This document shows positions 1-64,000 of a stretch of 64,000 nt of DNA, piece after piece. The notes under the pieces were generated by a model. That model made no database searches. It was given only the letters and a program-made list of their open reading frames with translations, and was not told the DNA's origin. The translations under genes were made by a program, and so were the position numbers. The DNA is from Pirellula sp. (GTDB lineage Bacteria > Planctomycetota > Planctomycetia > Pirellulales > Pirellulaceae). Numbering within the stretch: position 1 is the first letter of the stretch; each line of letters opens with the position of its first letter. The stretch covers positions 8,463 through 72,462 of the forward strand of contig JALOQS010000019.1 in assembly GCA_025459355.1 (NCBI GenBank). Direction: 5' to 3'.

Positions 1-2
1 CG

Positions 3-260
3 ATTCAGGAGGGAGATGGAACTTTACTAGACAACACCATGATCGTGTTTGGGTCGAGCATGTCAGATGGAAACAGGCATGATCCAGACAATTTGCCCAT
101 TTTGGTTGGTGGGCGAGGAGGTGGTGCGCTGCAGACGGGCCAGCACATCGCCGTGGAGGGGATGGTGCCGCTTTGTAATTTGTACTTGTCCATGTTGCAC
201 AAGTTAGGAATCGAGGTAGAACAGTTTGGCGACAGCGATGGCGTTATCGCTGGGATCTAG
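3..260 (+). CDS. DUF1552 family protein, C-terminal part (truncated at window start)
   Basis: Frame is open from position 3: IQEGDGTLLDNTMIVFGSSMSDGNRHDPDNLPILVGG...LSMLHKLG...FGDS, which is the typical DUF1552 C-terminus. Confidence 0.8.
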   Translation: MQEGDGTLLDNTMIVFGSSMSDGNRHDPDNLPILVGGRGGGALQTGQHIAVEGMVPLCNLYLSMLHKLGIEVEQFGDSDGVIAGI

Positions 261-284
261 AGATTCGACTAACGAGGGGTAACC

Positions 285-629
285 ATGGCGGAGACGATTT
301 TTTCCAAAATCATTCGGGGGGAGATACCGGCCAAGATCGTGCATGATGACGAGCTTTGCCTAGCATTTCATGATGTCTCGCCGCAAGCTCCGGTGCATGT
401 ACTGGTAATTCCCAAGAAGCCGATCGAATCTCTTGAGCACGCCAGCGATGAGGACGTTGCGGTGCTAGGTCATCTACAAATCGTGGCGCAGCGAGTGGCA
501 CGAAGTTTGGGAATTAGCGAATCCGGATATCGAGTTGTAATGAACTGCGGCAGAGACGGCGGTCAATCGGTTCATCACATCCACTATCACGTGTTGGGGG
601 GCCGTCCGTTAGCTTGGCCGCCTGGGTGA
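285..629 (+). CDS. Histidine triad (HIT/HinT) nucleotide-binding protein
   Basis: Motifs [33 protein letters not shown] and terminal WPPG; GAGGGG RBS upstream. Confidence 0.95.
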
Positions 630-632
630 GTA

Positions 633-681
633 GTAAGGTGTAAGGTGTAAGGTGTAAGGTGTAAGGGGTAAGGGGTAAGGC
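633..681. repeat. Heptamer tandem repeat, 7 copies of GTAAGGN
   Basis: 4x GTAAGGT, 2x GTAAGGG and 1x GTAAGGC, starting directly after the HIT stop codon. Confidence 0.95.
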
Positions 682-691
682 GGCATGCAAT

Positions 692-722
692 AAAAAACGG
701 CTCGGGGGAGCCGAGCCGTTTT
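692..722. terminator. Bidirectional rho-independent terminator
   Basis: AAAACGGCTCGG-GGGAG-CCGAGCCGTTTT hairpin between convergent genes, with A/T tracts on both sides. Confidence 0.85.
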
Positions 723-749
723 GGTTCTTTTTCGTTTAGACGGGCTAGT

Positions 750-2595
750 TTACTTGCCGCAACCGCAGCCACAGCCGCCGTTGCTCGTATGCTGCACGCC
801 ACCGCAGCCACAACCGCCGTTGTTCGGTGCTGCGAGAGGTACTGCTCCTTGAACGCCGCAGCCATAACCATTCCCGCTGCTAGCCGAGCCGTTTACGGTT
901 GTGCATGGGTTAAAAGTGTAAGCAACAAGCTTGGGAACCATCTTGCAGACTTGGACCTGAACCTCTTTGGTTACGGGCACTTGTACGCTAACAACATAAT
1001 CCTCGACAACATCTTCGACTACCGTTTCCATACGTGTTGCCGTGAATGGCTCCACGACTTGTTGAACGTCGTTGATGGTATAGGAAACATCTTTGGTGCG
1101 TTTTTCTGTTCGGTAGCTAACGACTGGATAAACCTCTTCTTTAGCTTGCGTCTTGTAGTTTACAACTTTGCGGGTACGCGTACGCTCTTCATCGACGTAG
1201 TTCACGACCTTGCGAGCGCGAGTACGATCTTCGCTAACGTAGTCCACGACTTTCTTGGAGCCTGTTCTGGTTTCAGGACGGTAAACCAGATAGGTGCATT
1301 CGTAAGGAACTTCGGTCGTTTGTTGTTCGTAAACGGTGTAGGCCATTTCTTCGTTGACCACTTCGTTCGTGGCAACTTGGATTTCTTCTGTCACCACGTT
1401 AGGAACCCAAACGCGACGAGTGGTGGTCACCGGGGCGGATTGAACCATCGTTCCAGAAGCCGTGTTGCATGCGTCCGCGGCAGCCATACCGAGAGTCACA
1501 GTTCCGTTTGGCATACAACCGTTCGAAGCGACGGATGAATGAAGGTTTCCGCCACAACCGCAGTTACTGGAACAGCCGGTGGAGCACGATGGAACCGCAC
1601 GGCGACCGCAACGAACGCGAGGTGCGCATCGGTTGGACGCAGCAGCGGGAGCACACGCCGACGCGCCCGATACAAACATTGACGATCCACAACCGCCACC
1701 AACAACGGCGCTGGAAACGTTTCCGCAGCCACCATTGGTTGTAACGCCGGAAACCGAGTAGCTGGAGCCGGCGACTTCTTCGACGACAGTTTCCCAGTGA
1801 CCGTAGTCCTTGGTTACTGTTTGGGTCGTGTATTTAGGAACTGTTCGTTGCACCGTTCTAGTCTTGACGACAGGAACCGCATTGGTCACCGTTTGCAACT
1901 TGGTACGTAAAGGTTTCATCGCGGAGCCGAGGAACCTTGACTTGGTATGTTTCTTGAACTTCCGAAATGGATGGTACTTTGACTTTGTAAGTTTCCGTAA
2001 CATCGGACCATTCTGGGACCGTGACGTTAACGGTCACGGTTTTTGTAGATTGCTCGGGGACCAACACCGAGTACTCCACCGTTTTGGTTTCGGTGCGAGG
2101 AACGGTAACCGACTTAATACGATAGTCTTCGTAGGTCACCGGGACTGTTCTAGAAACTTGGCGAACACGTTGCCGGGTTTCTTGTTTCGTCTCGGTTGTG
2201 TTGACGTATTGTGTTTCTGTAACAAAGGTAGACTCCATGACCGTTCTGTAGCCAGTGATCGGCTCGCAGAGGACTTGAGGGGCAGGTGTGAGAACCTGAG
2301 CACTCGGAGCTACCTGAATCGCAGGAGCCATCACAGTGGGAGTTGCATAGACAACGCCGGTGCAAGCGGCAGGGGCGTAATACGCATTGCCAGCGTAGGA
2401 GCCGTCAGCCCCGACGTATCCGCAAACGTTGACGCTAGGTTGAGCCAAGCTAGGGCCGCAGACGGGAGCGTGGGATGCAACATGTCGAGGTCGGCACGGG
2501 TCGCTACAGCCACCGCATCGAAAACCTGCGTTTGAAATGTTTCCGAGCGCGAGCACTAGTGGCAGGGCCGCGTAAAATCGAAGTCGATGTTTCAT
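750..2595 (-). pseudogene. Secreted Cys-rich YTV-type repeat envelope protein, split by a frameshift near 1895 (ORFs 1858-2595 and 750-2003)
   Basis: Signal peptide MKHRLRFYAALPLVLALG. Val/Thr/Tyr/Pro repeats (YSVLVP, YKVKVP, YQVKVP, YTV) continue across the two frames, with CGCG-rich middle and C-terminal blocks. The break could be an assembly error. Confidence 0.7.
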
Positions 2596-2850
2596 CCAGA
2601 TATCTCCAACAAGTTCGAAAAAAACGATAATCAGGAATTTTCAGGTTATTCCGATGATGCGACTCTAGTTGCCAATCCTTTCGGGTCAAGTTTTGACTTG
2701 CTGGGAGGAGGTTTTTTGGGTGGAATCGTTGATAATCCCGGGGGATCGGGAGAAAACTGAGATATAGAACCTGAAAATCGACGATACGATAGCACTGCTT
2801 TATCGCGCACTTCGTTTTCCAGGCTCAATTCAACCGACATTTCAAACCCG

Positions 2851-4194
2851 ATGAAACCTAGTAAGCAACCGGATTATCGCAGACATCTAAAAGTCATCTG
2901 CATGGTTTTCTTTGTGGGTTGGCCCTCGCTGACGATCGGGCAAGAGGCAACCAATTCTCAGTCTGCGGGGGGCGAGCCAAAAGCGGCCAGCGTCCCAACC
3001 AGTTCGATGCAGTGGACGGAGCCAATGGTGTCGCGGGTGGAGCTAAGGCTAACCATCGGTGAAAAAGAGGTGGATGTTATCGAGCGAGGAGATTTGGTGA
3101 CGATCCTCGAAGACCGAGGCGAACGATTTCTGGTGCGAACGTTTCGAGGCGTAAAGGGAGTTGTTGAAAAGGTTAATCTTTTGAGCCTTGCAGAATCGGT
3201 CGAGGTTTATGACGAGTTGATCAAATCGCAGCCCGAGGTCGGGCGGTTGTATACGTTGAGAGCTGGAGCGCAATGGGCCCGTGGAGCTGGCGAGGCAGCA
3301 CTCAAAGATTTCGACGAAGCCATTCGGCTCGGCTACGACACAGCCAATGCGTTTTCGAGTCGAGCTCTTTTTCTCGCGGCAACGGGAGAGCATCAAAAAG
3401 CCGTAGCGGACTTTTCCGAAGCCATGAAAAAGGGAGAAAAGACCGAGGCCAACTACATCAACCGAGCTGCGTCTCATATGCAGTTAAATCAACTCGATGA
3501 TGCCATCGCCGATTACTCGGAAGCATTAGCGTTGAACGAGAAGAATGCAGGTATCCTGCAACAACGAGCTACCGCGTACAAAGTCAAAGGGGATCTGGAA
3601 AAAGCGATAGAGGACTTTTCAAAGGCGATCGAACTGGCCCCCAAATTTATTCCGGCGATCATGGGGCGAGGGTACATTTATTTTCAGCAGGGAGATCACT
3701 CCAAGGCGATTGAAGACTTTTCCAAAGTGATCGAGCTAAACAATCGCGCTTCGGTAGCCTACAACAATCGTGGTTACAACTGGCAATTGATGGGCAAAGA
3801 AAAAGAAGCATTGGTCGACTTTGAAAAGTCGGTCGAGTTGGAACCAGAGTATGCACTCGCGCACCAGAATTTGGCGTGGCTTCTTGCTACTTGCAATGAC
3901 AAAACATTGCGAAATCCAAAGCGAGCGATCGAGTCTGCGACCAAGGCTTGCGAACTAAACCAATACAACGATTTGAGCGACATGGCTGCGTTAGCGGCAT
4001 CGCATGCTGCCGCCGAGCAGTTTGATCTAGCGATCGGCATACAAGAGAAGATTGTCGAGCGAGCTCCTCAAGAGCAAAAATCGCTGGCCAAGAAATTGCT
4101 GGAGCTTTACAAAGAGAATAAACCGTTTGATCCTCAAGTTGGGTCGGAGACATCGGCAGGTAAATCGTCCCTCGAAACACCGTCAAAAGAATGA
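2851..4194 (+). CDS. Exported tetratricopeptide repeat protein
   Basis: Hydrophobic N-terminal segment, multiple TPRs (AYNNRG, AIEDFSKAIEL) and an NLAWLLAT...AIESATKACEL C-terminal motif. Confidence 0.9.
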   Translation: MKPSKQPDYRRHLKVICMVFFVGWPSLTIGQEATNSQSAGGEPKAASVPTSSMQWTEPMVSRVELRLTIGEKEVDVIERGDLVTILEDRGERFLVRTFRGVKGVVEKVNLLSLAESVEVYDELIKSQPEVGRLYTLRAGAQWARGAGEAALKDFDEAIRLGYDTANAFSSRALFLAATGEHQKAVADFSEAMKKGEKTEANYINRAASHMQLNQLDDAIADYSEALALNEKNAGILQQRATAYKVKGDLEKAIEDFSKAIELAPKFIPAIMGRGYIYFQQGDHSKAIEDFSKVIELNNRASVAYNNRGYNWQLMGKEKEALVDFEKSVELEPEYALAHQNLAWLLATCNDKTLRNPKRAIESATKACELNQYNDLSDMAALAASHAAAEQFDLAIGIQEKIVERAPQEQKSLAKKLLELYKENKPFDPQVGSETSAGKSSLETPSKE

Positions 4195-4499
4195 AAATTG
4201 TCATTGCGGTCGTTCGCCCCTACGTCGCCGAATCACTCCTTCAAAACCTGAGGCTGGCCCCTTTGGAAGCCTTGCAGGTAGCGGAAGTCAAAGGATTTGG
4301 ACGACAAAAAAGTTACTTGGATCAGTATTCGTCGACGGAGTATTCTCTCGCATTTCTGCCTAAGATCGAGATCACCATGTTTGTCGATGATATGCGAGTT
4401 GAAGAAGTGCTGAGGGTTATCGTTGAAACCTCGCGAAGTGGTAGAATGGGGGACGGAAAAGTTATCGTTCTCAATGCGGATGATCGCACACCTACCTAA
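4191..4499 (+). CDS. Divergent P-II family signal transduction protein
   Basis: EVKGFGRQK, T-loop ending EY..FLPKIEI, and GDGKV; ATGA overlap with the TPR gene. Confidence 0.9.
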   Translation: MKIVIAVVRPYVAESLLQNLRLAPLEALQVAEVKGFGRQKSYLDQYSSTEYSLAFLPKIEITMFVDDMRVEEVLRVIVETSRSGRMGDGKVIVLNADDRTPT

Positions 4500-4510
4500 G
4501 ACCCCTGCTA

Positions 4511-5719
4511 ATGATTTGTCCTTTTTGTTCACTCTTGTGTGATGGCACGCAAACGATTACCGACTGTGCGCTCCGAAATAGATTTTTGGAAAACGTTCGA
4601 ATCCGAGACGAATTAGGTGATACGAATCCAATCCAAACTGGTAAAGCCACAAGCTGGATAAACGAATCAAAATCGATCTTGATCACGGGCCGAATCGTGT
4701 CCGTAGAATCGTCGCGAGCAGCCCTGTCCTTTGCGAAATGCATCGGCGGAGTCATTGATTGCTCGGATAGTGAGGTGACCATGGATGTTGCCTCGGCGAT
4801 GAGCAAGACGGGCGGTTGCTCGGTATCGATAGCGGAAGTCCGCGATTTAAGTGATGTGATTATTGTTTTGGGGGATGATGGCCTTCTAGACCGTTTTCCT
4901 AAACTGGCGAGCTCGTTAGCAAAGCGGGATCGTGCGCCAAGGATTGTTTTGCTTGGGAAGCAAACGTCAAAATCATTTGAGTTTTGGCAACAGATTTCTG
5001 CAAAAGTGTCGGCTTTCGATTGCGATATGGAACGCATACCAGAGGCCTTAAACAGTTTTTTCTTGTTGCAAAACCAATCCGTGTCTGAAGATTCGTTTCC
5101 GGATGTTGGGTCGAGTGCTCTGTTTCAAGAGCTCGGTGAAGCCAATTACATCAGTCTCGTTTGGGCACCGAATTCGCTTGGTTCGTATTCGACGGAATCG
5201 AAGGGGCGAGCCGCTTGGATCGAGAGGTTGTTGGAGCATCAAGTGGAATGGAATGAGCTTAGACGAGTTGGATCGCTGGCGCTATCGGGACAAGATGCGG
5301 TATTTCAACAGGTCTGTTTGTGGACAACAGGCTACCCTGGACGGATATCGTTTGGTAAAGATTCCGTGGAATTCGATCCTGCCGCCAACAGCGTTAGGCG
5401 TTGGATTGCGGAGAACAGAAATGCGCCCGATGCGTTGCTGATAGAGGTCGATGAAACGGCCCATCAAGAAAACGATTGGCTCGAATCGCAGCTAGTGGGC
5501 TTTCAAGGAAAACGTATCCGCGCTTCGTTGTTCCATCGCCCTGAAACCAAAAACGAATTAGCATTCCTACATCTACCGACACAGATTGCAGGTTTCGATA
5601 GGCCTGCTGACATGCTTAGAGCGGATCAAACCGTGCTAGCGCGAGTTCCCGAAGAGCGGTCGCTGAGTTCGACTACAGCACGATCGCTGACACAATGGTT
5701 GGAGGCTTTGTCTCAATGA
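4511..5719 (+). CDS. fhcB: Formyltransferase/hydrolase complex subunit B (FwdB/FmdB-like)
   Basis: N-terminal CPFCSLLCD, EVRDLSDVIIVLG, QVCLWTTGYP and RAD near the C-terminus; translationally coupled to fhcA. Confidence 0.75.
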   Translation: MICPFCSLLCDGTQTITDCALRNRFLENVRIRDELGDTNPIQTGKATSWINESKSILITGRIVSVESSRAALSFAKCIGGVIDCSDSEVTMDVASAMSKTGGCSVSIAEVRDLSDVIIVLGDDGLLDRFPKLASSLAKRDRAPRIVLLGKQTSKSFEFWQQISAKVSAFDCDMERIPEALNSFFLLQNQSVSEDSFPDVGSSALFQELGEANYISLVWAPNSLGSYSTESKGRAAWIERLLEHQVEWNELRRVGSLALSGQDAVFQQVCLWTTGYPGRISFGKDSVEFDPAANSVRRWIAENRNAPDALLIEVDETAHQENDWLESQLVGFQGKRIRASLFHRPETKNELAFLHLPTQIAGFDRPADMLRADQTVLARVPEERSLSSTTARSLTQWLEALSQ

Positions 5720-7368
5720 TCACCCGATTGCGAAACGGCTATTTGCTTGACGGATCACAAAGCAAACAAGCGGATCTGTATCTTGCTGGCGGATTGATAC
5801 AACATTCCGTCCAACCGGAGTCTCGAATTGATGCTGATTACGATGTTGAGAACTGCGTGATTGCACCAGGGGCTATTGATTTGCATACGCACATTGGCGG
5901 TGGCAAGATCAACTTGGCTCGACTTCTGTTGCCCGATTTGGTAAAGCATCCCAGCCATTTGACCGTCCAGGAGCATGGCGTCAAACCACTCAGTGCACCG
6001 GTGCCAACATCGTGGGAGACGGGTCTGAGGTATTTGCAAATGGGCTACACCACATGTTTCGAACCAGCTGTGTTGCCAGCCAATGCGAGAATGGCCCATT
6101 CGGAAATGTCGGATATTCCCTGGTTAGATACTGGTGGATATTTGTTGCTCGGTAACGATCGGTTGTTGTTGAACTGGATTGCGTCGGGAGTTCCGCAGAG
6201 TCAGATCACGGCGTATGTCGGTTGGATGCTCAAGGCGCATCAATGTTGTGGCATCAAAGTGGTCAACGCAGGGGGGATCGATGCTTTTAAGTTTAATGCG
6301 AGGCAGCTCGATGTTGATGACACGCATCCTCGGCTTCCCATTACGCCGCGAACGGTATTGAGAGTTCTCTCGCAAGCGGTCGAGGAACTGGGGGTGACGC
6401 ATCCGCTCCACGTACACTGCAGCAATCTGGGGGTTCCCGGTAACATCGAGTCGACGCTGGCAACGTTGGATGCGGTCGAGGGCCGACGCATCCATTTGAC
6501 ACATGCTCAGTATCATTGTTATGGCAAAGAAGGAAAGCATGGATTCAGCTCGGAAGCGTATCGACTAGCTGAATATGTGAACTGGAATCCGCAGGTATCC
6601 ATCGACATCGGACAGGTGATTTTTGGACAAACCGTAACGCTGTCGGCGGATTCGATGCATCAGTTTGAAAATCGAAAACTCGCAAAGCCGAAGAAGGTCA
6701 TTTTTCAGGACTTGGAGTGTCAAGCTGGCTGCGGGGTTGTTCCGTTTCGCTATCGTCACGAACAATTTGTGCATGGATTGCAATGGACCATTGGGCTGGA
6801 ATTGAGCCTTAGAATTCTGGATGCTTCTCGTGTCTTTTTGACAACCGATCATCCCAACGGCGGGCCCTTTACAGCTTATCCGCATCTTATCCGATTGCTC
6901 ATGGACTACGACTACAGGATGTCGATTTTTGATCAATTGCATCCGGATGTAAAAGAGATGAGTCCTCTGCCATCGCTGAAGCGAGAATATAGTTTGCAAG
7001 AGATCATTACCATGACGCGAACTGGTCCTGCTCGGAGCTTAGGGCTTGCTGATAGAGGGACACTGCAATCGGGAGCGATTGGCGATGTGGTTGTCTACGA
7101 ACGGGATTCGAACATTGAGAACATGTTCTCCAAGCCTCGAATGGTGTTTAGGCGAGGAGCGTTGGTTTACCGAAACGGAGAGTCGTTGCAGGGTTGCGAG
7201 AAGTCGACTGTCATCGCAGTTCCGGAGACCGATGCACAATTTGAATCCTGGATCGCGCCGCAATGGCGAGACCAATACGGCTACGATATCGCAATGGTGA
7301 AAATATCACGAGACGAGCTTCTAGAGCGGGGGCGTCACATAACGCTCGCGAAACTCAGGGCAAACTAG
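5716..7368 (+). CDS. fhcA: Formyltransferase/hydrolase complex subunit A (formylmethanofuran amidohydrolase, FwdA-like)
   Basis: DLHTHIGGG, GYTTCFEPA, GIKVVNAGG, HVHCSNLGVPGN and TTDHPNGGPF; ATG at 5716 with a GGAGG RBS and ATGA overlap. Confidence 0.92.
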   Translation: MITRLRNGYLLDGSQSKQADLYLAGGLIQHSVQPESRIDADYDVENCVIAPGAIDLHTHIGGGKINLARLLLPDLVKHPSHLTVQEHGVKPLSAPVPTSWETGLRYLQMGYTTCFEPAVLPANARMAHSEMSDIPWLDTGGYLLLGNDRLLLNWIASGVPQSQITAYVGWMLKAHQCCGIKVVNAGGIDAFKFNARQLDVDDTHPRLPITPRTVLRVLSQAVEELGVTHPLHVHCSNLGVPGNIESTLATLDAVEGRRIHLTHAQYHCYGKEGKHGFSSEAYRLAEYVNWNPQVSIDIGQVIFGQTVTLSADSMHQFENRKLAKPKKVIFQDLECQAGCGVVPFRYRHEQFVHGLQWTIGLELSLRILDASRVFLTTDHPNGGPFTAYPHLIRLLMDYDYRMSIFDQLHPDVKEMSPLPSLKREYSLQEIITMTRTGPARSLGLADRGTLQSGAIGDVVVYERDSNIENMFSKPRMVFRRGALVYRNGESLQGCEKSTVIAVPETDAQFESWIAPQWRDQYGYDIAMVKISRDELLERGRHITLAKLRAN

Positions 7369-8366
7369 GTTGTGGTAGCCAGTCCATTCTCAGGTCGATA
7401 AAGAACGCTCGGGTGTGGAAAGCCTAGCTTTTTGTCGACGATGTTGAATAGTGGTTGACCAGCAAAGTAGCGTTGCAGATTCAGGCATATCAAATCGGTG
7501 GTATCGTCCGTTCGGCGTTTCGCTTGTGCACCAACGTGAGGTGTGATGAGCACGTTAGGAAAGTCCCAAAGAGGGCTGCTTGCGGGAAGCGGTTCGATAT
7601 CGGTGACATCCAGTCCAGCGCCAGCGAGGTGGCCGCTGGCGAGTGCATTGCAAAGGTGTGATTCGTGGATGCAACTACCTCGTGCCACGTTAATCACGTA
7701 CGATCCCTTTGGCATGATTGAGAAAACCGACTCGTCAACACATCCACGCGTCGAAGCATTCAGCGGCAGCGTCAGAATGAGAATCTCGGACCAGCGTGCC
7801 AAATCGGGCAAAGCGGTATGAGGTAGCAGTTCTGATACTTGAGGGGGCTTGTTTTCAGGAAAAAAATCGGTGGCTCGGATTTGATTCGTATAGGGTGCGA
7901 GGACCTCTACCAATCGCCGTCCGTTGCCGCCCAAGCCCACGATACCGATCCTCTTGCCATGTAGATCATCGGTGGGTCTGCGGATAAACTCTTTGCGCTG
8001 CCATTGTCGATAGAAAATCGGAATCCCACGCAATAGTCCTAGCAGCAATGCGAGTGTTTGCTCCGCGACTTGATTAGCAAAAAGTCCCGATGCGCTGCAG
8101 ACGGTAATGGGGCTCGCAATGACCGATTGTGCTAGGCAATGATCCAAACCCGCTGCAGACGATTGAATAAACTTAAGCTTGCCAGCCGCGACGACGGCGT
8201 CCCAGTTCACAGGAACTTTGGCGTGGCCTACAAAAATGTCCGCCTCAAAGATCTTTTCGGGAATTGTTTCTTGTGAGGCTTCGATGAAGCGGCAGTTCGG
8301 TGCCGCTTGTTGCATACGAGCACGATGCTTATCCTCGACTGGAAAGCAGTAAACGATGTCGGTCAC
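7365..8366 (-). CDS. D-2-hydroxyacid dehydrogenase (NAD-binding)
   Basis: GIVGLGGNG, INVARG, GLDVTDIEPLP and ITPHVG motifs. Confidence 0.92.
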   Translation of the reverse strand: MTDIVYCFPVEDKHRARMQQAAPNCRFIEASQETIPEKIFEADIFVGHAKVPVNWDAVVAAGKLKFIQSSAAGLDHCLAQSVIASPITVCSASGLFANQVAEQTLALLLGLLRGIPIFYRQWQRKEFIRRPTDDLHGKRIGIVGLGGNGRRLVEVLAPYTNQIRATDFFPENKPPQVSELLPHTALPDLARWSEILILTLPLNASTRGCVDESVFSIMPKGSYVINVARGSCIHESHLCNALASGHLAGAGLDVTDIEPLPASSPLWDFPNVLITPHVGAQAKRRTDDTTDLICLNLQRYFAGQPLFNIVDKKLGFPHPSVLYRPENGLATTT

Positions 8367-10097
8367 TTAAGCCAAATCTCTTTCTTCGAACAATAGCAAG
8401 CCCAGGAGAGTCGCACCAACACCATAGATAGCAGTGTAAATAAACACACTCGCAATCACGGTCCATGGTATGGTTACTTCAGCGTCGATGGCCGCTTCCA
8501 TGGAGAACAGATTCAAATTCGGAACAACTGCAGAAACGAGTTGCGAGAAGAATTCAACCAGCGGAAGTCCGCCAGCAGCCGATTCCATGATGACTGGGGT
8601 CAAGTGACCGAGCACATAAAGCGATGCACATATCGCCAGATTGGTAAGCAATGCAACACGGGTTCCAATAGCCACGGAGATCGCGCCGATGATGAGGCAT
8701 TCGAGAAATGCCAATCCGAGACCGGGGACTGTTTGGAGCATTTCAAAATGGCAGATTTGCCAGATCGGAATTTCCTTGGAGTTTTCGCGAGCTTCGTAAA
8801 TTGGCTTAAATGCGACACAGAATAGTTCGATGGACCCCAGAACTAGGAACATGAACATAATCAGCCAGCCGATACCGAGGATCTTGCCAATGATAAAGGA
8901 GCGTCGGTGAATCGGTTTGCTTAACAACGTTAGAGCGGTACGACCTTCGATTTCTTCGCTGACCGAAGTACTAGCAGACCAAACCGCTTGAAATATCGAC
9001 ACCACCAAAATGAGAATGATACCGCAGTCCTTGAGGAGTTTGATATCTTCGCCAAAGGTATGGAACGGCATGAACACGAATAGCAAAATCGCTAGCGCGA
9101 CCATCGTGATCAGAATCTTGGGCAGTGGCTGTGAAAGTTCGCTTTTCGCAGTTGATAGAGCGATGGCGGCAATTTTAGGAGCGGCACCTTGCATCAAGAA
9201 GAATGCCAATCCGAACAAGAACACGAACAACGCAAAGAGGATAATCGTAAACGCTTCTTGAACGGGTGGGACCGTCTTAATCGTGATTTTCAGTTCGGCC
9301 GCGTCCACCTCTTCGTTCTGAGCAAAAACCTCGGCATCGGGGGCCAGGGGCAACGGCGACTTGGCAGGCCCCATAATCCGCTCCCAGTAGCGAGGGGAGT
9401 CCGGTTCGATCGTGACGGTTGAAAACTTTAGTTGGTCGATTTCGGATGCGTCCCCGATGATCACTCGTCGGTTCGACTCAATTTGAACTCTGTCGATGGT
9501 GTCGGCCGAGTAGCTCAGATCGAGCTTAACAAATTTGCGATCTTCGTCGGAGGCTGCGCCTGGTAGAGGGAACGTTTCGGTTCGCGTCGAGGCTTTAAAA
9601 AGTTGCGGTATGCTCGCAAACGCGTCCATCGGGCGGTCAAAAAGGGGCGTTGCGGCAATCCCTATCACAGCCACGGCACCCAGAACGGTGAGCATTGCGC
9701 CGCCGACCCCTTCAAACAGCAGAGCCTTAAGTTCGCCAAAGAATCGGTCAGTCGTGCAGAAAAGCGTCGCCCAAACGAAAATTCCGACCATGCAAGTGAT
9801 GGCGACCGAAACCATTCCGAGTTCACCAGCCACCTCACTGCCAGCACCAATAAACAAATAGCCGCTGATCCCTCCACCGATTAAGACCGTCAATCCGAGG
9901 GCGATCCAGTGCAAAACACCATTCTTGCGCAGTGGCTCAAGTCCCCGAAAGGCTCCCTTCAGCAAGAAGCAAATCCCAAGGAATGCTATTAGCAGGGCTA
10001 ATCCACCTGCAACACCGACACCGACGAACCACATTGGGGTCAGCCATTTAGCCATCCAAAAATCAGAGGCAGCCAGGATTGGGTTGAAGAGTTCCAT
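8367..10097 (-). CDS. ABC-2 type transporter permease with extra N-terminal TM helices and a soluble domain
   Basis: SEEIEGRTALTLLSKPIHRRSFIIGK and terminal LFEERDLA motifs; many TM segments; likely start is ATG 10097 (MELF). Confidence 0.8.
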   Translation of the reverse strand: MELFNPILAASDFWMAKWLTPMWFVGVGVAGGLALLIAFLGICFLLKGAFRGLEPLRKNGVLHWIALGLTVLIGGGISGYLFIGAGSEVAGELGMVSVAITCMVGIFVWATLFCTTDRFFGELKALLFEGVGGAMLTVLGAVAVIGIAATPLFDRPMDAFASIPQLFKASTRTETFPLPGAASDEDRKFVKLDLSYSADTIDRVQIESNRRVIIGDASEIDQLKFSTVTIEPDSPRYWERIMGPAKSPLPLAPDAEVFAQNEEVDAAELKITIKTVPPVQEAFTIILFALFVFLFGLAFFLMQGAAPKIAAIALSTAKSELSQPLPKILITMVALAILLFVFMPFHTFGEDIKLLKDCGIILILVVSIFQAVWSASTSVSEEIEGRTALTLLSKPIHRRSFIIGKILGIGWLIMFMFLVLGSIELFCVAFKPIYEARENSKEIPIWQICHFEMLQTVPGLGLAFLECLIIGAISVAIGTRVALLTNLAICASLYVLGHLTPVIMESAAGGLPLVEFFSQLVSAVVPNLNLFSMEAAIDAEVTIPWTVIASVFIYTAIYGVGATLLGLLLFEERDLA

Positions 10098-10307
10098 GGA
10101 GTATTTCGAGGAGGAGCAAATGGGGGGATGACGGTAAACTCGTGCAAGTACGGTGCTCAGCATAACCGGGTTCGCAGAAACGCCAAGAGATTCTTCTATT
10201 CTTAGCGGCGGCGGTTTTTGGCGGGGGTGATGCAACCGATGGCAGCCCTATAACCGGAACCCTGTTTTGGGGACGAAGCGTTGCGGCTGGTCGTTTTGAT
10301 TGGGGGC

Positions 10308-10337
10308 GACCCTAGGCGTAAGGTGACCCTAGGCGTA
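10308..10337. repeat. 13-bp direct repeat GACCCTAGGCGTA x2 in a divergent intergenic region
   Basis: Copies at 10308-10320 and 10325-10337; TACAAT at 10356-10361 downstream. Confidence 0.6.
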
Positions 10338-10417
10338 TTTGGTCTTCAACTGGTGTACAATCGGGTCGAAAGTGCTCCCATTCCACGTCTCGGTCCCCAG
10401 CCAGGTCCTCTCCAGTC

Positions 10418-11806
10418 ATGAGTTTTGTTGTTTCTTTATCGGGCGTTTTTGCATTCCGATTTAAGTTGCTTAGCGAATCGTCGATCGCGGTGTTGTTGGC
10501 AGCAGTGTTATTGATGGGTGTTTTTTCGCGGGGCGATGTCGCTCGGGCACAGGAGTCTGAGGGGAGGGAGCACCAGTGGGGATGGACCGCGCGAGAAGTG
10601 GAGAGTGCAGGTCCTTTTTTTTGGCCCCAGTATCGTGGCTCTAACGGTGATGGTCATGCAGCCAAGGCATCGAATCCACCGATTGAGTGGGGCGAAGATA
10701 AAAATTTGGTTTGGAAGTTGAAACTCGACGGTCGTGCATGGTCGTCGCCAGTGGTTTATGGAGACCGAATTTTTTTGACGAATGCTTCGGAAGATGGGCT
10801 GAGCATGTCAGCCATGTGCATTGATAGGAAGCGTGGCGAAAAGGTATGGGACAAGCTGGTCTTCACCAACTCCGTCACGCAGAAAGATTTTCATGCCTTC
10901 AACTCGTATGCCTCGCCAACGCCGATCGTCGATGCTCGCCATTTGTTCGTAACATTTGGCGCCTATGGAACTGCGTGTTTGGATATTGAATCTGGCGAGA
11001 CGATTTGGGAACGGCGAGATTTGGAGTGTAATCATTATCGGGGAGCCGGGTCATCACCGATTTTCTTTAGGGACTTGCTGATCTATCACATGGATGGGTT
11101 TGATTATCAGTATGTCATCGCGTTGAAACGGAGTAGTGGCGAGACCGTTTGGCGCGTCGATCGGTCGCATGATTACGGAACGGACAATGGTGATTTTAAA
11201 AAGGCTTATGGAACACCTCAAATCATTGAAGTAAGCCGAGATGGGCAAAGAGAATTACAGTTATTGAGTCCTGCGGCAAAGGCCATGTACGCTTACGATC
11301 CTGGCACAGGTCGGGAATTGTGGCGAGTTCGGCATGAAGAACATTCCGCAGCTCTCCGACCGTTGTTTGATGGCAAATTAGTGTACTGCAGCACTGGTTT
11401 TAGCAAAGGAAATTTATTAGCCATCGACCCCAGAGGCAACGGAGATGTGACCACGACGCATGTGTTATGGCAAGCATCTCGCGCCATTGGAGCCAAGCCC
11501 TCCCCCATTCTGATTGGCGACAACATCGTTTCCTTAGAGGACAAAGGCTTGTTGACTGCGTTTCGCAAAGAGACCGGCGAGCAAGTTTGGCAACTAAGGC
11601 TGGGGGGCGACTTCAGTAGTTCACCCGTTTACGCTCAGGGGCATCTGTATTGTTTTGACGAAAAGGGTGCGGGGCATGTTGTATCCAGCGATGGCAAATT
11701 GTTGCACACCAATCAGCTGGATAGCGGATGTTTAGCATCGCCAGCGATCGTCGACCATGATTTAATAGTCCGCACACGTGACGCATTGTATTGTTTTCGA
11801 CGTTAA
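10418..11806 (+). CDS. PQQ-like beta-propeller repeat protein (planctomycete-expanded family)
   Basis: WPQYRG.NGDG, WSSPVV, SYASPTP, G.GSSP and ASPAI...LIVRT...LYCF motifs; signal peptide. Confidence 0.9.
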   Translation: MSFVVSLSGVFAFRFKLLSESSIAVLLAAVLLMGVFSRGDVARAQESEGREHQWGWTAREVESAGPFFWPQYRGSNGDGHAAKASNPPIEWGEDKNLVWKLKLDGRAWSSPVVYGDRIFLTNASEDGLSMSAMCIDRKRGEKVWDKLVFTNSVTQKDFHAFNSYASPTPIVDARHLFVTFGAYGTACLDIESGETIWERRDLECNHYRGAGSSPIFFRDLLIYHMDGFDYQYVIALKRSSGETVWRVDRSHDYGTDNGDFKKAYGTPQIIEVSRDGQRELQLLSPAAKAMYAYDPGTGRELWRVRHEEHSAALRPLFDGKLVYCSTGFSKGNLLAIDPRGNGDVTTTHVLWQASRAIGAKPSPILIGDNIVSLEDKGLLTAFRKETGEQVWQLRLGGDFSSSPVYAQGHLYCFDEKGAGHVVSSDGKLLHTNQLDSGCLASPAIVDHDLIVRTRDALYCFRR

Positions 11807-11854
11807 GTGTTGGTTGGCAACATTTCTCACCTCTCCCGAGATTTGGATAAAGAC

Positions 11855-12847
11855 ATGACAAAATTTTTTGCAGCGATCGCAACGGTCTCGTGCTTCGTAG
11901 TGTGGATTGGTTGCAATGCACCAAAGGTTGATACCGCACCGGCTAAAACGATCGAGAGTGGGGCATCGGAGCAGCCGCTTGTTAAGCCCAAGGTTGCGCT
12001 CATCATGAAGTCGCTCGCGAACGAGTTTTTCTCCACGATGGCCCAGGGAGCCAAAACGCACAACGAAGCCAATTCCGATTACGAGTTGATCGTCAACGGA
12101 ATCAAGGATGAGAGAGATTTAGCCAGGCAATCAGAGTTGGTGGACGAAATGGTGGCCGCTGGTTGCCAAGCGATCGTAATTGCTCCGGCGGATTCCAAGG
12201 CGTTGATTCCATCTTTAAGGAAAGCGATTAAGTCTGGTGTTATCGTCGTCAACATTGACAACAAATTGGATGCATCAATTCTCGAATCAGAGGGGATCGC
12301 CATTCCGTTTGTTGGGCCCGACAATCGCCAGGGGGCGAAGATGGTAGCTGAGCAAGTCGTAAGCAAGCTCAAGGCTGGGGATGAAGTTGCCATTTTGGAG
12401 GGGATCACCACGAGTTTTAATGCTCAGCAAAGAAAGGCTGGTTTTGAGGATGCGTTGCGGGCGGGGCAGCTCAAGATTGTTTCCAGCCAATCGGCCCAAT
12501 GGGAGATGAATTTGGCCAATACCATCGCCGCCTCCATGTTATCGGAGTATCCGAACTTGAAAGCGATTCTCGCCTCTAACGATTCCATGGCTCTCGGTGC
12601 CGTGGCAGCGATTAAGAGTGCGGGTAGGAGCGAACAAGTTTTGGTGGTTGGGTTCGATAACATCGAAGCAACGCGGGAAGCGATACGAGCAGGAAAGATG
12701 CTCGCGACGGCGGATCAGCATGGCGATCAGTTAGCGGTTTATGGCATTGAGTTCGCTTTGGCACAGGTAAAAAACCCCGATCGCCGACTGGAAGACAAGC
12801 AAACAGCCGTAGATTTGGTAACCAAAGAGTCTCTTGGGCAGCCTTAG
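11855..12847 (+). CDS. Sugar ABC transporter substrate-binding lipoprotein (RbsB-like)
   Basis: Lipobox-like WIGC, MKSLANEFF, VGPDN..G, NDSMALGA and VGFD; start is ATG 11855. Confidence 0.9.
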   Translation: MTKFFAAIATVSCFVVWIGCNAPKVDTAPAKTIESGASEQPLVKPKVALIMKSLANEFFSTMAQGAKTHNEANSDYELIVNGIKDERDLARQSELVDEMVAAGCQAIVIAPADSKALIPSLRKAIKSGVIVVNIDNKLDASILESEGIAIPFVGPDNRQGAKMVAEQVVSKLKAGDEVAILEGITTSFNAQQRKAGFEDALRAGQLKIVSSQSAQWEMNLANTIAASMLSEYPNLKAILASNDSMALGAVAAIKSAGRSEQVLVVGFDNIEATREAIRAGKMLATADQHGDQLAVYGIEFALAQVKNPDRRLEDKQTAVDLVTKESLGQP

Positions 12848-13162
12848 GTTTCGCAGTCGGAGCCATGTTTGCGTATCGGCGAAAGTTAGAATTCCGCAGA
12901 TGTCAAACCAATCGCGTAGCAGTAAACCTAATTTAACGAATTCAAGGGGAACTTACCGAGGGTTTTAAGGGAAATCCGATAGTGGCTTTAGTTGTTTTTG
13001 GCGGATTTCCTGGGCTCTTTGTTTGATTTAACACGCTATAATGAACGCAGAACAGGTTTTTAGCGTCATTGACTATGTTCCGAGCGGTTCCAAGCGAGCT
13101 GCTTGGTGGGTCTCTCCGGCCAGGGACGTTGCCGAATGCAAAGCCTTACCCCGAATTAAATC

Positions 13163-14239
13163 ATGGACACAAACAAGTTTGACACCAATTTGGAGCGAAT
13201 TACCAAGAGCCCGCTATCGGACACGATTGCGGTTTTGGTGCTTCGTGTCATTTTCATCCTGGTCGCCGGTGGAGTCGGCGCGATTTGGGCGCGATCGGAG
13301 GACTTTGGCTCGTTAGGGGCATTTGGTCCGTACATCGTCTTTAGCGGGGTAATGTTGGTCGCTTTTGGCGTGGTAGCGATGGACATGTTGTTTCCTCGCA
13401 AGCGGATTGATGTCATCTCGGCGGTTTACTTTGGGTTGGTGATTGGGCTCGTATTAACCTATCTGTTAACGATCGCGATGGATCCGTTTTTGCAGAACAG
13501 TTTGACCAAGACGTATTTCACGCTCGGTTTGTTGACGGTGCTTTGCTACGTTTGCATCAGTCTTTTGTTGCAGACGAAAGACGACTTTCGATTTGTTGTT
13601 CCGTATGTTGAGTTTTCTCGCGAGCTCAAGGGGTTAAAGCCGTTGATCTTGGATACGAGTAGTATCATAGATGGCCGATTGGCCGAGCTCGCGGATACCG
13701 GCGTATTGGACAGTCAGCTCGTCATGCCGCGCTTTGTATTGATGGAGTTGCAGAATATTGCAGACAGTTCAGACAAGTTACGTCGGGTTCGAGGTCGTCG
13801 CGGGCTGGACATATTAAACCGACTCAGAAGCAGTCAGAGGCTTGATTTCACGTTGTACGAGCGGGAGCTTACCGAGTTTGCCGGTCAACCAGTCGACATG
13901 AAGCTTGTGCTTTTGGCGAAGCATTTGGGTGGAAAGTTGGTGACGGGAGATTTTAATCTCAACAAGGTCGCGAAGCTTCACAATGTTGAGGTGATCGATT
14001 TGAATCAGGTCGCCAGTGCATTGAGACCGCAGTTTCTACCGGGCGAAGGGTTTCAGATACGCGTTGTCAAGCCTGGTGAGGGGCACGATCAGGGAATTGG
14101 GTATCTCGACGATGGCACCATGGTTGTTGTCGAAGGGGGGCGTGATCGGCTTAATCAAACCATAGGAGTGGTGGTAACCAGCACGCTACAAACGCAGGCT
14201 GGCAGAATGATCTTTACAAAGTGTGATGGACCGAATTGA
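13163..14239 (+). CDS. Membrane PIN/TRAM domain protein (YacL-like)
   Basis: 4 TM helices, LDTSSIIDGR, RGRRGLDIL, TGDFNLNKVA, GYLDDGTMVVVE and TQAGRMIF. Confidence 0.93.
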   Translation: MDTNKFDTNLERITKSPLSDTIAVLVLRVIFILVAGGVGAIWARSEDFGSLGAFGPYIVFSGVMLVAFGVVAMDMLFPRKRIDVISAVYFGLVIGLVLTYLLTIAMDPFLQNSLTKTYFTLGLLTVLCYVCISLLLQTKDDFRFVVPYVEFSRELKGLKPLILDTSSIIDGRLAELADTGVLDSQLVMPRFVLMELQNIADSSDKLRRVRGRRGLDILNRLRSSQRLDFTLYERELTEFAGQPVDMKLVLLAKHLGGKLVTGDFNLNKVAKLHNVEVIDLNQVASALRPQFLPGEGFQIRVVKPGEGHDQGIGYLDDGTMVVVEGGRDRLNQTIGVVVTSTLQTQAGRMIFTKCDGPN

Positions 14240-15009
14240 TGGTTGGTAGGATAGTCATCCCCGCGCGATTAGCGTCCACTCGTCTTCCCGAAAAGCTTTT
14301 GTTGAGTGAGACAGGTATGTCCGTTTTGGAGCATACTTATCGAGCTTGCCAAGCGTCTCAAAAGACCACCGGTACAACTATTGCGGTCGATCATCCCCGG
14401 TTATTCCAGCTCGTGCAGTCCTTTGGGGGGGAGGCGATGATGACCGACCCGAATGCACAGAGCGGGACAGATCGGATCGCTGAGGTAGCCCGAGCGATGC
14501 CGGGCGTCGACATTTTCGTCAATGTCCAAGGGGATGAGCCTGAAATCACCGGTCAAGCCATCGATATGGTTCTGGATCTATTGGCGACATCACCTCAGGC
14601 GTCCGTCGCGACGCTCGCCACACCGATCCGGTCGTCGGCGAATCTCAATGATCCAGCTTGTGTCAAGGTGGTGTTGGGAGCGGAGAAGGAGGCCTTGTAT
14701 TTCAGTCGATCTCCCATCCCGCATCCGCGAGAGTGGTCGGAGAGTTTGCTTGCCGAGAATCCCCCTTTGTTTTTGCAGCATATTGGCATTTACGCCTACC
14801 GGCGTGATTTCTTGTTGGGGCTCGGGGGGTTAAAGCCGAGCAATTTGGAGCGATTAGAGAAGCTGGAGCAGCTACGTTTTCTCCAGAATGGGCATCGGAT
14901 AGTGGTCGGCATCATTGGCGAATCCCACCGGGGGATAGACACGCGGGCCGACTACGACGCCTTTAAGTCCCGTTGGTTCGAAAAATACGGCAGAAATCCA
15001 ACAAACTAG
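14239..15009 (+). CDS. kdsB: 3-deoxy-manno-octulosonate cytidylyltransferase
   Basis: IPARLASTRLPEK, SGTDRIAEV, VNVQGDEP, LYFSRSPIP, HIGIYAY and LEQLRFL; TGATG overlap with the upstream gene. Confidence 0.95.
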   Translation: MVGRIVIPARLASTRLPEKLLLSETGMSVLEHTYRACQASQKTTGTTIAVDHPRLFQLVQSFGGEAMMTDPNAQSGTDRIAEVARAMPGVDIFVNVQGDEPEITGQAIDMVLDLLATSPQASVATLATPIRSSANLNDPACVKVVLGAEKEALYFSRSPIPHPREWSESLLAENPPLFLQHIGIYAYRRDFLLGLGGLKPSNLERLEKLEQLRFLQNGHRIVVGIIGESHRGIDTRADYDAFKSRWFEKYGRNPTN

Positions 15010-15168
15010 TCGCTTGCGCGAGTTGCTGCCCGGGGCAATTGGGAATACGATTTCTGCTTCTTTATTGCAGAGACGGTCCATCTCGACCTGGGTCAGCAAA
15101 TCGTTCACCAATGATCCGGCGTCGCGGCGACTCATCCGATTCCCTCCAACCAATGAATTAACACTCGC

Positions 15169-16623
15169 ATGGCATCAGCAACTCCAATCACAGTCGCATA
15201 CGGCGACGGCATCGGTCCCGAGATCATGGCCGCAACGCTCAAGATTATTCAGGAAGCCGGCGCAAAATTGGATATCCACACCATTGAGATCGGCGAAAAG
15301 CAGTATCTCAAGGGGAACATGGCAGGGATTGAGCCAGAGGCATTTCAAAGTCTTCGAGAGACCAAAGTCTTCTTGAAAGCCCCGATCACGACACCTCAGG
15401 GTGGCGGTTTCAAGTCGCTGAACGTAACCACTCGGAAAGCGTTTGGGCTATACGCTAACGTTCGACCTTGCCTCAGCTATCATCCGTTCGTTGAGACCAA
15501 GCATCCCAAGATGGATGTGGTAATTGTTCGAGAAAACGAAGAGGATTTGTATGCTGGTATCGAGCATCGCCAAACCATTGACGTCATGCAGTGCTTGAAA
15601 CTGATTAGTCGGCCTGGAACCGAAAAGATCGTGCGATACGCCTTCGAGTATGCACGGGCTTATGGTCGCAAAAAGGTGACTTGCTTTACCAAAGACAACA
15701 TTATGAAATTGACCGATGGGCTGTTTCATAAAGTCTTTGACGAAATCGCGGCTGAGTATCCAGACATCGAAAACGAGCATTGGATTGTTGACATTGGTGC
15801 AGCCAAGCTAGCCGACACGCCAGAAGCGTTCGATGTTATCGTCATGCCCAATTTGTACGGAGATATTCTCTCCGACGTAGCCGCACAGATTGCAGGCTCG
15901 GTCGGGTTAGCAGGATCCGCGAATATCGGTGACGCTTGTGCGATGTTCGAAGCGATCCATGGATCGGCACCACGACGCGCAGGTCAAAATCTTGCCAATC
16001 CTTCGGGGTTGTTTTTGGGAGCCGTTCAAATGCTTGTTCACATCGGACAAGCTGGTGTAGCGGAACTCGCTCACAACGCGTGGCTCAAAACCATCGAAGA
16101 TGGTATTCACACCTATGATATTTTCGATGAACGAGTATCCAAGCAAAAGGTAGGCACCAAAGAGTTTGCCGACGCGGTTGTCGCAAGAATTGGCAAGAAG
16201 CCCGAAGTCTTGAAGCAAGTTGATTACTCCAAGGCTTTATCGAAGCCGTTGAATTCCCGTCCACCCTATGTTCGTTCTACGGAAAAACGAGAGATGGTCG
16301 GCGCGGATGTGTTCTGCGAATTCAAAGGCTCACCCGACGACTTGGCTGCTAAGCTGCAACCGCTGGCCGGTGACGGCATGGTGCTCGAAATGTTGAGCAA
16401 TCGCGGCATGAAAGTTTGGCCGGGCGGGTTGGCAGAAACATTCACCGTGGATGTTTATCGTTGCCGATTCCAGTTACCAGAAGGAACGCCGGGCGTTGTT
16501 CCTCACAAAGCGATAACGGCTCTGCTCAATCGAATCACTGATGCCGGTGTTGAGTTTGTTAAGCTCGAAGGGCTTTATAATTTTGACGGCAAGCCTGGTT
16601 TCTCCAGAGGACAAGGTCAGTAG
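15169..16623 (+). CDS. icd: NADP-dependent isocitrate dehydrogenase (long form with C-terminal domain)
   Basis: GDGIGPEI, LKAPITTPQGGG, RENEEDLY, KDNIMK, NLYGDILSD, FEAIHGSAP and a C-terminal SNRGMKVWP domain. Confidence 0.95.
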   Translation: MASATPITVAYGDGIGPEIMAATLKIIQEAGAKLDIHTIEIGEKQYLKGNMAGIEPEAFQSLRETKVFLKAPITTPQGGGFKSLNVTTRKAFGLYANVRPCLSYHPFVETKHPKMDVVIVRENEEDLYAGIEHRQTIDVMQCLKLISRPGTEKIVRYAFEYARAYGRKKVTCFTKDNIMKLTDGLFHKVFDEIAAEYPDIENEHWIVDIGAAKLADTPEAFDVIVMPNLYGDILSDVAAQIAGSVGLAGSANIGDACAMFEAIHGSAPRRAGQNLANPSGLFLGAVQMLVHIGQAGVAELAHNAWLKTIEDGIHTYDIFDERVSKQKVGTKEFADAVVARIGKKPEVLKQVDYSKALSKPLNSRPPYVRSTEKREMVGADVFCEFKGSPDDLAAKLQPLAGDGMVLEMLSNRGMKVWPGGLAETFTVDVYRCRFQLPEGTPGVVPHKAITALLNRITDAGVEFVKLEGLYNFDGKPGFSRGQGQ

Positions 16624-16677
16624 GCCTGTTGGCAAGACGTTGGTTTGTAGCCGCTTCGATCCCCAAGGAGGAGTATC

Positions 16678-17868
16678 GTGGTCAGAGAAAGGAAAATCAC
16701 GGCCGATGATGTAGAGTCTTCATCGGCCAAGGGGCCAAAACCAAACAGCAACAAGCGGCCGAACATGAGCAGGAAATCAGGTCGCGATGATTTAAGTCCT
16801 CCTGATGACGATCAGTTCGATGACGGACCTATCGGTGATTCTTCACTCGATGAGCAGTCTTTTGCAGATCGGCGTTCCGACAGTTCTGCGTCAGGGGCTA
16901 ATCCAATCCTGCCGGGACAGGGTGACGTAGCCGATACGGATGCCGGGTTACGTCCCAAAAGAATTGCGGACATGGTCGGACAGCGCGACATCATGGAGGT
17001 TCTTCAGATTTCGATCGATGCCGCCAAACGCCGAAATGAACAGCTAGGGCATATTCTTTTTGATGGTCCACCGGGGCTGGGTAAGACCACCTTTGCAACA
17101 TGCATCCCGCGCGAGATGGGAGTGAATGTGGAAATGGCTTCGGGGCCTAGTCTCAAAGCCCCCAAAGAACTGATTCCCTATCTCACAAATTTAGAGCGTG
17201 GCTCGGTTCTATTCATCGACGAAATACATCGACTCCCCAAGCAGGTGGAAGAGTTTTTGTACACCGCGATGGAGGACTTTCGCATCGACATTGTCGTCGG
17301 AGAGGGAGTGAATGCCAGAACGCTCAATCTCGCCTTGCAACCGTTTACCTTGATCGGTGCGACGACCCGAGCTGGGATGTTGAGCAGTCCATTGCGAGAT
17401 AGATTCCATATTCGTCAGCATTTAAGCTATTACGAATTGGATGAGCTCGTTGAGATTCTAAGACGAAACGCGAGAAAATTAAACGTCGAGTTGCACCTAG
17501 ATGCGGCCGAAGAAATTGCGAAACGCGCTCGAGGTACCCCTCGAATTGCCAACAATCGATTCTTGTGGGTTAGAGATTATGCCATGAGCAAATCGGATGG
17601 CGTGATAACCCGACCCATCACAGAAAAGGCCCTCAACATGATGGGCATCGATGTGATTGGATTGGACAAACAAGATCGCCGATATCTTCAGACCTTGATC
17701 AACGTCTTCCAAGGTGGGCCGGCTGGTGTTGAAAACATAGCCCATACGATGAGTGTTTCGGCTGATACGCTCGAGGATGAGGTCGAACCATTTCTGCTAA
17801 GGAGTGAACTCATTATTCGAACGCCCCGAGGGCGATGTGCCACACCAAAAGCATTCGCTTTGTTTTAA
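16678..17868 (+). CDS. ruvB: Holliday junction branch migration helicase RuvB with N-terminal extension
   Basis: LRP..MVGQ, GPPGLGKTT, FIDEIHRL, GATTRAG, RGTPRIAN and RTPRGR; AAGGAGG RBS before the GTG start. Confidence 0.96.
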   Translation: MVRERKITADDVESSSAKGPKPNSNKRPNMSRKSGRDDLSPPDDDQFDDGPIGDSSLDEQSFADRRSDSSASGANPILPGQGDVADTDAGLRPKRIADMVGQRDIMEVLQISIDAAKRRNEQLGHILFDGPPGLGKTTFATCIPREMGVNVEMASGPSLKAPKELIPYLTNLERGSVLFIDEIHRLPKQVEEFLYTAMEDFRIDIVVGEGVNARTLNLALQPFTLIGATTRAGMLSSPLRDRFHIRQHLSYYELDELVEILRRNARKLNVELHLDAAEEIAKRARGTPRIANNRFLWVRDYAMSKSDGVITRPITEKALNMMGIDVIGLDKQDRRYLQTLINVFQGGPAGVENIAHTMSVSADTLEDEVEPFLLRSELIIRTPRGRCATPKAFALF

Positions 17869-17975
17869 AAAGCCTGATCGGTCGTCAGTGATGCCACGTT
17901 GCAACCTCGCGACGGGTGAATACGTTCGTTAGCGGCTTTGACTGAGGTTGGTTAGTTGTAGCACGACAAGGAAGC

Positions 17976-18015
17976 AAAAAATAAAGCCAAGCCGTTTTAA
18001 ACGGCTTGGCTTTTT
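17976..18015. terminator. Bidirectional rho-independent terminator
   Basis: AAAGCCAAGCCGTTT-T-AAACGGCTTGGCTTT near-perfect palindrome with T tracts on both strands. Confidence 0.85.
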
Positions 18016-18208
18016 GTATCCTGGCGTCGGGGTGAATGGCAATTCGCCCCGACGCGCAGACTAAAGCTCTATCGTGAAGCACCCATGACGACAGTCGACC
18101 CAGTAACCATCGAGTGGGCTCTATGCTGCTCCAACCCAGGAGGAAGGCCAATCGAGTATTCCCGCAAATCCTCGACCGACGACAGAGCCCGTGATTGGTT
18201 CACACTCA
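17976..18208 (-). ncRNA. Candidate structured non-coding RNA (no family recognised)
   Basis: Nested helices with G-U pairs favouring the minus strand, upstream TTGACA (18241-18236) and a downstream terminator; no convincing ORF. Confidence 0.4.
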
Positions 18209-18468
18209 AGGGGAATACGGCAACCGAGGCGAGCGTGTCAACGTCAGTTTTTCGCTTACTGCATTCTTAATAAAAAACTACGCGTGCGAGCAAAAACTAG
18301 GCAAGCGAGGTAAATCCGGGGATCTCGCAACTCGGCGAAATCACGGCTGGTTGAATTCGACAAGGTGCAAAGTCAAGGTCGAGACCAGCGGTTTTTCCCA
18401 ATGAAGGTTGCAAAGCGGGTATAATCGACCACTCGCCTGTAGCCTTTCATCGAGTCAGGAAAATTGGG

Positions 18469-21400
18469 ATGGATCTACAAATTCAAACCAGCCTTTATCA
18501 CGTCGCGAATCGATTTCGATTGGTTCGCATGGGGTGGTTGCTGGCCGCGTTCTGGGTTTGCTTGGCTGTGCTTTTTTTGTTGCGAGGGCTAGGCAACCAC
18601 GCCGCGCTCAGTTGGCTAGGTTACGCATGGCTAGCCTCCCCTTTCATCGTTGGGCTATTGTGGCTGTTATCCCGTATTGGGTACCGAGATACTAAGTGGG
18701 TTGCCACACAAGTCGAGTCTCATTTTCCCGACTTGAAGCAAAGGTTGATCACGGTTACCTCTCCCGCTACGGAATCGGATTCAAGATTCTTACGAAAGAG
18801 TCTCGTTCGAGAAACGATGCAGCACGCGAGAAGCCATGATTGGCAATCGACGGTGTCGACGGGACGATTGCTCGGTGCTTGGTTTGTGCAATTGATTTGC
18901 TTATTCTTGGCGTTGTCGGCGTCAGTCTATTCCTCGTCTCAGCGGCAGGCGACCAGCGACGTTGCTCGCGCCGAACAAGCCGCTGCACTGATGCCCTCTT
19001 TGTCGGTAGATCCAGGTCATATCGAGATAGAACGAGGTACCGATTTAGTGGTTACGGCACGGTTTGGCGGTTGGGTTCCTCAAGAGGTTTGGTTGATTGC
19101 CTCGGGTGTTGATTCGAATACCGATCTTGCCAAGACCCCGATGCAGCCCAGTTTGAGCGATCCCGTCTTTGGCGGATACTTAAAGCGAATCGAAAATGAT
19201 CTCAGCTATCACGTTGCGAGTGAAAAGGGGGATAGCGAATCGTACCGTGTGAAGGTGTTTGATTACCCGGCGATGGTTCGAAGTGATGCGGAGATAGATC
19301 CACCATCGTATTCCAATCAAGAAAAGAAAATCGTTCCCGATACCAAGCGAGTGTCCGTACCTGAAGGGACAAAGCTGACATGGATCTGTCGCATGAACAA
19401 AGCGATCGCCAAAGCAGAGTTGGTCGACCAAGACAACAATGTCATCCCCCTGTCTGCTTCGGAGGCTGACCCATTGACGTATTCCGCGACAATTGAGTTG
19501 CAGGAGTCACGACGATGGAAAGTGAAACTGTTGGATTCCGACGGGCGGCAATCCAAAGTCGAGGAGTCTTTATCCGCCAAAGTTATCGTCAATAAAGAGC
19601 CCGACATCAGGTTGGCTGTCGGAGGTGACTTGCAAGTGTCCCCGCTACAGGAGGTGCTCCTGCAAGCGTTCGTTCGAGATGATTTTCAATTATCGCGAAC
19701 GGGTGTTACGGTCTCCTTGGGAGATTCCGAGAGTGTTGAGATTGAGCTAAAAGGAACACGCCAGACTAAGGGGGCAGATTACGAGGTCTCGCACATTGTC
19801 GATCTCGAAACCATGAATGCTCAGCCAGATCAATTGTTATCCTACTTTTTCTGGGCGGAGGACACGGATAGCCAGAATCAAGGTCGTCGAGTCGATGGTG
19901 AGATGTTCTTTGCTGAGGTTCGTCCTTTTGAAGAGATTTTTCGAGAAGGGGAATCCCCATCCTCATCTCAGCAACAGCAAAACCAACCTGGCCAACCGCA
20001 GAGTCAAAACGGGCAAAAGGCTGAGGAGCTTGCCGAGCTGCAAAAGAAAATTATTTCAGGAACCTGGAATGTACTGCGACGAGAAACGCGTTCAAGACGA
20101 AATGTCACGCAAGTATTTAGAGGAAACGCGAACTCGCATGACGGAAGCAATGGAAAAGCTTGCTGCGGCGACGGCGGAGAGTAGTTTAGACAAGCTGAAA
20201 GCTGCATTGAACTCGGAACGAAAAGCTTATGAAGGATTGCTGCGTCTGCGAGCGCGTGAGCATTCCATTGTCCGAAATCAGCAACAGCAAAACGCGCAAC
20301 GCAACCAAAGTTCAGCTCAGCAGAATCGCCAAGAGCAACTCGAACAGCTCAAGCTGGAGGACGAAAAGAATGAATACGAGAACGAACAGAATGCTGCACC
20401 TGAGCAAAACGATGCCCAGAGAGAAACTCGTCAAGTAATGAATCGGCTCGAAGAGTTAGCACGACGTCAAAAAGATCTGAATCAACAGATCAAAGAAGCT
20501 GAGACCGCACTTCGTGAAGCAGAGGGCGAAGCCGAAAAGAAGGAGTTCGAGGAACAGTTAGCTAGATTGCGAGAAGACCAAGAGGAAATGATACGTGATG
20601 CAGATGAACTTTTGGAAAAGATGAATCAAGAGGAAAATCGCCAAGCCATGCAGGAAGCGAGAGAGCAGGTGGAACAGGCTCGTGAGCAATTGCAAAAGGC
20701 TGCCGAATCGCTCGCCAACAATCAAACATCGCAAGCATTGAACTCGGGCACGAGAGCGGAACAAACCATGAAGGAGGTGCGAGAGCAGATTCGGCAGGAA
20801 TCATCGACTCAGATGCAAGAGTCAATGCAAAACATGGTGCAGAAAGCTCGGGAGTTGGAGGCTGATCAGCAAGAGCTCCAGAAAGAGCTAGCGAGACGTA
20901 ACGCTCCAAGCTCCGGTGCGCCAGCTGAAGAAGAACGCAACATCAATTCTGAGTTACCACCCGATCCACCTTCCGAGGAAACGCAAGAGGGAGCTTCTCC
21001 CTTACGTCCCGAAGGCGATAGTGAAAAGAATCCTTCTCAAGATAAATGGCGATCTCAAAAAGAAAAGATGGATCAGCTTTTGGAGGAGATCAAAAACGTT
21101 GTCGCGGATGCAGAATCGAGCGAACCGCTTTTAGCAGATAATTTGTACGAGGGATTCCGTGAAGCAAAGCAGAGCGGCCTCGATCGACAGTTAGAGCAGA
21201 TTCCGATGCTCATCGACCGTGGATTCGAAAATCGGGCACAGCAGTTGGCAGCCGATGCGACACAAGGGATCACCAAACTCAAAGAGAAGATAGAGAACGC
21301 AGCGGAAAGTGTATTGGGAAGCGAACAAGAGTCGTTGCGTCGTGCATTGCGTGAGATCGATCAAGCCAATCAGCAACTTAGTGAAGAGATGGAGTCACAA

Positions 21401-22057
21401 TCTGCACCTAGCCCAGATGCGAATTCCGAGCCACCCTCCGGTCAGCGATCCGAACGCGAATCGCCATCCGAGCGCACCGGTAATTCAACTGAAACAGGCA
21501 ATGCAGCTGAGTCAGGCAATGCAGCTGAGTCAGGCAATGCAGCTGAGTCAGGCAATGCAGCTGAGTCAGGCGAGGCGCGAGAGCGAAATCGATCGAGCCA
21601 GGAGCCCGAGGGAACGCGATCTGGTGAGCGCGATCGCGCCAATGGTGATCCAACTCAAAGACGGCTCGGCGGAAGTGGACAGGTGCGAGAGAGCAATACT
21701 CGTCCAGCGAATCCTTTGACAGGGGATGATTATCGCGAATGGGTCGATTCGCTAAGGGATGTTGAAGAGTTGCTGATCGATCCCGAGAAAAAAGCAGACG
21801 TGGCTAGAATCCGAGATGCTGCACGCGAAATGCGAGTCGAGTTTAAGCGTCATGCTCGGGAGCCTCAGTGGGATTTGGTACGCAAGCTTATCGCGGAGCC
21901 ATTAAAGGAACTGCGGTCCGAGGTTAACGACGAGCTAATGCGACTAGCTGCCGAACGAAATGCATTGGTGCCCATCGACCGAGATCCAGTCCCTCGCCAA
22001 TATCAAAAGCAGTTGGACCGCTACTACGAGAACCTCGGACGCGGGATAAAGAAGTGA
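18469..22057 (+). pseudogene. Large DUF4175-like membrane/coiled-coil protein, frameshifted near 20090 (ORFs 18469-20184 and ~20090-22057)
   Basis: N-terminal TMs, Ig-like region and FAEVRPFEEIFREG in the first frame; Q/E-rich coiled coil ending PIDRDPVP..Y...YYENLG in the +1 frame. Could also be a split gene (ATG 20102) or an assembly error. Confidence 0.65.
21495..21571 (+). repeat. In-frame 18-bp tandem repeat, 4 perfect copies
   Basis: CAGGCAATGCAGCTGAGT x4 plus CAGGC, encoding (GNAAES)4. Confidence 0.95.
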
Positions 22058-24594
22058 TGTTATTCGTCGCACAAACCGAAGTTTTGTCGAGCCGTTACTT
22101 CTTTGGTAATACTGCTTGGATATCATGGGTGGTCGCAATCGGCATCATGCTCACGGTCCTCTCGATTTTGTCGTATCGAGGGAGTCGAATGTCGATCGGC
22201 ATGCGAGTCACTTCTCTGGCTATGCGGCTACTGGGAATCGGGCTCCTATTGCTTTGTTTGTTAGAGCCCATGGGTGTCGAGGAGCGAGCCAAACCACAAG
22301 CCAATGCCTTTGCAGTCGTTGTCGATAACAGTCAGAGCGTGAAAGAGATTTGGGATGTGCGAGGTAGCGATTCGACATCGGATCGTTCCGAGGAATGGTA
22401 TCGAAAGCTCTTGCAGGATGAAACAACATGGGCCCGTCGGCTGGCTGAAGATTTTCGGTTGCGGCGTTATGTTTTTTCTAGCGGACTGGACCCGATCGAT
22501 AGTTTCGAAGGGATAACCATGAATGGTGTGGACTCATCATTGGTTAGATCCATGTTGGCATTGAAAGATCGATATCGATCAGCCAACGTTAGTGAGCCGT
22601 CGATTTCCAGCACGGTTCCTTTGGCAGGCATCCTTTTGTTCACTGATGGACAATCGACCGATCGATCCGAGTGGAATTCTCTGAAGCAGATGGGAATCCC
22701 GATTTATCCAGTGGTGTGCGGCGATATCAAGGTTCAAAAGGATCTCGCCATATCTTCTGTTAGTTTGCGACAAACCGACTTCGAAACCGCACCTGTCACG
22801 TTGACCGCTTCGATCTCGGCAGCAGGTTTTTCAGCGCCGACGATAGAGGTGGATTTATGGGATGGTGAAAACAAGCTCATTGAGACCAAACCCGCTGTTT
22901 TTAGTGACCCACAAAAGCCAGCAACCGTGGAGTTTCGATTTCGACCGTCCGCACCTGGAGTACAAGCGTACAAGTTGACGGCTAGAGCGACCAAGGCTAA
23001 CGAACCAACATTGTTACAAAATGATGCGCCGATCTCAACAACGGCACGCGAAGATGAGTTAACCCTGTTGAATAATCAGCGATATCAAGTTGTAGATCGC
23101 GGGCGTGGTCCGTTCCGCGTTTTGTATTTGTCAGGCCGTCCCAATTGGGAATACAAATTTCTTGCGCGTGCAATCGCCGAAGATGCCGAGGTGGAGTTGA
23201 CCGCATTGATTCGAATTGCAAAGAAAGAACCAAAATTTAACTTCCGAGACAATCGGGTTGACTCTGCAAATCCACTCTTCTCGGGATTTGAAGATGTTTC
23301 CGAGGAAGAAAAGGAACAGTTCGACCAACCGGTGTTTGTCAGGATCGGCTTGACTGACGCAGGACAGCTCCAAGCGGGCTTTCCCAAAGATGATGAAGAA
23401 CTCTTTGATTACCATGCCATTTTGATTGACGATCTCGAAAGTGATTTTTTGACAACAGAACAGCAGTCCATGATCCGTCGGTTTGTCACCATCAGAGGTG
23501 GCGGTTTGCTCATGTTAGGTGGGCAAGAATCGATGCGAGGCAAGGGGTATGAGAATTCGATTCTAAGCCAATTGCTGCCTGTTTATGGCGACTCCGTATC
23601 GGAGGACCCGGCGGATTGGACCAATAATCCCAACAACCAAGCCGGGCCGGAAGTGCGGTTTGAATTGACGCGTGAAGGTTGGTTGCAACCATTCATGCGG
23701 GTGGCTGATACGGAGCCTAAAGAGAAAGACCGATTGTCGTCGATGCCCGCATTTCAAGTTCTCAACAAAACAACCAGCATCAAGCCTGGTGCCTCCGTTT
23801 TTGCACAAGGGAGGCAAGAAGAACGCGAAATGCCCGGCGGCCCTGATGAGCCCAGCGATACTGGTGATCTACGCAATCGGAATCAGGAAACAGTTCCGCT
23901 GTTTGTTGTGCAGAAGTATGGGCGGGGGCGAACTGCAGCGTTTCTTATTGGAGATTGGTGGCGTTGGGCCATGCACCGGCAATCTAAAGATCCGTCACCT
24001 ATGTTTCAAGCCTGGAGACAAATGATACGCTGGATGGTGAACGACGTTCCGCGAGCGATTAGCCTAACGTCGGAAAAGGTTAGTGGTGCCACGAAACTGA
24101 GACGAGTCATCGCTGATGTTAAGGGCCCAGATTTTAAGATCATGGATAATGCGCAGGTAACTGTCGAGCTTGAATCACCGGATGGCAGCAAATCGGAACT
24201 TGTGCTTGAGGCGTCAGCTGAAGTGCCTGGTCGTTATGAATCGATCGTGTTGTGCGAACAGGATGGCGTCTATATCGCGACCGCGACGTGTAAAGCTGAG
24301 GACGAAAGCGTTTTGGGGGATGCGCAAACGGGATGGACGCATGAGCCGATGGCTGATGAAGTTCGCCAGTTGGGAGAGGATGTTGCGTTCTTAAATCAGG
24401 TGGCTGAAACCACGGGTGGTAAAGTCATTTCGCTTGAAGATCTCGATTCGTTCGCATCCAACATTCCTAGTGATCTCGTCCCGATTCGCGAGCGAAAAGT
24501 TTTTCCGTTGTGGCATCAGTCGTGGGTCATCGCTGTTGCTTTGGCTTGTCTTTGTTTTGAGTGGAGCTTGAGGAGACGCAATGGGTTGGCATAA
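22054..24594 (+). CDS. Membrane protein with VWA-like and glutamine-amidotransferase-like (DUF1355-type) domains
   Basis: VVDNSQSV and LFTDG (MIDAS-like), GRPNWEYKFL, RGGGLLMLGG, GRGRT, A.TTGG and C-terminal EWSLRRRNGLA. Confidence 0.75.
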   Translation: MMLFVAQTEVLSSRYFFGNTAWISWVVAIGIMLTVLSILSYRGSRMSIGMRVTSLAMRLLGIGLLLLCLLEPMGVEERAKPQANAFAVVVDNSQSVKEIWDVRGSDSTSDRSEEWYRKLLQDETTWARRLAEDFRLRRYVFSSGLDPIDSFEGITMNGVDSSLVRSMLALKDRYRSANVSEPSISSTVPLAGILLFTDGQSTDRSEWNSLKQMGIPIYPVVCGDIKVQKDLAISSVSLRQTDFETAPVTLTASISAAGFSAPTIEVDLWDGENKLIETKPAVFSDPQKPATVEFRFRPSAPGVQAYKLTARATKANEPTLLQNDAPISTTAREDELTLLNNQRYQVVDRGRGPFRVLYLSGRPNWEYKFLARAIAEDAEVELTALIRIAKKEPKFNFRDNRVDSANPLFSGFEDVSEEEKEQFDQPVFVRIGLTDAGQLQAGFPKDDEELFDYHAILIDDLESDFLTTEQQSMIRRFVTIRGGGLLMLGGQESMRGKGYENSILSQLLPVYGDSVSEDPADWTNNPNNQAGPEVRFELTREGWLQPFMRVADTEPKEKDRLSSMPAFQVLNKTTSIKPGASVFAQGRQEEREMPGGPDEPSDTGDLRNRNQETVPLFVVQKYGRGRTAAFLIGDWWRWAMHRQSKDPSPMFQAWRQMIRWMVNDVPRAISLTSEKVSGATKLRRVIADVKGPDFKIMDNAQVTVELESPDGSKSELVLEASAEVPGRYESIVLCEQDGVYIATATCKAEDESVLGDAQTGWTHEPMADEVRQLGEDVAFLNQVAETTGGKVISLEDLDSFASNIPSDLVPIRERKVFPLWHQSWVIAVALACLCFEWSLRRRNGLA

Positions 24595-25651
24595 ACGTCT
24601 CGCGATAATCATTTGCACTGTTCTCTTTTGCGTGACCATTACGTTGCGCAGTTACGGAGATGAGCCACGGATTTTAATAGTACTGGGTGCACCCGGAGAA
24701 CCCGAGTATGGCACCATATTCCAAGCGTGCGGAAAACGTTGGAGAGAAGCATTTGGGGATGCGAAGATCAAATTTTTGGATGGAACCGAAGTCCCGGATC
24801 GAGGCGGCGACGTTTCGAGTGATAGTGAATCCGATACGAGAAACAACGAACAGCCCAGCTCAGCAGAAAGCCATCGTCAGCAAATTCTAGATTGGATCAG
24901 CCAACACGAATCAAACGGTAGTGGGCCGTCTGAAGATGCTTCGGTGCGAGAGATTGTAAATGATGAGGTTCGGTGGATTATCATGATCGGCCATGGGACA
25001 TCGGATCGCTCCGGTAGTAAATTCAATTTGGCTGGTCCCGATTTGTCCGCTAAGGAGCTATCCGCGGCAATGAAGAGTTCGTCGCATCGATGGGTCATCC
25101 TGAATTGTTCCTCTTCGAGTGGCCCTTTTCTCGCGGAGTTATCGGGACCGAACCGAATCGTTGTGACGGCCACGAAAAGTGGTGCAGAGCAGAATTACTC
25201 GCGATTTGCAGACTATCTGTCGCGGGCGTTGAATGATCCCAAGAGCGATTTAGATCATGACTCTCAGATATCAGTTTTGGAAGCGTTTCTCGCATCATCG
25301 TCGGGAGTGGCGAGGTTTTATGAGGATGAAGGGCGACTGGCGAGCGAGCAAGCGTTGTTGGATGATAACGCTGACAAACGAGGTACACCGGCGCTTTTTT
25401 TTCGAGGGCTTCGCGCGGTGAAAGCGCCCAAAGATGGGCTCAAGTTGGATGGGGAGTTAGCCAAGCGATTGATAATCACGAGACTCACCGATGCCGCGAA
25501 CTTGACTGTTGAAAGTTCGACCAAGGCACAAGAAATCGAGTCTAAGATTGCATTGCTTCGCCAACAAAAGAAAGAAATGGATGAAGTGGAGTTCGCGAAT
25601 CAACTCGAGGTTTTGCTACTCGAACTCGCGGACATTCTGCTACCCAAGTAG
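24581..25651 (+). CDS. Exported hypothetical protein with caspase/C13-like fold motifs
   Basis: Signal peptide, IVLGAPGEPEY, MIGHGT, NCSSSSGPF, VTATKSG.E and DLDHD.QISVLEAF. Confidence 0.6.
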   Translation: MGWHKRLAIIICTVLFCVTITLRSYGDEPRILIVLGAPGEPEYGTIFQACGKRWREAFGDAKIKFLDGTEVPDRGGDVSSDSESDTRNNEQPSSAESHRQQILDWISQHESNGSGPSEDASVREIVNDEVRWIIMIGHGTSDRSGSKFNLAGPDLSAKELSAAMKSSSHRWVILNCSSSSGPFLAELSGPNRIVVTATKSGAEQNYSRFADYLSRALNDPKSDLDHDSQISVLEAFLASSSGVARFYEDEGRLASEQALLDDNADKRGTPALFFRGLRAVKAPKDGLKLDGELAKRLIITRLTDAANLTVESSTKAQEIESKIALLRQQKKEMDEVEFANQLEVLLLELADILLPK

Positions 25652-25683
25652 CGATTTACCGATTCCAGTGAATGCAAGTGGGG

Positions 25684-26439
25684 TTACGCTGTTTTGCGTT
25701 GCGCACGAATTTGAGGATCTGATTTCCCGGCTGCCACATGTTTGAGCACATCTCCAAACGTGCGAGTCGCCGATCGTGGCAAGTTCGCTTCGCAGATGCC
25801 GGCCAGTCGTATCACTTCTTCCTCGTCGGTTATTTCCGAGAGTGTTTGCGTTTGGCCTGGTTGTTGGCTTACCAAGAGCAGTTTGCGGCCGAATCTTAAA
25901 ACGTAGACTTGTTGTCGAGGTGCGATCGTCGACCGTCCGAGAACCTCGACGACCTCGTTGGGAAGTCGGGATGATCCAGCAGGCATCGACTTCTTAGCTA
26001 CCCAGGCCACTCCCAAGAATAGGCACACCACGATGCCTAGAGAAAAGCCGACCGAAAACAGGGTCGTCCATGGACTCGTTGGTTTGGCAATTCGTCCCTC
26101 GTTTGCTTTGGATGGTTCCTTGAGTTTGATTTCCGAGGGTGATGGCGATGCTGATGGCATGGCGTTCGGTTCGGATTGTGCGCGAAACGAGATACCGCTC
26201 GCGGGGACCGAAGTCGGTTCGTAGGAGGCCGGTTGAACGTTAGCATGGGCCTGCGGTTGTGGATTGTCTCGATTCATCCCTGTTTGAGAGCCGACCGCAG
26301 CAGGGCCTCGGATCCTTTGCGATTCCAGCATTTGAGCCGAGGCATGGGGAGTCTGATGAAATATGAAGAGGGCGCTCAAGACTAGAGCAGCGCTCAGAGC
26401 TTTGAGCATTGTCACCGGAATCGCTCTACGAAAGAACAT
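25684..26439 (-). CDS. fliO: Flagellar biosynthesis protein FliO/FliZ-like
   Basis: Signal peptide, TM SLGIVVCLFLGVAW, and VEVLGRSTIAPRQQVYVLRFGRKLLLV...LSEITD; lies downstream of fliN; start codon uncertain. Confidence 0.8.
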   Translation of the reverse strand: MFFRRAIPVTMLKALSAALVLSALFIFHQTPHASAQMLESQRIRGPAAVGSQTGMNRDNPQPQAHANVQPASYEPTSVPASGISFRAQSEPNAMPSASPSPSEIKLKEPSKANEGRIAKPTSPWTTLFSVGFSLGIVVCLFLGVAWVAKKSMPAGSSRLPNEVVEVLGRSTIAPRQQVYVLRFGRKLLLVSQQPGQTQTLSEITDEEEVIRLAGICEANLPRSATRTFGDVLKHVAAGKSDPQIRAQRKTA

Positions 26440-26842
26440 CGCTTCCAACCAATTCCGCGACCCGCACGCAAAAGTTATCGTTGAGCACTAGTACTTCGCC
26501 ACGAGCAACCAATCGCCCGTTGACGTAGATATCCACAGGGTCGCCCGCTAGTTTGTCGAGAGTGACAACCGAGCCCTTGCGAAGCTGGAGAATGTCATCC
26601 AAGCTCATTTTGGTTCGGCCCAGTTCCACTTTGAGTTCGAGTTGAACATCGCGAAGAAGATCTATCGAGACCTTTTCTGGGGGGCCCTCATCACCGATTA
26701 ACTCGGAGAGTTGGAACCGGTGAACGTTGGGAGAATGCAGCGACTCTTCGACTTGTCTCAGAGCCGCTTCTGCTCTCTCGATGACATTCTCGACAGGTCC
26801 GGAACCGGAAGCCTGCGAGCTGGTGGTATCTGTGTTGGACAA
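26426..26842 (-). CDS. fliN: Flagellar motor switch protein FliN
   Basis: LLRDVQLELKVELGRT...GSVVTLDKLAGDPVDIYVNGRLVARGEVLV...FCVRV. Confidence 0.95.
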   Translation of the reverse strand: MSNTDTTSSQASGSGPVENVIERAEAALRQVEESLHSPNVHRFQLSELIGDEGPPEKVSIDLLRDVQLELKVELGRTKMSLDDILQLRKGSVVTLDKLAGDPVDIYVNGRLVARGEVLVLNDNFCVRVAELVGSDVLS

Positions 26843-26900
26843 TCGAATCTTCCTTGATTGACTGCGGCAAATCGAAGTGTTTTCTTTTTTCTATGTCTGG

Positions 26901-27497
26901 CTAATCTTCCAGCACTTGATACTCAGCGAATCCGACATTAAGCAACAGATCATCTTTGCCGAGCATTTCTGTTACTGTCGCCAATAGTCTTCTTTGAAGC
27001 AAGCCCAATTGGTTTTCTTCCAGTTCTTGAAGCGATGTTTGACGTATTTCTAGCATTAGTCGATTCTTGATTCGCCCTTCCATCGAGGCGAATAGTTCTA
27101 TCAAGTGGTCTAAGTTTTTAGCTAGCACTTCTGCGTAGAGAATGAATTCCACCGTATAGTAGGTGTCGGTTTCCGCCGGTTTAAAGGGGACCTTGATGAT
27201 AGGAAAGTGGAACTCGACGATTTCTTCTTCTTCGTGTTCGTGTTCCTTATCTTTGGCATCAACCTCTTGTGCCTGAGCAATCAGCCGTTGTTCTGCCAAC
27301 AGAGCGATCTGCTCACCAGAGGGGACCAAAAAGAAGAAGACAAATGTCTCGGTGATGATGATACCACTGACAAATGCTGCGACGAGGAGTTTGCCTGCGA
27401 GTCCGCTACCTTTTTTGGATTCGGTTGCGGCGGCATCTCCATGGGCGGCTGCCTTTACATCTTTTGCGGTTTCAGCTTTTTCTTTTTTTCCTGCCAT
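26901..27497 (-). CDS. fliL: Flagellar basal body-associated FliL-like protein
   Basis: Lys-rich N-terminus, single TM and a C-terminal domain of FliL size and pattern; directly upstream of fliN. Confidence 0.6.
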   Translation of the reverse strand: MAGKKEKAETAKDVKAAAHGDAAATESKKGSGLAGKLLVAAFVSGIIITETFVFFFLVPSGEQIALLAEQRLIAQAQEVDAKDKEHEHEEEEIVEFHFPIIKVPFKPAETDTYYTVEFILYAEVLAKNLDHLIELFASMEGRIKNRLMLEIRQTSLQELEENQLGLLQRRLLATVTEMLGKDDLLLNVGFAEYQVLED

Positions 27498-27716
27498 GAT
27501 CTCTTGTTTAGATTTCGAGGAACGATTTCCCACACCAACACTAGGTTAAAACAGGTTTTCGAACGAAAAAACGACAAGAAATGGAGGCTAATGAGCCAAT
27601 TGGAGTTCGGTTGTAACGGTTCTGCTGATCGCGCAAAAGAATCCTAGATTGCAGAATCGTTGTGATAGCATTCAAATAGTCCCCCGAGCGGGCTAAGTAC
27701 GAGAACCTTTGGATTC

Positions 27717-28901
27717 GTGGACCTAAGAATGAGGAATAAAAGTGATGCATCTCAAGCGACGTTGATCGCTCCGGCGTCTCTGGAGGAATCGTCCGAGCTT
27801 CGAACCGTCGTTTCGTTGCCGTGTTCGGCTTGTGGAGCCCCGAGGCTGAACGAGTCCCGTTTTTGCACCGCTTGTGGAGTCCCGCACGAGTTATCCGTTC
27901 CGGTTGGCAATCGCCCCTCTGAGGGCAATCAAGATCGCTCCGGTAATCGCAGTGGTTCGTCGCCTAGTTTACAGGTGCTGGATCATATCCACTGCGATAA
28001 CTGTGGAGCTGATATCGATGTACCGTCGGAGCTTAGCAGCATTCGATGTCCGTTTTGCGATTCGACTTATGTTGTCAAGCAATCTACCGAAGATCGAACT
28101 CGCCAACGTCCTGAGTTCATTATTGGATTTGCCATTACGAAAGAGAGAGCAACGGAGTTATTTTTTGAGTGGCTGGGAAAGAACAGTTGGTTTCGCCCGG
28201 GTGATTTGCAATACAAAGCTGTTTCCGACAAGCAGCATGGCGTGTACATTCCGTTCTGGCATTTTACGTTAAAGTCGCACAGCAAATGGTCGGCCCGGAT
28301 CGGCGAGTATTGGTACCGAACCGAAACGTATACGGTAACGGTTAATGGAAAGAGTCAGACGCGAACGCGAACGGTTCAAGAAACCGAATGGTGGCCGCTA
28401 AGTGGTGTCTTTCGAAGATACTACTCCGGTTATATGGTATCGGCATCCAAGGGATTGCCCCAGAATGAAGCGGTCTCGATACAGCCCTATCGCTTGAGCA
28501 GCATGATGAGATTCAGGCCCCATTTTCTGGCAGGCTGGATGCTGGAGGAGTATTCCTTTAGTCGCGAGGAGGCCATGGGGCTCGCCAAGTCCGAGTTCAT
28601 GCGACGCGAGAAAGAATCCATTGCACAGTTCTTGCCGGGCGATACGCATTCGAGTTTGAGTGTCTTTACTAACTTTGAGGAGGGAGACACCGATCTGGTT
28701 CTATTGCCCGTTCATGTGATGGCCTATCAATACCGAGGCAAAGTGTATCGTTTTTTGGTTAATGGCCAAACAGGCAAGGTGTACGGAGAAAAGCCTTGGT
28801 CGGCTGCTCGGATTGCAATCGCCGTTATTGGAGCCATCGTTCTGCTCGCCATTTTGATAATCATTGGAGTGCTCCTTGCCAATGGAAGGGGGGCATTCTA
28901 A
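27717..28901 (+). CDS. Zinc-ribbon membrane-anchored protein
   Basis: Four CxxC pairs, GVYIPFW, LLPV..Y.YRGKVYRFLVNGQTGKVYGEKP and a C-terminal TM; start uncertain. Confidence 0.75.
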   Translation: MDLRMRNKSDASQATLIAPASLEESSELRTVVSLPCSACGAPRLNESRFCTACGVPHELSVPVGNRPSEGNQDRSGNRSGSSPSLQVLDHIHCDNCGADIDVPSELSSIRCPFCDSTYVVKQSTEDRTRQRPEFIIGFAITKERATELFFEWLGKNSWFRPGDLQYKAVSDKQHGVYIPFWHFTLKSHSKWSARIGEYWYRTETYTVTVNGKSQTRTRTVQETEWWPLSGVFRRYYSGYMVSASKGLPQNEAVSIQPYRLSSMMRFRPHFLAGWMLEEYSFSREEAMGLAKSEFMRREKESIAQFLPGDTHSSLSVFTNFEEGDTDLVLLPVHVMAYQYRGKVYRFLVNGQTGKVYGEKPWSAARIAIAVIGAIVLLAILIIIGVLLANGRGAF

Positions 28902-29893
28902 TGGAGGAATCTCGCTGTCGAGTCTGTCGTTCATTTCTCGATCCAGAGGATTTGTTTTGTTCTAATTGCGGAACGGAGAATCTTCATGGCCGCGACGCAG
29001 ATGGGGTCGGGCTCGATGATACGTCGAGTTTACAAACGATTCCTAGCGTCATGAGTTTTCAGTGCGACCAGTGCAGTGCATCAATGAGTTATGACGCATC
29101 GGCTCAGCAGCTTCGATGCCCTTTTTGCGGCAGCGAAAAGCTAACGTCTCGTCCAACGGCCAGGACGATTCGCTCAAGGTCGGTGGTACCGTTTCGCGTT
29201 AAGCAAAGGGACGTCGAAGGGCTCATAAGGAAATGGCTATCCGAAGGCTTTTGGCGTCCCGGCGATGCTTCAACAGATTCCGTTATAAGCAAAGTCACAG
29301 CCGTCTTTGTTCCGTTCTGGGTTTTTTCTGCTCATGCTGAGGTATCGTGGACCGCCGACTCCTCGCAAGTACCGTTTGGGGCTAGAGCAAGCTGGTATCC
29401 TCTTTCTGGAACAAGCGAAGAGAGTTTTGACGAAGTACTGGTTGGCGCGTCGGGCACATTGACACCGGTCGAAGTTCGAGATCTATGTCCCTTTAACCTC
29501 GGGCAAGGAGTTTCGCCAGACGAGATGGATCTTAACAACGTCGTGGTAGAAGAGTTTCGGACAACTCGGCGCGACGCTCGCATGTTGGCTCAAGCGATGT
29601 TGGAACAACGAGCAAGCAAGATTGTACAATCGTCGATTCCAGGCAATGTTCGGAATTTGCACGTTAACCTTCGGGCTCAGAACTTGAAGAGCATCCCGAT
29701 GCTGCTTCCCGTTTGGATCATGGTTTATCACTACAAAGAGAAACCTTATCGCGTGCTAGTGAATGGTCAAACAGGTGAGGTATCAGGAATTGCTCCGTTC
29801 TCAGGAACCAAACTGGCGTTAGTCATCACGGCTGTAATCGTAGTCATCATCTTGCTCATAGGCTTGGTCGCTCTGGGTTCCTTTCTCTCCTAA
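28901..29893 (+). CDS. Zinc-ribbon membrane-anchored protein (paralogue of the upstream gene)
   Basis: CRVC/CSNC/CDQC/CPFC, VFVPFW, LLPVW..Y.YKEKPYRVLVNGQTGEVSG and a C-terminal TM; TAATG overlap. Confidence 0.75.
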   Translation: MEESRCRVCRSFLDPEDLFCSNCGTENLHGRDADGVGLDDTSSLQTIPSVMSFQCDQCSASMSYDASAQQLRCPFCGSEKLTSRPTARTIRSRSVVPFRVKQRDVEGLIRKWLSEGFWRPGDASTDSVISKVTAVFVPFWVFSAHAEVSWTADSSQVPFGARASWYPLSGTSEESFDEVLVGASGTLTPVEVRDLCPFNLGQGVSPDEMDLNNVVVEEFRTTRRDARMLAQAMLEQRASKIVQSSIPGNVRNLHVNLRAQNLKSIPMLLPVWIMVYHYKEKPYRVLVNGQTGEVSGIAPFSGTKLALVITAVIVVIILLIGLVALGSFLS

Positions 29894-29916
29894 ACTCAAT
29901 TCTCGAATAAACATTC

Positions 29917-32859
29917 ATGGCGAAAAAACGTAACTCGGCCCAACCTATGCTGTTTGGATTTGAGGCAATGGCCGAATCGGTTTCGGAGCCCAACGTTCAG
30001 CCCAGCGTTGAGTCAACAAAAGAGACTGCTTTTCCTGTTAATCCCGACACCGCTAACGAAACCACCCCCTCCGACGAGATGGGTTCAGTCGTTTTAGCAT
30101 CACCGGAGCCAAGCAAACCGAGGTCCACGATTCCGGGAGCGGGTGATCTGGTCATATTGATCGATTCTCATTCCCTGATCTACCAAGTGTTTCACGCCTT
30201 GCCATCCATGACCAACCCCAAAGGTCAGGAGGTCGGTGCAGTGCATGGTTTCTTGAGAGATGTTGCTAGCCTGATTCAGCAATGGAACCCAGATTTTTTC
30301 GTATGCACGTTTGACGAATCGGAAGAAACGTTTCGCAATCAGCTTTATGACCAATACAAAGCCAATCGCGAATCTATGCCCGACGCGTTGCGGGAGCAGA
30401 TTGGATTAATTCATCACAGCTTAGAGGTCTTGGGGATTCCGAAGCTGTCTCTGGGCGGCTATGAAGCGGACGATTTGATGGCGACTTTGGCGGATGATGC
30501 GTCGGCACGTGGAGCCAGAGTTTTGTTGGTGACCAGTGACAAAGACTGTCGCCAGCTCATCTCGGATCGAGTTCAAATGCTGAATGTTCGCAAGAATGAG
30601 ATCTTTGGAGCGGATGAGTTGAAAGTTGTTTGGGGGATTCGTCCTGACCAAGTCGTTGACTTTCAGTCGTTGGTGGGCGATTCCGTCGATAACGTGCCGG
30701 GTGTTCCGATGATCGGTCCCAAGGCAGCGCAACAGCTATTGGAGCAGTTTGATACGCTCGATCGAATCTTGGAAAACATTGACTTGGTACCTGGTGCTAA
30801 GAAGCAAGAGAATCTTCGCACTCACAAAGACAAGGCGTTGCTCAGTAAAGCATTGGTGCAATTGAAGCGGGATTGCCCGATATCGCTTCAGTGGAGCGAA
30901 ATGCGTCCATCGTCGATCAATCGCGAAGCAGCGGAGGCGCTTTTTCAAGATCTTGGTTTTCGAAGGTTGGCGGAGCAATTCCTCAATCTCTCTACGCAAG
31001 ACACGGCAGCAAAAGCCATCAGTACCCAGCTTCCCCAAGATGGTTATCGAACAATTGAAAGCACCGAAGCTCTCGATGCATTGATAGCTGAAATCGGTGA
31101 TTCACCGATTCTTGCCATCGATACCGAAACAACATCGACACGAGCTCGCGATGCCGCGATCGTTGGGCTGAGTTTGGCTTGGGAGAAAGGGAATGCGGCA
31201 TACATTCCGATCAGATCGCCAGCCGGCGCTCCCTGTCTGGATTGGGATGTTGTTCGTCCGGTGATTGCGCAACTAGCGGAAGATGATCGTCGCATTTTTG
31301 TTGGCCAAAACATCAAATACGATTTGATCGTATTGCGAAATCATGGTGTCGAGATAAAGAATGTTGGATTCGACACCATGGTGGCTGATTATCTGCTGGA
31401 CGCCGGGGGGCGAAATCATGATTTAGACGATATAGCCAAGCGTTGGTTAGGACATACCAACACGCCGATTACGGCTTTGATTGGTTCGGGTAAGAATCAG
31501 GGTTCTATGTCGGATGTACCTCTCGATGCTATCGGACCGTATGCATGCGAAGATGTAGATGTGCCGTTTCGTTTGTACCCGACAATGAAGGAAAGGCTCG
31601 AGCATGACGGTTTGAGTCGGGTTATGACCGATTTAGAATTGCCTCTCATCAATGTCCTTGCGGATATGGAATACGAAGGGATTCGAATATCCATCGAGCG
31701 ATTAAAAGAACTAGGTGAATCGTTTCAGAAACGCACGATCGCATTGTTTGACGAGATTCTCGCGCTAGCGGGTGAGTCATTCAATCCTGACAGCCCCAAA
31801 CAATTGTCAACGATTCTATTCGACAAGCTGGGATTGAGAATTGTCAAGCGAACCAAAACAGGTCCCAGCACCGATGCTGAGGTTCTGGAAGAGTTGGCCT
31901 CGGAGCATCCATTGCCAGCGAAGATTATCGAATACAGGCAATTTACCAAGCTAAAAAACACGTATGTTGACGCGTTGCCGAAACTCGTATCCCCCAACAC
32001 CAATCGATTGCACACGTCATTCCGGCAGGACATTGCCGCGACGGGGCGATTAAGCAGTGTTGAACCTAATTTACAGAACATACCGGTTAGAACACCGGAA
32101 GGCAGATCGATTCGCTCTGCGTTTTTATCTCGGGCCGACGGATGGTCATTGGTAGCGGCCGATTATTCTCAAATTGAATTGCGAGTCTTGGCCCACTATT
32201 CGCAAGACGAGACGATGAGTCGCGCGTTTCAAGAGAAACAGGATATCCATTCCATTGTTGCTGCACAAATTCATGGCGTACGAATTGACGAAGTCACGTC
32301 AGAGATGAGGCGTCGAGCTAAGGCCGTGAATTTCGGAATCATTTACGGGCAAAGCCCATTCGGTTTATCCAAGGGGCTTGGGATTTCGCGAACCGATGCC
32401 AGCGATTTTATCGATGCGTATTTTGCGCAATACCCGGCAGTTCGAGAGTTCATCTGCGAGACGTTGGTGGCGTGTCGTAAAGACGGTTATGTCAAGACCA
32501 TGTCGGGCCGCAAACGAAGTCTATTGGGCATTCGCGATTACCCGAGTTTGCCAGAGGCAAAACAAAAACAACTGCTTGAACCTGAGCGAATGGCTATCAA
32601 CACCGTCATCCAAGGCTCGGCCGCCGACATGATCAAGTTAGCGATGATCGAGATACGCAAGCGGCTCAAGGCAACGAATTGGCCAGCAAGAATGATTTTG
32701 CAAATTCATGATGAGTTGATTTTTGATTGTCCCGATGAACTTTGCGAACCGCTCGCAGAACTGGTTCGCGACGCCATGGTCCAGGTGATGCCATTGCGTG
32801 TACCGCTCCAAGTTGACGTGAAACGTGGCCGCAATTGGGCCGAATGCGAGGCGATGTAA
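29917..32859 (+). CDS. polA: DNA polymerase I
   Basis: 5'-3' exonuclease (YEADD, GDSVDNVPGV), 3'-5' exonuclease (AIDTETT), and polymerase motifs TGRLSS.PNLQNIP, ADYSQIELR, AKAVNFGIIYG, QIHDEL; low-complexity N-terminal extension. Confidence 0.98.
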   Translation: MAKKRNSAQPMLFGFEAMAESVSEPNVQPSVESTKETAFPVNPDTANETTPSDEMGSVVLASPEPSKPRSTIPGAGDLVILIDSHSLIYQVFHALPSMTNPKGQEVGAVHGFLRDVASLIQQWNPDFFVCTFDESEETFRNQLYDQYKANRESMPDALREQIGLIHHSLEVLGIPKLSLGGYEADDLMATLADDASARGARVLLVTSDKDCRQLISDRVQMLNVRKNEIFGADELKVVWGIRPDQVVDFQSLVGDSVDNVPGVPMIGPKAAQQLLEQFDTLDRILENIDLVPGAKKQENLRTHKDKALLSKALVQLKRDCPISLQWSEMRPSSINREAAEALFQDLGFRRLAEQFLNLSTQDTAAKAISTQLPQDGYRTIESTEALDALIAEIGDSPILAIDTETTSTRARDAAIVGLSLAWEKGNAAYIPIRSPAGAPCLDWDVVRPVIAQLAEDDRRIFVGQNIKYDLIVLRNHGVEIKNVGFDTMVADYLLDAGGRNHDLDDIAKRWLGHTNTPITALIGSGKNQGSMSDVPLDAIGPYACEDVDVPFRLYPTMKERLEHDGLSRVMTDLELPLINVLADMEYEGIRISIERLKELGESFQKRTIALFDEILALAGESFNPDSPKQLSTILFDKLGLRIVKRTKTGPSTDAEVLEELASEHPLPAKIIEYRQFTKLKNTYVDALPKLVSPNTNRLHTSFRQDIAATGRLSSVEPNLQNIPVRTPEGRSIRSAFLSRADGWSLVAADYSQIELRVLAHYSQDETMSRAFQEKQDIHSIVAAQIHGVRIDEVTSEMRRRAKAVNFGIIYGQSPFGLSKGLGISRTDASDFIDAYFAQYPAVREFICETLVACRKDGYVKTMSGRKRSLLGIRDYPSLPEAKQKQLLEPERMAINTVIQGSAADMIKLAMIEIRKRLKATNWPARMILQIHDELIFDCPDELCEPLAELVRDAMVQVMPLRVPLQVDVKRGRNWAECEAM

Positions 32860-33548
32860 TGTCTCTAGAGCCAGCTTCTCCTCTGGGAAAGATTGTGGGT
32901 GTCGTCGGTGGTGTCGCCAGTGGCAAATCCGCAGTCACTCAGTTCTTAGCTGAGTTGGGAGGAATCGTGTTAAACGCGGACGCCATGGCGCACGATGTAT
33001 TGCAACAGCCCCAGGTCGTCGATGCTTTGGTAGAGCACTTTGGTGCGCAGGTGTTGCTAACGTTTCCCTCGCAAGAAATAGGTTCGAGTCTTGAAAAAGA
33101 GGTCCGAACAGCAGAGCGAGTGCTGAACCGATCAGCGATTGGGAAGCTGGTGTTTGGAAAGACCGAGCAACACCGAGTGAACATGCAGTATCTGGAATCG
33201 GTCGTGCAAACGCAAGTTCGAGATCGATTGATCCAGGAGATAGAGTGTTGGCGAAAAGGTGCCGAGGCCAAGTCATTCCTCGTTTTAGATGTACCCCTAC
33301 TTTTCGAAAGAGGTTGGGATAGGTTTTGCGATTATGTATTGATGGTCGACACACCGGACGCGAAACGGATGGAGAACGCAGTCCGTAGAGGTTGGTCGGA
33401 GTCGGATTGGCGAGCGAGAGAGCAAATCCAGTTAGCTCTTTCCGACAAACGAGATCGAGCCACCTACTCGATTCCAAATGATTCTAGTTTGGAGAATCTC
33501 AGAACACGGGTGCGAGATTGGTATGCGACGCATCTCGGGGATCGATGA
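32859..33548 (+). CDS. coaE: Dephospho-CoA kinase
   Basis: GVVGGVASGKS, NADAMAH, LNRSAIG and LDVPLLFE; TAATG overlap with polA. Confidence 0.93.
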   Translation: MSLEPASPLGKIVGVVGGVASGKSAVTQFLAELGGIVLNADAMAHDVLQQPQVVDALVEHFGAQVLLTFPSQEIGSSLEKEVRTAERVLNRSAIGKLVFGKTEQHRVNMQYLESVVQTQVRDRLIQEIECWRKGAEAKSFLVLDVPLLFERGWDRFCDYVLMVDTPDAKRMENAVRRGWSESDWRAREQIQLALSDKRDRATYSIPNDSSLENLRTRVRDWYATHLGDR

Positions 33549-33572
33549 GAAGCCTGAGTCAAAGAATGGTCG

Positions 33573-34205
33573 CTACTTCGGATTATGGTTATCGCGACTC
33601 AAATCCTCCAAGGTGGATTTCCAGCGGTTCGTGATTGCATCTGGGGTTGGAGCGTTGGAATAGGAGGTATCGAGGGCTGATTCGAGAATATCCGGGACGA
33701 TTTCGTATGCTTGTAGAACGGCAGCTTGTTGAACGATCGGCCACGTCACGGCAGCCAGTTCAGGGTGCTTGTTTGACCAACTGTCCCAAAATGATCCCGA
33801 CGTTGTGGATGGCGATAGGGCTTGGATCAGAATCCTAGGAGCGCGAATGTCCTGTTGCACTCCTTCGTTCACCATAGCCACATCCCATCGTTCATCGGGT
33901 AGCCGCTTGATATGCTGCAGCACGGAGGTCGATACGGGCAGAGGTTTGAGGTTTAACCGAGTGGGAGTGACGATTGTTTTGACCCAAGGGAGTCGTCGGT
34001 AGTAAAAATCTCGGAGTTGAAATGTTTGAGGGCAGAATTCTTCGCCAGCGACAGCTTGTCCATTGAAGAACCAGAGCAGGGCCATGCCACCAACGAGAAT
34101 CGAAACCAGGACAACACCGATTCCAATGACGATACCGTTCCAGCTAGGAGGCGATTGCGACCTAGGCACCTTGGCAGTTGATGGAGATTGAGAAATGGCC
34201 GCCAT
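33573..34205 (-). CDS. Hypothetical single-TM membrane protein
   Basis: 210-aa ORF with one N-terminal TM followed by GEEFCPQTF; no family recognised. Confidence 0.65.
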   Translation of the reverse strand: MAAISQSPSTAKVPRSQSPPSWNGIVIGIGVVLVSILVGGMALLWFFNGQAVAGEEFCPQTFQLRDFYYRRLPWVKTIVTPTRLNLKPLPVSTSVLQHIKRLPDERWDVAMVNEGVQQDIRAPRILIQALSPSTTSGSFWDSWSNKHPELAAVTWPIVQQAAVLQAYEIVPDILESALDTSYSNAPTPDAITNRWKSTLEDLSRDNHNPK

Positions 34206-34366
34206 AAATTACGACTTGGCTCCGAGACATGAAACAACAACGCTATGCGGCTGGATTTAACCCGGCGATTGTCGTAGTATAGTCGAACTTGGCCCCCCGA
34301 TAACATCCTGTTTTTTCTTAGGGGGCACAGCACGGTGTAGACATTTTCGACGAGTAGACATTCTCG

Positions 34367-35257
34367 ATGAATCGCGCCCGCCACGTCGCAACGAACGATT
34401 CATCGCCTTGCGGACGATTTGGGGAGCAATTTAGGGATAACCTTATGCCGAGTCATGCATGGAAAACCCGAAACAAGAAAAATCGAAATGATTTTTCGAC
34501 GCGGGGAAGCAGCGTTTGCTGGGGTAGTCAAACCCGGCCAGCGGGTTGGGAGCGACTTTCGCACCGACGTCGAGAACGCCGGCTGGAAAAAAAAACTTTG
34601 GAGGAGGAGCCCGAATCGGCTCAGGCTCCTAAGAGTCTTGGGAAGCGGGAGCTTGTGGAAGCCATTTTGTTTGTGACTCGCGAGCCGATTTCCGCAAGAA
34701 AACTGGCTTCATTAGCAGAATTGGACGATCCGACCGAGGCCAGAACGATTGCGAGGCAGCTGAATGAGCTTTACGATACCGAGCAATTCGCCTTTCGCAT
34801 TGAGGAGGTCGCCGGTGGCATGCAAATTCTGACACGTCCGCAATTTGCGCCTTGGTTGCGCCGATTAGAATTAGTTCCTCCCGAGACCGTCCTAAGTGCC
34901 AGTATGCTGGAAACGCTCGCCATAATCGCTTATAGGCAGCCTGTAGCGCGTTCGGAGATCGAAGCCATACGGGGAGTTGGGTCGGACGAGGCCCTGCGAC
35001 AATTGATGCAGCGGAATCTGGTTCGCATCGAAGGACGTTCCGAGGACCTTGGCAGAGCCTACTTATACGGTACAACCAAGCAGTTCTTGCAGTTGTTTGG
35101 CCTACAATCTCTCGATTTTTTACCTAGAGCTCAGAAGATTCGGGAGGCCGAAGCCGAAATTGCAACGAGAATTTCCGTTCTGCCAACAATGTCGACTTCT
35201 TCCCGAGAGGTGGACGCTGAGCCCGGGCTCGAGATGGAAGAAAAAATTGTTCCTTGA
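34367..35257 (+). CDS. scpB: SMC-Scp complex subunit ScpB (true start probably further downstream)
   Basis: VEAILF, EVAGG.QILTRP, LETLAIIAYRQPV.RSEIEAIRGV and GRAYLYGTT..FL..FGL.SL..LP. Confidence 0.93.
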   Translation: MNRARHVATNDSSPCGRFGEQFRDNLMPSHAWKTRNKKNRNDFSTRGSSVCWGSQTRPAGWERLSHRRRERRLEKKTLEEEPESAQAPKSLGKRELVEAILFVTREPISARKLASLAELDDPTEARTIARQLNELYDTEQFAFRIEEVAGGMQILTRPQFAPWLRRLELVPPETVLSASMLETLAIIAYRQPVARSEIEAIRGVGSDEALRQLMQRNLVRIEGRSEDLGRAYLYGTTKQFLQLFGLQSLDFLPRAQKIREAEAEIATRISVLPTMSTSSREVDAEPGLEMEEKIVP

Positions 35258-35364
35258 CAGGAATTTCCCTTCCAAGCCTCGGTGTTCAACACTAGATTGC
35301 CCGTTAAGATACATCGTAAGTTTCGAAACGACCTCACGTTCAAAGGAAATAAAGGAGTCCACCA

Positions 35365-35802
35365 GTGAAGATGACGTTAACGGCAAAAGAGTTGAAACGA
35401 CACACCAACTCTGAGCGGTTACTTTGGAGTGCTGCCACTTGGGCACCAAGCGTTCAACCGCTCGTCATGTCTGACGATGATGAAGATGACTTCGAGGACG
35501 AAGACGAAGAGGAAGGTGACGACGACTACGAGGAGGACGAGGAGGAATTCGACGACGACCTAGAAGACGACTTCGAGGAAGATGAAGATCTCGAAGAAGA
35601 AGAGGATCTTGAAGAAGAAGAACTCGAAGAAGAGGAATGGGAAGAAGTCGACGAAGATGAGGACGACGCCGATGAAGAAGACGGCGACGAAGACGAAGAT
35701 GAGGAAGAGGAGTGGGACGAAGAAGAAGAAGACGACTGGGATGACGACGACTTCGACGACGATGACGAGGACGAAGATGAAGACGATGAAGATTGGGACT
35801 AG
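35365..35802 (+). CDS. Hyper-acidic Asp/Glu-rich protein
   Basis: AAGGAG RBS 7 nt before the GTG start; about 110 C-terminal residues are almost all D/E with spaced W/F/L/Y. Confidence 0.75.
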   Translation: MKMTLTAKELKRHTNSERLLWSAATWAPSVQPLVMSDDDEDDFEDEDEEEGDDDYEEDEEEFDDDLEDDFEEDEDLEEEEDLEEEELEEEEWEEVDEDEDDADEEDGDEDEDEEEEWDEEEEDDWDDDDFDDDDEDEDEDDEDWD

Positions 35803-35833
35803 TCCCCAATCTTAGAGGCATCGGCATAGCCAC

Positions 35834-35863
35834 GGGCCTCGCGAGTCAATCGCGAGGCTCTTT
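35834..35863 (+). terminator. Possible terminator hairpin
   Basis: GGGCCTCGCGA-GTCAA-TCGCGAGGCTC followed by TTT. Confidence 0.5.
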
Positions 35864-35884
35864 CCTTGATACGACAATATTCAG

Positions 35885-36772
35885 ATGCCAAACGTAATTT
35901 GCTTTTTACTGTCGTACCTCTTGCTCTTGGTGATGGAGCTAATCCGCGGAAAGTTTCCCGTCGGATCGGTGGGTGTCGTTCTGACGCGTCTTTTGATCGT
36001 TTCTGCGACGATTGCCGTTTTTACTCATTCGCTCTACTTGCTCGATCGGTTGTTTCTGGCGTTAGCCAACGAAGAGAGTCCGCTCTATTTGTCTTGGCAC
36101 GATTGGGGAACGCTTAGCTCGTGGATGTTGGCCGCTGCTTACTACACGATGTTGTTGAGGCGTCCCAACAACCGAATTGGAATTTTTGTGATTCCTCTGT
36201 TGATCTTGCTGGTCGGTGGTACGTTCCTGCTACCATCCGACATTGGGATTCGAAATAGTTCGGCTTCGGGATGGAGGTTGGCTCACGGAGTCGGAATGAC
36301 ATTGGGAACGATGCTCATTTCGCTGGGCATGGCCATGGCCATCATGTACTTTATTCAATCGAGTTGGTTGAGGAGCACAAAGCCAAGGAGATTCAAGCTA
36401 CAGTTGCCGTCGCTCGAATATCTAGAATCCTTTGGTCGCAAATGTTTACTGGGCAGTGCTGCTTCGATCGGTTTTGGGATGGTGTCTGGCGTGATCATGA
36501 ACATTGTAAAAGATGGACAGGTCGAGTGGCTGGATCGAGGGATATTGTTTTCGGGCGGCTTGTTTCTTTGGTTGATTGCCGCTTCGATCACGCAGTGGCA
36601 ATTTTCGCAACGCGGGCGCGGTCAGTCGACAGCGGCCATGAACATCATCTCGTTCGTCGTGGTTGTAGCCGCGCTGGCTTTGGTTTTGAGCACTCCGCAT
36701 GGCAGCAATACCGCACCGGAAGTAAAACCGATTTCGAGCCAATCTGAGACCATCGAAAAGGATTTTCGATGA
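35885..36772 (+). CDS. Cytochrome c assembly (CcsA/HemX-like) membrane protein
   Basis: About 8 TMs, W..AHG, MYFIQ...L and LPSLEYLE; ATGA-coupled to hemA. Confidence 0.7.
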   Translation: MPNVICFLLSYLLLLVMELIRGKFPVGSVGVVLTRLLIVSATIAVFTHSLYLLDRLFLALANEESPLYLSWHDWGTLSSWMLAAAYYTMLLRRPNNRIGIFVIPLLILLVGGTFLLPSDIGIRNSSASGWRLAHGVGMTLGTMLISLGMAMAIMYFIQSSWLRSTKPRRFKLQLPSLEYLESFGRKCLLGSAASIGFGMVSGVIMNIVKDGQVEWLDRGILFSGGLFLWLIAASITQWQFSQRGRGQSTAAMNIISFVVVVAALALVLSTPHGSNTAPEVKPISSQSETIEKDFR

Positions 36773-38049
36773 AACTTAGGATGATCGGCTGTAGTCATCA
36801 CACGACACCGGTGGAGGTTCGCGAAAAGTTTTCGTTTACTGACGCGCAGAGTGAAGCGGCCCTCAACTTGCTAAAAGACCGTTACTCGGATTGCGAGAGC
36901 GTTTTGTTGAGCACTTGCAATCGCGTAGAGTTGTACGTTGGGACTGCGATGTCCGAAGCGAGGGTGCCCGAACGTGAGGAGCTTCTTTCGTTTATGGCTG
37001 AGTTCCATCAGCTGTCTCTTGAAAACTACGAAAGCTACTTCACCTCGCATTTGGATTCCACGGCTTTGGCTCATTTGTTTACCGTTGCGAGTAGTATTGA
37101 TTCCTTGGTGGTGGGCGAATCGCAAATTGCCTCGCAAGTCAACAATGCATACGAACGGGCTGTTCGACTCGGGTTCGCAGGGCCCGTCATGCATGCTGCC
37201 TTTCAACATGCGAATCAAGTTGCCAAGCGTGTCACCAATGAAACCGAAATCCATCGTCGCCGAATAAGCGTCCCGAGCGTGGCGGTTAGCGAGATTGCTT
37301 CAGAACTGTTTGAGCGTTTTGACGACAAGCAGATTTTGTTAATTGGCAGCGGAGAAATGGGACGTGAGTCTCTGACCTATCTCATGGACGCGGGGGCCAA
37401 GAATGTTGTCATCATCAATCGCTCGCTCGAAAACGCAAAAAATTTAGCGAATGATTTTGGCGTGGGCACGGGGCGATGGGAGGAGCTCGATTCAGCGATC
37501 GCGCAAGCCGATTTGATCGTCAGCACAACCGGGGCCACACAGCCGATCGTGACCGAGGAACGATTTCGTAAGATTATGCAGACTCGCAAAAAAGGAGATC
37601 TGTTGATCCTGGATCTGGCGGTGCCTCGTGATTTTGAGGCCGCCATTGGTCGCTTGCCAGATGTGTTTCTTAAAACGGTTGATGATTTGCAGGCTGTTTG
37701 TGAACAGAACCGAAGCTTCCGAGAACAGCAATTGCCCCGTGCTCGTCGAATCATCACGGAAGAAGTCGATCGGATCATGGCCGATTGGCAGATTCGAGCT
37801 TCGGGCGAAACCATCCGAGCATTACGGAATCGTGCTATTGAGATTCGGGACGCCGAGCTAGCCCGGTTGATAGGCAAGCAAAGTATGCAGGGAGTTTCCG
37901 AGGAAATGGAGCGGGAGATTACTCACGCCTTCGATCGGCTTGTCAACAAATTGTTGCACCAGCCTCTTCAGTCGATTCGCGAGGTGGCACAAGCCGACCA
38001 GAGAGATTCCTTGATTTCAGCCGTTAGGCGTCTATTTCAAATTCGCTAG
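36769..38049 (+). CDS. hemA: Glutamyl-tRNA reductase
   Basis: SHHTTPVEVRE, LSTCNRVE, SLVVGESQI, IGSGEMG, DLAVPRD and NKLLHQP. Confidence 0.97.
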   Translation: MKLRMIGCSHHTTPVEVREKFSFTDAQSEAALNLLKDRYSDCESVLLSTCNRVELYVGTAMSEARVPEREELLSFMAEFHQLSLENYESYFTSHLDSTALAHLFTVASSIDSLVVGESQIASQVNNAYERAVRLGFAGPVMHAAFQHANQVAKRVTNETEIHRRRISVPSVAVSEIASELFERFDDKQILLIGSGEMGRESLTYLMDAGAKNVVIINRSLENAKNLANDFGVGTGRWEELDSAIAQADLIVSTTGATQPIVTEERFRKIMQTRKKGDLLILDLAVPRDFEAAIGRLPDVFLKTVDDLQAVCEQNRSFREQQLPRARRIITEEVDRIMADWQIRASGETIRALRNRAIEIRDAELARLIGKQSMQGVSEEMEREITHAFDRLVNKLLHQPLQSIREVAQADQRDSLISAVRRLFQIR

Positions 38050-38295
38050 CCCCTGTTGATGGCCAGTTCGGTGTCTTGGTCTCGGAATGCGGCGGTCGGT
38101 TCAATTTTGGCTGTATTGGCTTACTTCCTGGCGAATAACAGGGTTCAATTCCTAACGCCTGTGGTAAATTGTCGGTTTGCAAGTAAAGTCTGAGATGGCG
38201 CGAAAAAGGAGTGTCGCGTCCGATGCCAGGCCCAATATTCATTTACAGAGAACGAACTAGTAAAACTACGATCTATCGATTCCTTGGGATTTGTC

Positions 38296-39630
38296 ATGCG
38301 ACTTTGGGTTAAGATTCTTGCCTCGGTGGGTGTACTCGGTTTGATTGGTGGCATCAGCTATCAGCCGTTGAGTAACTACCTCAAAATGCGAAACATCCCC
38401 AAATGGGAAACCGCTTCGGTCGTTAAAGGGGATGCGAAAAGGATTATCACATCAACGGGCAAAATCGAGCCGGTTTTGAAGGTGTCGATTGGCTCGTTTG
38501 TGTCTGGGCCAATTGTCAAAATCAACGTCGATTTTAACGACGAGGTCAAAGAGGGTGACCTCTTAGCCATTGTCGATCCGCTCCTCTATAAAGCTGCCGT
38601 GGATCGCGATCGGGCGTCATTGACGACTCGCGAAGCGGAAGTAGCGCGCGTTCAGGCTCAATTGCATCTCTCGGAAAACAATCTTTTGAGAGGCGAAAAG
38701 CTAAGGCAGAAAAACGAAAAGTATCTCTCGGATCGGGAGATGGACGGGTTAAAAGCAGAATACGATGTCCAAAAAGCCCTTTTGATGGTCGCCGAAGCAT
38801 CGGTGAAACAAGCCCAAGCGCAGCTCAACAATTCTGAGACCAATTTGGAGTATTGCAACATTCGCTCTCCGGTCGATGGAGTTGTTTTGGAAAGGAAAAT
38901 AGATCCAGGTCAAACGTTAGCATCCCAGTTTCAGACGCCGGTTCTATTTCTACTGGCCCCAGACCTTCGAAAGAAACTTAACGTCTTCGCCACGGTTGAT
39001 GAGTCGGATATCGGACTCATTCGCCAAGCATACGAGAAACAACTACCAGTCTCGTTTACGGTGGATGCTTACCCGGGCGAAACGTTCAAGGGAACCATCG
39101 ATCAGATTCGATTCAGCGCGACAGAGTTACAAAGGTATCCTGTTTTGGTCACAACGGAAAACCCAGACCTCAAGCTTTTGCCGAGCATGACGGCGCAGTT
39201 ATCCTTCGAAGTGGACTCGAAAACGGATGTGATCAAAGTCCCCAATGCGGCATTGCGGTTTTACCCTGATAACGTCCAGCTTGTGCGCGAACAGGATCGT
39301 AAACTCTTGGATGGATCGCAATGGAATCGCGACGGCGACAAAGATCCCAATGCGGATGATGCTGATGCTGGTGAGGCAGATGCGACCGCCGACGATGACC
39401 TTAACAGTAACCCGGAAAATTCCGAAAACAAAACGCCGTCAAACGGAAAAGCTAACTCGGAAACAGGTATTTCTGATCAGTCGAAAAAGAACAAAAGGCA
39501 CGTTTGGGTGTTTAAAGACAATCAGTTGCAAGCGATTGAAATTGAAATCGGATTCGCAGAAAGCCGTTATACGGTTGTCACATCCGGTGATTTGCAACCT
39601 GGCATGGAGTTGATCGTTGGAAAGAAATAG
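38296..39630 (+). CDS. MacA-like periplasmic adaptor (HlyD family)
   Basis: GSFVSG..VDFNDEVKEG, IRSPVDGVV..GQTLASQFQTP and VDESDIG; start is ATG 38296. Confidence 0.92.
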   Translation: MRLWVKILASVGVLGLIGGISYQPLSNYLKMRNIPKWETASVVKGDAKRIITSTGKIEPVLKVSIGSFVSGPIVKINVDFNDEVKEGDLLAIVDPLLYKAAVDRDRASLTTREAEVARVQAQLHLSENNLLRGEKLRQKNEKYLSDREMDGLKAEYDVQKALLMVAEASVKQAQAQLNNSETNLEYCNIRSPVDGVVLERKIDPGQTLASQFQTPVLFLLAPDLRKKLNVFATVDESDIGLIRQAYEKQLPVSFTVDAYPGETFKGTIDQIRFSATELQRYPVLVTTENPDLKLLPSMTAQLSFEVDSKTDVIKVPNAALRFYPDNVQLVREQDRKLLDGSQWNRDGDKDPNADDADAGEADATADDDLNSNPENSENKTPSNGKANSETGISDQSKKNKRHVWVFKDNQLQAIEIEIGFAESRYTVVTSGDLQPGMELIVGKK

Positions 39631-39688
39631 GCTGGGCTCCGTTTCGTGTTGAAACGCTTGGCCTGGTTGCTTGAATGGAAGTGTTGAC

Positions 39689-40930
39689 ATGTCGATCTGG
39701 GATACGTTTCGCGTTTCGTTCCGCGCGTTGCTCAAAAATAAAATGCGAGCCGGCTTGACCGTGCTCGGGGTCGTTATCGGTATCGCCGCTGTCACCACCA
39801 TGGTTTCGATCGGTCAGAGCGCATCGGCGCTGGTGCAAAATCAATTCATGGCGCTTGGTACCAATGTGATTGTTGTTTTTCCGGAAGCACCACGCAAATC
39901 AGGTGTTCGCCAAGCTCTTACGGTGACATTAACATCGGCTGATAGCCGAGAGATTTCGACTCAATGTGACGCCGTGTTGGCGGCGAGCCCGATTGTCGGT
40001 GCGTCGGGACAACTCATCTACGGCAATACCAACTGGAGCCCTAATGAGCTCTCCGGCGTGGGAAAAGATTATTTGACCGTAAGGAATTGGCCAATCTACG
40101 CCGGACAGTTTTTTACGGAAGATGACATCAAGTCTGGTGCAAAGGTCTGTGTCATCGGGCACACCGTTGTTACAAAGCTGTTCCAAACAGCTAACCCGAT
40201 CGGCGAAATCATCCGAGTGCGCAACATACCGTTTCGAATCGTGGGTGTCCTCGAAAAGAAAGGTGTGGATATGGTGGGCAACGACAAAGATAACATTGTC
40301 TTGATGCCTTACACGACAGTCCGTAAACGATTGCAAGGCTCCAATTTCGACAATGTTAATGCGATTCTTGTTTCAGCCGTAACGCCGGCAAAAATGCAAC
40401 AAGCCACGAAACAGGTCGAAGATCTGCTTTACGAACGCCACGCCATCATGCCAGGACAACCCGCCGATTTTCGAGTTCAAGATACGACAGAAATTGCAGC
40501 TACGCTTGGGATCATAACCGGTGTGTTAACACTCATGCTTTCTGCCATTGCAGGGATATCGTTGCTGGTCGGTGGCGTTGGCATCATGAACATTATGCTT
40601 GTTTCGGTTACGGAAAGAACGAAAGAGATCGGTATTCGCATGGCGGTCGGTGCGAGTGGCGGTGATATTCTTAGGCAGTTTTTGGTGGAAGCCGTGGTGC
40701 TGAGTTTGATCGGTGGAGTGATCGGAGTCACTCTCGGCACTCTAGCGTCCGTGGGCGCGACGTTGTTAATCAATCAACTCAATCCCGGACAGGATTGGCC
40801 GATCATCATTTCGATTCCCGCTGCGTTGGTCGCCCTAGCTTTCGCTGCGTGCGTTGGCATTTTCTTTGGCTTCTATCCAGCTCGACGGGCCAGTCGGATG
40901 GATCCAATCGATGCACTGAGGTACGAATAA
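39689..40930 (+). CDS. MacB-like ABC transporter permease
   Basis: LTVLGVVIGIAAV, ISLLVGGVGIMNIMLVSVTERTKEIGIRMAVGA and PARRASRMDPIDALRYE. Confidence 0.95.
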   Translation: MSIWDTFRVSFRALLKNKMRAGLTVLGVVIGIAAVTTMVSIGQSASALVQNQFMALGTNVIVVFPEAPRKSGVRQALTVTLTSADSREISTQCDAVLAASPIVGASGQLIYGNTNWSPNELSGVGKDYLTVRNWPIYAGQFFTEDDIKSGAKVCVIGHTVVTKLFQTANPIGEIIRVRNIPFRIVGVLEKKGVDMVGNDKDNIVLMPYTTVRKRLQGSNFDNVNAILVSAVTPAKMQQATKQVEDLLYERHAIMPGQPADFRVQDTTEIAATLGIITGVLTLMLSAIAGISLLVGGVGIMNIMLVSVTERTKEIGIRMAVGASGGDILRQFLVEAVVLSLIGGVIGVTLGTLASVGATLLINQLNPGQDWPIIISIPAALVALAFAACVGIFFGFYPARRASRMDPIDALRYE

Positions 40931-40931
40931 G

Positions 40932-41657
40932 ATGGCGTTGATCGAGCTAAAAAATGTACGCAGAAGCTATGATCTCGGCGAGCATACGGTCCATGCCTTG
41001 CAAAGTGTTACGCTCAACATTGAACGGGGTGAGTATGTTGCTTTGATCGGTCCCAGCGGTTCCGGCAAATCGACCTTGATGAACACTCTCGGTTGCTTGG
41101 ATCGACCTACTTCCGGTAGCTATCTGCTCGATGGTGAAGAGATCGTCACCATGACTCGCGACGAACGGGCACGCATTCGCAACCGACAACTCGGCTTCGT
41201 TTTTCAAAACTTTAACTTGCTCAATCGCACCACAGCCGTCGAGAACGTTGAGCTACCGCTGATGTATCGCCATGGAATGACCAGTCGTGAACGGAGAAAA
41301 ATCGCGATCGAGGTGCTGGAGAAAGTGGGCCTCGGGGAACGCTTGTATCATCACTCCAGTCAACTTTCCGGTGGTCAGCAGCAGCGTGTCGCGATTGCTC
41401 GTGCGCTCGCATCGAGCCCATCCATCCTCATGGGTGATGAACCTACCGGGAACTTAGATTCTAGAACCAGTCGTGAAGTGATCGCGATGTTTCGAGAGCT
41501 CAACGAAAAGCAAGGCCTCACGGTTATCTTGGTGACCCACGATCCGGCGGTAGCCAAAAACGCTAGGCGGATGATCGTGTTGCGAGACGGAAGTGTTGTT
41601 CAAGATACGAGCGATTTTGAAAAAGCCATGTCAGCGTTGCATCAAGAAGTGTACTAA
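40932..41657 (+). CDS. ABC transporter ATP-binding protein (MacB/LolD type)
   Basis: GPSGSGKST, LSGGQQQRV, DEPTGNLD and VTHD. Confidence 0.96.
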   Translation: MALIELKNVRRSYDLGEHTVHALQSVTLNIERGEYVALIGPSGSGKSTLMNTLGCLDRPTSGSYLLDGEEIVTMTRDERARIRNRQLGFVFQNFNLLNRTTAVENVELPLMYRHGMTSRERRKIAIEVLEKVGLGERLYHHSSQLSGGQQQRVAIARALASSPSILMGDEPTGNLDSRTSREVIAMFRELNEKQGLTVILVTHDPAVAKNARRMIVLRDGSVVQDTSDFEKAMSALHQEVY

Positions 41658-41835
41658 AAAGGATGGCTTCGTTTGGTTTGCTAGCAGTGCGGAAGTAAGG
41701 TCGCTTTTGCAGGCAAATCAAGTTGACTGGTAAATACCTCAAATCCGTTACCAGCAGAACAGGGCGGATGATAATCATAGGTGAATCGTACAGTAGAATC
41801 GGCTAATTGATCGCAGTCGCTCGATATAGCACGAC

Positions 41836-43785
41836 ATGTGCAACCGTCGTAAATCCTATCTGTTAGCTATCACTTCGACTTTGTTCGCATCTCAAGCTGC
41901 GTGGGGGCAATCGCATCATGAGTTCATCATGCCTGAGCAAAGGCGAATTCGCGTTAGGGCACCCGAGCAGATCGCCGTGCCTCCTATTCCTCGCACACCA
42001 GCTCCTGCCACCGTTGCGAATCCACAGTGGGATGCGACTCCGAATGATCTTTCCCTCTCGGAGGTGCTCAATCTCAGCTTGCAGAACTTGAATGTAGTTC
42101 GAGTTTTGAATGGGATAAATGCGACCTCAACCGGAAGAACGATTTACGACCCGGCGATCACCAATACGAATATCGATAACGCTCGCGGGATATTCGATCC
42201 CAATTTGGTGGTCAACAATTCATGGCAAGACAATAATCGACCCTTTGGCATACCCGACCCGGGAGACCCGACACAATCGTTGATTGTGGGCAATCGAAAC
42301 AGACTTCATAACATGAATGCTAGTTTGTCAAAAAGAGTGTTGACAGGCGGGGTCATTGATTTCGGAGTCGTCGGTGCCAATAGCCGTTTACCCAATGCAC
42401 TCAGTCCGCTGAATCCGCAGTCTCAAGCCAACGCGGCCGTGCAACTCACTCAACCATTGCTACAAGGTGCTGGGTTTGATGTGAACCGAGCCCCCATTGT
42501 TATCTCGATGATTGACACCGAGCGATCTTACTTTCAATTCAAAGACTCGATCCAAACGCATGTGCAAAGCATCGTTCAAGGGTACTGGCAATTAGTGTTT
42601 GCCCGGACCGAACTTTGGGCTCGCGAGCAACAAGTTAGACAGCTCGAGTTTGCCCTCAAGCGGGCTGAGGATCGCGTGGCTGTTGGTGACGCGCGATTGG
42701 GGGAGCTTTCGCAAGCGAGAGTGGCCTACGAGAACTTTCGAGCGAGTCTTCTGGTTGCGCAAGGTAACTTGTTGCAGCGAGAATCGGCTCTTAGAAACGT
42801 GCTCGGACTGAGTCCATTTGATAACGATCGATTGATCCCTACTTCTCCTCTCGTCGATCAAAAGCTACCGTTGGACTGGGAGCAATTGCTTAGCTTGGCA
42901 GAAACCTATCGTCCCGACCTTATTGAGTTGAAGCTCGTATTAGAAGCAGATCAGCAGCGTTTGATCGTGCGAAACAACGACGCATTGCCGAGGTTAGATG
43001 GAGTGGCTCTCTATCGATGGAACGGTCTCGAAGGAACGACGCCCGCCAATACGCGAATCGAGGCCGATGGATTCGATGATTGGACATTAGGGGTCAATTT
43101 TTCGGTTCCTCTCGGGCTGAGAAGCTCGCGGGCTGCATTACGTCAACAAGAGTTGGTCATCCAACGCGATCAAGTCAACTTGCAACAGGGCTTGCATCAA
43201 GCCTCTCACAACATCGCCATCAGCATTCGAAACTTAGAGTTGTTTTACGCACAGTACGAACGTTTCCAAGCTGTTCGCAAGGCGGCTATGGAAAACCTGG
43301 AGCAGCAGATCGAGATCGGCAATGAGCTTGAGCAGTTTATCGTACTCTTGCAAGCGATCGTGGATTGGGGGAACGCAGTCTCTAGCGAAGCCCAAGCCTT
43401 GGTGGCTTATAACTCCGAGCTCGCCAATCTGGAACGAGAAACAGGCACGATTCTTGAATCACACGGCATCTCATTTGTTGAAGAGCGATTCGGTTCCATC
43501 GGTCCACTCGGTCGTTTGGCAGTCCCCGTTTTGTATCCAGAAGCGACACCCCCGACTGGCGATGTAAATCGATACGAGGATGGTAGCGAATCCTCAGAGC
43601 AGCGTTTCGATCTCGTCGACCCATTGGAACGACTTAGAGGCGATGGAACAGCTGAGCCCATGGATCTTTCGAAATCTGTCGACACTCCGCAGCCCGGCAG
43701 CCAACCGAAAGTCATTGAAGCGAAGAAGATAAGCTTCGGTTCGTGGCAATCTCCATTTCGAAACCCTTTCAAGAGTCGAAACTAA
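41836..43785 (+). CDS. TolC family outer membrane protein
   Basis: Signal peptide, LTQPLLQGAG, YWQL, LP.LD and FSVPLG.R helical-hairpin pattern. Confidence 0.85.
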   Translation: MCNRRKSYLLAITSTLFASQAAWGQSHHEFIMPEQRRIRVRAPEQIAVPPIPRTPAPATVANPQWDATPNDLSLSEVLNLSLQNLNVVRVLNGINATSTGRTIYDPAITNTNIDNARGIFDPNLVVNNSWQDNNRPFGIPDPGDPTQSLIVGNRNRLHNMNASLSKRVLTGGVIDFGVVGANSRLPNALSPLNPQSQANAAVQLTQPLLQGAGFDVNRAPIVISMIDTERSYFQFKDSIQTHVQSIVQGYWQLVFARTELWAREQQVRQLEFALKRAEDRVAVGDARLGELSQARVAYENFRASLLVAQGNLLQRESALRNVLGLSPFDNDRLIPTSPLVDQKLPLDWEQLLSLAETYRPDLIELKLVLEADQQRLIVRNNDALPRLDGVALYRWNGLEGTTPANTRIEADGFDDWTLGVNFSVPLGLRSSRAALRQQELVIQRDQVNLQQGLHQASHNIAISIRNLELFYAQYERFQAVRKAAMENLEQQIEIGNELEQFIVLLQAIVDWGNAVSSEAQALVAYNSELANLERETGTILESHGISFVEERFGSIGPLGRLAVPVLYPEATPPTGDVNRYEDGSESSEQRFDLVDPLERLRGDGTAEPMDLSKSVDTPQPGSQPKVIEAKKISFGSWQSPFRNPFKSRN

Positions 43786-44058
43786 GCAAACGCGACAATT
43801 CGCCACAAAACACCATTCAACGTGCAGCATCACCGGCAAATCGTTCTGCGATCCGCAGGCAGCCGGGCCGATTGTTTAATGTTCTTTTGTTTTTTCTTAG
43901 AGCCAATCTAACGGTTACTCTTTTTTCCTTGGCGCATTAGGCTATCTTTATAATTTGCCCTACTACTCATTTCGATCGCGTTTCGATCATCGGCGTGAGT
44001 GTGTGGAGGCAACAATCCCTCCTTAAGAAGCTCACTTACACGTTTTTCATTGGACAAC

Positions 44059-46533
44059 ATGGGTGCAATAGCTGTCGTCTTTCTCGCTTTTGGTTCTTCC
44101 GTTGTAGCCTTGGTCTGGGCGTTTCGCTTTTATCAGCAGATGATGAAGGCAGACCCTGGGACCCCTTTGATGCAAGAGATTGCGGAGGCGGTTCGGGCGG
44201 GTGCCAACGCCTACCTCAAGCAACAGAACCGAATCGTCTTGGTGGTTTTCTTGTTCGTTGCAGTACTTCTTGGGATCGCTTCTTTTGGGTTTAAGCTTCA
44301 GAGTGGATTTGTTCCCTTTGCGTTTCTGAGCGGAGGATTCTTCTCGGCCCTATGTGGTTGGTTTGGAATGAAGACAGCAACATCGGCGAGCAACCGCACT
44401 GCAGCAGGTGCACAGCGATCGCTTAACGAAGGTCTTCAGGTCGCGTTTCGGTCGGGAGCGGTCATGGGGCTGACGGTGGTTGGTATTGGATTGATGTATG
44501 TTACCGCGTGGTTTGTGATTCTTTATTGGATCGTGCCACTGGTCTCGACCCCTCTGACCTTGGAACAATTGTCAGTGACGATGTTATCGTTTGGCATGGG
44601 AGCTAGTGCGCAAGCTCTATTCGCGAGGGTTGGTGGAGGGATTTTTACCAAAGCAGCAGACGTCGGCGCCGACTTGGTTGGTAAAGTAGAGCAGAGCCTC
44701 AAAGAAGATTCACCTCGCAATCCAGCGACGATCGCAGACAACGTGGGAGATAACGTCGGTGATGTCGCTGGCATGGGGGCCGATTTGTATGAATCTTATA
44801 TTGGGTCCATTCTTGCAGCCTCAGCGCTCGGTGTTGCGGCCTTTGCATCGAGCAGCATCTTGCCGAGTGGTGAGGATACCCAGGGAGCGCAGCTGGCAGC
44901 ATTCATGTTGCCTCTTGCGATATCAGCCGTCGGGATCTTGCTCTCCATCTTAGGGATTTACGCGATTCGAACCGGTGAAGACACATCGCAAAAGTCGTTG
45001 CTAGCGGCTCTGTCGCGCGGAATCAATCTTTCGTCTTTGCTCGTGATTGTGGTTTCTTTCGGACTTGCTTATTGGCTTATGCCTCGCGTTCCAGGAACAC
45101 TGATCTTGGGGGTACCGGGCATTGCGTTTAGCATCATATCGGGTTTGGGCGCGGGATGGCTTATTGGCAAATGGACCGAGTACTGCACGAGCACAGAGTT
45201 CAAGCCGACAAAACGCTTAGCGGATCAGGCCGTAACCGGTCCAGCAACCATTATCATTGGCGGAATTGCAGATGGAATGGCGAGTGTTTGGTGTCCCATT
45301 GTCGTTATATGCTTGGCGAGCATGACGGCTTTCGGATTCGCTACGGGGGGACGATTCCATGACATTCAATACTTTACGCTAGGACTGTACGGGATCGGAA
45401 TTGCTGCGGTTGGGATGTTGAGCACGCTCGGTATTACGCTAGCCACCGACGCTTACGGCCCTATCGCAGACAATGCGGGTGGCAATGCGGAAATGTCTGA
45501 GTTACCTGAGTTCGTGCGGACTCGGACCGACGCTTTGGATGCTTTGGGAAACACAACAGCTGCGACCGGTAAAGGATTTGCAATCGGATCAGCAGCTCTT
45601 ACTGCGTTAGCGTTGCTGGCAGCTTATGTCGAAGGGGTTCGCGATGGATTCTTTCGGTGGGGAGATGCCGTTGCCGCACAAGTTTCCGAAGATGGTCTTT
45701 ATAAAGTCTCTAACAATCTAATCGTCCAGCGTCAGGGCACGGCGAATGTCCCTTATCTAGTTCTACCAAGCCAAATCGAGAAAGCAAAAGTGCAAACGAA
45801 TTGGCAAGCTATCGATGTTGCCTCTTCGCCTGTTCCTTTATCGCCCGAGATGGTCAGCGTATCGGACGGCGGGCCCATCTTCGCCGCGACAGGGGATGCT
45901 TTAATCTCAGTCAAATCAGCATCGCTTAGAGACTTCATGAACTATTACGATGCGACTCTGCTGAACCCTAGGGTTTTGATGGGAATGTTTTTAGGATCGA
46001 TGGCGGCGTTTCTATTCTGCGCCATGACCATGCAAGCGGTTGGTCGAGCGGCACAAGGCATGGTTATCGAAGTCAGACGTCAACTCAAGGAACGCCCTGG
46101 AATTCTCGATGGTTCCGAAAAACCAGATTACGCCCGCCCCATTGAACTGAGTACCAAAGCCGCTCAACGTGAAATGCTCTGGCCCAGCGTGATTGGGCTG
46201 GCGTTACCCATCGGTGTAGGACTGCTCTTCGGTGTTGGCGGCGTATTGGGGTTGCTCGGTGGCTCGCTCACGACCGGTTTCTGTTTGGCGGTGTTCATGG
46301 CTAACTCGGGTGGAGCCTGGGACAATGCCAAGAAATACATCGAATCGGGTGTTCATGGTGGCAAGGGGTCTCCTGCTCACAAAGCCGCTGTCGTCGGTGA
46401 TACCGTTGGTGATCCGTTCAAAGATACCAGTGGCCCCAGCTTGAATATCTTGATCAAACTGATGAGCATGGTGAGTGTCGTTGTCGCAGGACTTATTGTT
46501 CGCTACAGCTTGGTAGCCATGGGATGGTTTTAA
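44059..46533 (+). CDS. hppA: Membrane-integral ion-pumping pyrophosphatase, K+-dependent type
   Basis: [45 protein letters not shown] (Ala = K+-dependent signature), GGAWDNAKK and [10 protein letters not shown]. Confidence 0.96.
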
Positions 46534-46572
46534 TGGTTTCGCTCGAAGCCAAGTTCGTCGTTCACGGGGCGG

Positions 46573-48072
46573 CTATTGAACAAACAGCTGCTCCGATTCG
46601 GTAAGTGGCTCGTCGTTTCTTATCTGTTTATGCAAAACGTCGACGTCGGCATCGGACGCATCGATTCCCAGTGATTTGCGGTCGCGGATTCTTTGTTCGA
46701 GAACGCTGACATGGTTCCGAAAATCCAAAATGCGAAAAGGTATGTCGAGCGACTTGGCCAGATCGCGAAAGCGGGTCCGCTCCGCTTGCTTTAAGAATGT
46801 AGCGTCGACCAGCACCGAAAAGCCACAATGAAGCAATTCCCTGGCCAAACTCCAAAGTGACCGATAGGTGGCTTCGGTGGCGCTAATGCTATAGATCTCT
46901 TGTCGATCTTCGGCTTTGATATGCGATCCGAACTCGGAATGGGATAGGTGAAACAGTCGTTTACGCTCCACATCCGATCTTAGACGAATCATCCCTAATT
47001 CTCGAATAGCCCAGCGGCTGCCATGTGTCTTTCCACTGCCACTGAAACCGTGAGTGATCCAAAGTTGAGGCTTGTGAATAGCAGTGAATTCCAGGGCTAA
47101 ACTCAGATAATTAGAAGCGGCGTTAACTTCATCATTCCGGATGGGGCTGGTCTGAGGGATCTGCTCGGCACGCATTAAAGCCACCTTGGCACGCACCATC
47201 GCGCGATAAACCAGATACCATTTCAAGACCGACAAACCATGGTAATCGCCCGATTCCGCGAGATAAGCGTTCAGCATCAGCCATGCGAGACCGTTCTTTT
47301 TTCGTTCCATCAAATCCATAACCAGAAAAGCAAGATCGCTCATGGTATCGATACAAGAAAGTTCATCGTTGAACTCGATGCCGTCGAACAAGGTCCAATG
47401 ATCGCGAAAATAGACCACGTTGTTGCAGTGCATATCTCCATGGCATTCCCTGACCCAACCTAATTGCTCACGAATGAGAAATCGTTCACGCAAAACGGAC
47501 CATTGAGCATTGGTCCACTCTTCAACTTTAGAGAGAGTTGTCGCGTCGAGCGAGAGACTAGATCGTCTGATGGATTCGAAGTTCTCAGCAGCCCGGTCGT
47601 GAATCGATTGCAAACTGCCTGATCGTTGACTCGTTGCCGACGTTGCCCCACGATGAAATCGAGCAATATTCTTTCCCAGTTGTTCTATTTCTTGTTCCGA
47701 GACAACTCCCGACTCCAAGCGTCGACTCAGGAGTGATTCCGCAGAAAATCTTCTCATGCGAACTGCAAAATCAATCGGATTAGCATCGCCATCCACGCGA
47801 TACATTCCGTCTTCGCTGGTGATCGGAACGACATCGATATAGAGTTCCGGCGCAAACCGCTTGCCCAAATTCAGCTCTTTGACGCAAGCCGAATGACGCT
47901 TTTCGAGTGTGCTATAGTCCAGGAAATCATTGATGATCGGCTTTTTGATCTTGTAAGCAAAATGCCCCGCTAAAAAGACCCACGATATGTGTGTCTCGTT
48001 CAGCTCTACAGATTCTGAAACGGAATGGGGATAGCTCGATGGATTGAGAAGCGACTCTGGTTGCAAGCTCAT
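46573..48072 (-). CDS. Bifunctional aminoglycoside-phosphotransferase-like / AAA_33 kinase protein
   Basis: ETHISWVFL..AYKIKKP, RECHGDMH.NN, FDGIEFN, GFSGSGKT, RSDVERK, DATFL and DASDAD. Confidence 0.9.
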   Translation of the reverse strand: MSLQPESLLNPSSYPHSVSESVELNETHISWVFLAGHFAYKIKKPIINDFLDYSTLEKRHSACVKELNLGKRFAPELYIDVVPITSEDGMYRVDGDANPIDFAVRMRRFSAESLLSRRLESGVVSEQEIEQLGKNIARFHRGATSATSQRSGSLQSIHDRAAENFESIRRSSLSLDATTLSKVEEWTNAQWSVLRERFLIREQLGWVRECHGDMHCNNVVYFRDHWTLFDGIEFNDELSCIDTMSDLAFLVMDLMERKKNGLAWLMLNAYLAESGDYHGLSVLKWYLVYRAMVRAKVALMRAEQIPQTSPIRNDEVNAASNYLSLALEFTAIHKPQLWITHGFSGSGKTHGSRWAIRELGMIRLRSDVERKRLFHLSHSEFGSHIKAEDRQEIYSISATEATYRSLWSLARELLHCGFSVLVDATFLKQAERTRFRDLAKSLDIPFRILDFRNHVSVLEQRIRDRKSLGIDASDADVDVLHKQIRNDEPLTESEQLFVQ

Positions 48073-48095
48073 GAATCAACTCCTCGATGTAGGTG

Positions 48096-48218
48096 TTAGT
48101 TAGCAAGCAGTTTGCGGGTAATGAGAACGATTACGACCGCCAGAACTGCGGTTAAGATCCAGAACTGGCGTTCCGTCAACAAATACTTGCGACCCTTATC
48201 ACTTGGGTTTGCGGTCAT
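48096..48218 (-). CDS. 40-aa single-TM small protein
   Basis: AAGGAG RBS 6 nt before ATG 48218; MTANPSDKGRKYLLTERQFWILTAVLAVVIVLITRKLLAN. Confidence 0.55.
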   Translation of the reverse strand: MTANPSDKGRKYLLTERQFWILTAVLAVVIVLITRKLLAN

Positions 48219-48556
48219 ATTGTGCTCCTTGGTGAGGTTGCTCGTGGAGAACGAGTCGCAAACCCCATTCCGAAACAACTAGATCTGGAAAATTGTCTTG
48301 CAAAGCTATTGTTATCCGAGGTACCTTTCTTCAAACATCTGATAGGTTATCTCCGTATCAATTGGCAGACCGCATTGGTTTGGAGGATTTGTGAGTGTGC
48401 GAATGGGGCTGTGCCAAATCGCCGCAATCGTGCGACCATGGGGGCTGCTTTGACACATTGCACTCGCGCCACTCATCGAAACAAAGTTAAGATGAGTACA
48501 ATGGAAAACGGATGGGAATGGTCAATCACTTCTTTCGCGATCAGCTACAAGCTCGA

Positions 48557-49330
48557 ATGAACTCACATAACGATCACAAACGGCATGATACCCCTAAGCA
48601 GGTCGGAAGACCGAGTTACTTTCTTTCTGATTTGCATCTTTTCTCCAGCCGATCAACCGCAGCTGCATACGAGTCCGAGATGAACCGATGCATCCAGACT
48701 GCGCATACCGTCATACTTGGAGGCGACATTTTTGACTTCAAATGGAGTCGGTACGCGACCCTTAGGGCATCTGTTAATGAAGCAGTTCGTTGGCTTGAGG
48801 ATCTTGTTACCCAGTACAAAGATTGTTCCTTTTATTACCTTCTCGGCAATCATGACTCTCATCCAGATTTCGTGCTTGAGCTAGACCGTTTGGCCTTTCA
48901 GCATTCAAACTTGGAATGGCAGCCACATTTGCTGCGGTTGGGAGCGTGTGTTTTTTTGCACGGCGACGTGATCGATGGAGGGTTAGATCACCAATCCATC
49001 GATGCTCGTCGACGCAAGCATGAGGACAAGCCTTTACCGATGGCTTATCGACATTGGCTTTACGATGCAGCAGTACAAGCCAAACTGCATTGTTTGGTTG
49101 CTAATGTTGCTCGAAGACATGGATGGGTGCTCAAGAAGGTATACCGTTATCTTGCGGAACAAGGCTTGGAAGCAAAGACGGGAATCAAAGACGTTTACTT
49201 CGGCCACACGCACCGTCCGCTTCGATCCGTAGAGTATCGAGGCTTACGATTTCATAATGGTGGAGCGTCCATTCGCGGGGTATCGTTTCAAATCATCCCG
49301 ACACACCTTACCGATCCTGCTATACGATGA
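48557..49330 (+). CDS. Metallophosphoesterase (LpxH/YbbF-like calcineurin fold)
   Basis: SDLH, GDIFD, GNHD, HGD and FGHTH motifs; start uncertain (48512-48557). Confidence 0.85.
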   Translation: MNSHNDHKRHDTPKQVGRPSYFLSDLHLFSSRSTAAAYESEMNRCIQTAHTVILGGDIFDFKWSRYATLRASVNEAVRWLEDLVTQYKDCSFYYLLGNHDSHPDFVLELDRLAFQHSNLEWQPHLLRLGACVFLHGDVIDGGLDHQSIDARRRKHEDKPLPMAYRHWLYDAAVQAKLHCLVANVARRHGWVLKKVYRYLAEQGLEAKTGIKDVYFGHTHRPLRSVEYRGLRFHNGGASIRGVSFQIIPTHLTDPAIR

Positions 49331-50826
49331 ACCAATCCGCAGTAGATTCGATAATCGAAACGTTGGAGCAGGATGAACCGCTATTTTGGACTTGGGTCGT
49401 TTTATTGATTCATGTCGTTGTAACGGGAATGCTGGTCGCCCGCATCATCATGAGCAATCGTTCCGTGGGAGCAACGCTATCGTGGATATCGGTCATGTTT
49501 CTTCTGCCAGCGATTGGACCGATCATTTATTTGCTCATCGGTGAATTGAGACTTGGAGCCAAACGGGAAAAGCTCGTCAAAGGATTACGTGGCGCAACAC
49601 GACGTCGATATCACGCGTTAGATCGTCCCGATCTTCGTGTCGATTGGCAAGGCTCGAGTGAAGACTTTGAATTGATTGCGCGAGCTGGTCATAGAATGTT
49701 CGATGTTCCTGCGTTACCGGGCAACCGTCTCGTGTTGTTCAGTGATTGGCAATCCGTATTTGATAAGTTGATTGAGGACATTAACCATGCAAAAGTCAAT
49801 TGCGATTTGGAGTTTTACATATGGCATCACGCTGGTCGAGTGCTTGAAGTCGCAGAGGCATTGGAGAGGGCAGCATCGCGCGGTGTAGTCTGCCGATTAC
49901 TGCTGGATGATATGGGAAGCCGTCGATTTTTGCGAAGTGCCGAGGCGAAACGCATGCGTCAAGCGGGCGTGCAAGTTCAATCCGCCTTGCCTGGTGGTCT
50001 CTGGAGAATCCTGTTTGTTCGTTTCGATCTTAGGCTACATCGTAAGATTGTGTTGATCGACGATCAAATCGCCTGGACCGGGAGCTTGAATCTCGTTGAC
50101 CCTCGTTACTTCAAAAAAGAAGCGGGCGTTGGACAGTGGATTGATGCAATGACTCGCATCGAAGGTCCTGCGGTTGAATCTCTCGCCGTAACCTTTCAAG
50201 CAGACTGGTATGTCGAGACCGATTCCACGGAGCCTGATTTGCCCGATATCACCGGTGATCAGCCGGTTCGAAAAGTTGGTGCCACCATCATCCAAGCACT
50301 CCCGTCTGGACCCGCTTATCGAGTCGAGGCGATTGAACGATTGCTGATTACCGCCATCTACACCGCCAAGAAAGAGTTGATCATTACGACGCCCTACTTC
50401 GTTCCTAGCGAAGCATTGCAAATGGCATTGGCTTCTGCAGCGCTTCGGGGAGTTAAGGTGATCGTTATCCTGCCGGCGAAAGTTGATTCGCTTTTGGTTC
50501 GATGGGCGAGTCAAGCCTTCAAAAATGAATTGATGCAATCGGGTGTGTTTATCGCCAAGTTCTCCGGAGGATTATTGCATACCAAGAGCGTCACGATAGA
50601 CGGAAACGTTAGTCTGTTTGGTTCGTTGAATATGGACCCGAGGAGTTTTCGATTGAATTTTGAGATTACGTTGGCGGTCTACGATTCACTGTTTACGAGT
50701 CATCTCAGGCAATTACAGCAAAGCTACCTGGATCAATCCGAAATCATCGATGCCACGCAATGGGCGAAAAGACCTGAATATATTGGGGGAGAGGAATCTA
50801 AAGGTCGATGCAGTCTATCAGCCTAG
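49327..50826 (+). CDS. cls: Cardiolipin synthase
   Basis: Two N-terminal TMs, two HKD motifs (HRKIVLID, HTKSVTID), PSGP, TPYFVP and RSFRLNFE. Confidence 0.95.
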   Translation: MNQSAVDSIIETLEQDEPLFWTWVVLLIHVVVTGMLVARIIMSNRSVGATLSWISVMFLLPAIGPIIYLLIGELRLGAKREKLVKGLRGATRRRYHALDRPDLRVDWQGSSEDFELIARAGHRMFDVPALPGNRLVLFSDWQSVFDKLIEDINHAKVNCDLEFYIWHHAGRVLEVAEALERAASRGVVCRLLLDDMGSRRFLRSAEAKRMRQAGVQVQSALPGGLWRILFVRFDLRLHRKIVLIDDQIAWTGSLNLVDPRYFKKEAGVGQWIDAMTRIEGPAVESLAVTFQADWYVETDSTEPDLPDITGDQPVRKVGATIIQALPSGPAYRVEAIERLLITAIYTAKKELIITTPYFVPSEALQMALASAALRGVKVIVILPAKVDSLLVRWASQAFKNELMQSGVFIAKFSGGLLHTKSVTIDGNVSLFGSLNMDPRSFRLNFEITLAVYDSLFTSHLRQLQQSYLDQSEIIDATQWAKRPEYIGGEESKGRCSLSA

Positions 50827-50827
50827 A

Positions 50828-53800
50828 TTACTTTTGCCGAAGTCCGCCGTATGCTCGAACCAAGGCCCACAGTTTAGAAAGTGTGGAGGACTCTGTTGTA
50901 GCGGCTGAGACGTCGTTCTGGAGCGTTACATTGCTATCGAATAGTTCGGCTTGTGAACGTGACGTGGCCGCATCGTTGCGATTGGATTCAAACACGATGT
51001 TAGAATCGTCGGAATCCATGGCACCCAATTCACGGAAGTCAACATTGCTCCAATCGATCTTCTCCACTGTCGGTAACGTCACATACTGGAACGGATTGTC
51101 GTTCTCAGGTGCTGACAGTCCGATAGTCGTGTTCTTGCCAAACTCTGTTGCCAGTGACTCTAGATCGTTAACCGTTTGACCGATCTCAGCTTCGCCCCGA
51201 ACGGTGCCGGTGGATGTTGTCTCGGTGACCGGCCCATCGGTTTCAGGGGCTTGAGCTGCGGCCTCTGCTTGAGGAGGTGGCGCTATCGTCTCTTGGTTCT
51301 GATTCGCTAGAAGCGAATTGAACAGTGCGCCGACGAGCTCATTCTTATCAGCAAACGCTAACATCTCGACATCGACCAATCGGTCTACACCATCTGGAGA
51401 TCCAGGCCGCAGATCGGTGACCACGAGCTTACCATCTGGTGTACGATCAAATTGGTAATCACTCATGTTCCCAGAGAACTTCGCAATATCGATGCCCTCA
51501 CCGCCGTCCAGTTGGTCGTCACCTTGGCCACCCACCAGTAGATCTTCACCAGATCCGCCTGAAATTCGGTCGTCCCCTCGATTGCCAACCAACATGTTAG
51601 CTTCGTTATCACCAACCAAAGTATCATCAAAGGATGATCCTACGACTCCTTCGACGTTTCGAATCGTATCTCCCTCTGCTGCTCCTCCTCGGCCTTGTTG
51701 TTTATCCAAGTTGACTTCAACAGCCTCGGCAGATTGTGAGTAATCTACAACGTCTTGTATGCCGTCTCCTCCATCCAGAACGTCGGCTCCACTGTCGCCG
51801 ATTATGACGTCGTTACCATCACCTGCGAGGATCGTATCCGAGGCACTGGTCCCTTTCAATACGGAGCCGTCACTGCCTCCCTCGATGGTTCTGGAGTTTG
51901 CAGAGATTGCGATTTCGATCTCACGAGTCGCAACTCCACCTCGTCCGTCGGATACCTCGATGGTTACCTTCTCGATCGGTCTATCGACGAAACTGAACTT
52001 GGCTTGATCGGTGATTCGCAGTTCATTGCCTACCGCTACGAATGACTTGGCATTTTCACCAACCACGCGGAAGCTCAGGCTCTTGTCGTCAATATCACTT
52101 GCGGAAAGCTTGGCCACGACTTCGCCTGGCTGAACGTTTTCCACGATCGTCGTGTTGTCGATTACGATGTCATAGGGATTATCGTTTACCTCTGCGATGT
52201 CGACGTTGAACGTCTTGGTAATCAATAAGGTCTCGCCCGTTGCTGACTCTGTCGCGGTGGCTTCCAAGGTCAAGTTGACTTGGCCATTGAAGTCCTTGGG
52301 TGCGTTGAGTGCAATATTGCCAAGCTCGGATTGCGCGACATTCCAGGAACCATCTGCGTTGCGTGTGCCAGCAGAAAGCGTGAACCCTTCAGGCACTCCC
52401 TTGATGGCTAATTGCATGGTCTCGCTACCGTCGATATCGCTCAAGCTGGCCGCGAGATCGAGCTTAATCGCTTGGTCTTCCAATCCCGCAACATTACCGA
52501 CTGTCACGTTCGCTGCGTCAGCGACTGCCCCTACATTAACTTCAACCGTTGCCGTTGAGGTCAGTCCGCCGGCGTCGGTCACGGTGTAAGTAAACTTGGC
52601 TGGTCCTGAGTAGTTCGCATCCGTCTTGAATTCAATTTGCCCATTATCGAGCAACCTGACTGTTCCGTTTTCTGCACCTGACACTCCTACGATACGAAGC
52701 GTATCGCCGTCGAGATCGGTGTCGTTACCCAGCAACTGACTCGCGTTGAGGTTCAACGTTCCATCTTCACTCACGGTAAAGGAGTCGTTCGCGGCTGTGT
52801 TGGTTTCGTTGACGTCATCGACCGCGATCTGAACACTACGCGTCCAAGTTTCGTTGCCATTGGTGCCACTTAGCTTCAGCTCGAGCTTAGCCGCTTCTTC
52901 GAAGTTAAGCGATACGCCATCCTTTAGCTTTAGATTGCCGTCTCGCACTTCGAAGCGGTCGTCGCTCACCGTTACCTTGGTGTTACTGTCTACGGCGGTT
53001 ACTCTGCCGACGATGGCTCCCGCCACGTTTTCCGCGATGCGAGCATCGGTTGGTCGAGGAGCATCGCTCGTGTTGAAGCTCATCGTGCCAGACCAGTACA
53101 TGCCTTCTTGGCCGCGTATTTCATCACCGCCACGATGATACTTAGCACTTGGGCCTTCGGCTTCGAATCGCTTGCCGTTGATTTCGATGGCGTCAACGTA
53201 CATATTGCGATCGGTCTCCGCCTTGCCTTCGAATGCATCGTTGATGAAGCGAACGGAAACGTTATTCAATTGCTGACCAGGGGCCACTTCGAGTTTCAGT
53301 TCTTGGAACCCACCAGCACCTTGAGCTGCGATGCGATCAATGGTCGCCCAATCGACGACACCGGTGGTGATCTTCTCACCGTTAGCCCACACTTCGTAGC
53401 GTGGTGGTTCCGCTCGTTGGCCCGCGTTGTTACCCATTTCACCGCCCAATCGGATAGTCAATTGGTTCGGCTCTGCTGTGGCTGATGCGAGTTGGACTGG
53501 CTCGACTGTCTTGGCAACTGTGTCGATCGGTAACCATGCATCGGCAAAGGCTAATGTCTCGGTGTTGATCACGCGGTCGGTTCCGTCAGGCGCACCTGGT
53601 CGCAGGTCTCGAACAGTAATCGAACCGTCTGCATTGCGAGTTACATCGTAGTCGGCTGATGATCCACTAAAGTTCGCTCGGTCAAAGCCCTGGCCACCAT
53701 CAATGAAGTCGTTGCCTGAACCGCCGATGATAACATCATTGTCCAATCCACCGTTAACAATATCATCTCCTGAGCCGGCGTTGATCGTATCTGCACCTCC

Positions 53801-56800
53801 TTGGCCATCGATGCGGTCATTACCCGCACCTGCGTCGATGTTATCGTTACCTGTTTGTAGGCTGGCTGGGGTTACCAGCCTGAACATTTGAACATTGTCG
53901 ATGTAGCCACCTAAGCTATCGCTCGTACCGATGGCACGAAACTCAAGAGTGCCCTGTGCACCATTGCCATCTACTTGGTAGCTCAAGGTCCTCCATTGGG
54001 TATCGCGTAGTCCTACACCGTCACCAACAAGCGTATCGATCTTGTTGCCATTCCACCAAACTTCTACGCCATTGCTAGCCGCAGGAACCCCTGGACGAGG
54101 TGAATACTGAACCGAGATTTCATACTTTTGCCCAGCTTCGGTCGCGACGACTTGCTGCATGCCAGAGTTGCCATGGCTATCTAGCTCAACAAGGCTAGAA
54201 CCATCGGCTGCACCGCCAGCAACCCCTTCTTGAATCTCAATACCGTTACCGCTAGTCGTTCTCCATCCATCAACACTGTTGAAAACCGACCAAGTGCGAT
54301 TGGCGGTCAAATTCGTTTCGAAGCTACCGTTAACGATTAAGTTATCGCCTGTCTTGACCAGTGTCCCAGCAGGGATGTTTTCGGGATTTGTGTCGCCGAA
54401 GATCACATCATCGCCAGCACCGGCATTGATTTGGTCGTTTCCAGACCCACCATCGATCGTATCGTTAAAACTGGAGCCGGTAATTCTATCGTTGCCAGCG
54501 TCTCCGCTGAGTCTATCGCCAGCGGTGTCATTGAGTGCACCTGCGGTGATCACGTCGTCACCATCTCCGCCACTGACGGTATCAGCACCTACGCCGCCAT
54601 TGAGTATGTCGTTTCCAGCACCACCTCGGATGTTGTCATTTCCAGCACCGCCATCGATCGTATCAGCAGCACGAGTTCCAATCAGATTGTCGTTCGCGGC
54701 AGAACCACGACGAACCCAGCTACCTTGTTCGCTGACCAAGGTTTGATCTGCAAACCGAAGAGATTCCACATTGATGACTCGGTCGACGCCATCAGCCGTG
54801 CTTCGATCGATAACAGTCGTTGTTCCATCTGCATTGCGAACGATGTCGTAGTCAACACGGTTGCCAGAGAATACGGCAACATCATTGCCGCTGCCACCGT
54901 CGATAATGTCATTGCCTGAGCCACCCGTCAACGTGTCGTCGCCATCCTCACCAAATAATCGATCATCGCCAGCACCTCCGATCAAGGTGTCGTTGCCGTG
55001 CCCGGTCCATATGGTGTCGTTACCATTACCGCCATCGACGACATCAACACCAACTCGGCCTGCAAGTTGACTGTTGTCGAAGACATCGTTTCCATCCCCT
55101 AGTCGTGCGTTGGAACCAGCCGCTGCACCGTAAATATAGTCGTCTCGGGAAGAACCGATCACGTTCTCGATATTGGTATAGGTGTCGCCAGCAGCATCGC
55201 CAGTCAAACCTCCAGCCTTTTGATTCGCATGTGGCCCATGTTGATCGGTATCGTCAAGCTTAACCGTTACACCCTGAGCGGATCTGGAGTAGTCCACTGT
55301 GTCGACTCCAGCTTTGCCAACAAAGGCTTCAGCCCTGGCACCTGCAGCGAAGGTATCGTTGCCTGCTGTCCCCAGCACTTGACGACTAGTGATCGTTACC
55401 GCAGTCGTTGCCTCGACAACTTGAGACGCAGTAACCTTTAAGTTATCAATGCCCCAAGCTTCATCGCCTGGGCTTTGATCTAACATGGAGCCAAAGCCCA
55501 GCTTGAACTGACCGTTTACGACGGGAATAGTGAGCGTGTACCGATGTCGTTGATCCGCCCAACCGCTAAAGCCTTGGTTTTGACGGCCATCATCAAGTGC
55601 AACAGAATTTGCTTTGTTGCCATCGCGTTGATACGTGCTGTGCTCTGTAAAGAACGTCTGGGCCGATACAACCTGATCATTAGCGAAGACTCGGAATTGT
55701 TCACCATCCCAAGAATCGAGTTCCAGGAAGTCGAATTGCACTTGAACTTCGGTTACACCCGGAGGAGCATCAAAGGTCTTGAAGACAGATTGACTGCCTC
55801 GATCATTGCCCGCGACTTCACTGAAGCGACCCAAGAAATTGGTGAGCGATGCACCGCCGTTGGATACCGCATTGCTGTTCCAACCGGATGCTCCGTTCTC
55901 AAAATCTTCGGAATAGATCGTACCCTTGGTCTCAATCGTTGACTTGACCGTTATATTCGCGACCCCCTCAAGCTCGCCGGTCGCTTGAAGATTATTCAGT
56001 TGTTCCGGGGTTAGTTGCCATGATCCGTCGGCTAGCTTTACACCCGCATTAAGCGACATTGTTGCGGGCACGTTCTGAACGACAACCGATTTCAGCGTTG
56101 TTCCTTCAGGACCGACTGCGTCCAGTTTCAGATTCACTGGTCCGTCTGCTAGATCACCCGTCGCTGTTGCGCTCAAGCTAACGGCGGATTCGATCTCGAG
56201 TTCGATATTCGATGTGATCGATGTGTTGGCTTGAATCACCAAGTTATCGATCGCCCAGGCCTCATCGCCGATGCTCTGATTAAGTGTTGAGCCAAAGCCC
56301 AGCTTGACCATTCCGTTTTCAACTGGCAATACGATGCGGTAACTATGTCGTTGATCTTCCCAACCACTAAAGCCTTGGTTGCCAAGATTTTTTGTATCGG
56401 ATACAGCGAATCGACTTCCTTGGTCAATACCTCGACCGGCACCTTGGAAGGTGTCGTTGGCAACGAGTTTGTCATTACCGAAGACTTGGAATCTTTCGCC
56501 GTCCCATGAATCAAGTTCGAGCATATCGAACTCGACAACGACCTCCGTCACTCCCTCAGGAACTGCGAAGGTCTTGAAGACACCTTGCTGTCCGCCGGTT
56601 CCGCCAAATCGGCCCAATGCATTAGTGAAGGAACCGCTATTCTCGGTGGTATTGATATTCCATCCCTTCGCGCCGGATTCAAAGCTCTCGCTGAAGAGCG
56701 GAGTTGGGCTAGCAACGTTCGTCGTCACTTTGAGATCAAAGTTACCTGTGACCAAGCTATTGGTGGTGACCGTTAGGTTCTTAAGGTCCGCTGCATCGAG

Positions 56801-59062
56801 AACCCACTCCCCTTGGCCAACATCGCGACCCGCAGATAGCTTTGCACCGGCTGGTAGCCCTGATACCCTGACCTCAACACCATCAGTCGGTAGGTTAGTT
56901 CCGAGATTCAAAGACAACGGAATCGCTTGTCCGGCTGTGATTTCCACATTGGCAGGGAGCAACGAAGCCACGGGGCTGAGATCAAAGTCTGGTAAGTTTG
57001 CGGCAACGGACGGATCGTACATCGCGAATCCGCCATTGGATGTCCTCACGTAGTCGATATCGGTAAACTCAACGGTAAAAGACCTGTCGCCGGGCAAAGT
57101 AACAACGGCGCGATTGTCGGAAATATCGATATCGCTTGGCGCGAACCTGCTCAAGTCGATTGTGTTGTATCCGTTAGCCGCTTCGATAGTATACGTTGCA
57201 CCTGGCGTTGGATTAGCGAACGCAAACGTGTCGTCATGGTTCGAACCTACGATTCGTTCAATGCTATTGAGCGTATCGGTATCAGGACCGCTGGTAACAA
57301 CGCCCGTTGTGATATCTGCCACGATACCTCGGGTGGAGTCGCTATAGGAAGCCGTGTCCCGACCATCGCCTCCGTTAAGCGTGTCGTTGCCTGAGCCACC
57401 TTGCAATAGGTCGTTCCCAGTTCCACCGTTTAATACATCATTGCCCATACCGCCAAACAATTGATCGTCACCGCCGTTGCCGAACAATTTGTCGTTTCCA
57501 GCACCACCGTTCAGAATATCGTTACCCTGCGTAACAATAGTCGGGGTGACACTGATCTTGGTAACAACGGGACCAAAGAATGGACCGTTGACAGCATTGG
57601 CTTGAGTTTGACTCGCGAAGACGATTTTTGTGGACTCGGATGTTGCCACGAACGTGAATTCACGAGTCTCATAACCCATCGATTGGCGAGACCAGTTCGC
57701 AGGTCGATTCCATTCAAATCTTGCTGAGCTATCGCCGGCTGTCAATTGCAAGCTCTTGGTTGGTGAGCCTCCATCACAATTGCCAGCCATGTCGAATCGA
57801 ACGGTATAGGTCATGCCGGGTACTGTGTCCAGTTCTTGGCTGATTGCACCTGGAGAGCTACCGTCAAGATCAATGCTTCCGCCCGCGCCGTTGTGTTCCC
57901 AGTAATTGCCGATAACGTCTACTGTTCCGCTTTCAACTTTCCAGCCACTGAACTCATTACCTGCAGTGAGCGTGCGGAAATGATTGGTAACACCGGTGTT
58001 AGTAAAGTTGCCATCCGTTACGAGATTCGTTGTATCGCCATCACCATTGTCCCCGATAAGAACATCGTCTCCCTCACCGCCGTTGAGTTCATCGTTTCCA
58101 GCGCCACCAACGAGCGTGTCATCGTTATTGACGGAGAATAACCGCACGTTGTCGAGAGCGGTTCCGATACCATCATTACGTCCTACTTCGACGAATCGCA
58201 AGGTGTTCGAACCATCGCCGGAACCTGCTTCCAACTGGAATGTATGCTGTTTCCAGCCATCAGCAAATGTGCCGCCAGTCGTCCCGACTTTTTCTCCATT
58301 CCAGTAAACTTCCATGACGCCGGTGCCTTCTGTGCCACGGCTTCGCGCATCAAAGCTCAATTCATAAACATCACCGCTCTCGAGTCCATCAATCCTTTGT
58401 GAGAATGCGATGCCTCCCGGCGAAGCATCCGTGTCGAGCCAGTGTTCGCCGTCGGTTGCGCCAACATTTCCATGTGCTGCATCGACGACTTCGAATTGGG
58501 GGCCGCTTTCTAGATTCCAGCCCTCAAGTTGTTGCATACCTCGCCATCCACCAGTGGCGATATCACCACCGGTGAATTTTTCGAAGCTGCCATTTTGAAT
58601 GTAATTCTTGCGATCACCATCGCCGGTTAGCTTGTCATCACCATCTCCGCCGGCGAGCACATCGCTTCCTTCGCCGCCGTTGAGAGTATCATTCCCAGCA
58701 TTGCCAACGAGTTGATCATCGCCAGTGCCACCGTTGAGGGAATCATTACCCAGTCCACCGAACAGCTTGTCATCGCCCGAGCCACCGAACAGTTGATCAT
58801 TTCCTTCATTTCCAAAAAGCTTATCGTCCCCAGCTAGACTATTGAGAACGTCGTCCATGGCCGATCCATTAGCGGTGTCGTTCCCCTCCGTTGCATTCGC
58901 CTCTGGCTCATCGGTTGCAGAATCAACCCATGTTGCTGACATTAGGATTCTTGGCTCCAAAATGTCGGTTGTGAAGCTGGCGTTGGATTTCTCAGGTGCA
59001 GCTGTTCGTTTTTGTTTGTTGTTGCTGTTGATGTTGGTGGGGGCAGATTTTTTGTTGGACAT
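50828..59062 (-). CDS. Giant (2744 aa) LEPR-xLL / RTX-repeat / cadherin / multi-carbohydrate-binding surface protein
   Basis: LEPRILMS at aa 35-42; many GGxGxDxL Ca-binding nonapeptides; three DUF642-like modules; two ELDSWDGE modules; a CBM60-like DRNMYVD module; cadherin/Ig repeats. Confidence 0.9.
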   Translation of the reverse strand: MSNKKSAPTNINSNNKQKRTAAPEKSNASFTTDILEPRILMSATWVDSATDEPEANATEGNDTANGSAMDDVLNSLAGDDKLFGNEGNDQLFGGSGDDKLFGGLGNDSLNGGTGDDQLVGNAGNDTLNGGEGSDVLAGGDGDDKLTGDGDRKNYIQNGSFEKFTGGDIATGGWRGMQQLEGWNLESGPQFEVVDAAHGNVGATDGEHWLDTDASPGGIAFSQRIDGLESGDVYELSFDARSRGTEGTGVMEVYWNGEKVGTTGGTFADGWKQHTFQLEAGSGDGSNTLRFVEVGRNDGIGTALDNVRLFSVNNDDTLVGGAGNDELNGGEGDDVLIGDNGDGDTTNLVTDGNFTNTGVTNHFRTLTAGNEFSGWKVESGTVDVIGNYWEHNGAGGSIDLDGSSPGAISQELDTVPGMTYTVRFDMAGNCDGGSPTKSLQLTAGDSSARFEWNRPANWSRQSMGYETREFTFVATSESTKIVFASQTQANAVNGPFFGPVVTKISVTPTIVTQGNDILNGGAGNDKLFGNGGDDQLFGGMGNDVLNGGTGNDLLQGGSGNDTLNGGDGRDTASYSDSTRGIVADITTGVVTSGPDTDTLNSIERIVGSNHDDTFAFANPTPGATYTIEAANGYNTIDLSRFAPSDIDISDNRAVVTLPGDRSFTVEFTDIDYVRTSNGGFAMYDPSVAANLPDFDLSPVASLLPANVEITAGQAIPLSLNLGTNLPTDGVEVRVSGLPAGAKLSAGRDVGQGEWVLDAADLKNLTVTTNSLVTGNFDLKVTTNVASPTPLFSESFESGAKGWNINTTENSGSFTNALGRFGGTGGQQGVFKTFAVPEGVTEVVVEFDMLELDSWDGERFQVFGNDKLVANDTFQGAGRGIDQGSRFAVSDTKNLGNQGFSGWEDQRHSYRIVLPVENGMVKLGFGSTLNQSIGDEAWAIDNLVIQANTSITSNIELEIESAVSLSATATGDLADGPVNLKLDAVGPEGTTLKSVVVQNVPATMSLNAGVKLADGSWQLTPEQLNNLQATGELEGVANITVKSTIETKGTIYSEDFENGASGWNSNAVSNGGASLTNFLGRFSEVAGNDRGSQSVFKTFDAPPGVTEVQVQFDFLELDSWDGEQFRVFANDQVVSAQTFFTEHSTYQRDGNKANSVALDDGRQNQGFSGWADQRHRYTLTIPVVNGQFKLGFGSMLDQSPGDEAWGIDNLKVTASQVVEATTAVTITSRQVLGTAGNDTFAAGARAEAFVGKAGVDTVDYSRSAQGVTVKLDDTDQHGPHANQKAGGLTGDAAGDTYTNIENVIGSSRDDYIYGAAAGSNARLGDGNDVFDNSQLAGRVGVDVVDGGNGNDTIWTGHGNDTLIGGAGDDRLFGEDGDDTLTGGSGNDIIDGGSGNDVAVFSGNRVDYDIVRNADGTTTVIDRSTADGVDRVINVESLRFADQTLVSEQGSWVRRGSAANDNLIGTRAADTIDGGAGNDNIRGGAGNDILNGGVGADTVSGGDGDDVITAGALNDTAGDRLSGDAGNDRITGSSFNDTIDGGSGNDQINAGAGDDVIFGDTNPENIPAGTLVKTGDNLIVNGSFETNLTANRTWSVFNSVDGWRTTSGNGIEIQEGVAGGAADGSSLVELDSHGNSGMQQVVATEAGQKYEISVQYSPRPGVPAASNGVEVWWNGNKIDTLVGDGVGLRDTQWRTLSYQVDGNGAQGTLEFRAIGTSDSLGGYIDNVQMFRLVTPASLQTGNDNIDAGAGNDRIDGQGGADTINAGSGDDIVNGGLDNDVIIGGSGNDFIDGGQGFDRANFSGSSADYDVTRNADGSITVRDLRPGAPDGTDRVINTETLAFADAWLPIDTVAKTVEPVQLASATAEPNQLTIRLGGEMGNNAGQRAEPPRYEVWANGEKITTGVVDWATIDRIAAQGAGGFQELKLEVAPGQQLNNVSVRFINDAFEGKAETDRNMYVDAIEINGKRFEAEGPSAKYHRGGDEIRGQEGMYWSGTMSFNTSDAPRPTDARIAENVAGAIVGRVTAVDSNTKVTVSDDRFEVRDGNLKLKDGVSLNFEEAAKLELKLSGTNGNETWTRSVQIAVDDVNETNTAANDSFTVSEDGTLNLNASQLLGNDTDLDGDTLRIVGVSGAENGTVRLLDNGQIEFKTDANYSGPAKFTYTVTDAGGLTSTATVEVNVGAVADAANVTVGNVAGLEDQAIKLDLAASLSDIDGSETMQLAIKGVPEGFTLSAGTRNADGSWNVAQSELGNIALNAPKDFNGQVNLTLEATATESATGETLLITKTFNVDIAEVNDNPYDIVIDNTTIVENVQPGEVVAKLSASDIDDKSLSFRVVGENAKSFVAVGNELRITDQAKFSFVDRPIEKVTIEVSDGRGGVATREIEIAISANSRTIEGGSDGSVLKGTSASDTILAGDGNDVIIGDSGADVLDGGDGIQDVVDYSQSAEAVEVNLDKQQGRGGAAEGDTIRNVEGVVGSSFDDTLVGDNEANMLVGNRGDDRISGGSGEDLLVGGQGDDQLDGGEGIDIAKFSGNMSDYQFDRTPDGKLVVTDLRPGSPDGVDRLVDVEMLAFADKNELVGALFNSLLANQNQETIAPPPQAEAAAQAPETDGPVTETTSTGTVRGEAEIGQTVNDLESLATEFGKNTTIGLSAPENDNPFQYVTLPTVEKIDWSNVDFRELGAMDSDDSNIVFESNRNDAATSRSQAELFDSNVTLQNDVSAATTESSTLSKLWALVRAYGGLRQK

Positions 59063-59138
59063 TTTTAGTTCTTTTGAGACGTAGTTTGTAGCAGGGGTTT
59101 AAAGGGGAGGAGAGATTTTGAGATTGTTAAGTCAAGGC

Positions 59139-60176
59139 TTAGGTCCGTTGGTCCGTTGAAAGACGAACGGCAAAACCAGCAGGTAGATGTTTGTTTAGAT
59201 TCTCGATTTCGACCACAACTCGAATGGTCTGCGTAGCGGCATCGATCAAGGGCGCAACAAAAACAACCTTCGCTTCGAGTTGAGGCGTTCCCGGCATTTC
59301 GGCTTGCAGAACGACTAATTCACCGACACGGATTGATGCCACACGGGAGAGCGGCACGTAAAGATCAGCTCTTAGCCTGGTGATATCAGCGATCTTGACT
59401 ATCGGGGCACCACGCGAAACCGTCTCACCGAGATGTGGATAAATTCTGATCACGATTCCTTGGAAGGGAGCACGAATTTCATGAGTATCCAGTTTTGCCT
59501 TTTCGACCTCTAGCCTCGCGACGGCTTCCCGTTGGATTTCAAATCCTTCTTTGAGTGTGGCTTGTGCTTCCGCTATTCGGCTGCGTGCTTCGTCGACTTC
59601 GAGACCTGAAGCAGCCTGCTTGCTCGCCGCTTGTTGAATGCGGTTTAAGTATTGATCGGCCAGCGACACCTTGGCTTTCGCTGCTTCCATCATTGCTTGA
59701 CGGTCTGCGGTTGATTGGGCTGCATGCACCGAAGCTAAGGCAACGCGATTGTCGATCAGTCCCATGACAGTATCGGTATCAACGGAATCCCCTTCGGCAA
59801 CAAATAGCTTCCAAAGAGGCCCATCTGCCGCCGCTGCAATCTCCGCTACGTGAAGAGGATGAGCAATTCCCGGTAGCATTTCGATCGATTGTGAATTGAG
59901 TTCAGTGCCTGATAAAGTAGTCGAACTCTCGCGCGTAGTCGGTGCTATGGCGTTTTCAAACGACCCGTCCCTGTTGGTTCTGTGCATCGAATCGGCCATC
60001 GAATCAGCTTCATAAGGGGCGACATTCGCTGGGACTGACACAAGGGAAACCGGAATGTTTTGCTTTGGATCGCTATCGACGACCACAGGCGTAGATCTTC
60101 GTGTCCAAAGCCCTAACCCAGCGCCTGTGAGCGCAATCAAAACTATGATGAAATTGCCATGGGATAGAATTCTCAA
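59139..60176 (-). CDS. Efflux RND/HlyD-type periplasmic adaptor
   Basis: N-terminal TM, VAEGDSV, coiled hairpin, IRAPFQG..GETV, PLIDAATQTIRV and LPAG; TTG start. Confidence 0.9.
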   Translation of the reverse strand: MRILSHGNFIIVLIALTGAGLGLWTRRSTPVVVDSDPKQNIPVSLVSVPANVAPYEADSMADSMHRTNRDGSFENAIAPTTRESSTTLSGTELNSQSIEMLPGIAHPLHVAEIAAAADGPLWKLFVAEGDSVDTDTVMGLIDNRVALASVHAAQSTADRQAMMEAAKAKVSLADQYLNRIQQAASKQAASGLEVDEARSRIAEAQATLKEGFEIQREAVARLEVEKAKLDTHEIRAPFQGIVIRIYPHLGETVSRGAPIVKIADITRLRADLYVPLSRVASIRVGELVVLQAEMPGTPQLEAKVVFVAPLIDAATQTIRVVVEIENLNKHLPAGFAVRLSTDQRT

Positions 60177-60497
60177 GCTCGACTACCTTTTTTTTGGGGG
60201 GTTAGGAAACGGTTTGCCATGCTTCAGGCCTTAGCCAATAAAGATCGCTGGTACGGTCCTAAGGTCCGTCAAGGGATGTAGCTCACGAGGTTGACTCGGA
60301 GGGGGCGAAAGGCCGTTTCAAAGAATTGAAAATAAGAGGGGCAGGTGAAGTTTAACGATTGTTCGGAAGGTTCGGATTGCTTGGGGGCTAACTCGCTTTC
60401 CTTCAGAACCGAAGATGCCGATTGTAATTGCCGAAGAAGCGTCAGAGACTAATTATTCAACGGTATGGACGTCGTGGCACGCCAGGCGCTTTAGTCA

Positions 60498-62027
60498 ATG
60501 AAAACTCACGACGCTTCAACAATCGAACTCAGACATTTCGTGTCTCGGTCCCGCCGAGAGTTCGGAATCGCGATTGTTTCGCTAGCGTTCGGTGCCTATG
60601 GCTGCAGAGTCGGTCCTGACTTCGTTAACCCCACGCCCCCTTCGCTAGGGCCATCCTTTCAGCAGTCGGCGAATCAAGAAGTGGTCCAACCATTGGACGA
60701 GCAAACCTCGCGATGGTGGACTTACTTTGATGACCCAATTCTTCAGATGCTTATTGCCGATGCGAGTCAACAGAATCTTACCGTTCGTGAAGCTTACTAT
60801 CGCATTGCGGAATCCCGAGCGTTGCTGGGGCGTGCAAAATCCCAGTTCTTTCCACAAGTCAACGCGACGAGTGACAATAGCTATCGGAGGCTTAGCCAGA
60901 ACAATAATGATGTCATCAGCTCAAACAATCAAAACGCGTTTTGGAACTTATCCAATGGATTCGAATCAACTTGGGAAATCGATCTTTGGGGACGTTTAGC
61001 CCGCGGCGTCGAGGCTGCTAACGCTGAGTTATTGGCCCAGCACGAGTCGCTCAATGACATTCGCGTCACATTGTTAGCCGACGTTGCCACGACTTACATT
61101 CAAATTCGGGTTTTGCAGCAACGATGGACGATTGCCGATCAAAATCTAGAACTGCAGAAACAGACCCTGCATATTGTTCAATCACGCCAGGAAGCGGGAA
61201 TTGTCGGTCAGCTCGACCAATCTGAAGCGGAGTCCAATGTGGCTGTTACGACCGCGTCCATTCCACCAATTCAGCAAGAGTTACAGGTGGCTTTGTATCG
61301 ACTATCCGTACTGTTAGGGCAAGTACCAGGAGGCGAAATGGGACTGGAAAACGGGTTTGGCCAGCTGCCGATGACCGTTGTAGAAGCGGTGCAACCTGGA
61401 ATGCCTGCCGAACTACTTACCCGCCGACCCGATATCAGAAAAGCCTACTTCGACGTCATGGCTGCCAATGCACGGATTGGCATAGCTGTCGCCGATCGTC
61501 TGCCTCAACTCACGATTCGAGGAAACATCTCCGTCGACGCTCGCGATGTCAATGTTTTATACAGTTCCGGAAGCCTAGCTCATAATGTTGGTCCCGGCTT
61601 TCGATGGGACATTCTCAACTTTGGCCGCTTGAAACGAAACATAGAGGCCCGTGAAGCGAGCCATCAACAGAGCGTTATCAGATACGAAGCGGCAGTGCTT
61701 CGAGGTGTTCAAGAAGTGGAGTCAGCTCTCGTCGAATACCAACGACAAAAAGAACGCACCTTAGAACTTGAAAAAGTGGTAACGGCTACCAATCGTTCTG
61801 TCGAAATCAGTCTCGCTCGTTATGAACAGAATCTCATTACCTTTGACCGCGTGCTTGATGCTCAGCGAAGCCTAGCGGTCGCACAAGGAAACTTGATCGC
61901 TGCGCGTGGCGATATTCTCTTTGCATTGGTGAAGATCTATCGAGCGCTCGGCGGAGGCTGGGGAGAGGGCGAACCATCTGTTTCGCCATCGGCCGAGGCT
62001 ACGAATTCGCCTGTCGGATCTGATTAA
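60498..62027 (+). CDS. OprM/NodT-type outer membrane efflux lipoprotein
   Basis: Lipobox AYGC-RVGPDF, WWTYFDDP.L, WEIDLWG, P.ELLTRRPDI and YRALGGGW. Confidence 0.93.
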   Translation: MKTHDASTIELRHFVSRSRREFGIAIVSLAFGAYGCRVGPDFVNPTPPSLGPSFQQSANQEVVQPLDEQTSRWWTYFDDPILQMLIADASQQNLTVREAYYRIAESRALLGRAKSQFFPQVNATSDNSYRRLSQNNNDVISSNNQNAFWNLSNGFESTWEIDLWGRLARGVEAANAELLAQHESLNDIRVTLLADVATTYIQIRVLQQRWTIADQNLELQKQTLHIVQSRQEAGIVGQLDQSEAESNVAVTTASIPPIQQELQVALYRLSVLLGQVPGGEMGLENGFGQLPMTVVEAVQPGMPAELLTRRPDIRKAYFDVMAANARIGIAVADRLPQLTIRGNISVDARDVNVLYSSGSLAHNVGPGFRWDILNFGRLKRNIEAREASHQQSVIRYEAAVLRGVQEVESALVEYQRQKERTLELEKVVTATNRSVEISLARYEQNLITFDRVLDAQRSLAVAQGNLIAARGDILFALVKIYRALGGGWGEGEPSVSPSAEATNSPVGSD

Positions 62028-63999
62028 CGAGTCTCGCTGCTCGACGTAACAGTACACTTCCCAGCGTTTCTCGCTCGCTTTGTAACTTCACCATCGACGA
62101 CATGCCCACTTTTAGAGGTCTTTCGAGTTGTTGAATGGACTTCTCGTCGATCTCAATGATGACGTCGAAAAAGTTTTCGCCTGCCATGTTATCTTGAGAC
62201 ACGGCGATATCTCCGCCACCGGTATGGGTGAGAGCGGCCTCTTGGATTTTCTTAGTTCCCTCTATATCGCCGCTAATGATTCGCCCCGACAAGGTGCACT
62301 CGGTGTTACCAACCAGTGTAATGCTAACGGGGTTGTCTCGGACCGATTCAATACTAGACCATTGATCGGCAGTTAACATGACACGCACAATCCATGGACC
62401 CCGACAGATCGATCCCAACGATTCCCCTTGCTTGATGAACTTACCAATCTTGGGCGTTTCGGGAGCCGGTATAAACTCTCCATCGTATTTAGCAGCCAAA
62501 TCAAGCTGACCAATCTGCGACTCAAGATGCTCTAACTGCTTACGCGCATTTTCCAGCTGAATTTGCGTTTGCTCGGATTGTTGACCAGGCAAGTTCAATT
62601 GAGACTGGAGCTGAATCTTGAGTTGGCAGACGAGGGACTGCAATTCACATCGCTGCGTCTCTAGCTCAGCGTTTTCGAGGCGATACAAAACGCGATTCGC
62701 GTCAACCCTTTTTTCTTTATCAATAGACGTACTTACCAGAAATCCACTAACCGAAGCACGCACCGACTGCTCTTCTTGGCGATGAACAATTCCTAATGAT
62801 TGAACGCTGCCTGCGATGGGAATGGCGAATATACCTACCATCAAAGCGACGGTTAATCCTCCAGCCACGCTGACCGCACGAACTCGAACGGCCGCTAACT
62901 CCTCTGAGCAGGCAACATACAGTACCCATTTCTTCAGAGTCCTAAGGACAGGAATACCCGAAACAACGAACGCAATTACCGGTCCAATCACTGGAATCGA
63001 GAGAGTAAGTAAGGTCGCAATACCAATGGCAACCGTCACCTGATAAATCATACATGCCAATCCGAATGAGATCATCCCGATTTGAACAGATCGTTTTTCT
63101 GAGACGCCCTTGGGCTTAACGCCGTACAAAATCCATTTTATGAAGCCGGTAGCGGACGCCTTCGCGTCGCGGTGCAAATTAGGGAAGTTAAGTAGATCGG
63201 AAAGAATAAAGTATCCATCGTAACGCATGAGCGGATTCGCGTTGAAGCCGATCGTAACGACAGTGGATAGTACAATTGCATACTGAGCAGCCGAGTGCAG
63301 TTGACCAGTTTCGGTACATAGCCACACCACGATCGCCACCATCGCCAGCATGGACTCAAAGTACATACCCGCCAACGCGACGATCATTCGATGCCATCGA
63401 TTAGGAAAGCTCCACGAGGACGATGCGTCAACATAAGCGCATGGTGTCCCCATCATGATCATGGCTCCCATCTCGGGAACCGTTCCACCAAATCGCTTGC
63501 AGGCGTATGCATGTCCGAGTTCGTGAAAGGTCTTTAGCCCAACGAGCAAGGTCCAGAGGATGGGCACATTACTCAATGTCAACATCGTGCCTAGCGGATT
63601 AACAAACTCTTTCCAATGAATCAATAAAATTCCGCCGCATGTTGCAACACACGCGAGCCAGATGAATAAGGCCGTTTTAGTAAAGAGAGGAGCAGCCAGA
63701 TGTACCGTGCTTCCAAGCCATTTGTCAGGTTTCGCAAGTGGAACCTTCATGAACATGAACTTGAGAAACTTGCCCTTTTTCTGCGCTTCCATTCGTTGTT
63801 TGTATCGGTTGTAGAGCGCCGAGCCATCGGAAATCGGCAGCGTTAGCAAACCCATCTGATGCAGGTGGACAACGAAACGATAGAAGTCATCGGTCTGTTC
63901 AACCATTATTCGATTCTTCTTGATCAGCTGCGACACGGTTTCTCGCAATGTTCGCGTCTGATCGATCGAAATGAATAGTTGATAGTCCTGTGCTGAGAA
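61999..63999 (-). CDS. Site-2 protease (M50)-HlyD fusion protein, N-terminus truncated by window end
   Basis: HELGH (HExxH), ALAG and FNANPLMRYDGY in the TM region, followed by a biotinyl/coiled-coil HlyD-like domain; the frame is open to 63999. Confidence 0.88.
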   Translation of the reverse strand, partial: FSAQDYQLFISIDQTRTLRETVSQLIKKNRIMVEQTDDFYRFVVHLHQMGLLTLPISDGSALYNRYKQRMEAQKKGKFLKFMFMKVPLAKPDKWLGSTVHLAAPLFTKTALFIWLACVATCGGILLIHWKEFVNPLGTMLTLSNVPILWTLLVGLKTFHELGHAYACKRFGGTVPEMGAMIMMGTPCAYVDASSSWSFPNRWHRMIVALAGMYFESMLAMVAIVVWLCTETGQLHSAAQYAIVLSTVVTIGFNANPLMRYDGYFILSDLLNFPNLHRDAKASATGFIKWILYGVKPKGVSEKRSVQIGMISFGLACMIYQVTVAIGIATLLTLSIPVIGPVIAFVVSGIPVLRTLKKWVLYVACSEELAAVRVRAVSVAGGLTVALMVGIFAIPIAGSVQSLGIVHRQEEQSVRASVSGFLVSTSIDKEKRVDANRVLYRLENAELETQRCELQSLVCQLKIQLQSQLNLPGQQSEQTQIQLENARKQLEHLESQIGQLDLAAKYDGEFIPAPETPKIGKFIKQGESLGSICRGPWIVRVMLTADQWSSIESVRDNPVSITLVGNTECTLSGRIISGDIEGTKKIQEAALTHTGGGDIAVSQDNMAGENFFDVIIEIDEKSIQQLERPLKVGMSSMVKLQSERETLGSVLLRRAARLVNQIRQANS

Positions 64000-64000
64000 G

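Follow-up and report, generated by a model that had tools for sequence, protein, structure and literature searches.

How a protein of 2,744 residues leaves the cell is the question raised by a locus at the end of a 64,000-nucleotide stretch of DNA from Pirellula sp. (the whole stretch is called the window). An earlier note, made from the sequence alone, had proposed that this giant uses a type-I-like conduit lacking an ABC ATPase and directed by an N-terminal LEPR motif, its energiser perhaps lying past the window edge. We found a cassette of six linked genes, encoding three periplasmic adaptors (one of them fused to a membrane protease), a channel of the outer membrane, a PilZ protein predicted to sense c-di-GMP, and the giant, or cargo (Table 1). 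These genes are likely to form an export machine. On balance, we think it probable that the cassette exports and processes the neighboring giant via its leader, with neither an ABC pump nor, in many genomes, a secondary SecA.

Table 1. Features of the cassette. Positions refer to the window, except those given on contig C138 of G000, the genome of the window.
Feature	Position	Strand	Remarks
Giant cargo, 2,744 aa	50828..59062	-	LEPR leader, RTX blocks, DUF642/choice-of-anchor C, CBM60, Big_9/cadherin-like, acidic linker, terminal helix
Amphipathic helix at the C-terminus (residues 2728-2744), ending in basic residues; LWxxVRxxG type	50831..50881	-	Common to the cargo of the branch
Leader core LEPRILMS, residues 35-42, then ATWVD	58937..58960	-	Direct translation
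Stand-alone periplasmic adaptor, RND_mfp subfamily	59139..60176	-	Passes TIGR01730; one N-terminal membrane anchor predicted
NodT/OprM-type outer-membrane factor (OMF)	60498..62027	+	Passes TIGR01845 NodT, 322 bits; not TolC subfamily
M50-HlyD, 717 aa: RRE-like domain, M50 intramembrane Zn protease and adaptor domain	61999..64000 in window	-	Full gene G000:C138:70461-72614
NANPLMRYDG, third zinc ligand D312	63214..63243	-	N304, P307, D312, G313 invariant (99 sequences)
HELGH zinc-binding motif, H210, E211, H214	63511..63525	-	Invariant in 99/99 aligned sequences
Predicted RRE domain, residues 18-105 of 717 aa	63838..64000 (in-window part)	-	Structure model
GAF-HlyD adaptor fusion, 671 aa, outside window, upstream of M50-HlyD	G000:C138:72619-74634	-	PF01590 and HlyD domains
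Single-domain PilZ protein, outside window	G000:C138:74544-75020	-	RxxxR and DxSxxG motifs; PF07238 45.4 bits

Family profiles and the two M50 motifs verified the adaptor, the OMF and the M50-HlyD protein that had been noted beside the giant gene. The OMF gene is divergent from that of the adaptor and overlaps the end of the M50 gene head-on; lying on the opposite strand, it is therefore not co-operonic. The start of the M50-HlyD gene is 152 bases beyond the window end, which places part of its RRE-like domain outside the window. Farther on come, in order, GAF-HlyD, PilZ and a ThiF-like gene, followed by two genes that we take to be sucD and sucC. GAF-HlyD and PilZ are members of the cassette, and they stand where a SecA-like energiser had been thought possible: no SecA or ABC gene adjoins the cassette, either in the window or among the genes beyond its edge. 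Promoter and terminator scans gave results at chance level. G000, whose assembly is 76.5% complete, contains four further M50-HlyD cassettes, mostly without a neighboring giant gene. DUF3467 is also present in G000, on contigs other than that of the cassette.

The core gene set has been known since 2015. In a computational study, Kamneva, Poudel and Ward (PMC4452313) described a locus composed of a secondary SecA_DEAD, Peptidase_M50-HlyD, GAF-HlyD and HlyD, with or without OEP, and suggested that the M50 protein forms the pore of the inner membrane, with SecA as the motor. Five clusters appear in the available text of that paper (M50, HlyD, GAF, SapC and a conserved hypothetical); PilZ and cargo are not included there, and no cargo is named. 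Our locus and that module have in common three adaptor-bearing proteins, an occasional OEP and the absence of an ABC transporter. However, the available description defines the module by its secondary SecA, whereas here PilZ is present, there is no local SecA, the OMF is of NodT type, and genomes with a single SecA are included. The secondary SecA of G000 lies on another contig, an arrangement that the paper, as available, allows.

Sequence comparison shows that, within the M50-HlyD family, the cassette falls in a branch of its own that bears PilZ. In a quick tree, 37 SecA-less cassettes were separated from eight SecA2-linked ones by a branch whose SH-aLRT support was 99%; the four other M50-HlyD paralogues of G000 were on long branches. 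PilZ occurred at none of six SecA2 loci and around none of ten further secondary SecA genes, and SecA2 at none of the 32 PilZ loci for which 2 kb or more of downstream sequence was available. PilZ was found in 45 of 54 metagenome loci having at least 2.5 kb upstream, and PilZ-less cassettes exist within the branch (L031, L032, L090, L091, L099 and L169). Both RxxxR and [DN]xSxxG are present in 62 of 79 PilZ homologues, and were lost in one clade, mostly family f61. From these motifs, the cassette PilZ is predicted to bind c-di-GMP.

A SecA census addressed the motor proposed in 2015. All 24 examined genomes whose cassettes belong to the PilZ-bearing branch only, four of them assembled in 1-2 contigs, had a single SecA and no detectable second one (four positive controls were used, all included in the profile of the census itself). 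This absence rests on the later of two counts, because the first, at E<=1e-40, was too strict: it missed the divergent SecA2 of G198 and was replaced. The lone SecA was of the housekeeping type, with its canonical C-terminal zinc tail, in all nine cases checked. Among 15 branch-bearing genomes, six had a secondary SecA, and these were exactly the six carrying a further cassette of another type. G000 itself has one secondary SecA, on contig C215, and such a gene was found in 40 of 41 relatives searched, the 41st having a fragment. We rejected the idea that the G000 copy is a broken gene: the contig from the probable source run is 58 letters longer at this place, a length compatible with one continuous frame, so that the break is an assembly error, a repair that rests on one contig not independent of the assembly. 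Being intact, this SecA could serve the present copy of the cassette. It may be asked whether the branch is simply the module of 2015 whose motor is encoded elsewhere, a secondary or housekeeping SecA acting in trans and the energy supply being nothing special. Module genes are often unlinked according to the available text of Kamneva et al. (PMC4452313), and a housekeeping SecA was present in every genome counted. Nevertheless, the 24 single-SecA genomes and the exact coincidence of secondary SecA with cassettes of the other type both speak against a secondary SecA in this role, less so against the housekeeping one; we judge the explanation as a whole unlikely.

A further source of energy would be an ABC transporter. 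The earlier note had none in view, yet the window does contain an operon of the MacA-MacB-ATPase-TolC type (38284-43785), 7 kb from the stop of the giant gene. This operon, or an ordinary type I system elsewhere, might export the RTX protein, with the cassette as a bystander. The RTX repeats of the cargo are compatible with this, as are the incompleteness of G000 and its five ABC exporters, one of which (738 aa) is weakly like LssB (113.8 bits for a cut-off of 693). Two of the five were scanned: one is of a cyanophycin-associated type and the other passes no family; the remaining three were judged from context. For the type I HlyD family TIGR01843, the best G000 score was 41 bits for a cut-off of 208.65, and none of nine other genomes had a protein over the cut-off; an LssB-type exporter over cut-off was absent from all five genomes scanned. 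Overall, no ABC exporter of the HlyB, PrtD or LssB type was present at the locus or, over cut-off, among those scanned (G000 being 76.5% complete). Across related loci, the MacAB-TolC-type operon is not a recurring neighbor, and clustering of 2,820 ORFs from 125 stretches yielded no recurring ATPase near the cassette. In G388, a C39-ABC exporter is encoded 7 kb downstream, the sole such case among the 125 stretches. Other ABC matches in these stretches were rejected as exporters, being unrelated ABC-F and importer ATPases. Neither a SapC-like gene nor recognizable RiPP enzymes were seen among the recurring neighbors. Cargo and cassette, on the other hand, remain linked across the phylum though gene order has been reshuffled, and export by an unrelated type I or MacAB-type system appears highly improbable to us.

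The next point concerns what the cassette would recognize. Translation and hydropathy bore out the basic leader with its LEPRILMS core, as well as the reported lack of a Sec signal peptide: the highest 12-residue hydropathy over the first 80 residues or so is just 0.88, hence no Sec-type hydrophobic core. The match to the LEPR-8K family (NF012209, cut-off 17 bits) is borderline, with 17.0 bits for the first 70 residues and 16.8 for residues 21-100, and the family is unlisted when the whole protein is scanned. Like the LEPR-XLL proteins of that family, as far as they are described in the available sources, the cargo is very large, with an N-terminal motif and no known export signals; it differs by its extended ATWVD leader and its C-terminal helix. 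In the PilZ-bearing branch, the leader consensus is LExRI[LM][LM]S[AG]TWxD, where L, E, R and S were part of the selection pattern and T, W and D lay outside it.

A check proposed in the earlier note, the co-occurrence of this leader with M50-HlyD, was run on 131 genomes of one class and showed the two to occur together. M50-HlyD was present in 21 genomes, 20 of which had a leader match (E<=1e-5; two of these 20 leaders were in the search profile), compared to at most three of the 110 genomes lacking M50-HlyD. Completeness of these genomes is 88-96%; they represent few families and cannot be counted as independent, and a first look scored only some candidates per genome. In one genome (G527), a single contig carries leader and cassette at a distance of 4.5 Mb, which shows that adjacency does not fully account for the link. 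Exceptions were found in both directions. In a 91% complete genome (G514), a frame of 13,664 codons starts with a true leader, LEPRVLLAS, but M50-HlyD is absent; the leader matches of two others without cassette (G509 and G470) comprise one with an internal stop and one that is weak; and G489 has cassettes with no leader match.

Searchable literature contained no established export route for LEPR-XLL-tagged giants. Two such proteins of Chlorobium chlorochromatii, Cag_663 and Cag_665, have been reported as excreted (10.64898/2026.03.19.712371), by way of SapC, TolC and HlyD and with the C-terminus first; the accessible part of this source gives no role to the leader. The same species is among the carriers of the Kamneva module, judging by figure labels (PMC4452313, S13 Fig). 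PF07595 is merely named as a signal motif in PMC8567305 and PMC10952558, and a giant-gene preprint mentions SecA domains within Omnitrophota giants, but not LEPR, HlyD or M50. An 'M50' in PMC8277102 was discarded as a residue number. In the literature outside subscription journals, our searches found no publication that connects the LEPR leader with M50-HlyD or reports on the PilZ branch.

The M50-HlyD protein offers a candidate reader for the leader. For its N-terminal domain, the predicted fold is that of RRE domains, which bind leaders: modeled residues 18-105 form three strands followed by three helices, and superimpose on the leader-bound lasso-peptide B1 protein 6JX3_B (Z 10.0, rmsd 2.4, 84 aligned of 85) and on TbiB1 (5V1U_A, Z 9.5). 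A single-sequence model of the N-terminal 116 residues was poor (pLDDT 61, no match above Z 5.5), and prediction of a complex of the leader with the RRE-M50 part (residues 10-345, zinc included) had a median of 0.30 for a mark of 0.32, which tells neither for nor against binding. The protein matches PF02163, and the membrane part of the model superimposes on RseP with Z 9.3 and on SpoIVFB with Z 8.9. Its adaptor part resembles MexA, MacA and HlyD, and adaptor matches alone were listed by Foldseek with the full model. The predicted topology has seven membrane helices, the RRE inside and the adaptor outside. Among NCBIfam families, the protein comes closest to the daptide intramembrane peptidase, scoring 147.5 bits where the cut-off is 300; M50-HlyD falls below the cut-offs of both RRE-dependent M50 peptidase families, MpaP and EpeP, the latter with 31.4 of 225 bits. 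According to the available texts, MpaP, in which an RRE is fused to a site-2 protease, is reported to cleave off a leader that contains an ELExMEAP motif (10.1101/2023.03.08.531785), and EpeP is thought to cleave and export its peptide (PMC10885120). As far as these sources go, the similarities are an RRE-like domain N-terminal to the M50 protease, the HExxH and NxxPxxxxDG motifs, and a leader with an LE core. In contrast, the protease is here fused to a periplasmic adaptor, and its presumed substrate is a 2,744-residue protein rather than a short RiPP precursor.

Site-2 proteases are classically involved in signaling, and GAF and PilZ are sensory domains. A complex devoted to signaling or surface retention, with no translocator, could therefore be envisaged: the cargo would exit otherwise, while protease, GAF and PilZ would detect c-di-GMP or contact at the envelope, and either the leader or the helix would be cleaved. 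A motor is absent, and the OMF is usually unlinked, with just 10 of 125 stretches (about nine relatives) having it next to the cassette and with a best match of 34% identity in three distant genomes; the G514 leader without cassette would also fit. Yet the presence of adaptor domains in three cassette proteins, along with that of the divergent OMF, suggests a conduit across the envelope, and the cargo has neither a Sec signal nor an alternative type I system over cut-off. We therefore regard a purely signaling role as very unlikely.

The opposite end of the cargo was also informative. The protein is likely a glycan-binding adhesin. Its RTX nonapeptides, already noted from the sequence, amount to 22 strict GGxGxDx[LIVF] repeats and 17 PF00353 stretches, and it is alone among G000 ORFs in having two or more strict repeats. 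Its last residues match the LWxxVRxxG pattern found in 31 of 40 cargo tails, compared to 54 of 2,048 G000 ORFs (nine of the 40 fail, seven of the 31 are near-copies, and one, L025, is in a frameshifted tail). When the window and six close relatives were left out of a C-terminal profile, the cargo still ranked first in G000, at 19.3 bits, the next protein scoring 7.5. Beside SecA2, none of eight tails of large or leader-bearing ORFs scored above 0 bits.

The locus has much in common with type I systems (HlyB-HlyD-TolC; LapBCE/LapA): an adaptor and an OMF, an RTX- and Ig-rich cargo without signal peptide, and a C-terminal amphipathic helix. It is unlike them in having no ABC transporter, three adaptors instead of one, none of which is in TIGR01843, an N-terminal leader and an intramembrane protease. 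The LapA adhesin is retained at the surface, and its release is under c-di-GMP control. By the same logic, the terminal helix could be the secretion signal of a C-terminus-first export, the leader coming last and tethering the protein until cut by RRE-M50, with PilZ relaying c-di-GMP. Conservation of the helix in this branch, its absence from SecA2-linked cargo and the frequency of RTX repeats in the cargo of related loci would agree with such a scheme. However, the leader occurs in both branches and the C-terminal motif only in the PilZ-bearing one, the ABC transporter that reads type I C-terminal signals is missing, and the RTX blocks are spread over residues 93 to 2511 with no clustering at the end. 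Export from the C-terminus is in our opinion rather unlikely.

We return to export directed by the leader. Of the conduit first proposed, the lack of an ABC transporter, the placing of M50-HlyD at the inner membrane and the LEPR tag are supported by the co-occurrence, the invariant motifs and the predicted RRE; the nearby SecA-like energiser is not. In the mechanism that we envisage, the predicted RRE of M50-HlyD would bind the leader, LEPRILMS, on the cytoplasmic side. Removal of the leader would fall to the membrane protease, and the polypeptide would travel N-terminus first through a conduit assembled from the three adaptors and the OMF. The C-terminal helix may be a last-out retention anchor keeping the adhesin on the surface, and PilZ a c-di-GMP switch for export or release. 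Taken in full, that is, trans-envelope secretion without a dedicated ATPase, combining a RiPP-type leader-reading protease gate, a three-adaptor conduit, signals at both ends, threading during synthesis and gating by PilZ, this scheme is tentative. As for the driving force, our first choice, itself uncertain, would be translation-coupled threading together with a ratchet of calcium-driven folding of RTX and Ig domains; we rank second, as somewhat less probable, the housekeeping SecA or another unlinked ATPase, and third, as doubtful, proton-motive force via an unlinked partner.

The module of 2015 had a proposed motor and no cargo, and the present locus ties a class of cargo to it. Since one branch persists without the proposed motor, either SecA2 is accessory or this branch uses another force. 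If the proposed mechanism is true, a protease-gated, tag-directed exporter of very large proteins would represent a principle of secretion that is new, and might be of use for display. The locus may also bear on many planctomycete proteins with related LExR leaders, of which there are about 18 in G000.

The M50-HlyD gene runs past the edge of the window, a part of contig C138 in an assembly (G000) of 76.5% completeness, and its full-length product has 717 residues. The earlier note had considered that an energiser such as a SecA-like ATPase may lie past this edge; what follows is instead the remainder of the M50 gene, a GAF-adaptor fusion, a PilZ protein and then housekeeping genes (see table). 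The other elements described in the earlier note, namely the 2,744-aa open reading frame, its LEPRILMS motif, the RTX repeats and the three neighbour genes, proved real in ORF, motif and domain scans. The giant protein does lack a Sec signal, its leader having no hydrophobic core. The channel gene is on the strand opposite to its cassette neighbours. The closest relatives of the source genome are labelled Pirellula or Planctomycetaceae.

The statement that no ABC ATPase is in view held only in part. Just one ABC system was seen near the cassette, a MacAB-TolC-type operon inside the window; related loci do not have this operon as a recurring neighbour, and no link between it and the cassette was found there. 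Likewise, no ATPase recurred among the neighbour genes of those loci. Export by an unlinked type I system is a rival explanation; in the genomes tested, no type I HlyD and no LssB-type exporter scored over the cut-off. By membership, the cassette itself is not a type I system. The genes between operon and cassette have recognisable sequences, and the stop codon of the one that we take to be a cardiolipin synthase abuts that of the giant gene.

Location of features in and around the window and elsewhere in G000
Feature	Location	Remarks
Further ORFs	window 15169-24594 and elsewhere in 1-38000	listed by coordinates
MacA-like adaptor, MacB-like permease, separate ABC ATPase, TolC-family protein	window 38284-43785	one operon, after hemA
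Presumed membrane pyrophosphatase, kinase-like protein, metallophosphoesterase, cardiolipin synthase	window 43999-50826	
LEPRILMS motif	window 58937-58960	in the 2,744-aa protein
GAF-adaptor fusion	C138:72619-74634	precedes M50 gene, beyond window edge
PilZ protein	C138:74544-75020	precedes M50 gene, beyond window edge; housekeeping genes next
Polytopic membrane protein, 1,592 aa	G000:C138:78629-83407	beyond window; adjoins succinyl-CoA ligase genes
Cyanophycin-associated ABC transporter	G000:C147:13866-19385	neighbour presumably resembles cyanophycin synthetase
Secondary SecA (L009, L036)	G000:C215:19601-21672	split in the assembly
Housekeeping SecA, 1,242 aa	G000:C402:4979-8707	long C-terminal part

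Five M50-HlyD cassettes were found in G000. The four further ones lie on contigs C167, C66, C119 and C172 (loci L010-L013; also C55, L014), with GAF-like and stand-alone adaptors; on C119, a leader protein is encoded 1.2 kb downstream. Among relatives, at least one cassette was present in 41 of 41 genomes and the close subtype in only 8, both counts including G000. Across the phylum, 14 of 401 genomes reached E<=1e-170 in an M50-HlyD profile search; their loci follow the order PilZ, GAF-HlyD, M50-HlyD, with the adaptor and the giant gene variably placed. G002 apparently has the order OMF, adaptor, giant, PilZ, GAF, M50, spread over two contigs, so that G000 seems to hold this block in permuted form.

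Of 54 metagenome loci whose upstream DNA was long enough, 45 have PilZ, and five of the nine that lack it carry SecA2 and TolC instead. No metagenome locus had PilZ and SecA2 together, and PilZ was absent from ten further SecA2 stretches. In a quick tree of a subset of loci, picked by similarity to the query, 37 SecA-less cassettes, 31 of them having PilZ and 6 lacking it, stand apart from 8 that are linked to SecA2 (support 99%); the former are called 'this branch' below. A rival explanation would make the cassette a signalling complex. Since 17 of 79 homologues have degenerate PilZ motifs and some loci have lost the gene, control by c-di-GMP cannot be universal. The clade with degenerate PilZ (genome G182; loci L116, L119, L172, L175, L176, L177 and L179) has, just upstream of the cargo or the cassette, a gene for a conserved 340-aa secreted-type protein with no Pfam match, and a sensor-kinase-like gene of about 900 aa.

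Besides its housekeeping SecA, G000 has a single secondary one, on contig C215. The apparent frameshift in the latter was attributed to an assembly error, the contig of the probable source run having 58 more letters at that spot, and the gene is likely intact. In nine of the 15 genomes bearing this branch, the cassette is the sole M50-HlyD and SecA is single, with a canonical zinc tail in all nine; secondary SecA genes occur in the other six, which hold further cassettes. A search with a profile made from nine divergent secondary SecAs, pieces of one gene being counted as one locus, gave a single SecA locus for each of the 24 genomes (of 24) whose only cassettes belong to this branch (88-96% complete, four in one or two contigs; the gene is frameshifted in G273 and split over two contigs in G515). 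The profile recovered SecA2 in four controls, themselves part of it. Since single-SecA genomes carry this branch, a secondary SecA is not a required companion. A rival explanation has the motor supplied in trans. Our guess at the driving force puts threading coupled to translation, together with a calcium-driven folding ratchet, first, housekeeping SecA second and proton-motive force third.

An AlphaFold2 model of M50-HlyD, built from 99 homologues (mean pLDDT 85), shows three strands and three helices in residues 27-99. A membrane region made of helices follows, and the adaptor starts near residue 445. In structure comparisons, the N-terminal part matched leader-binding RRE domains (6JX3_B, Z 10.0; 5V1U_A, Z 9.5), the middle part RseP and SpoIVFB, and the terminal part MexA and MacA. 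The zinc ligands are invariant among homologues. Between RRE and adaptor the model has seven long helices (only four in a plain hydropathy scan), a count that would leave the RRE on the cytoplasmic side of the membrane and the adaptor on the periplasmic side.

The leader region of the 2,744-aa cargo scores exactly at the cut-off of NF012209, the LEPR-8K family. Family scans of this protein found RTX blocks, DUF642/choice-of-anchor C, CBM60 and Ig/cadherin-like domains, a set compatible with a glycan-binding adhesin. Alignment of 17 leaders adjoining cassettes of this branch gave the consensus LExRI[LM][LM]S[AG]TWxD. About 17 other G000 proteins carry LExR-type leaders, several of them ending in acidic helices. 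Of 131 genomes of one class, 21 have a cassette, and 20 of these gave leader matches at E<=1e-5; the 110 genomes without a cassette include 3 with matches, at E up to 0.02. Leader and M50-HlyD, which the earlier note wanted tested for co-occurrence, do co-occur in this class, but a strict link is weighed against by one of these three genomes, G514 (91% complete), in which an open frame of 13,664 codons (C97 near 8552, L206) has a real LEPRVLLAS leader and no M50-HlyD cassette was found.

At its C-terminus the cargo has a short amphipathic LWxxVRxxG helix that carries a charged tail. A simple form of this pattern matches 31 of 40 cargo tails, versus 54 of 2,048 G000 ORFs, and a profile built without the window protein and six near relatives ranks the 2,744-aa protein first in G000. 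SecA2-adjacent cargo lacked this tail in the two cases inspected by eye, and none of eight scored above 0 bits. In Pirellulales, cargo beside SecA2 and TolC (L226-L227, G034:C32; L230-L231, G037:C15) ends in a conserved LPAWxxxDPLP after a hydrophobic stretch, which suggests a second branch-specific tail. In a rival explanation, the cargo is exported C-terminus first, with the leader acting in release. We consider export directed by the leader fairly probable: the RRE of M50-HlyD would bind the leader, the M50 protease would then take it off, the chain would be threaded N-terminus first through the adaptor conduit to the outer-membrane factor, the adhesin would be anchored by its tail helix, and PilZ would bring in regulation by c-di-GMP. 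The first two steps have precedents: the daptide RRE-protease reportedly cleaves off a leader that bears an ELExMEAP motif (10.1101/2023.03.08.531785), and EpeP is considered to act in both cleavage and export (PMC10885120). The cassette likely works as a one-step conduit.

Two LEPRxLL giants are described as exported in a preprint, which gives the route as SapC, TolC and HlyD (10.64898/2026.03.19.712371). Kamneva, Poudel and Ward described a set of core genes centred on a secondary SecA and called its role unknown; in their proposal, the M50 protein is the pore and SecA the motor (PMC4452313). Their cluster table contains neither PilZ nor cargo, whereas the present cassette has both. The cassette is a real, conserved variant of a gene module known from computation alone. 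The core gene set was already in print, but its link to a cargo, a motor that can be dispensed with and an address at both ends of the cargo open a neglected export route to direct tests.
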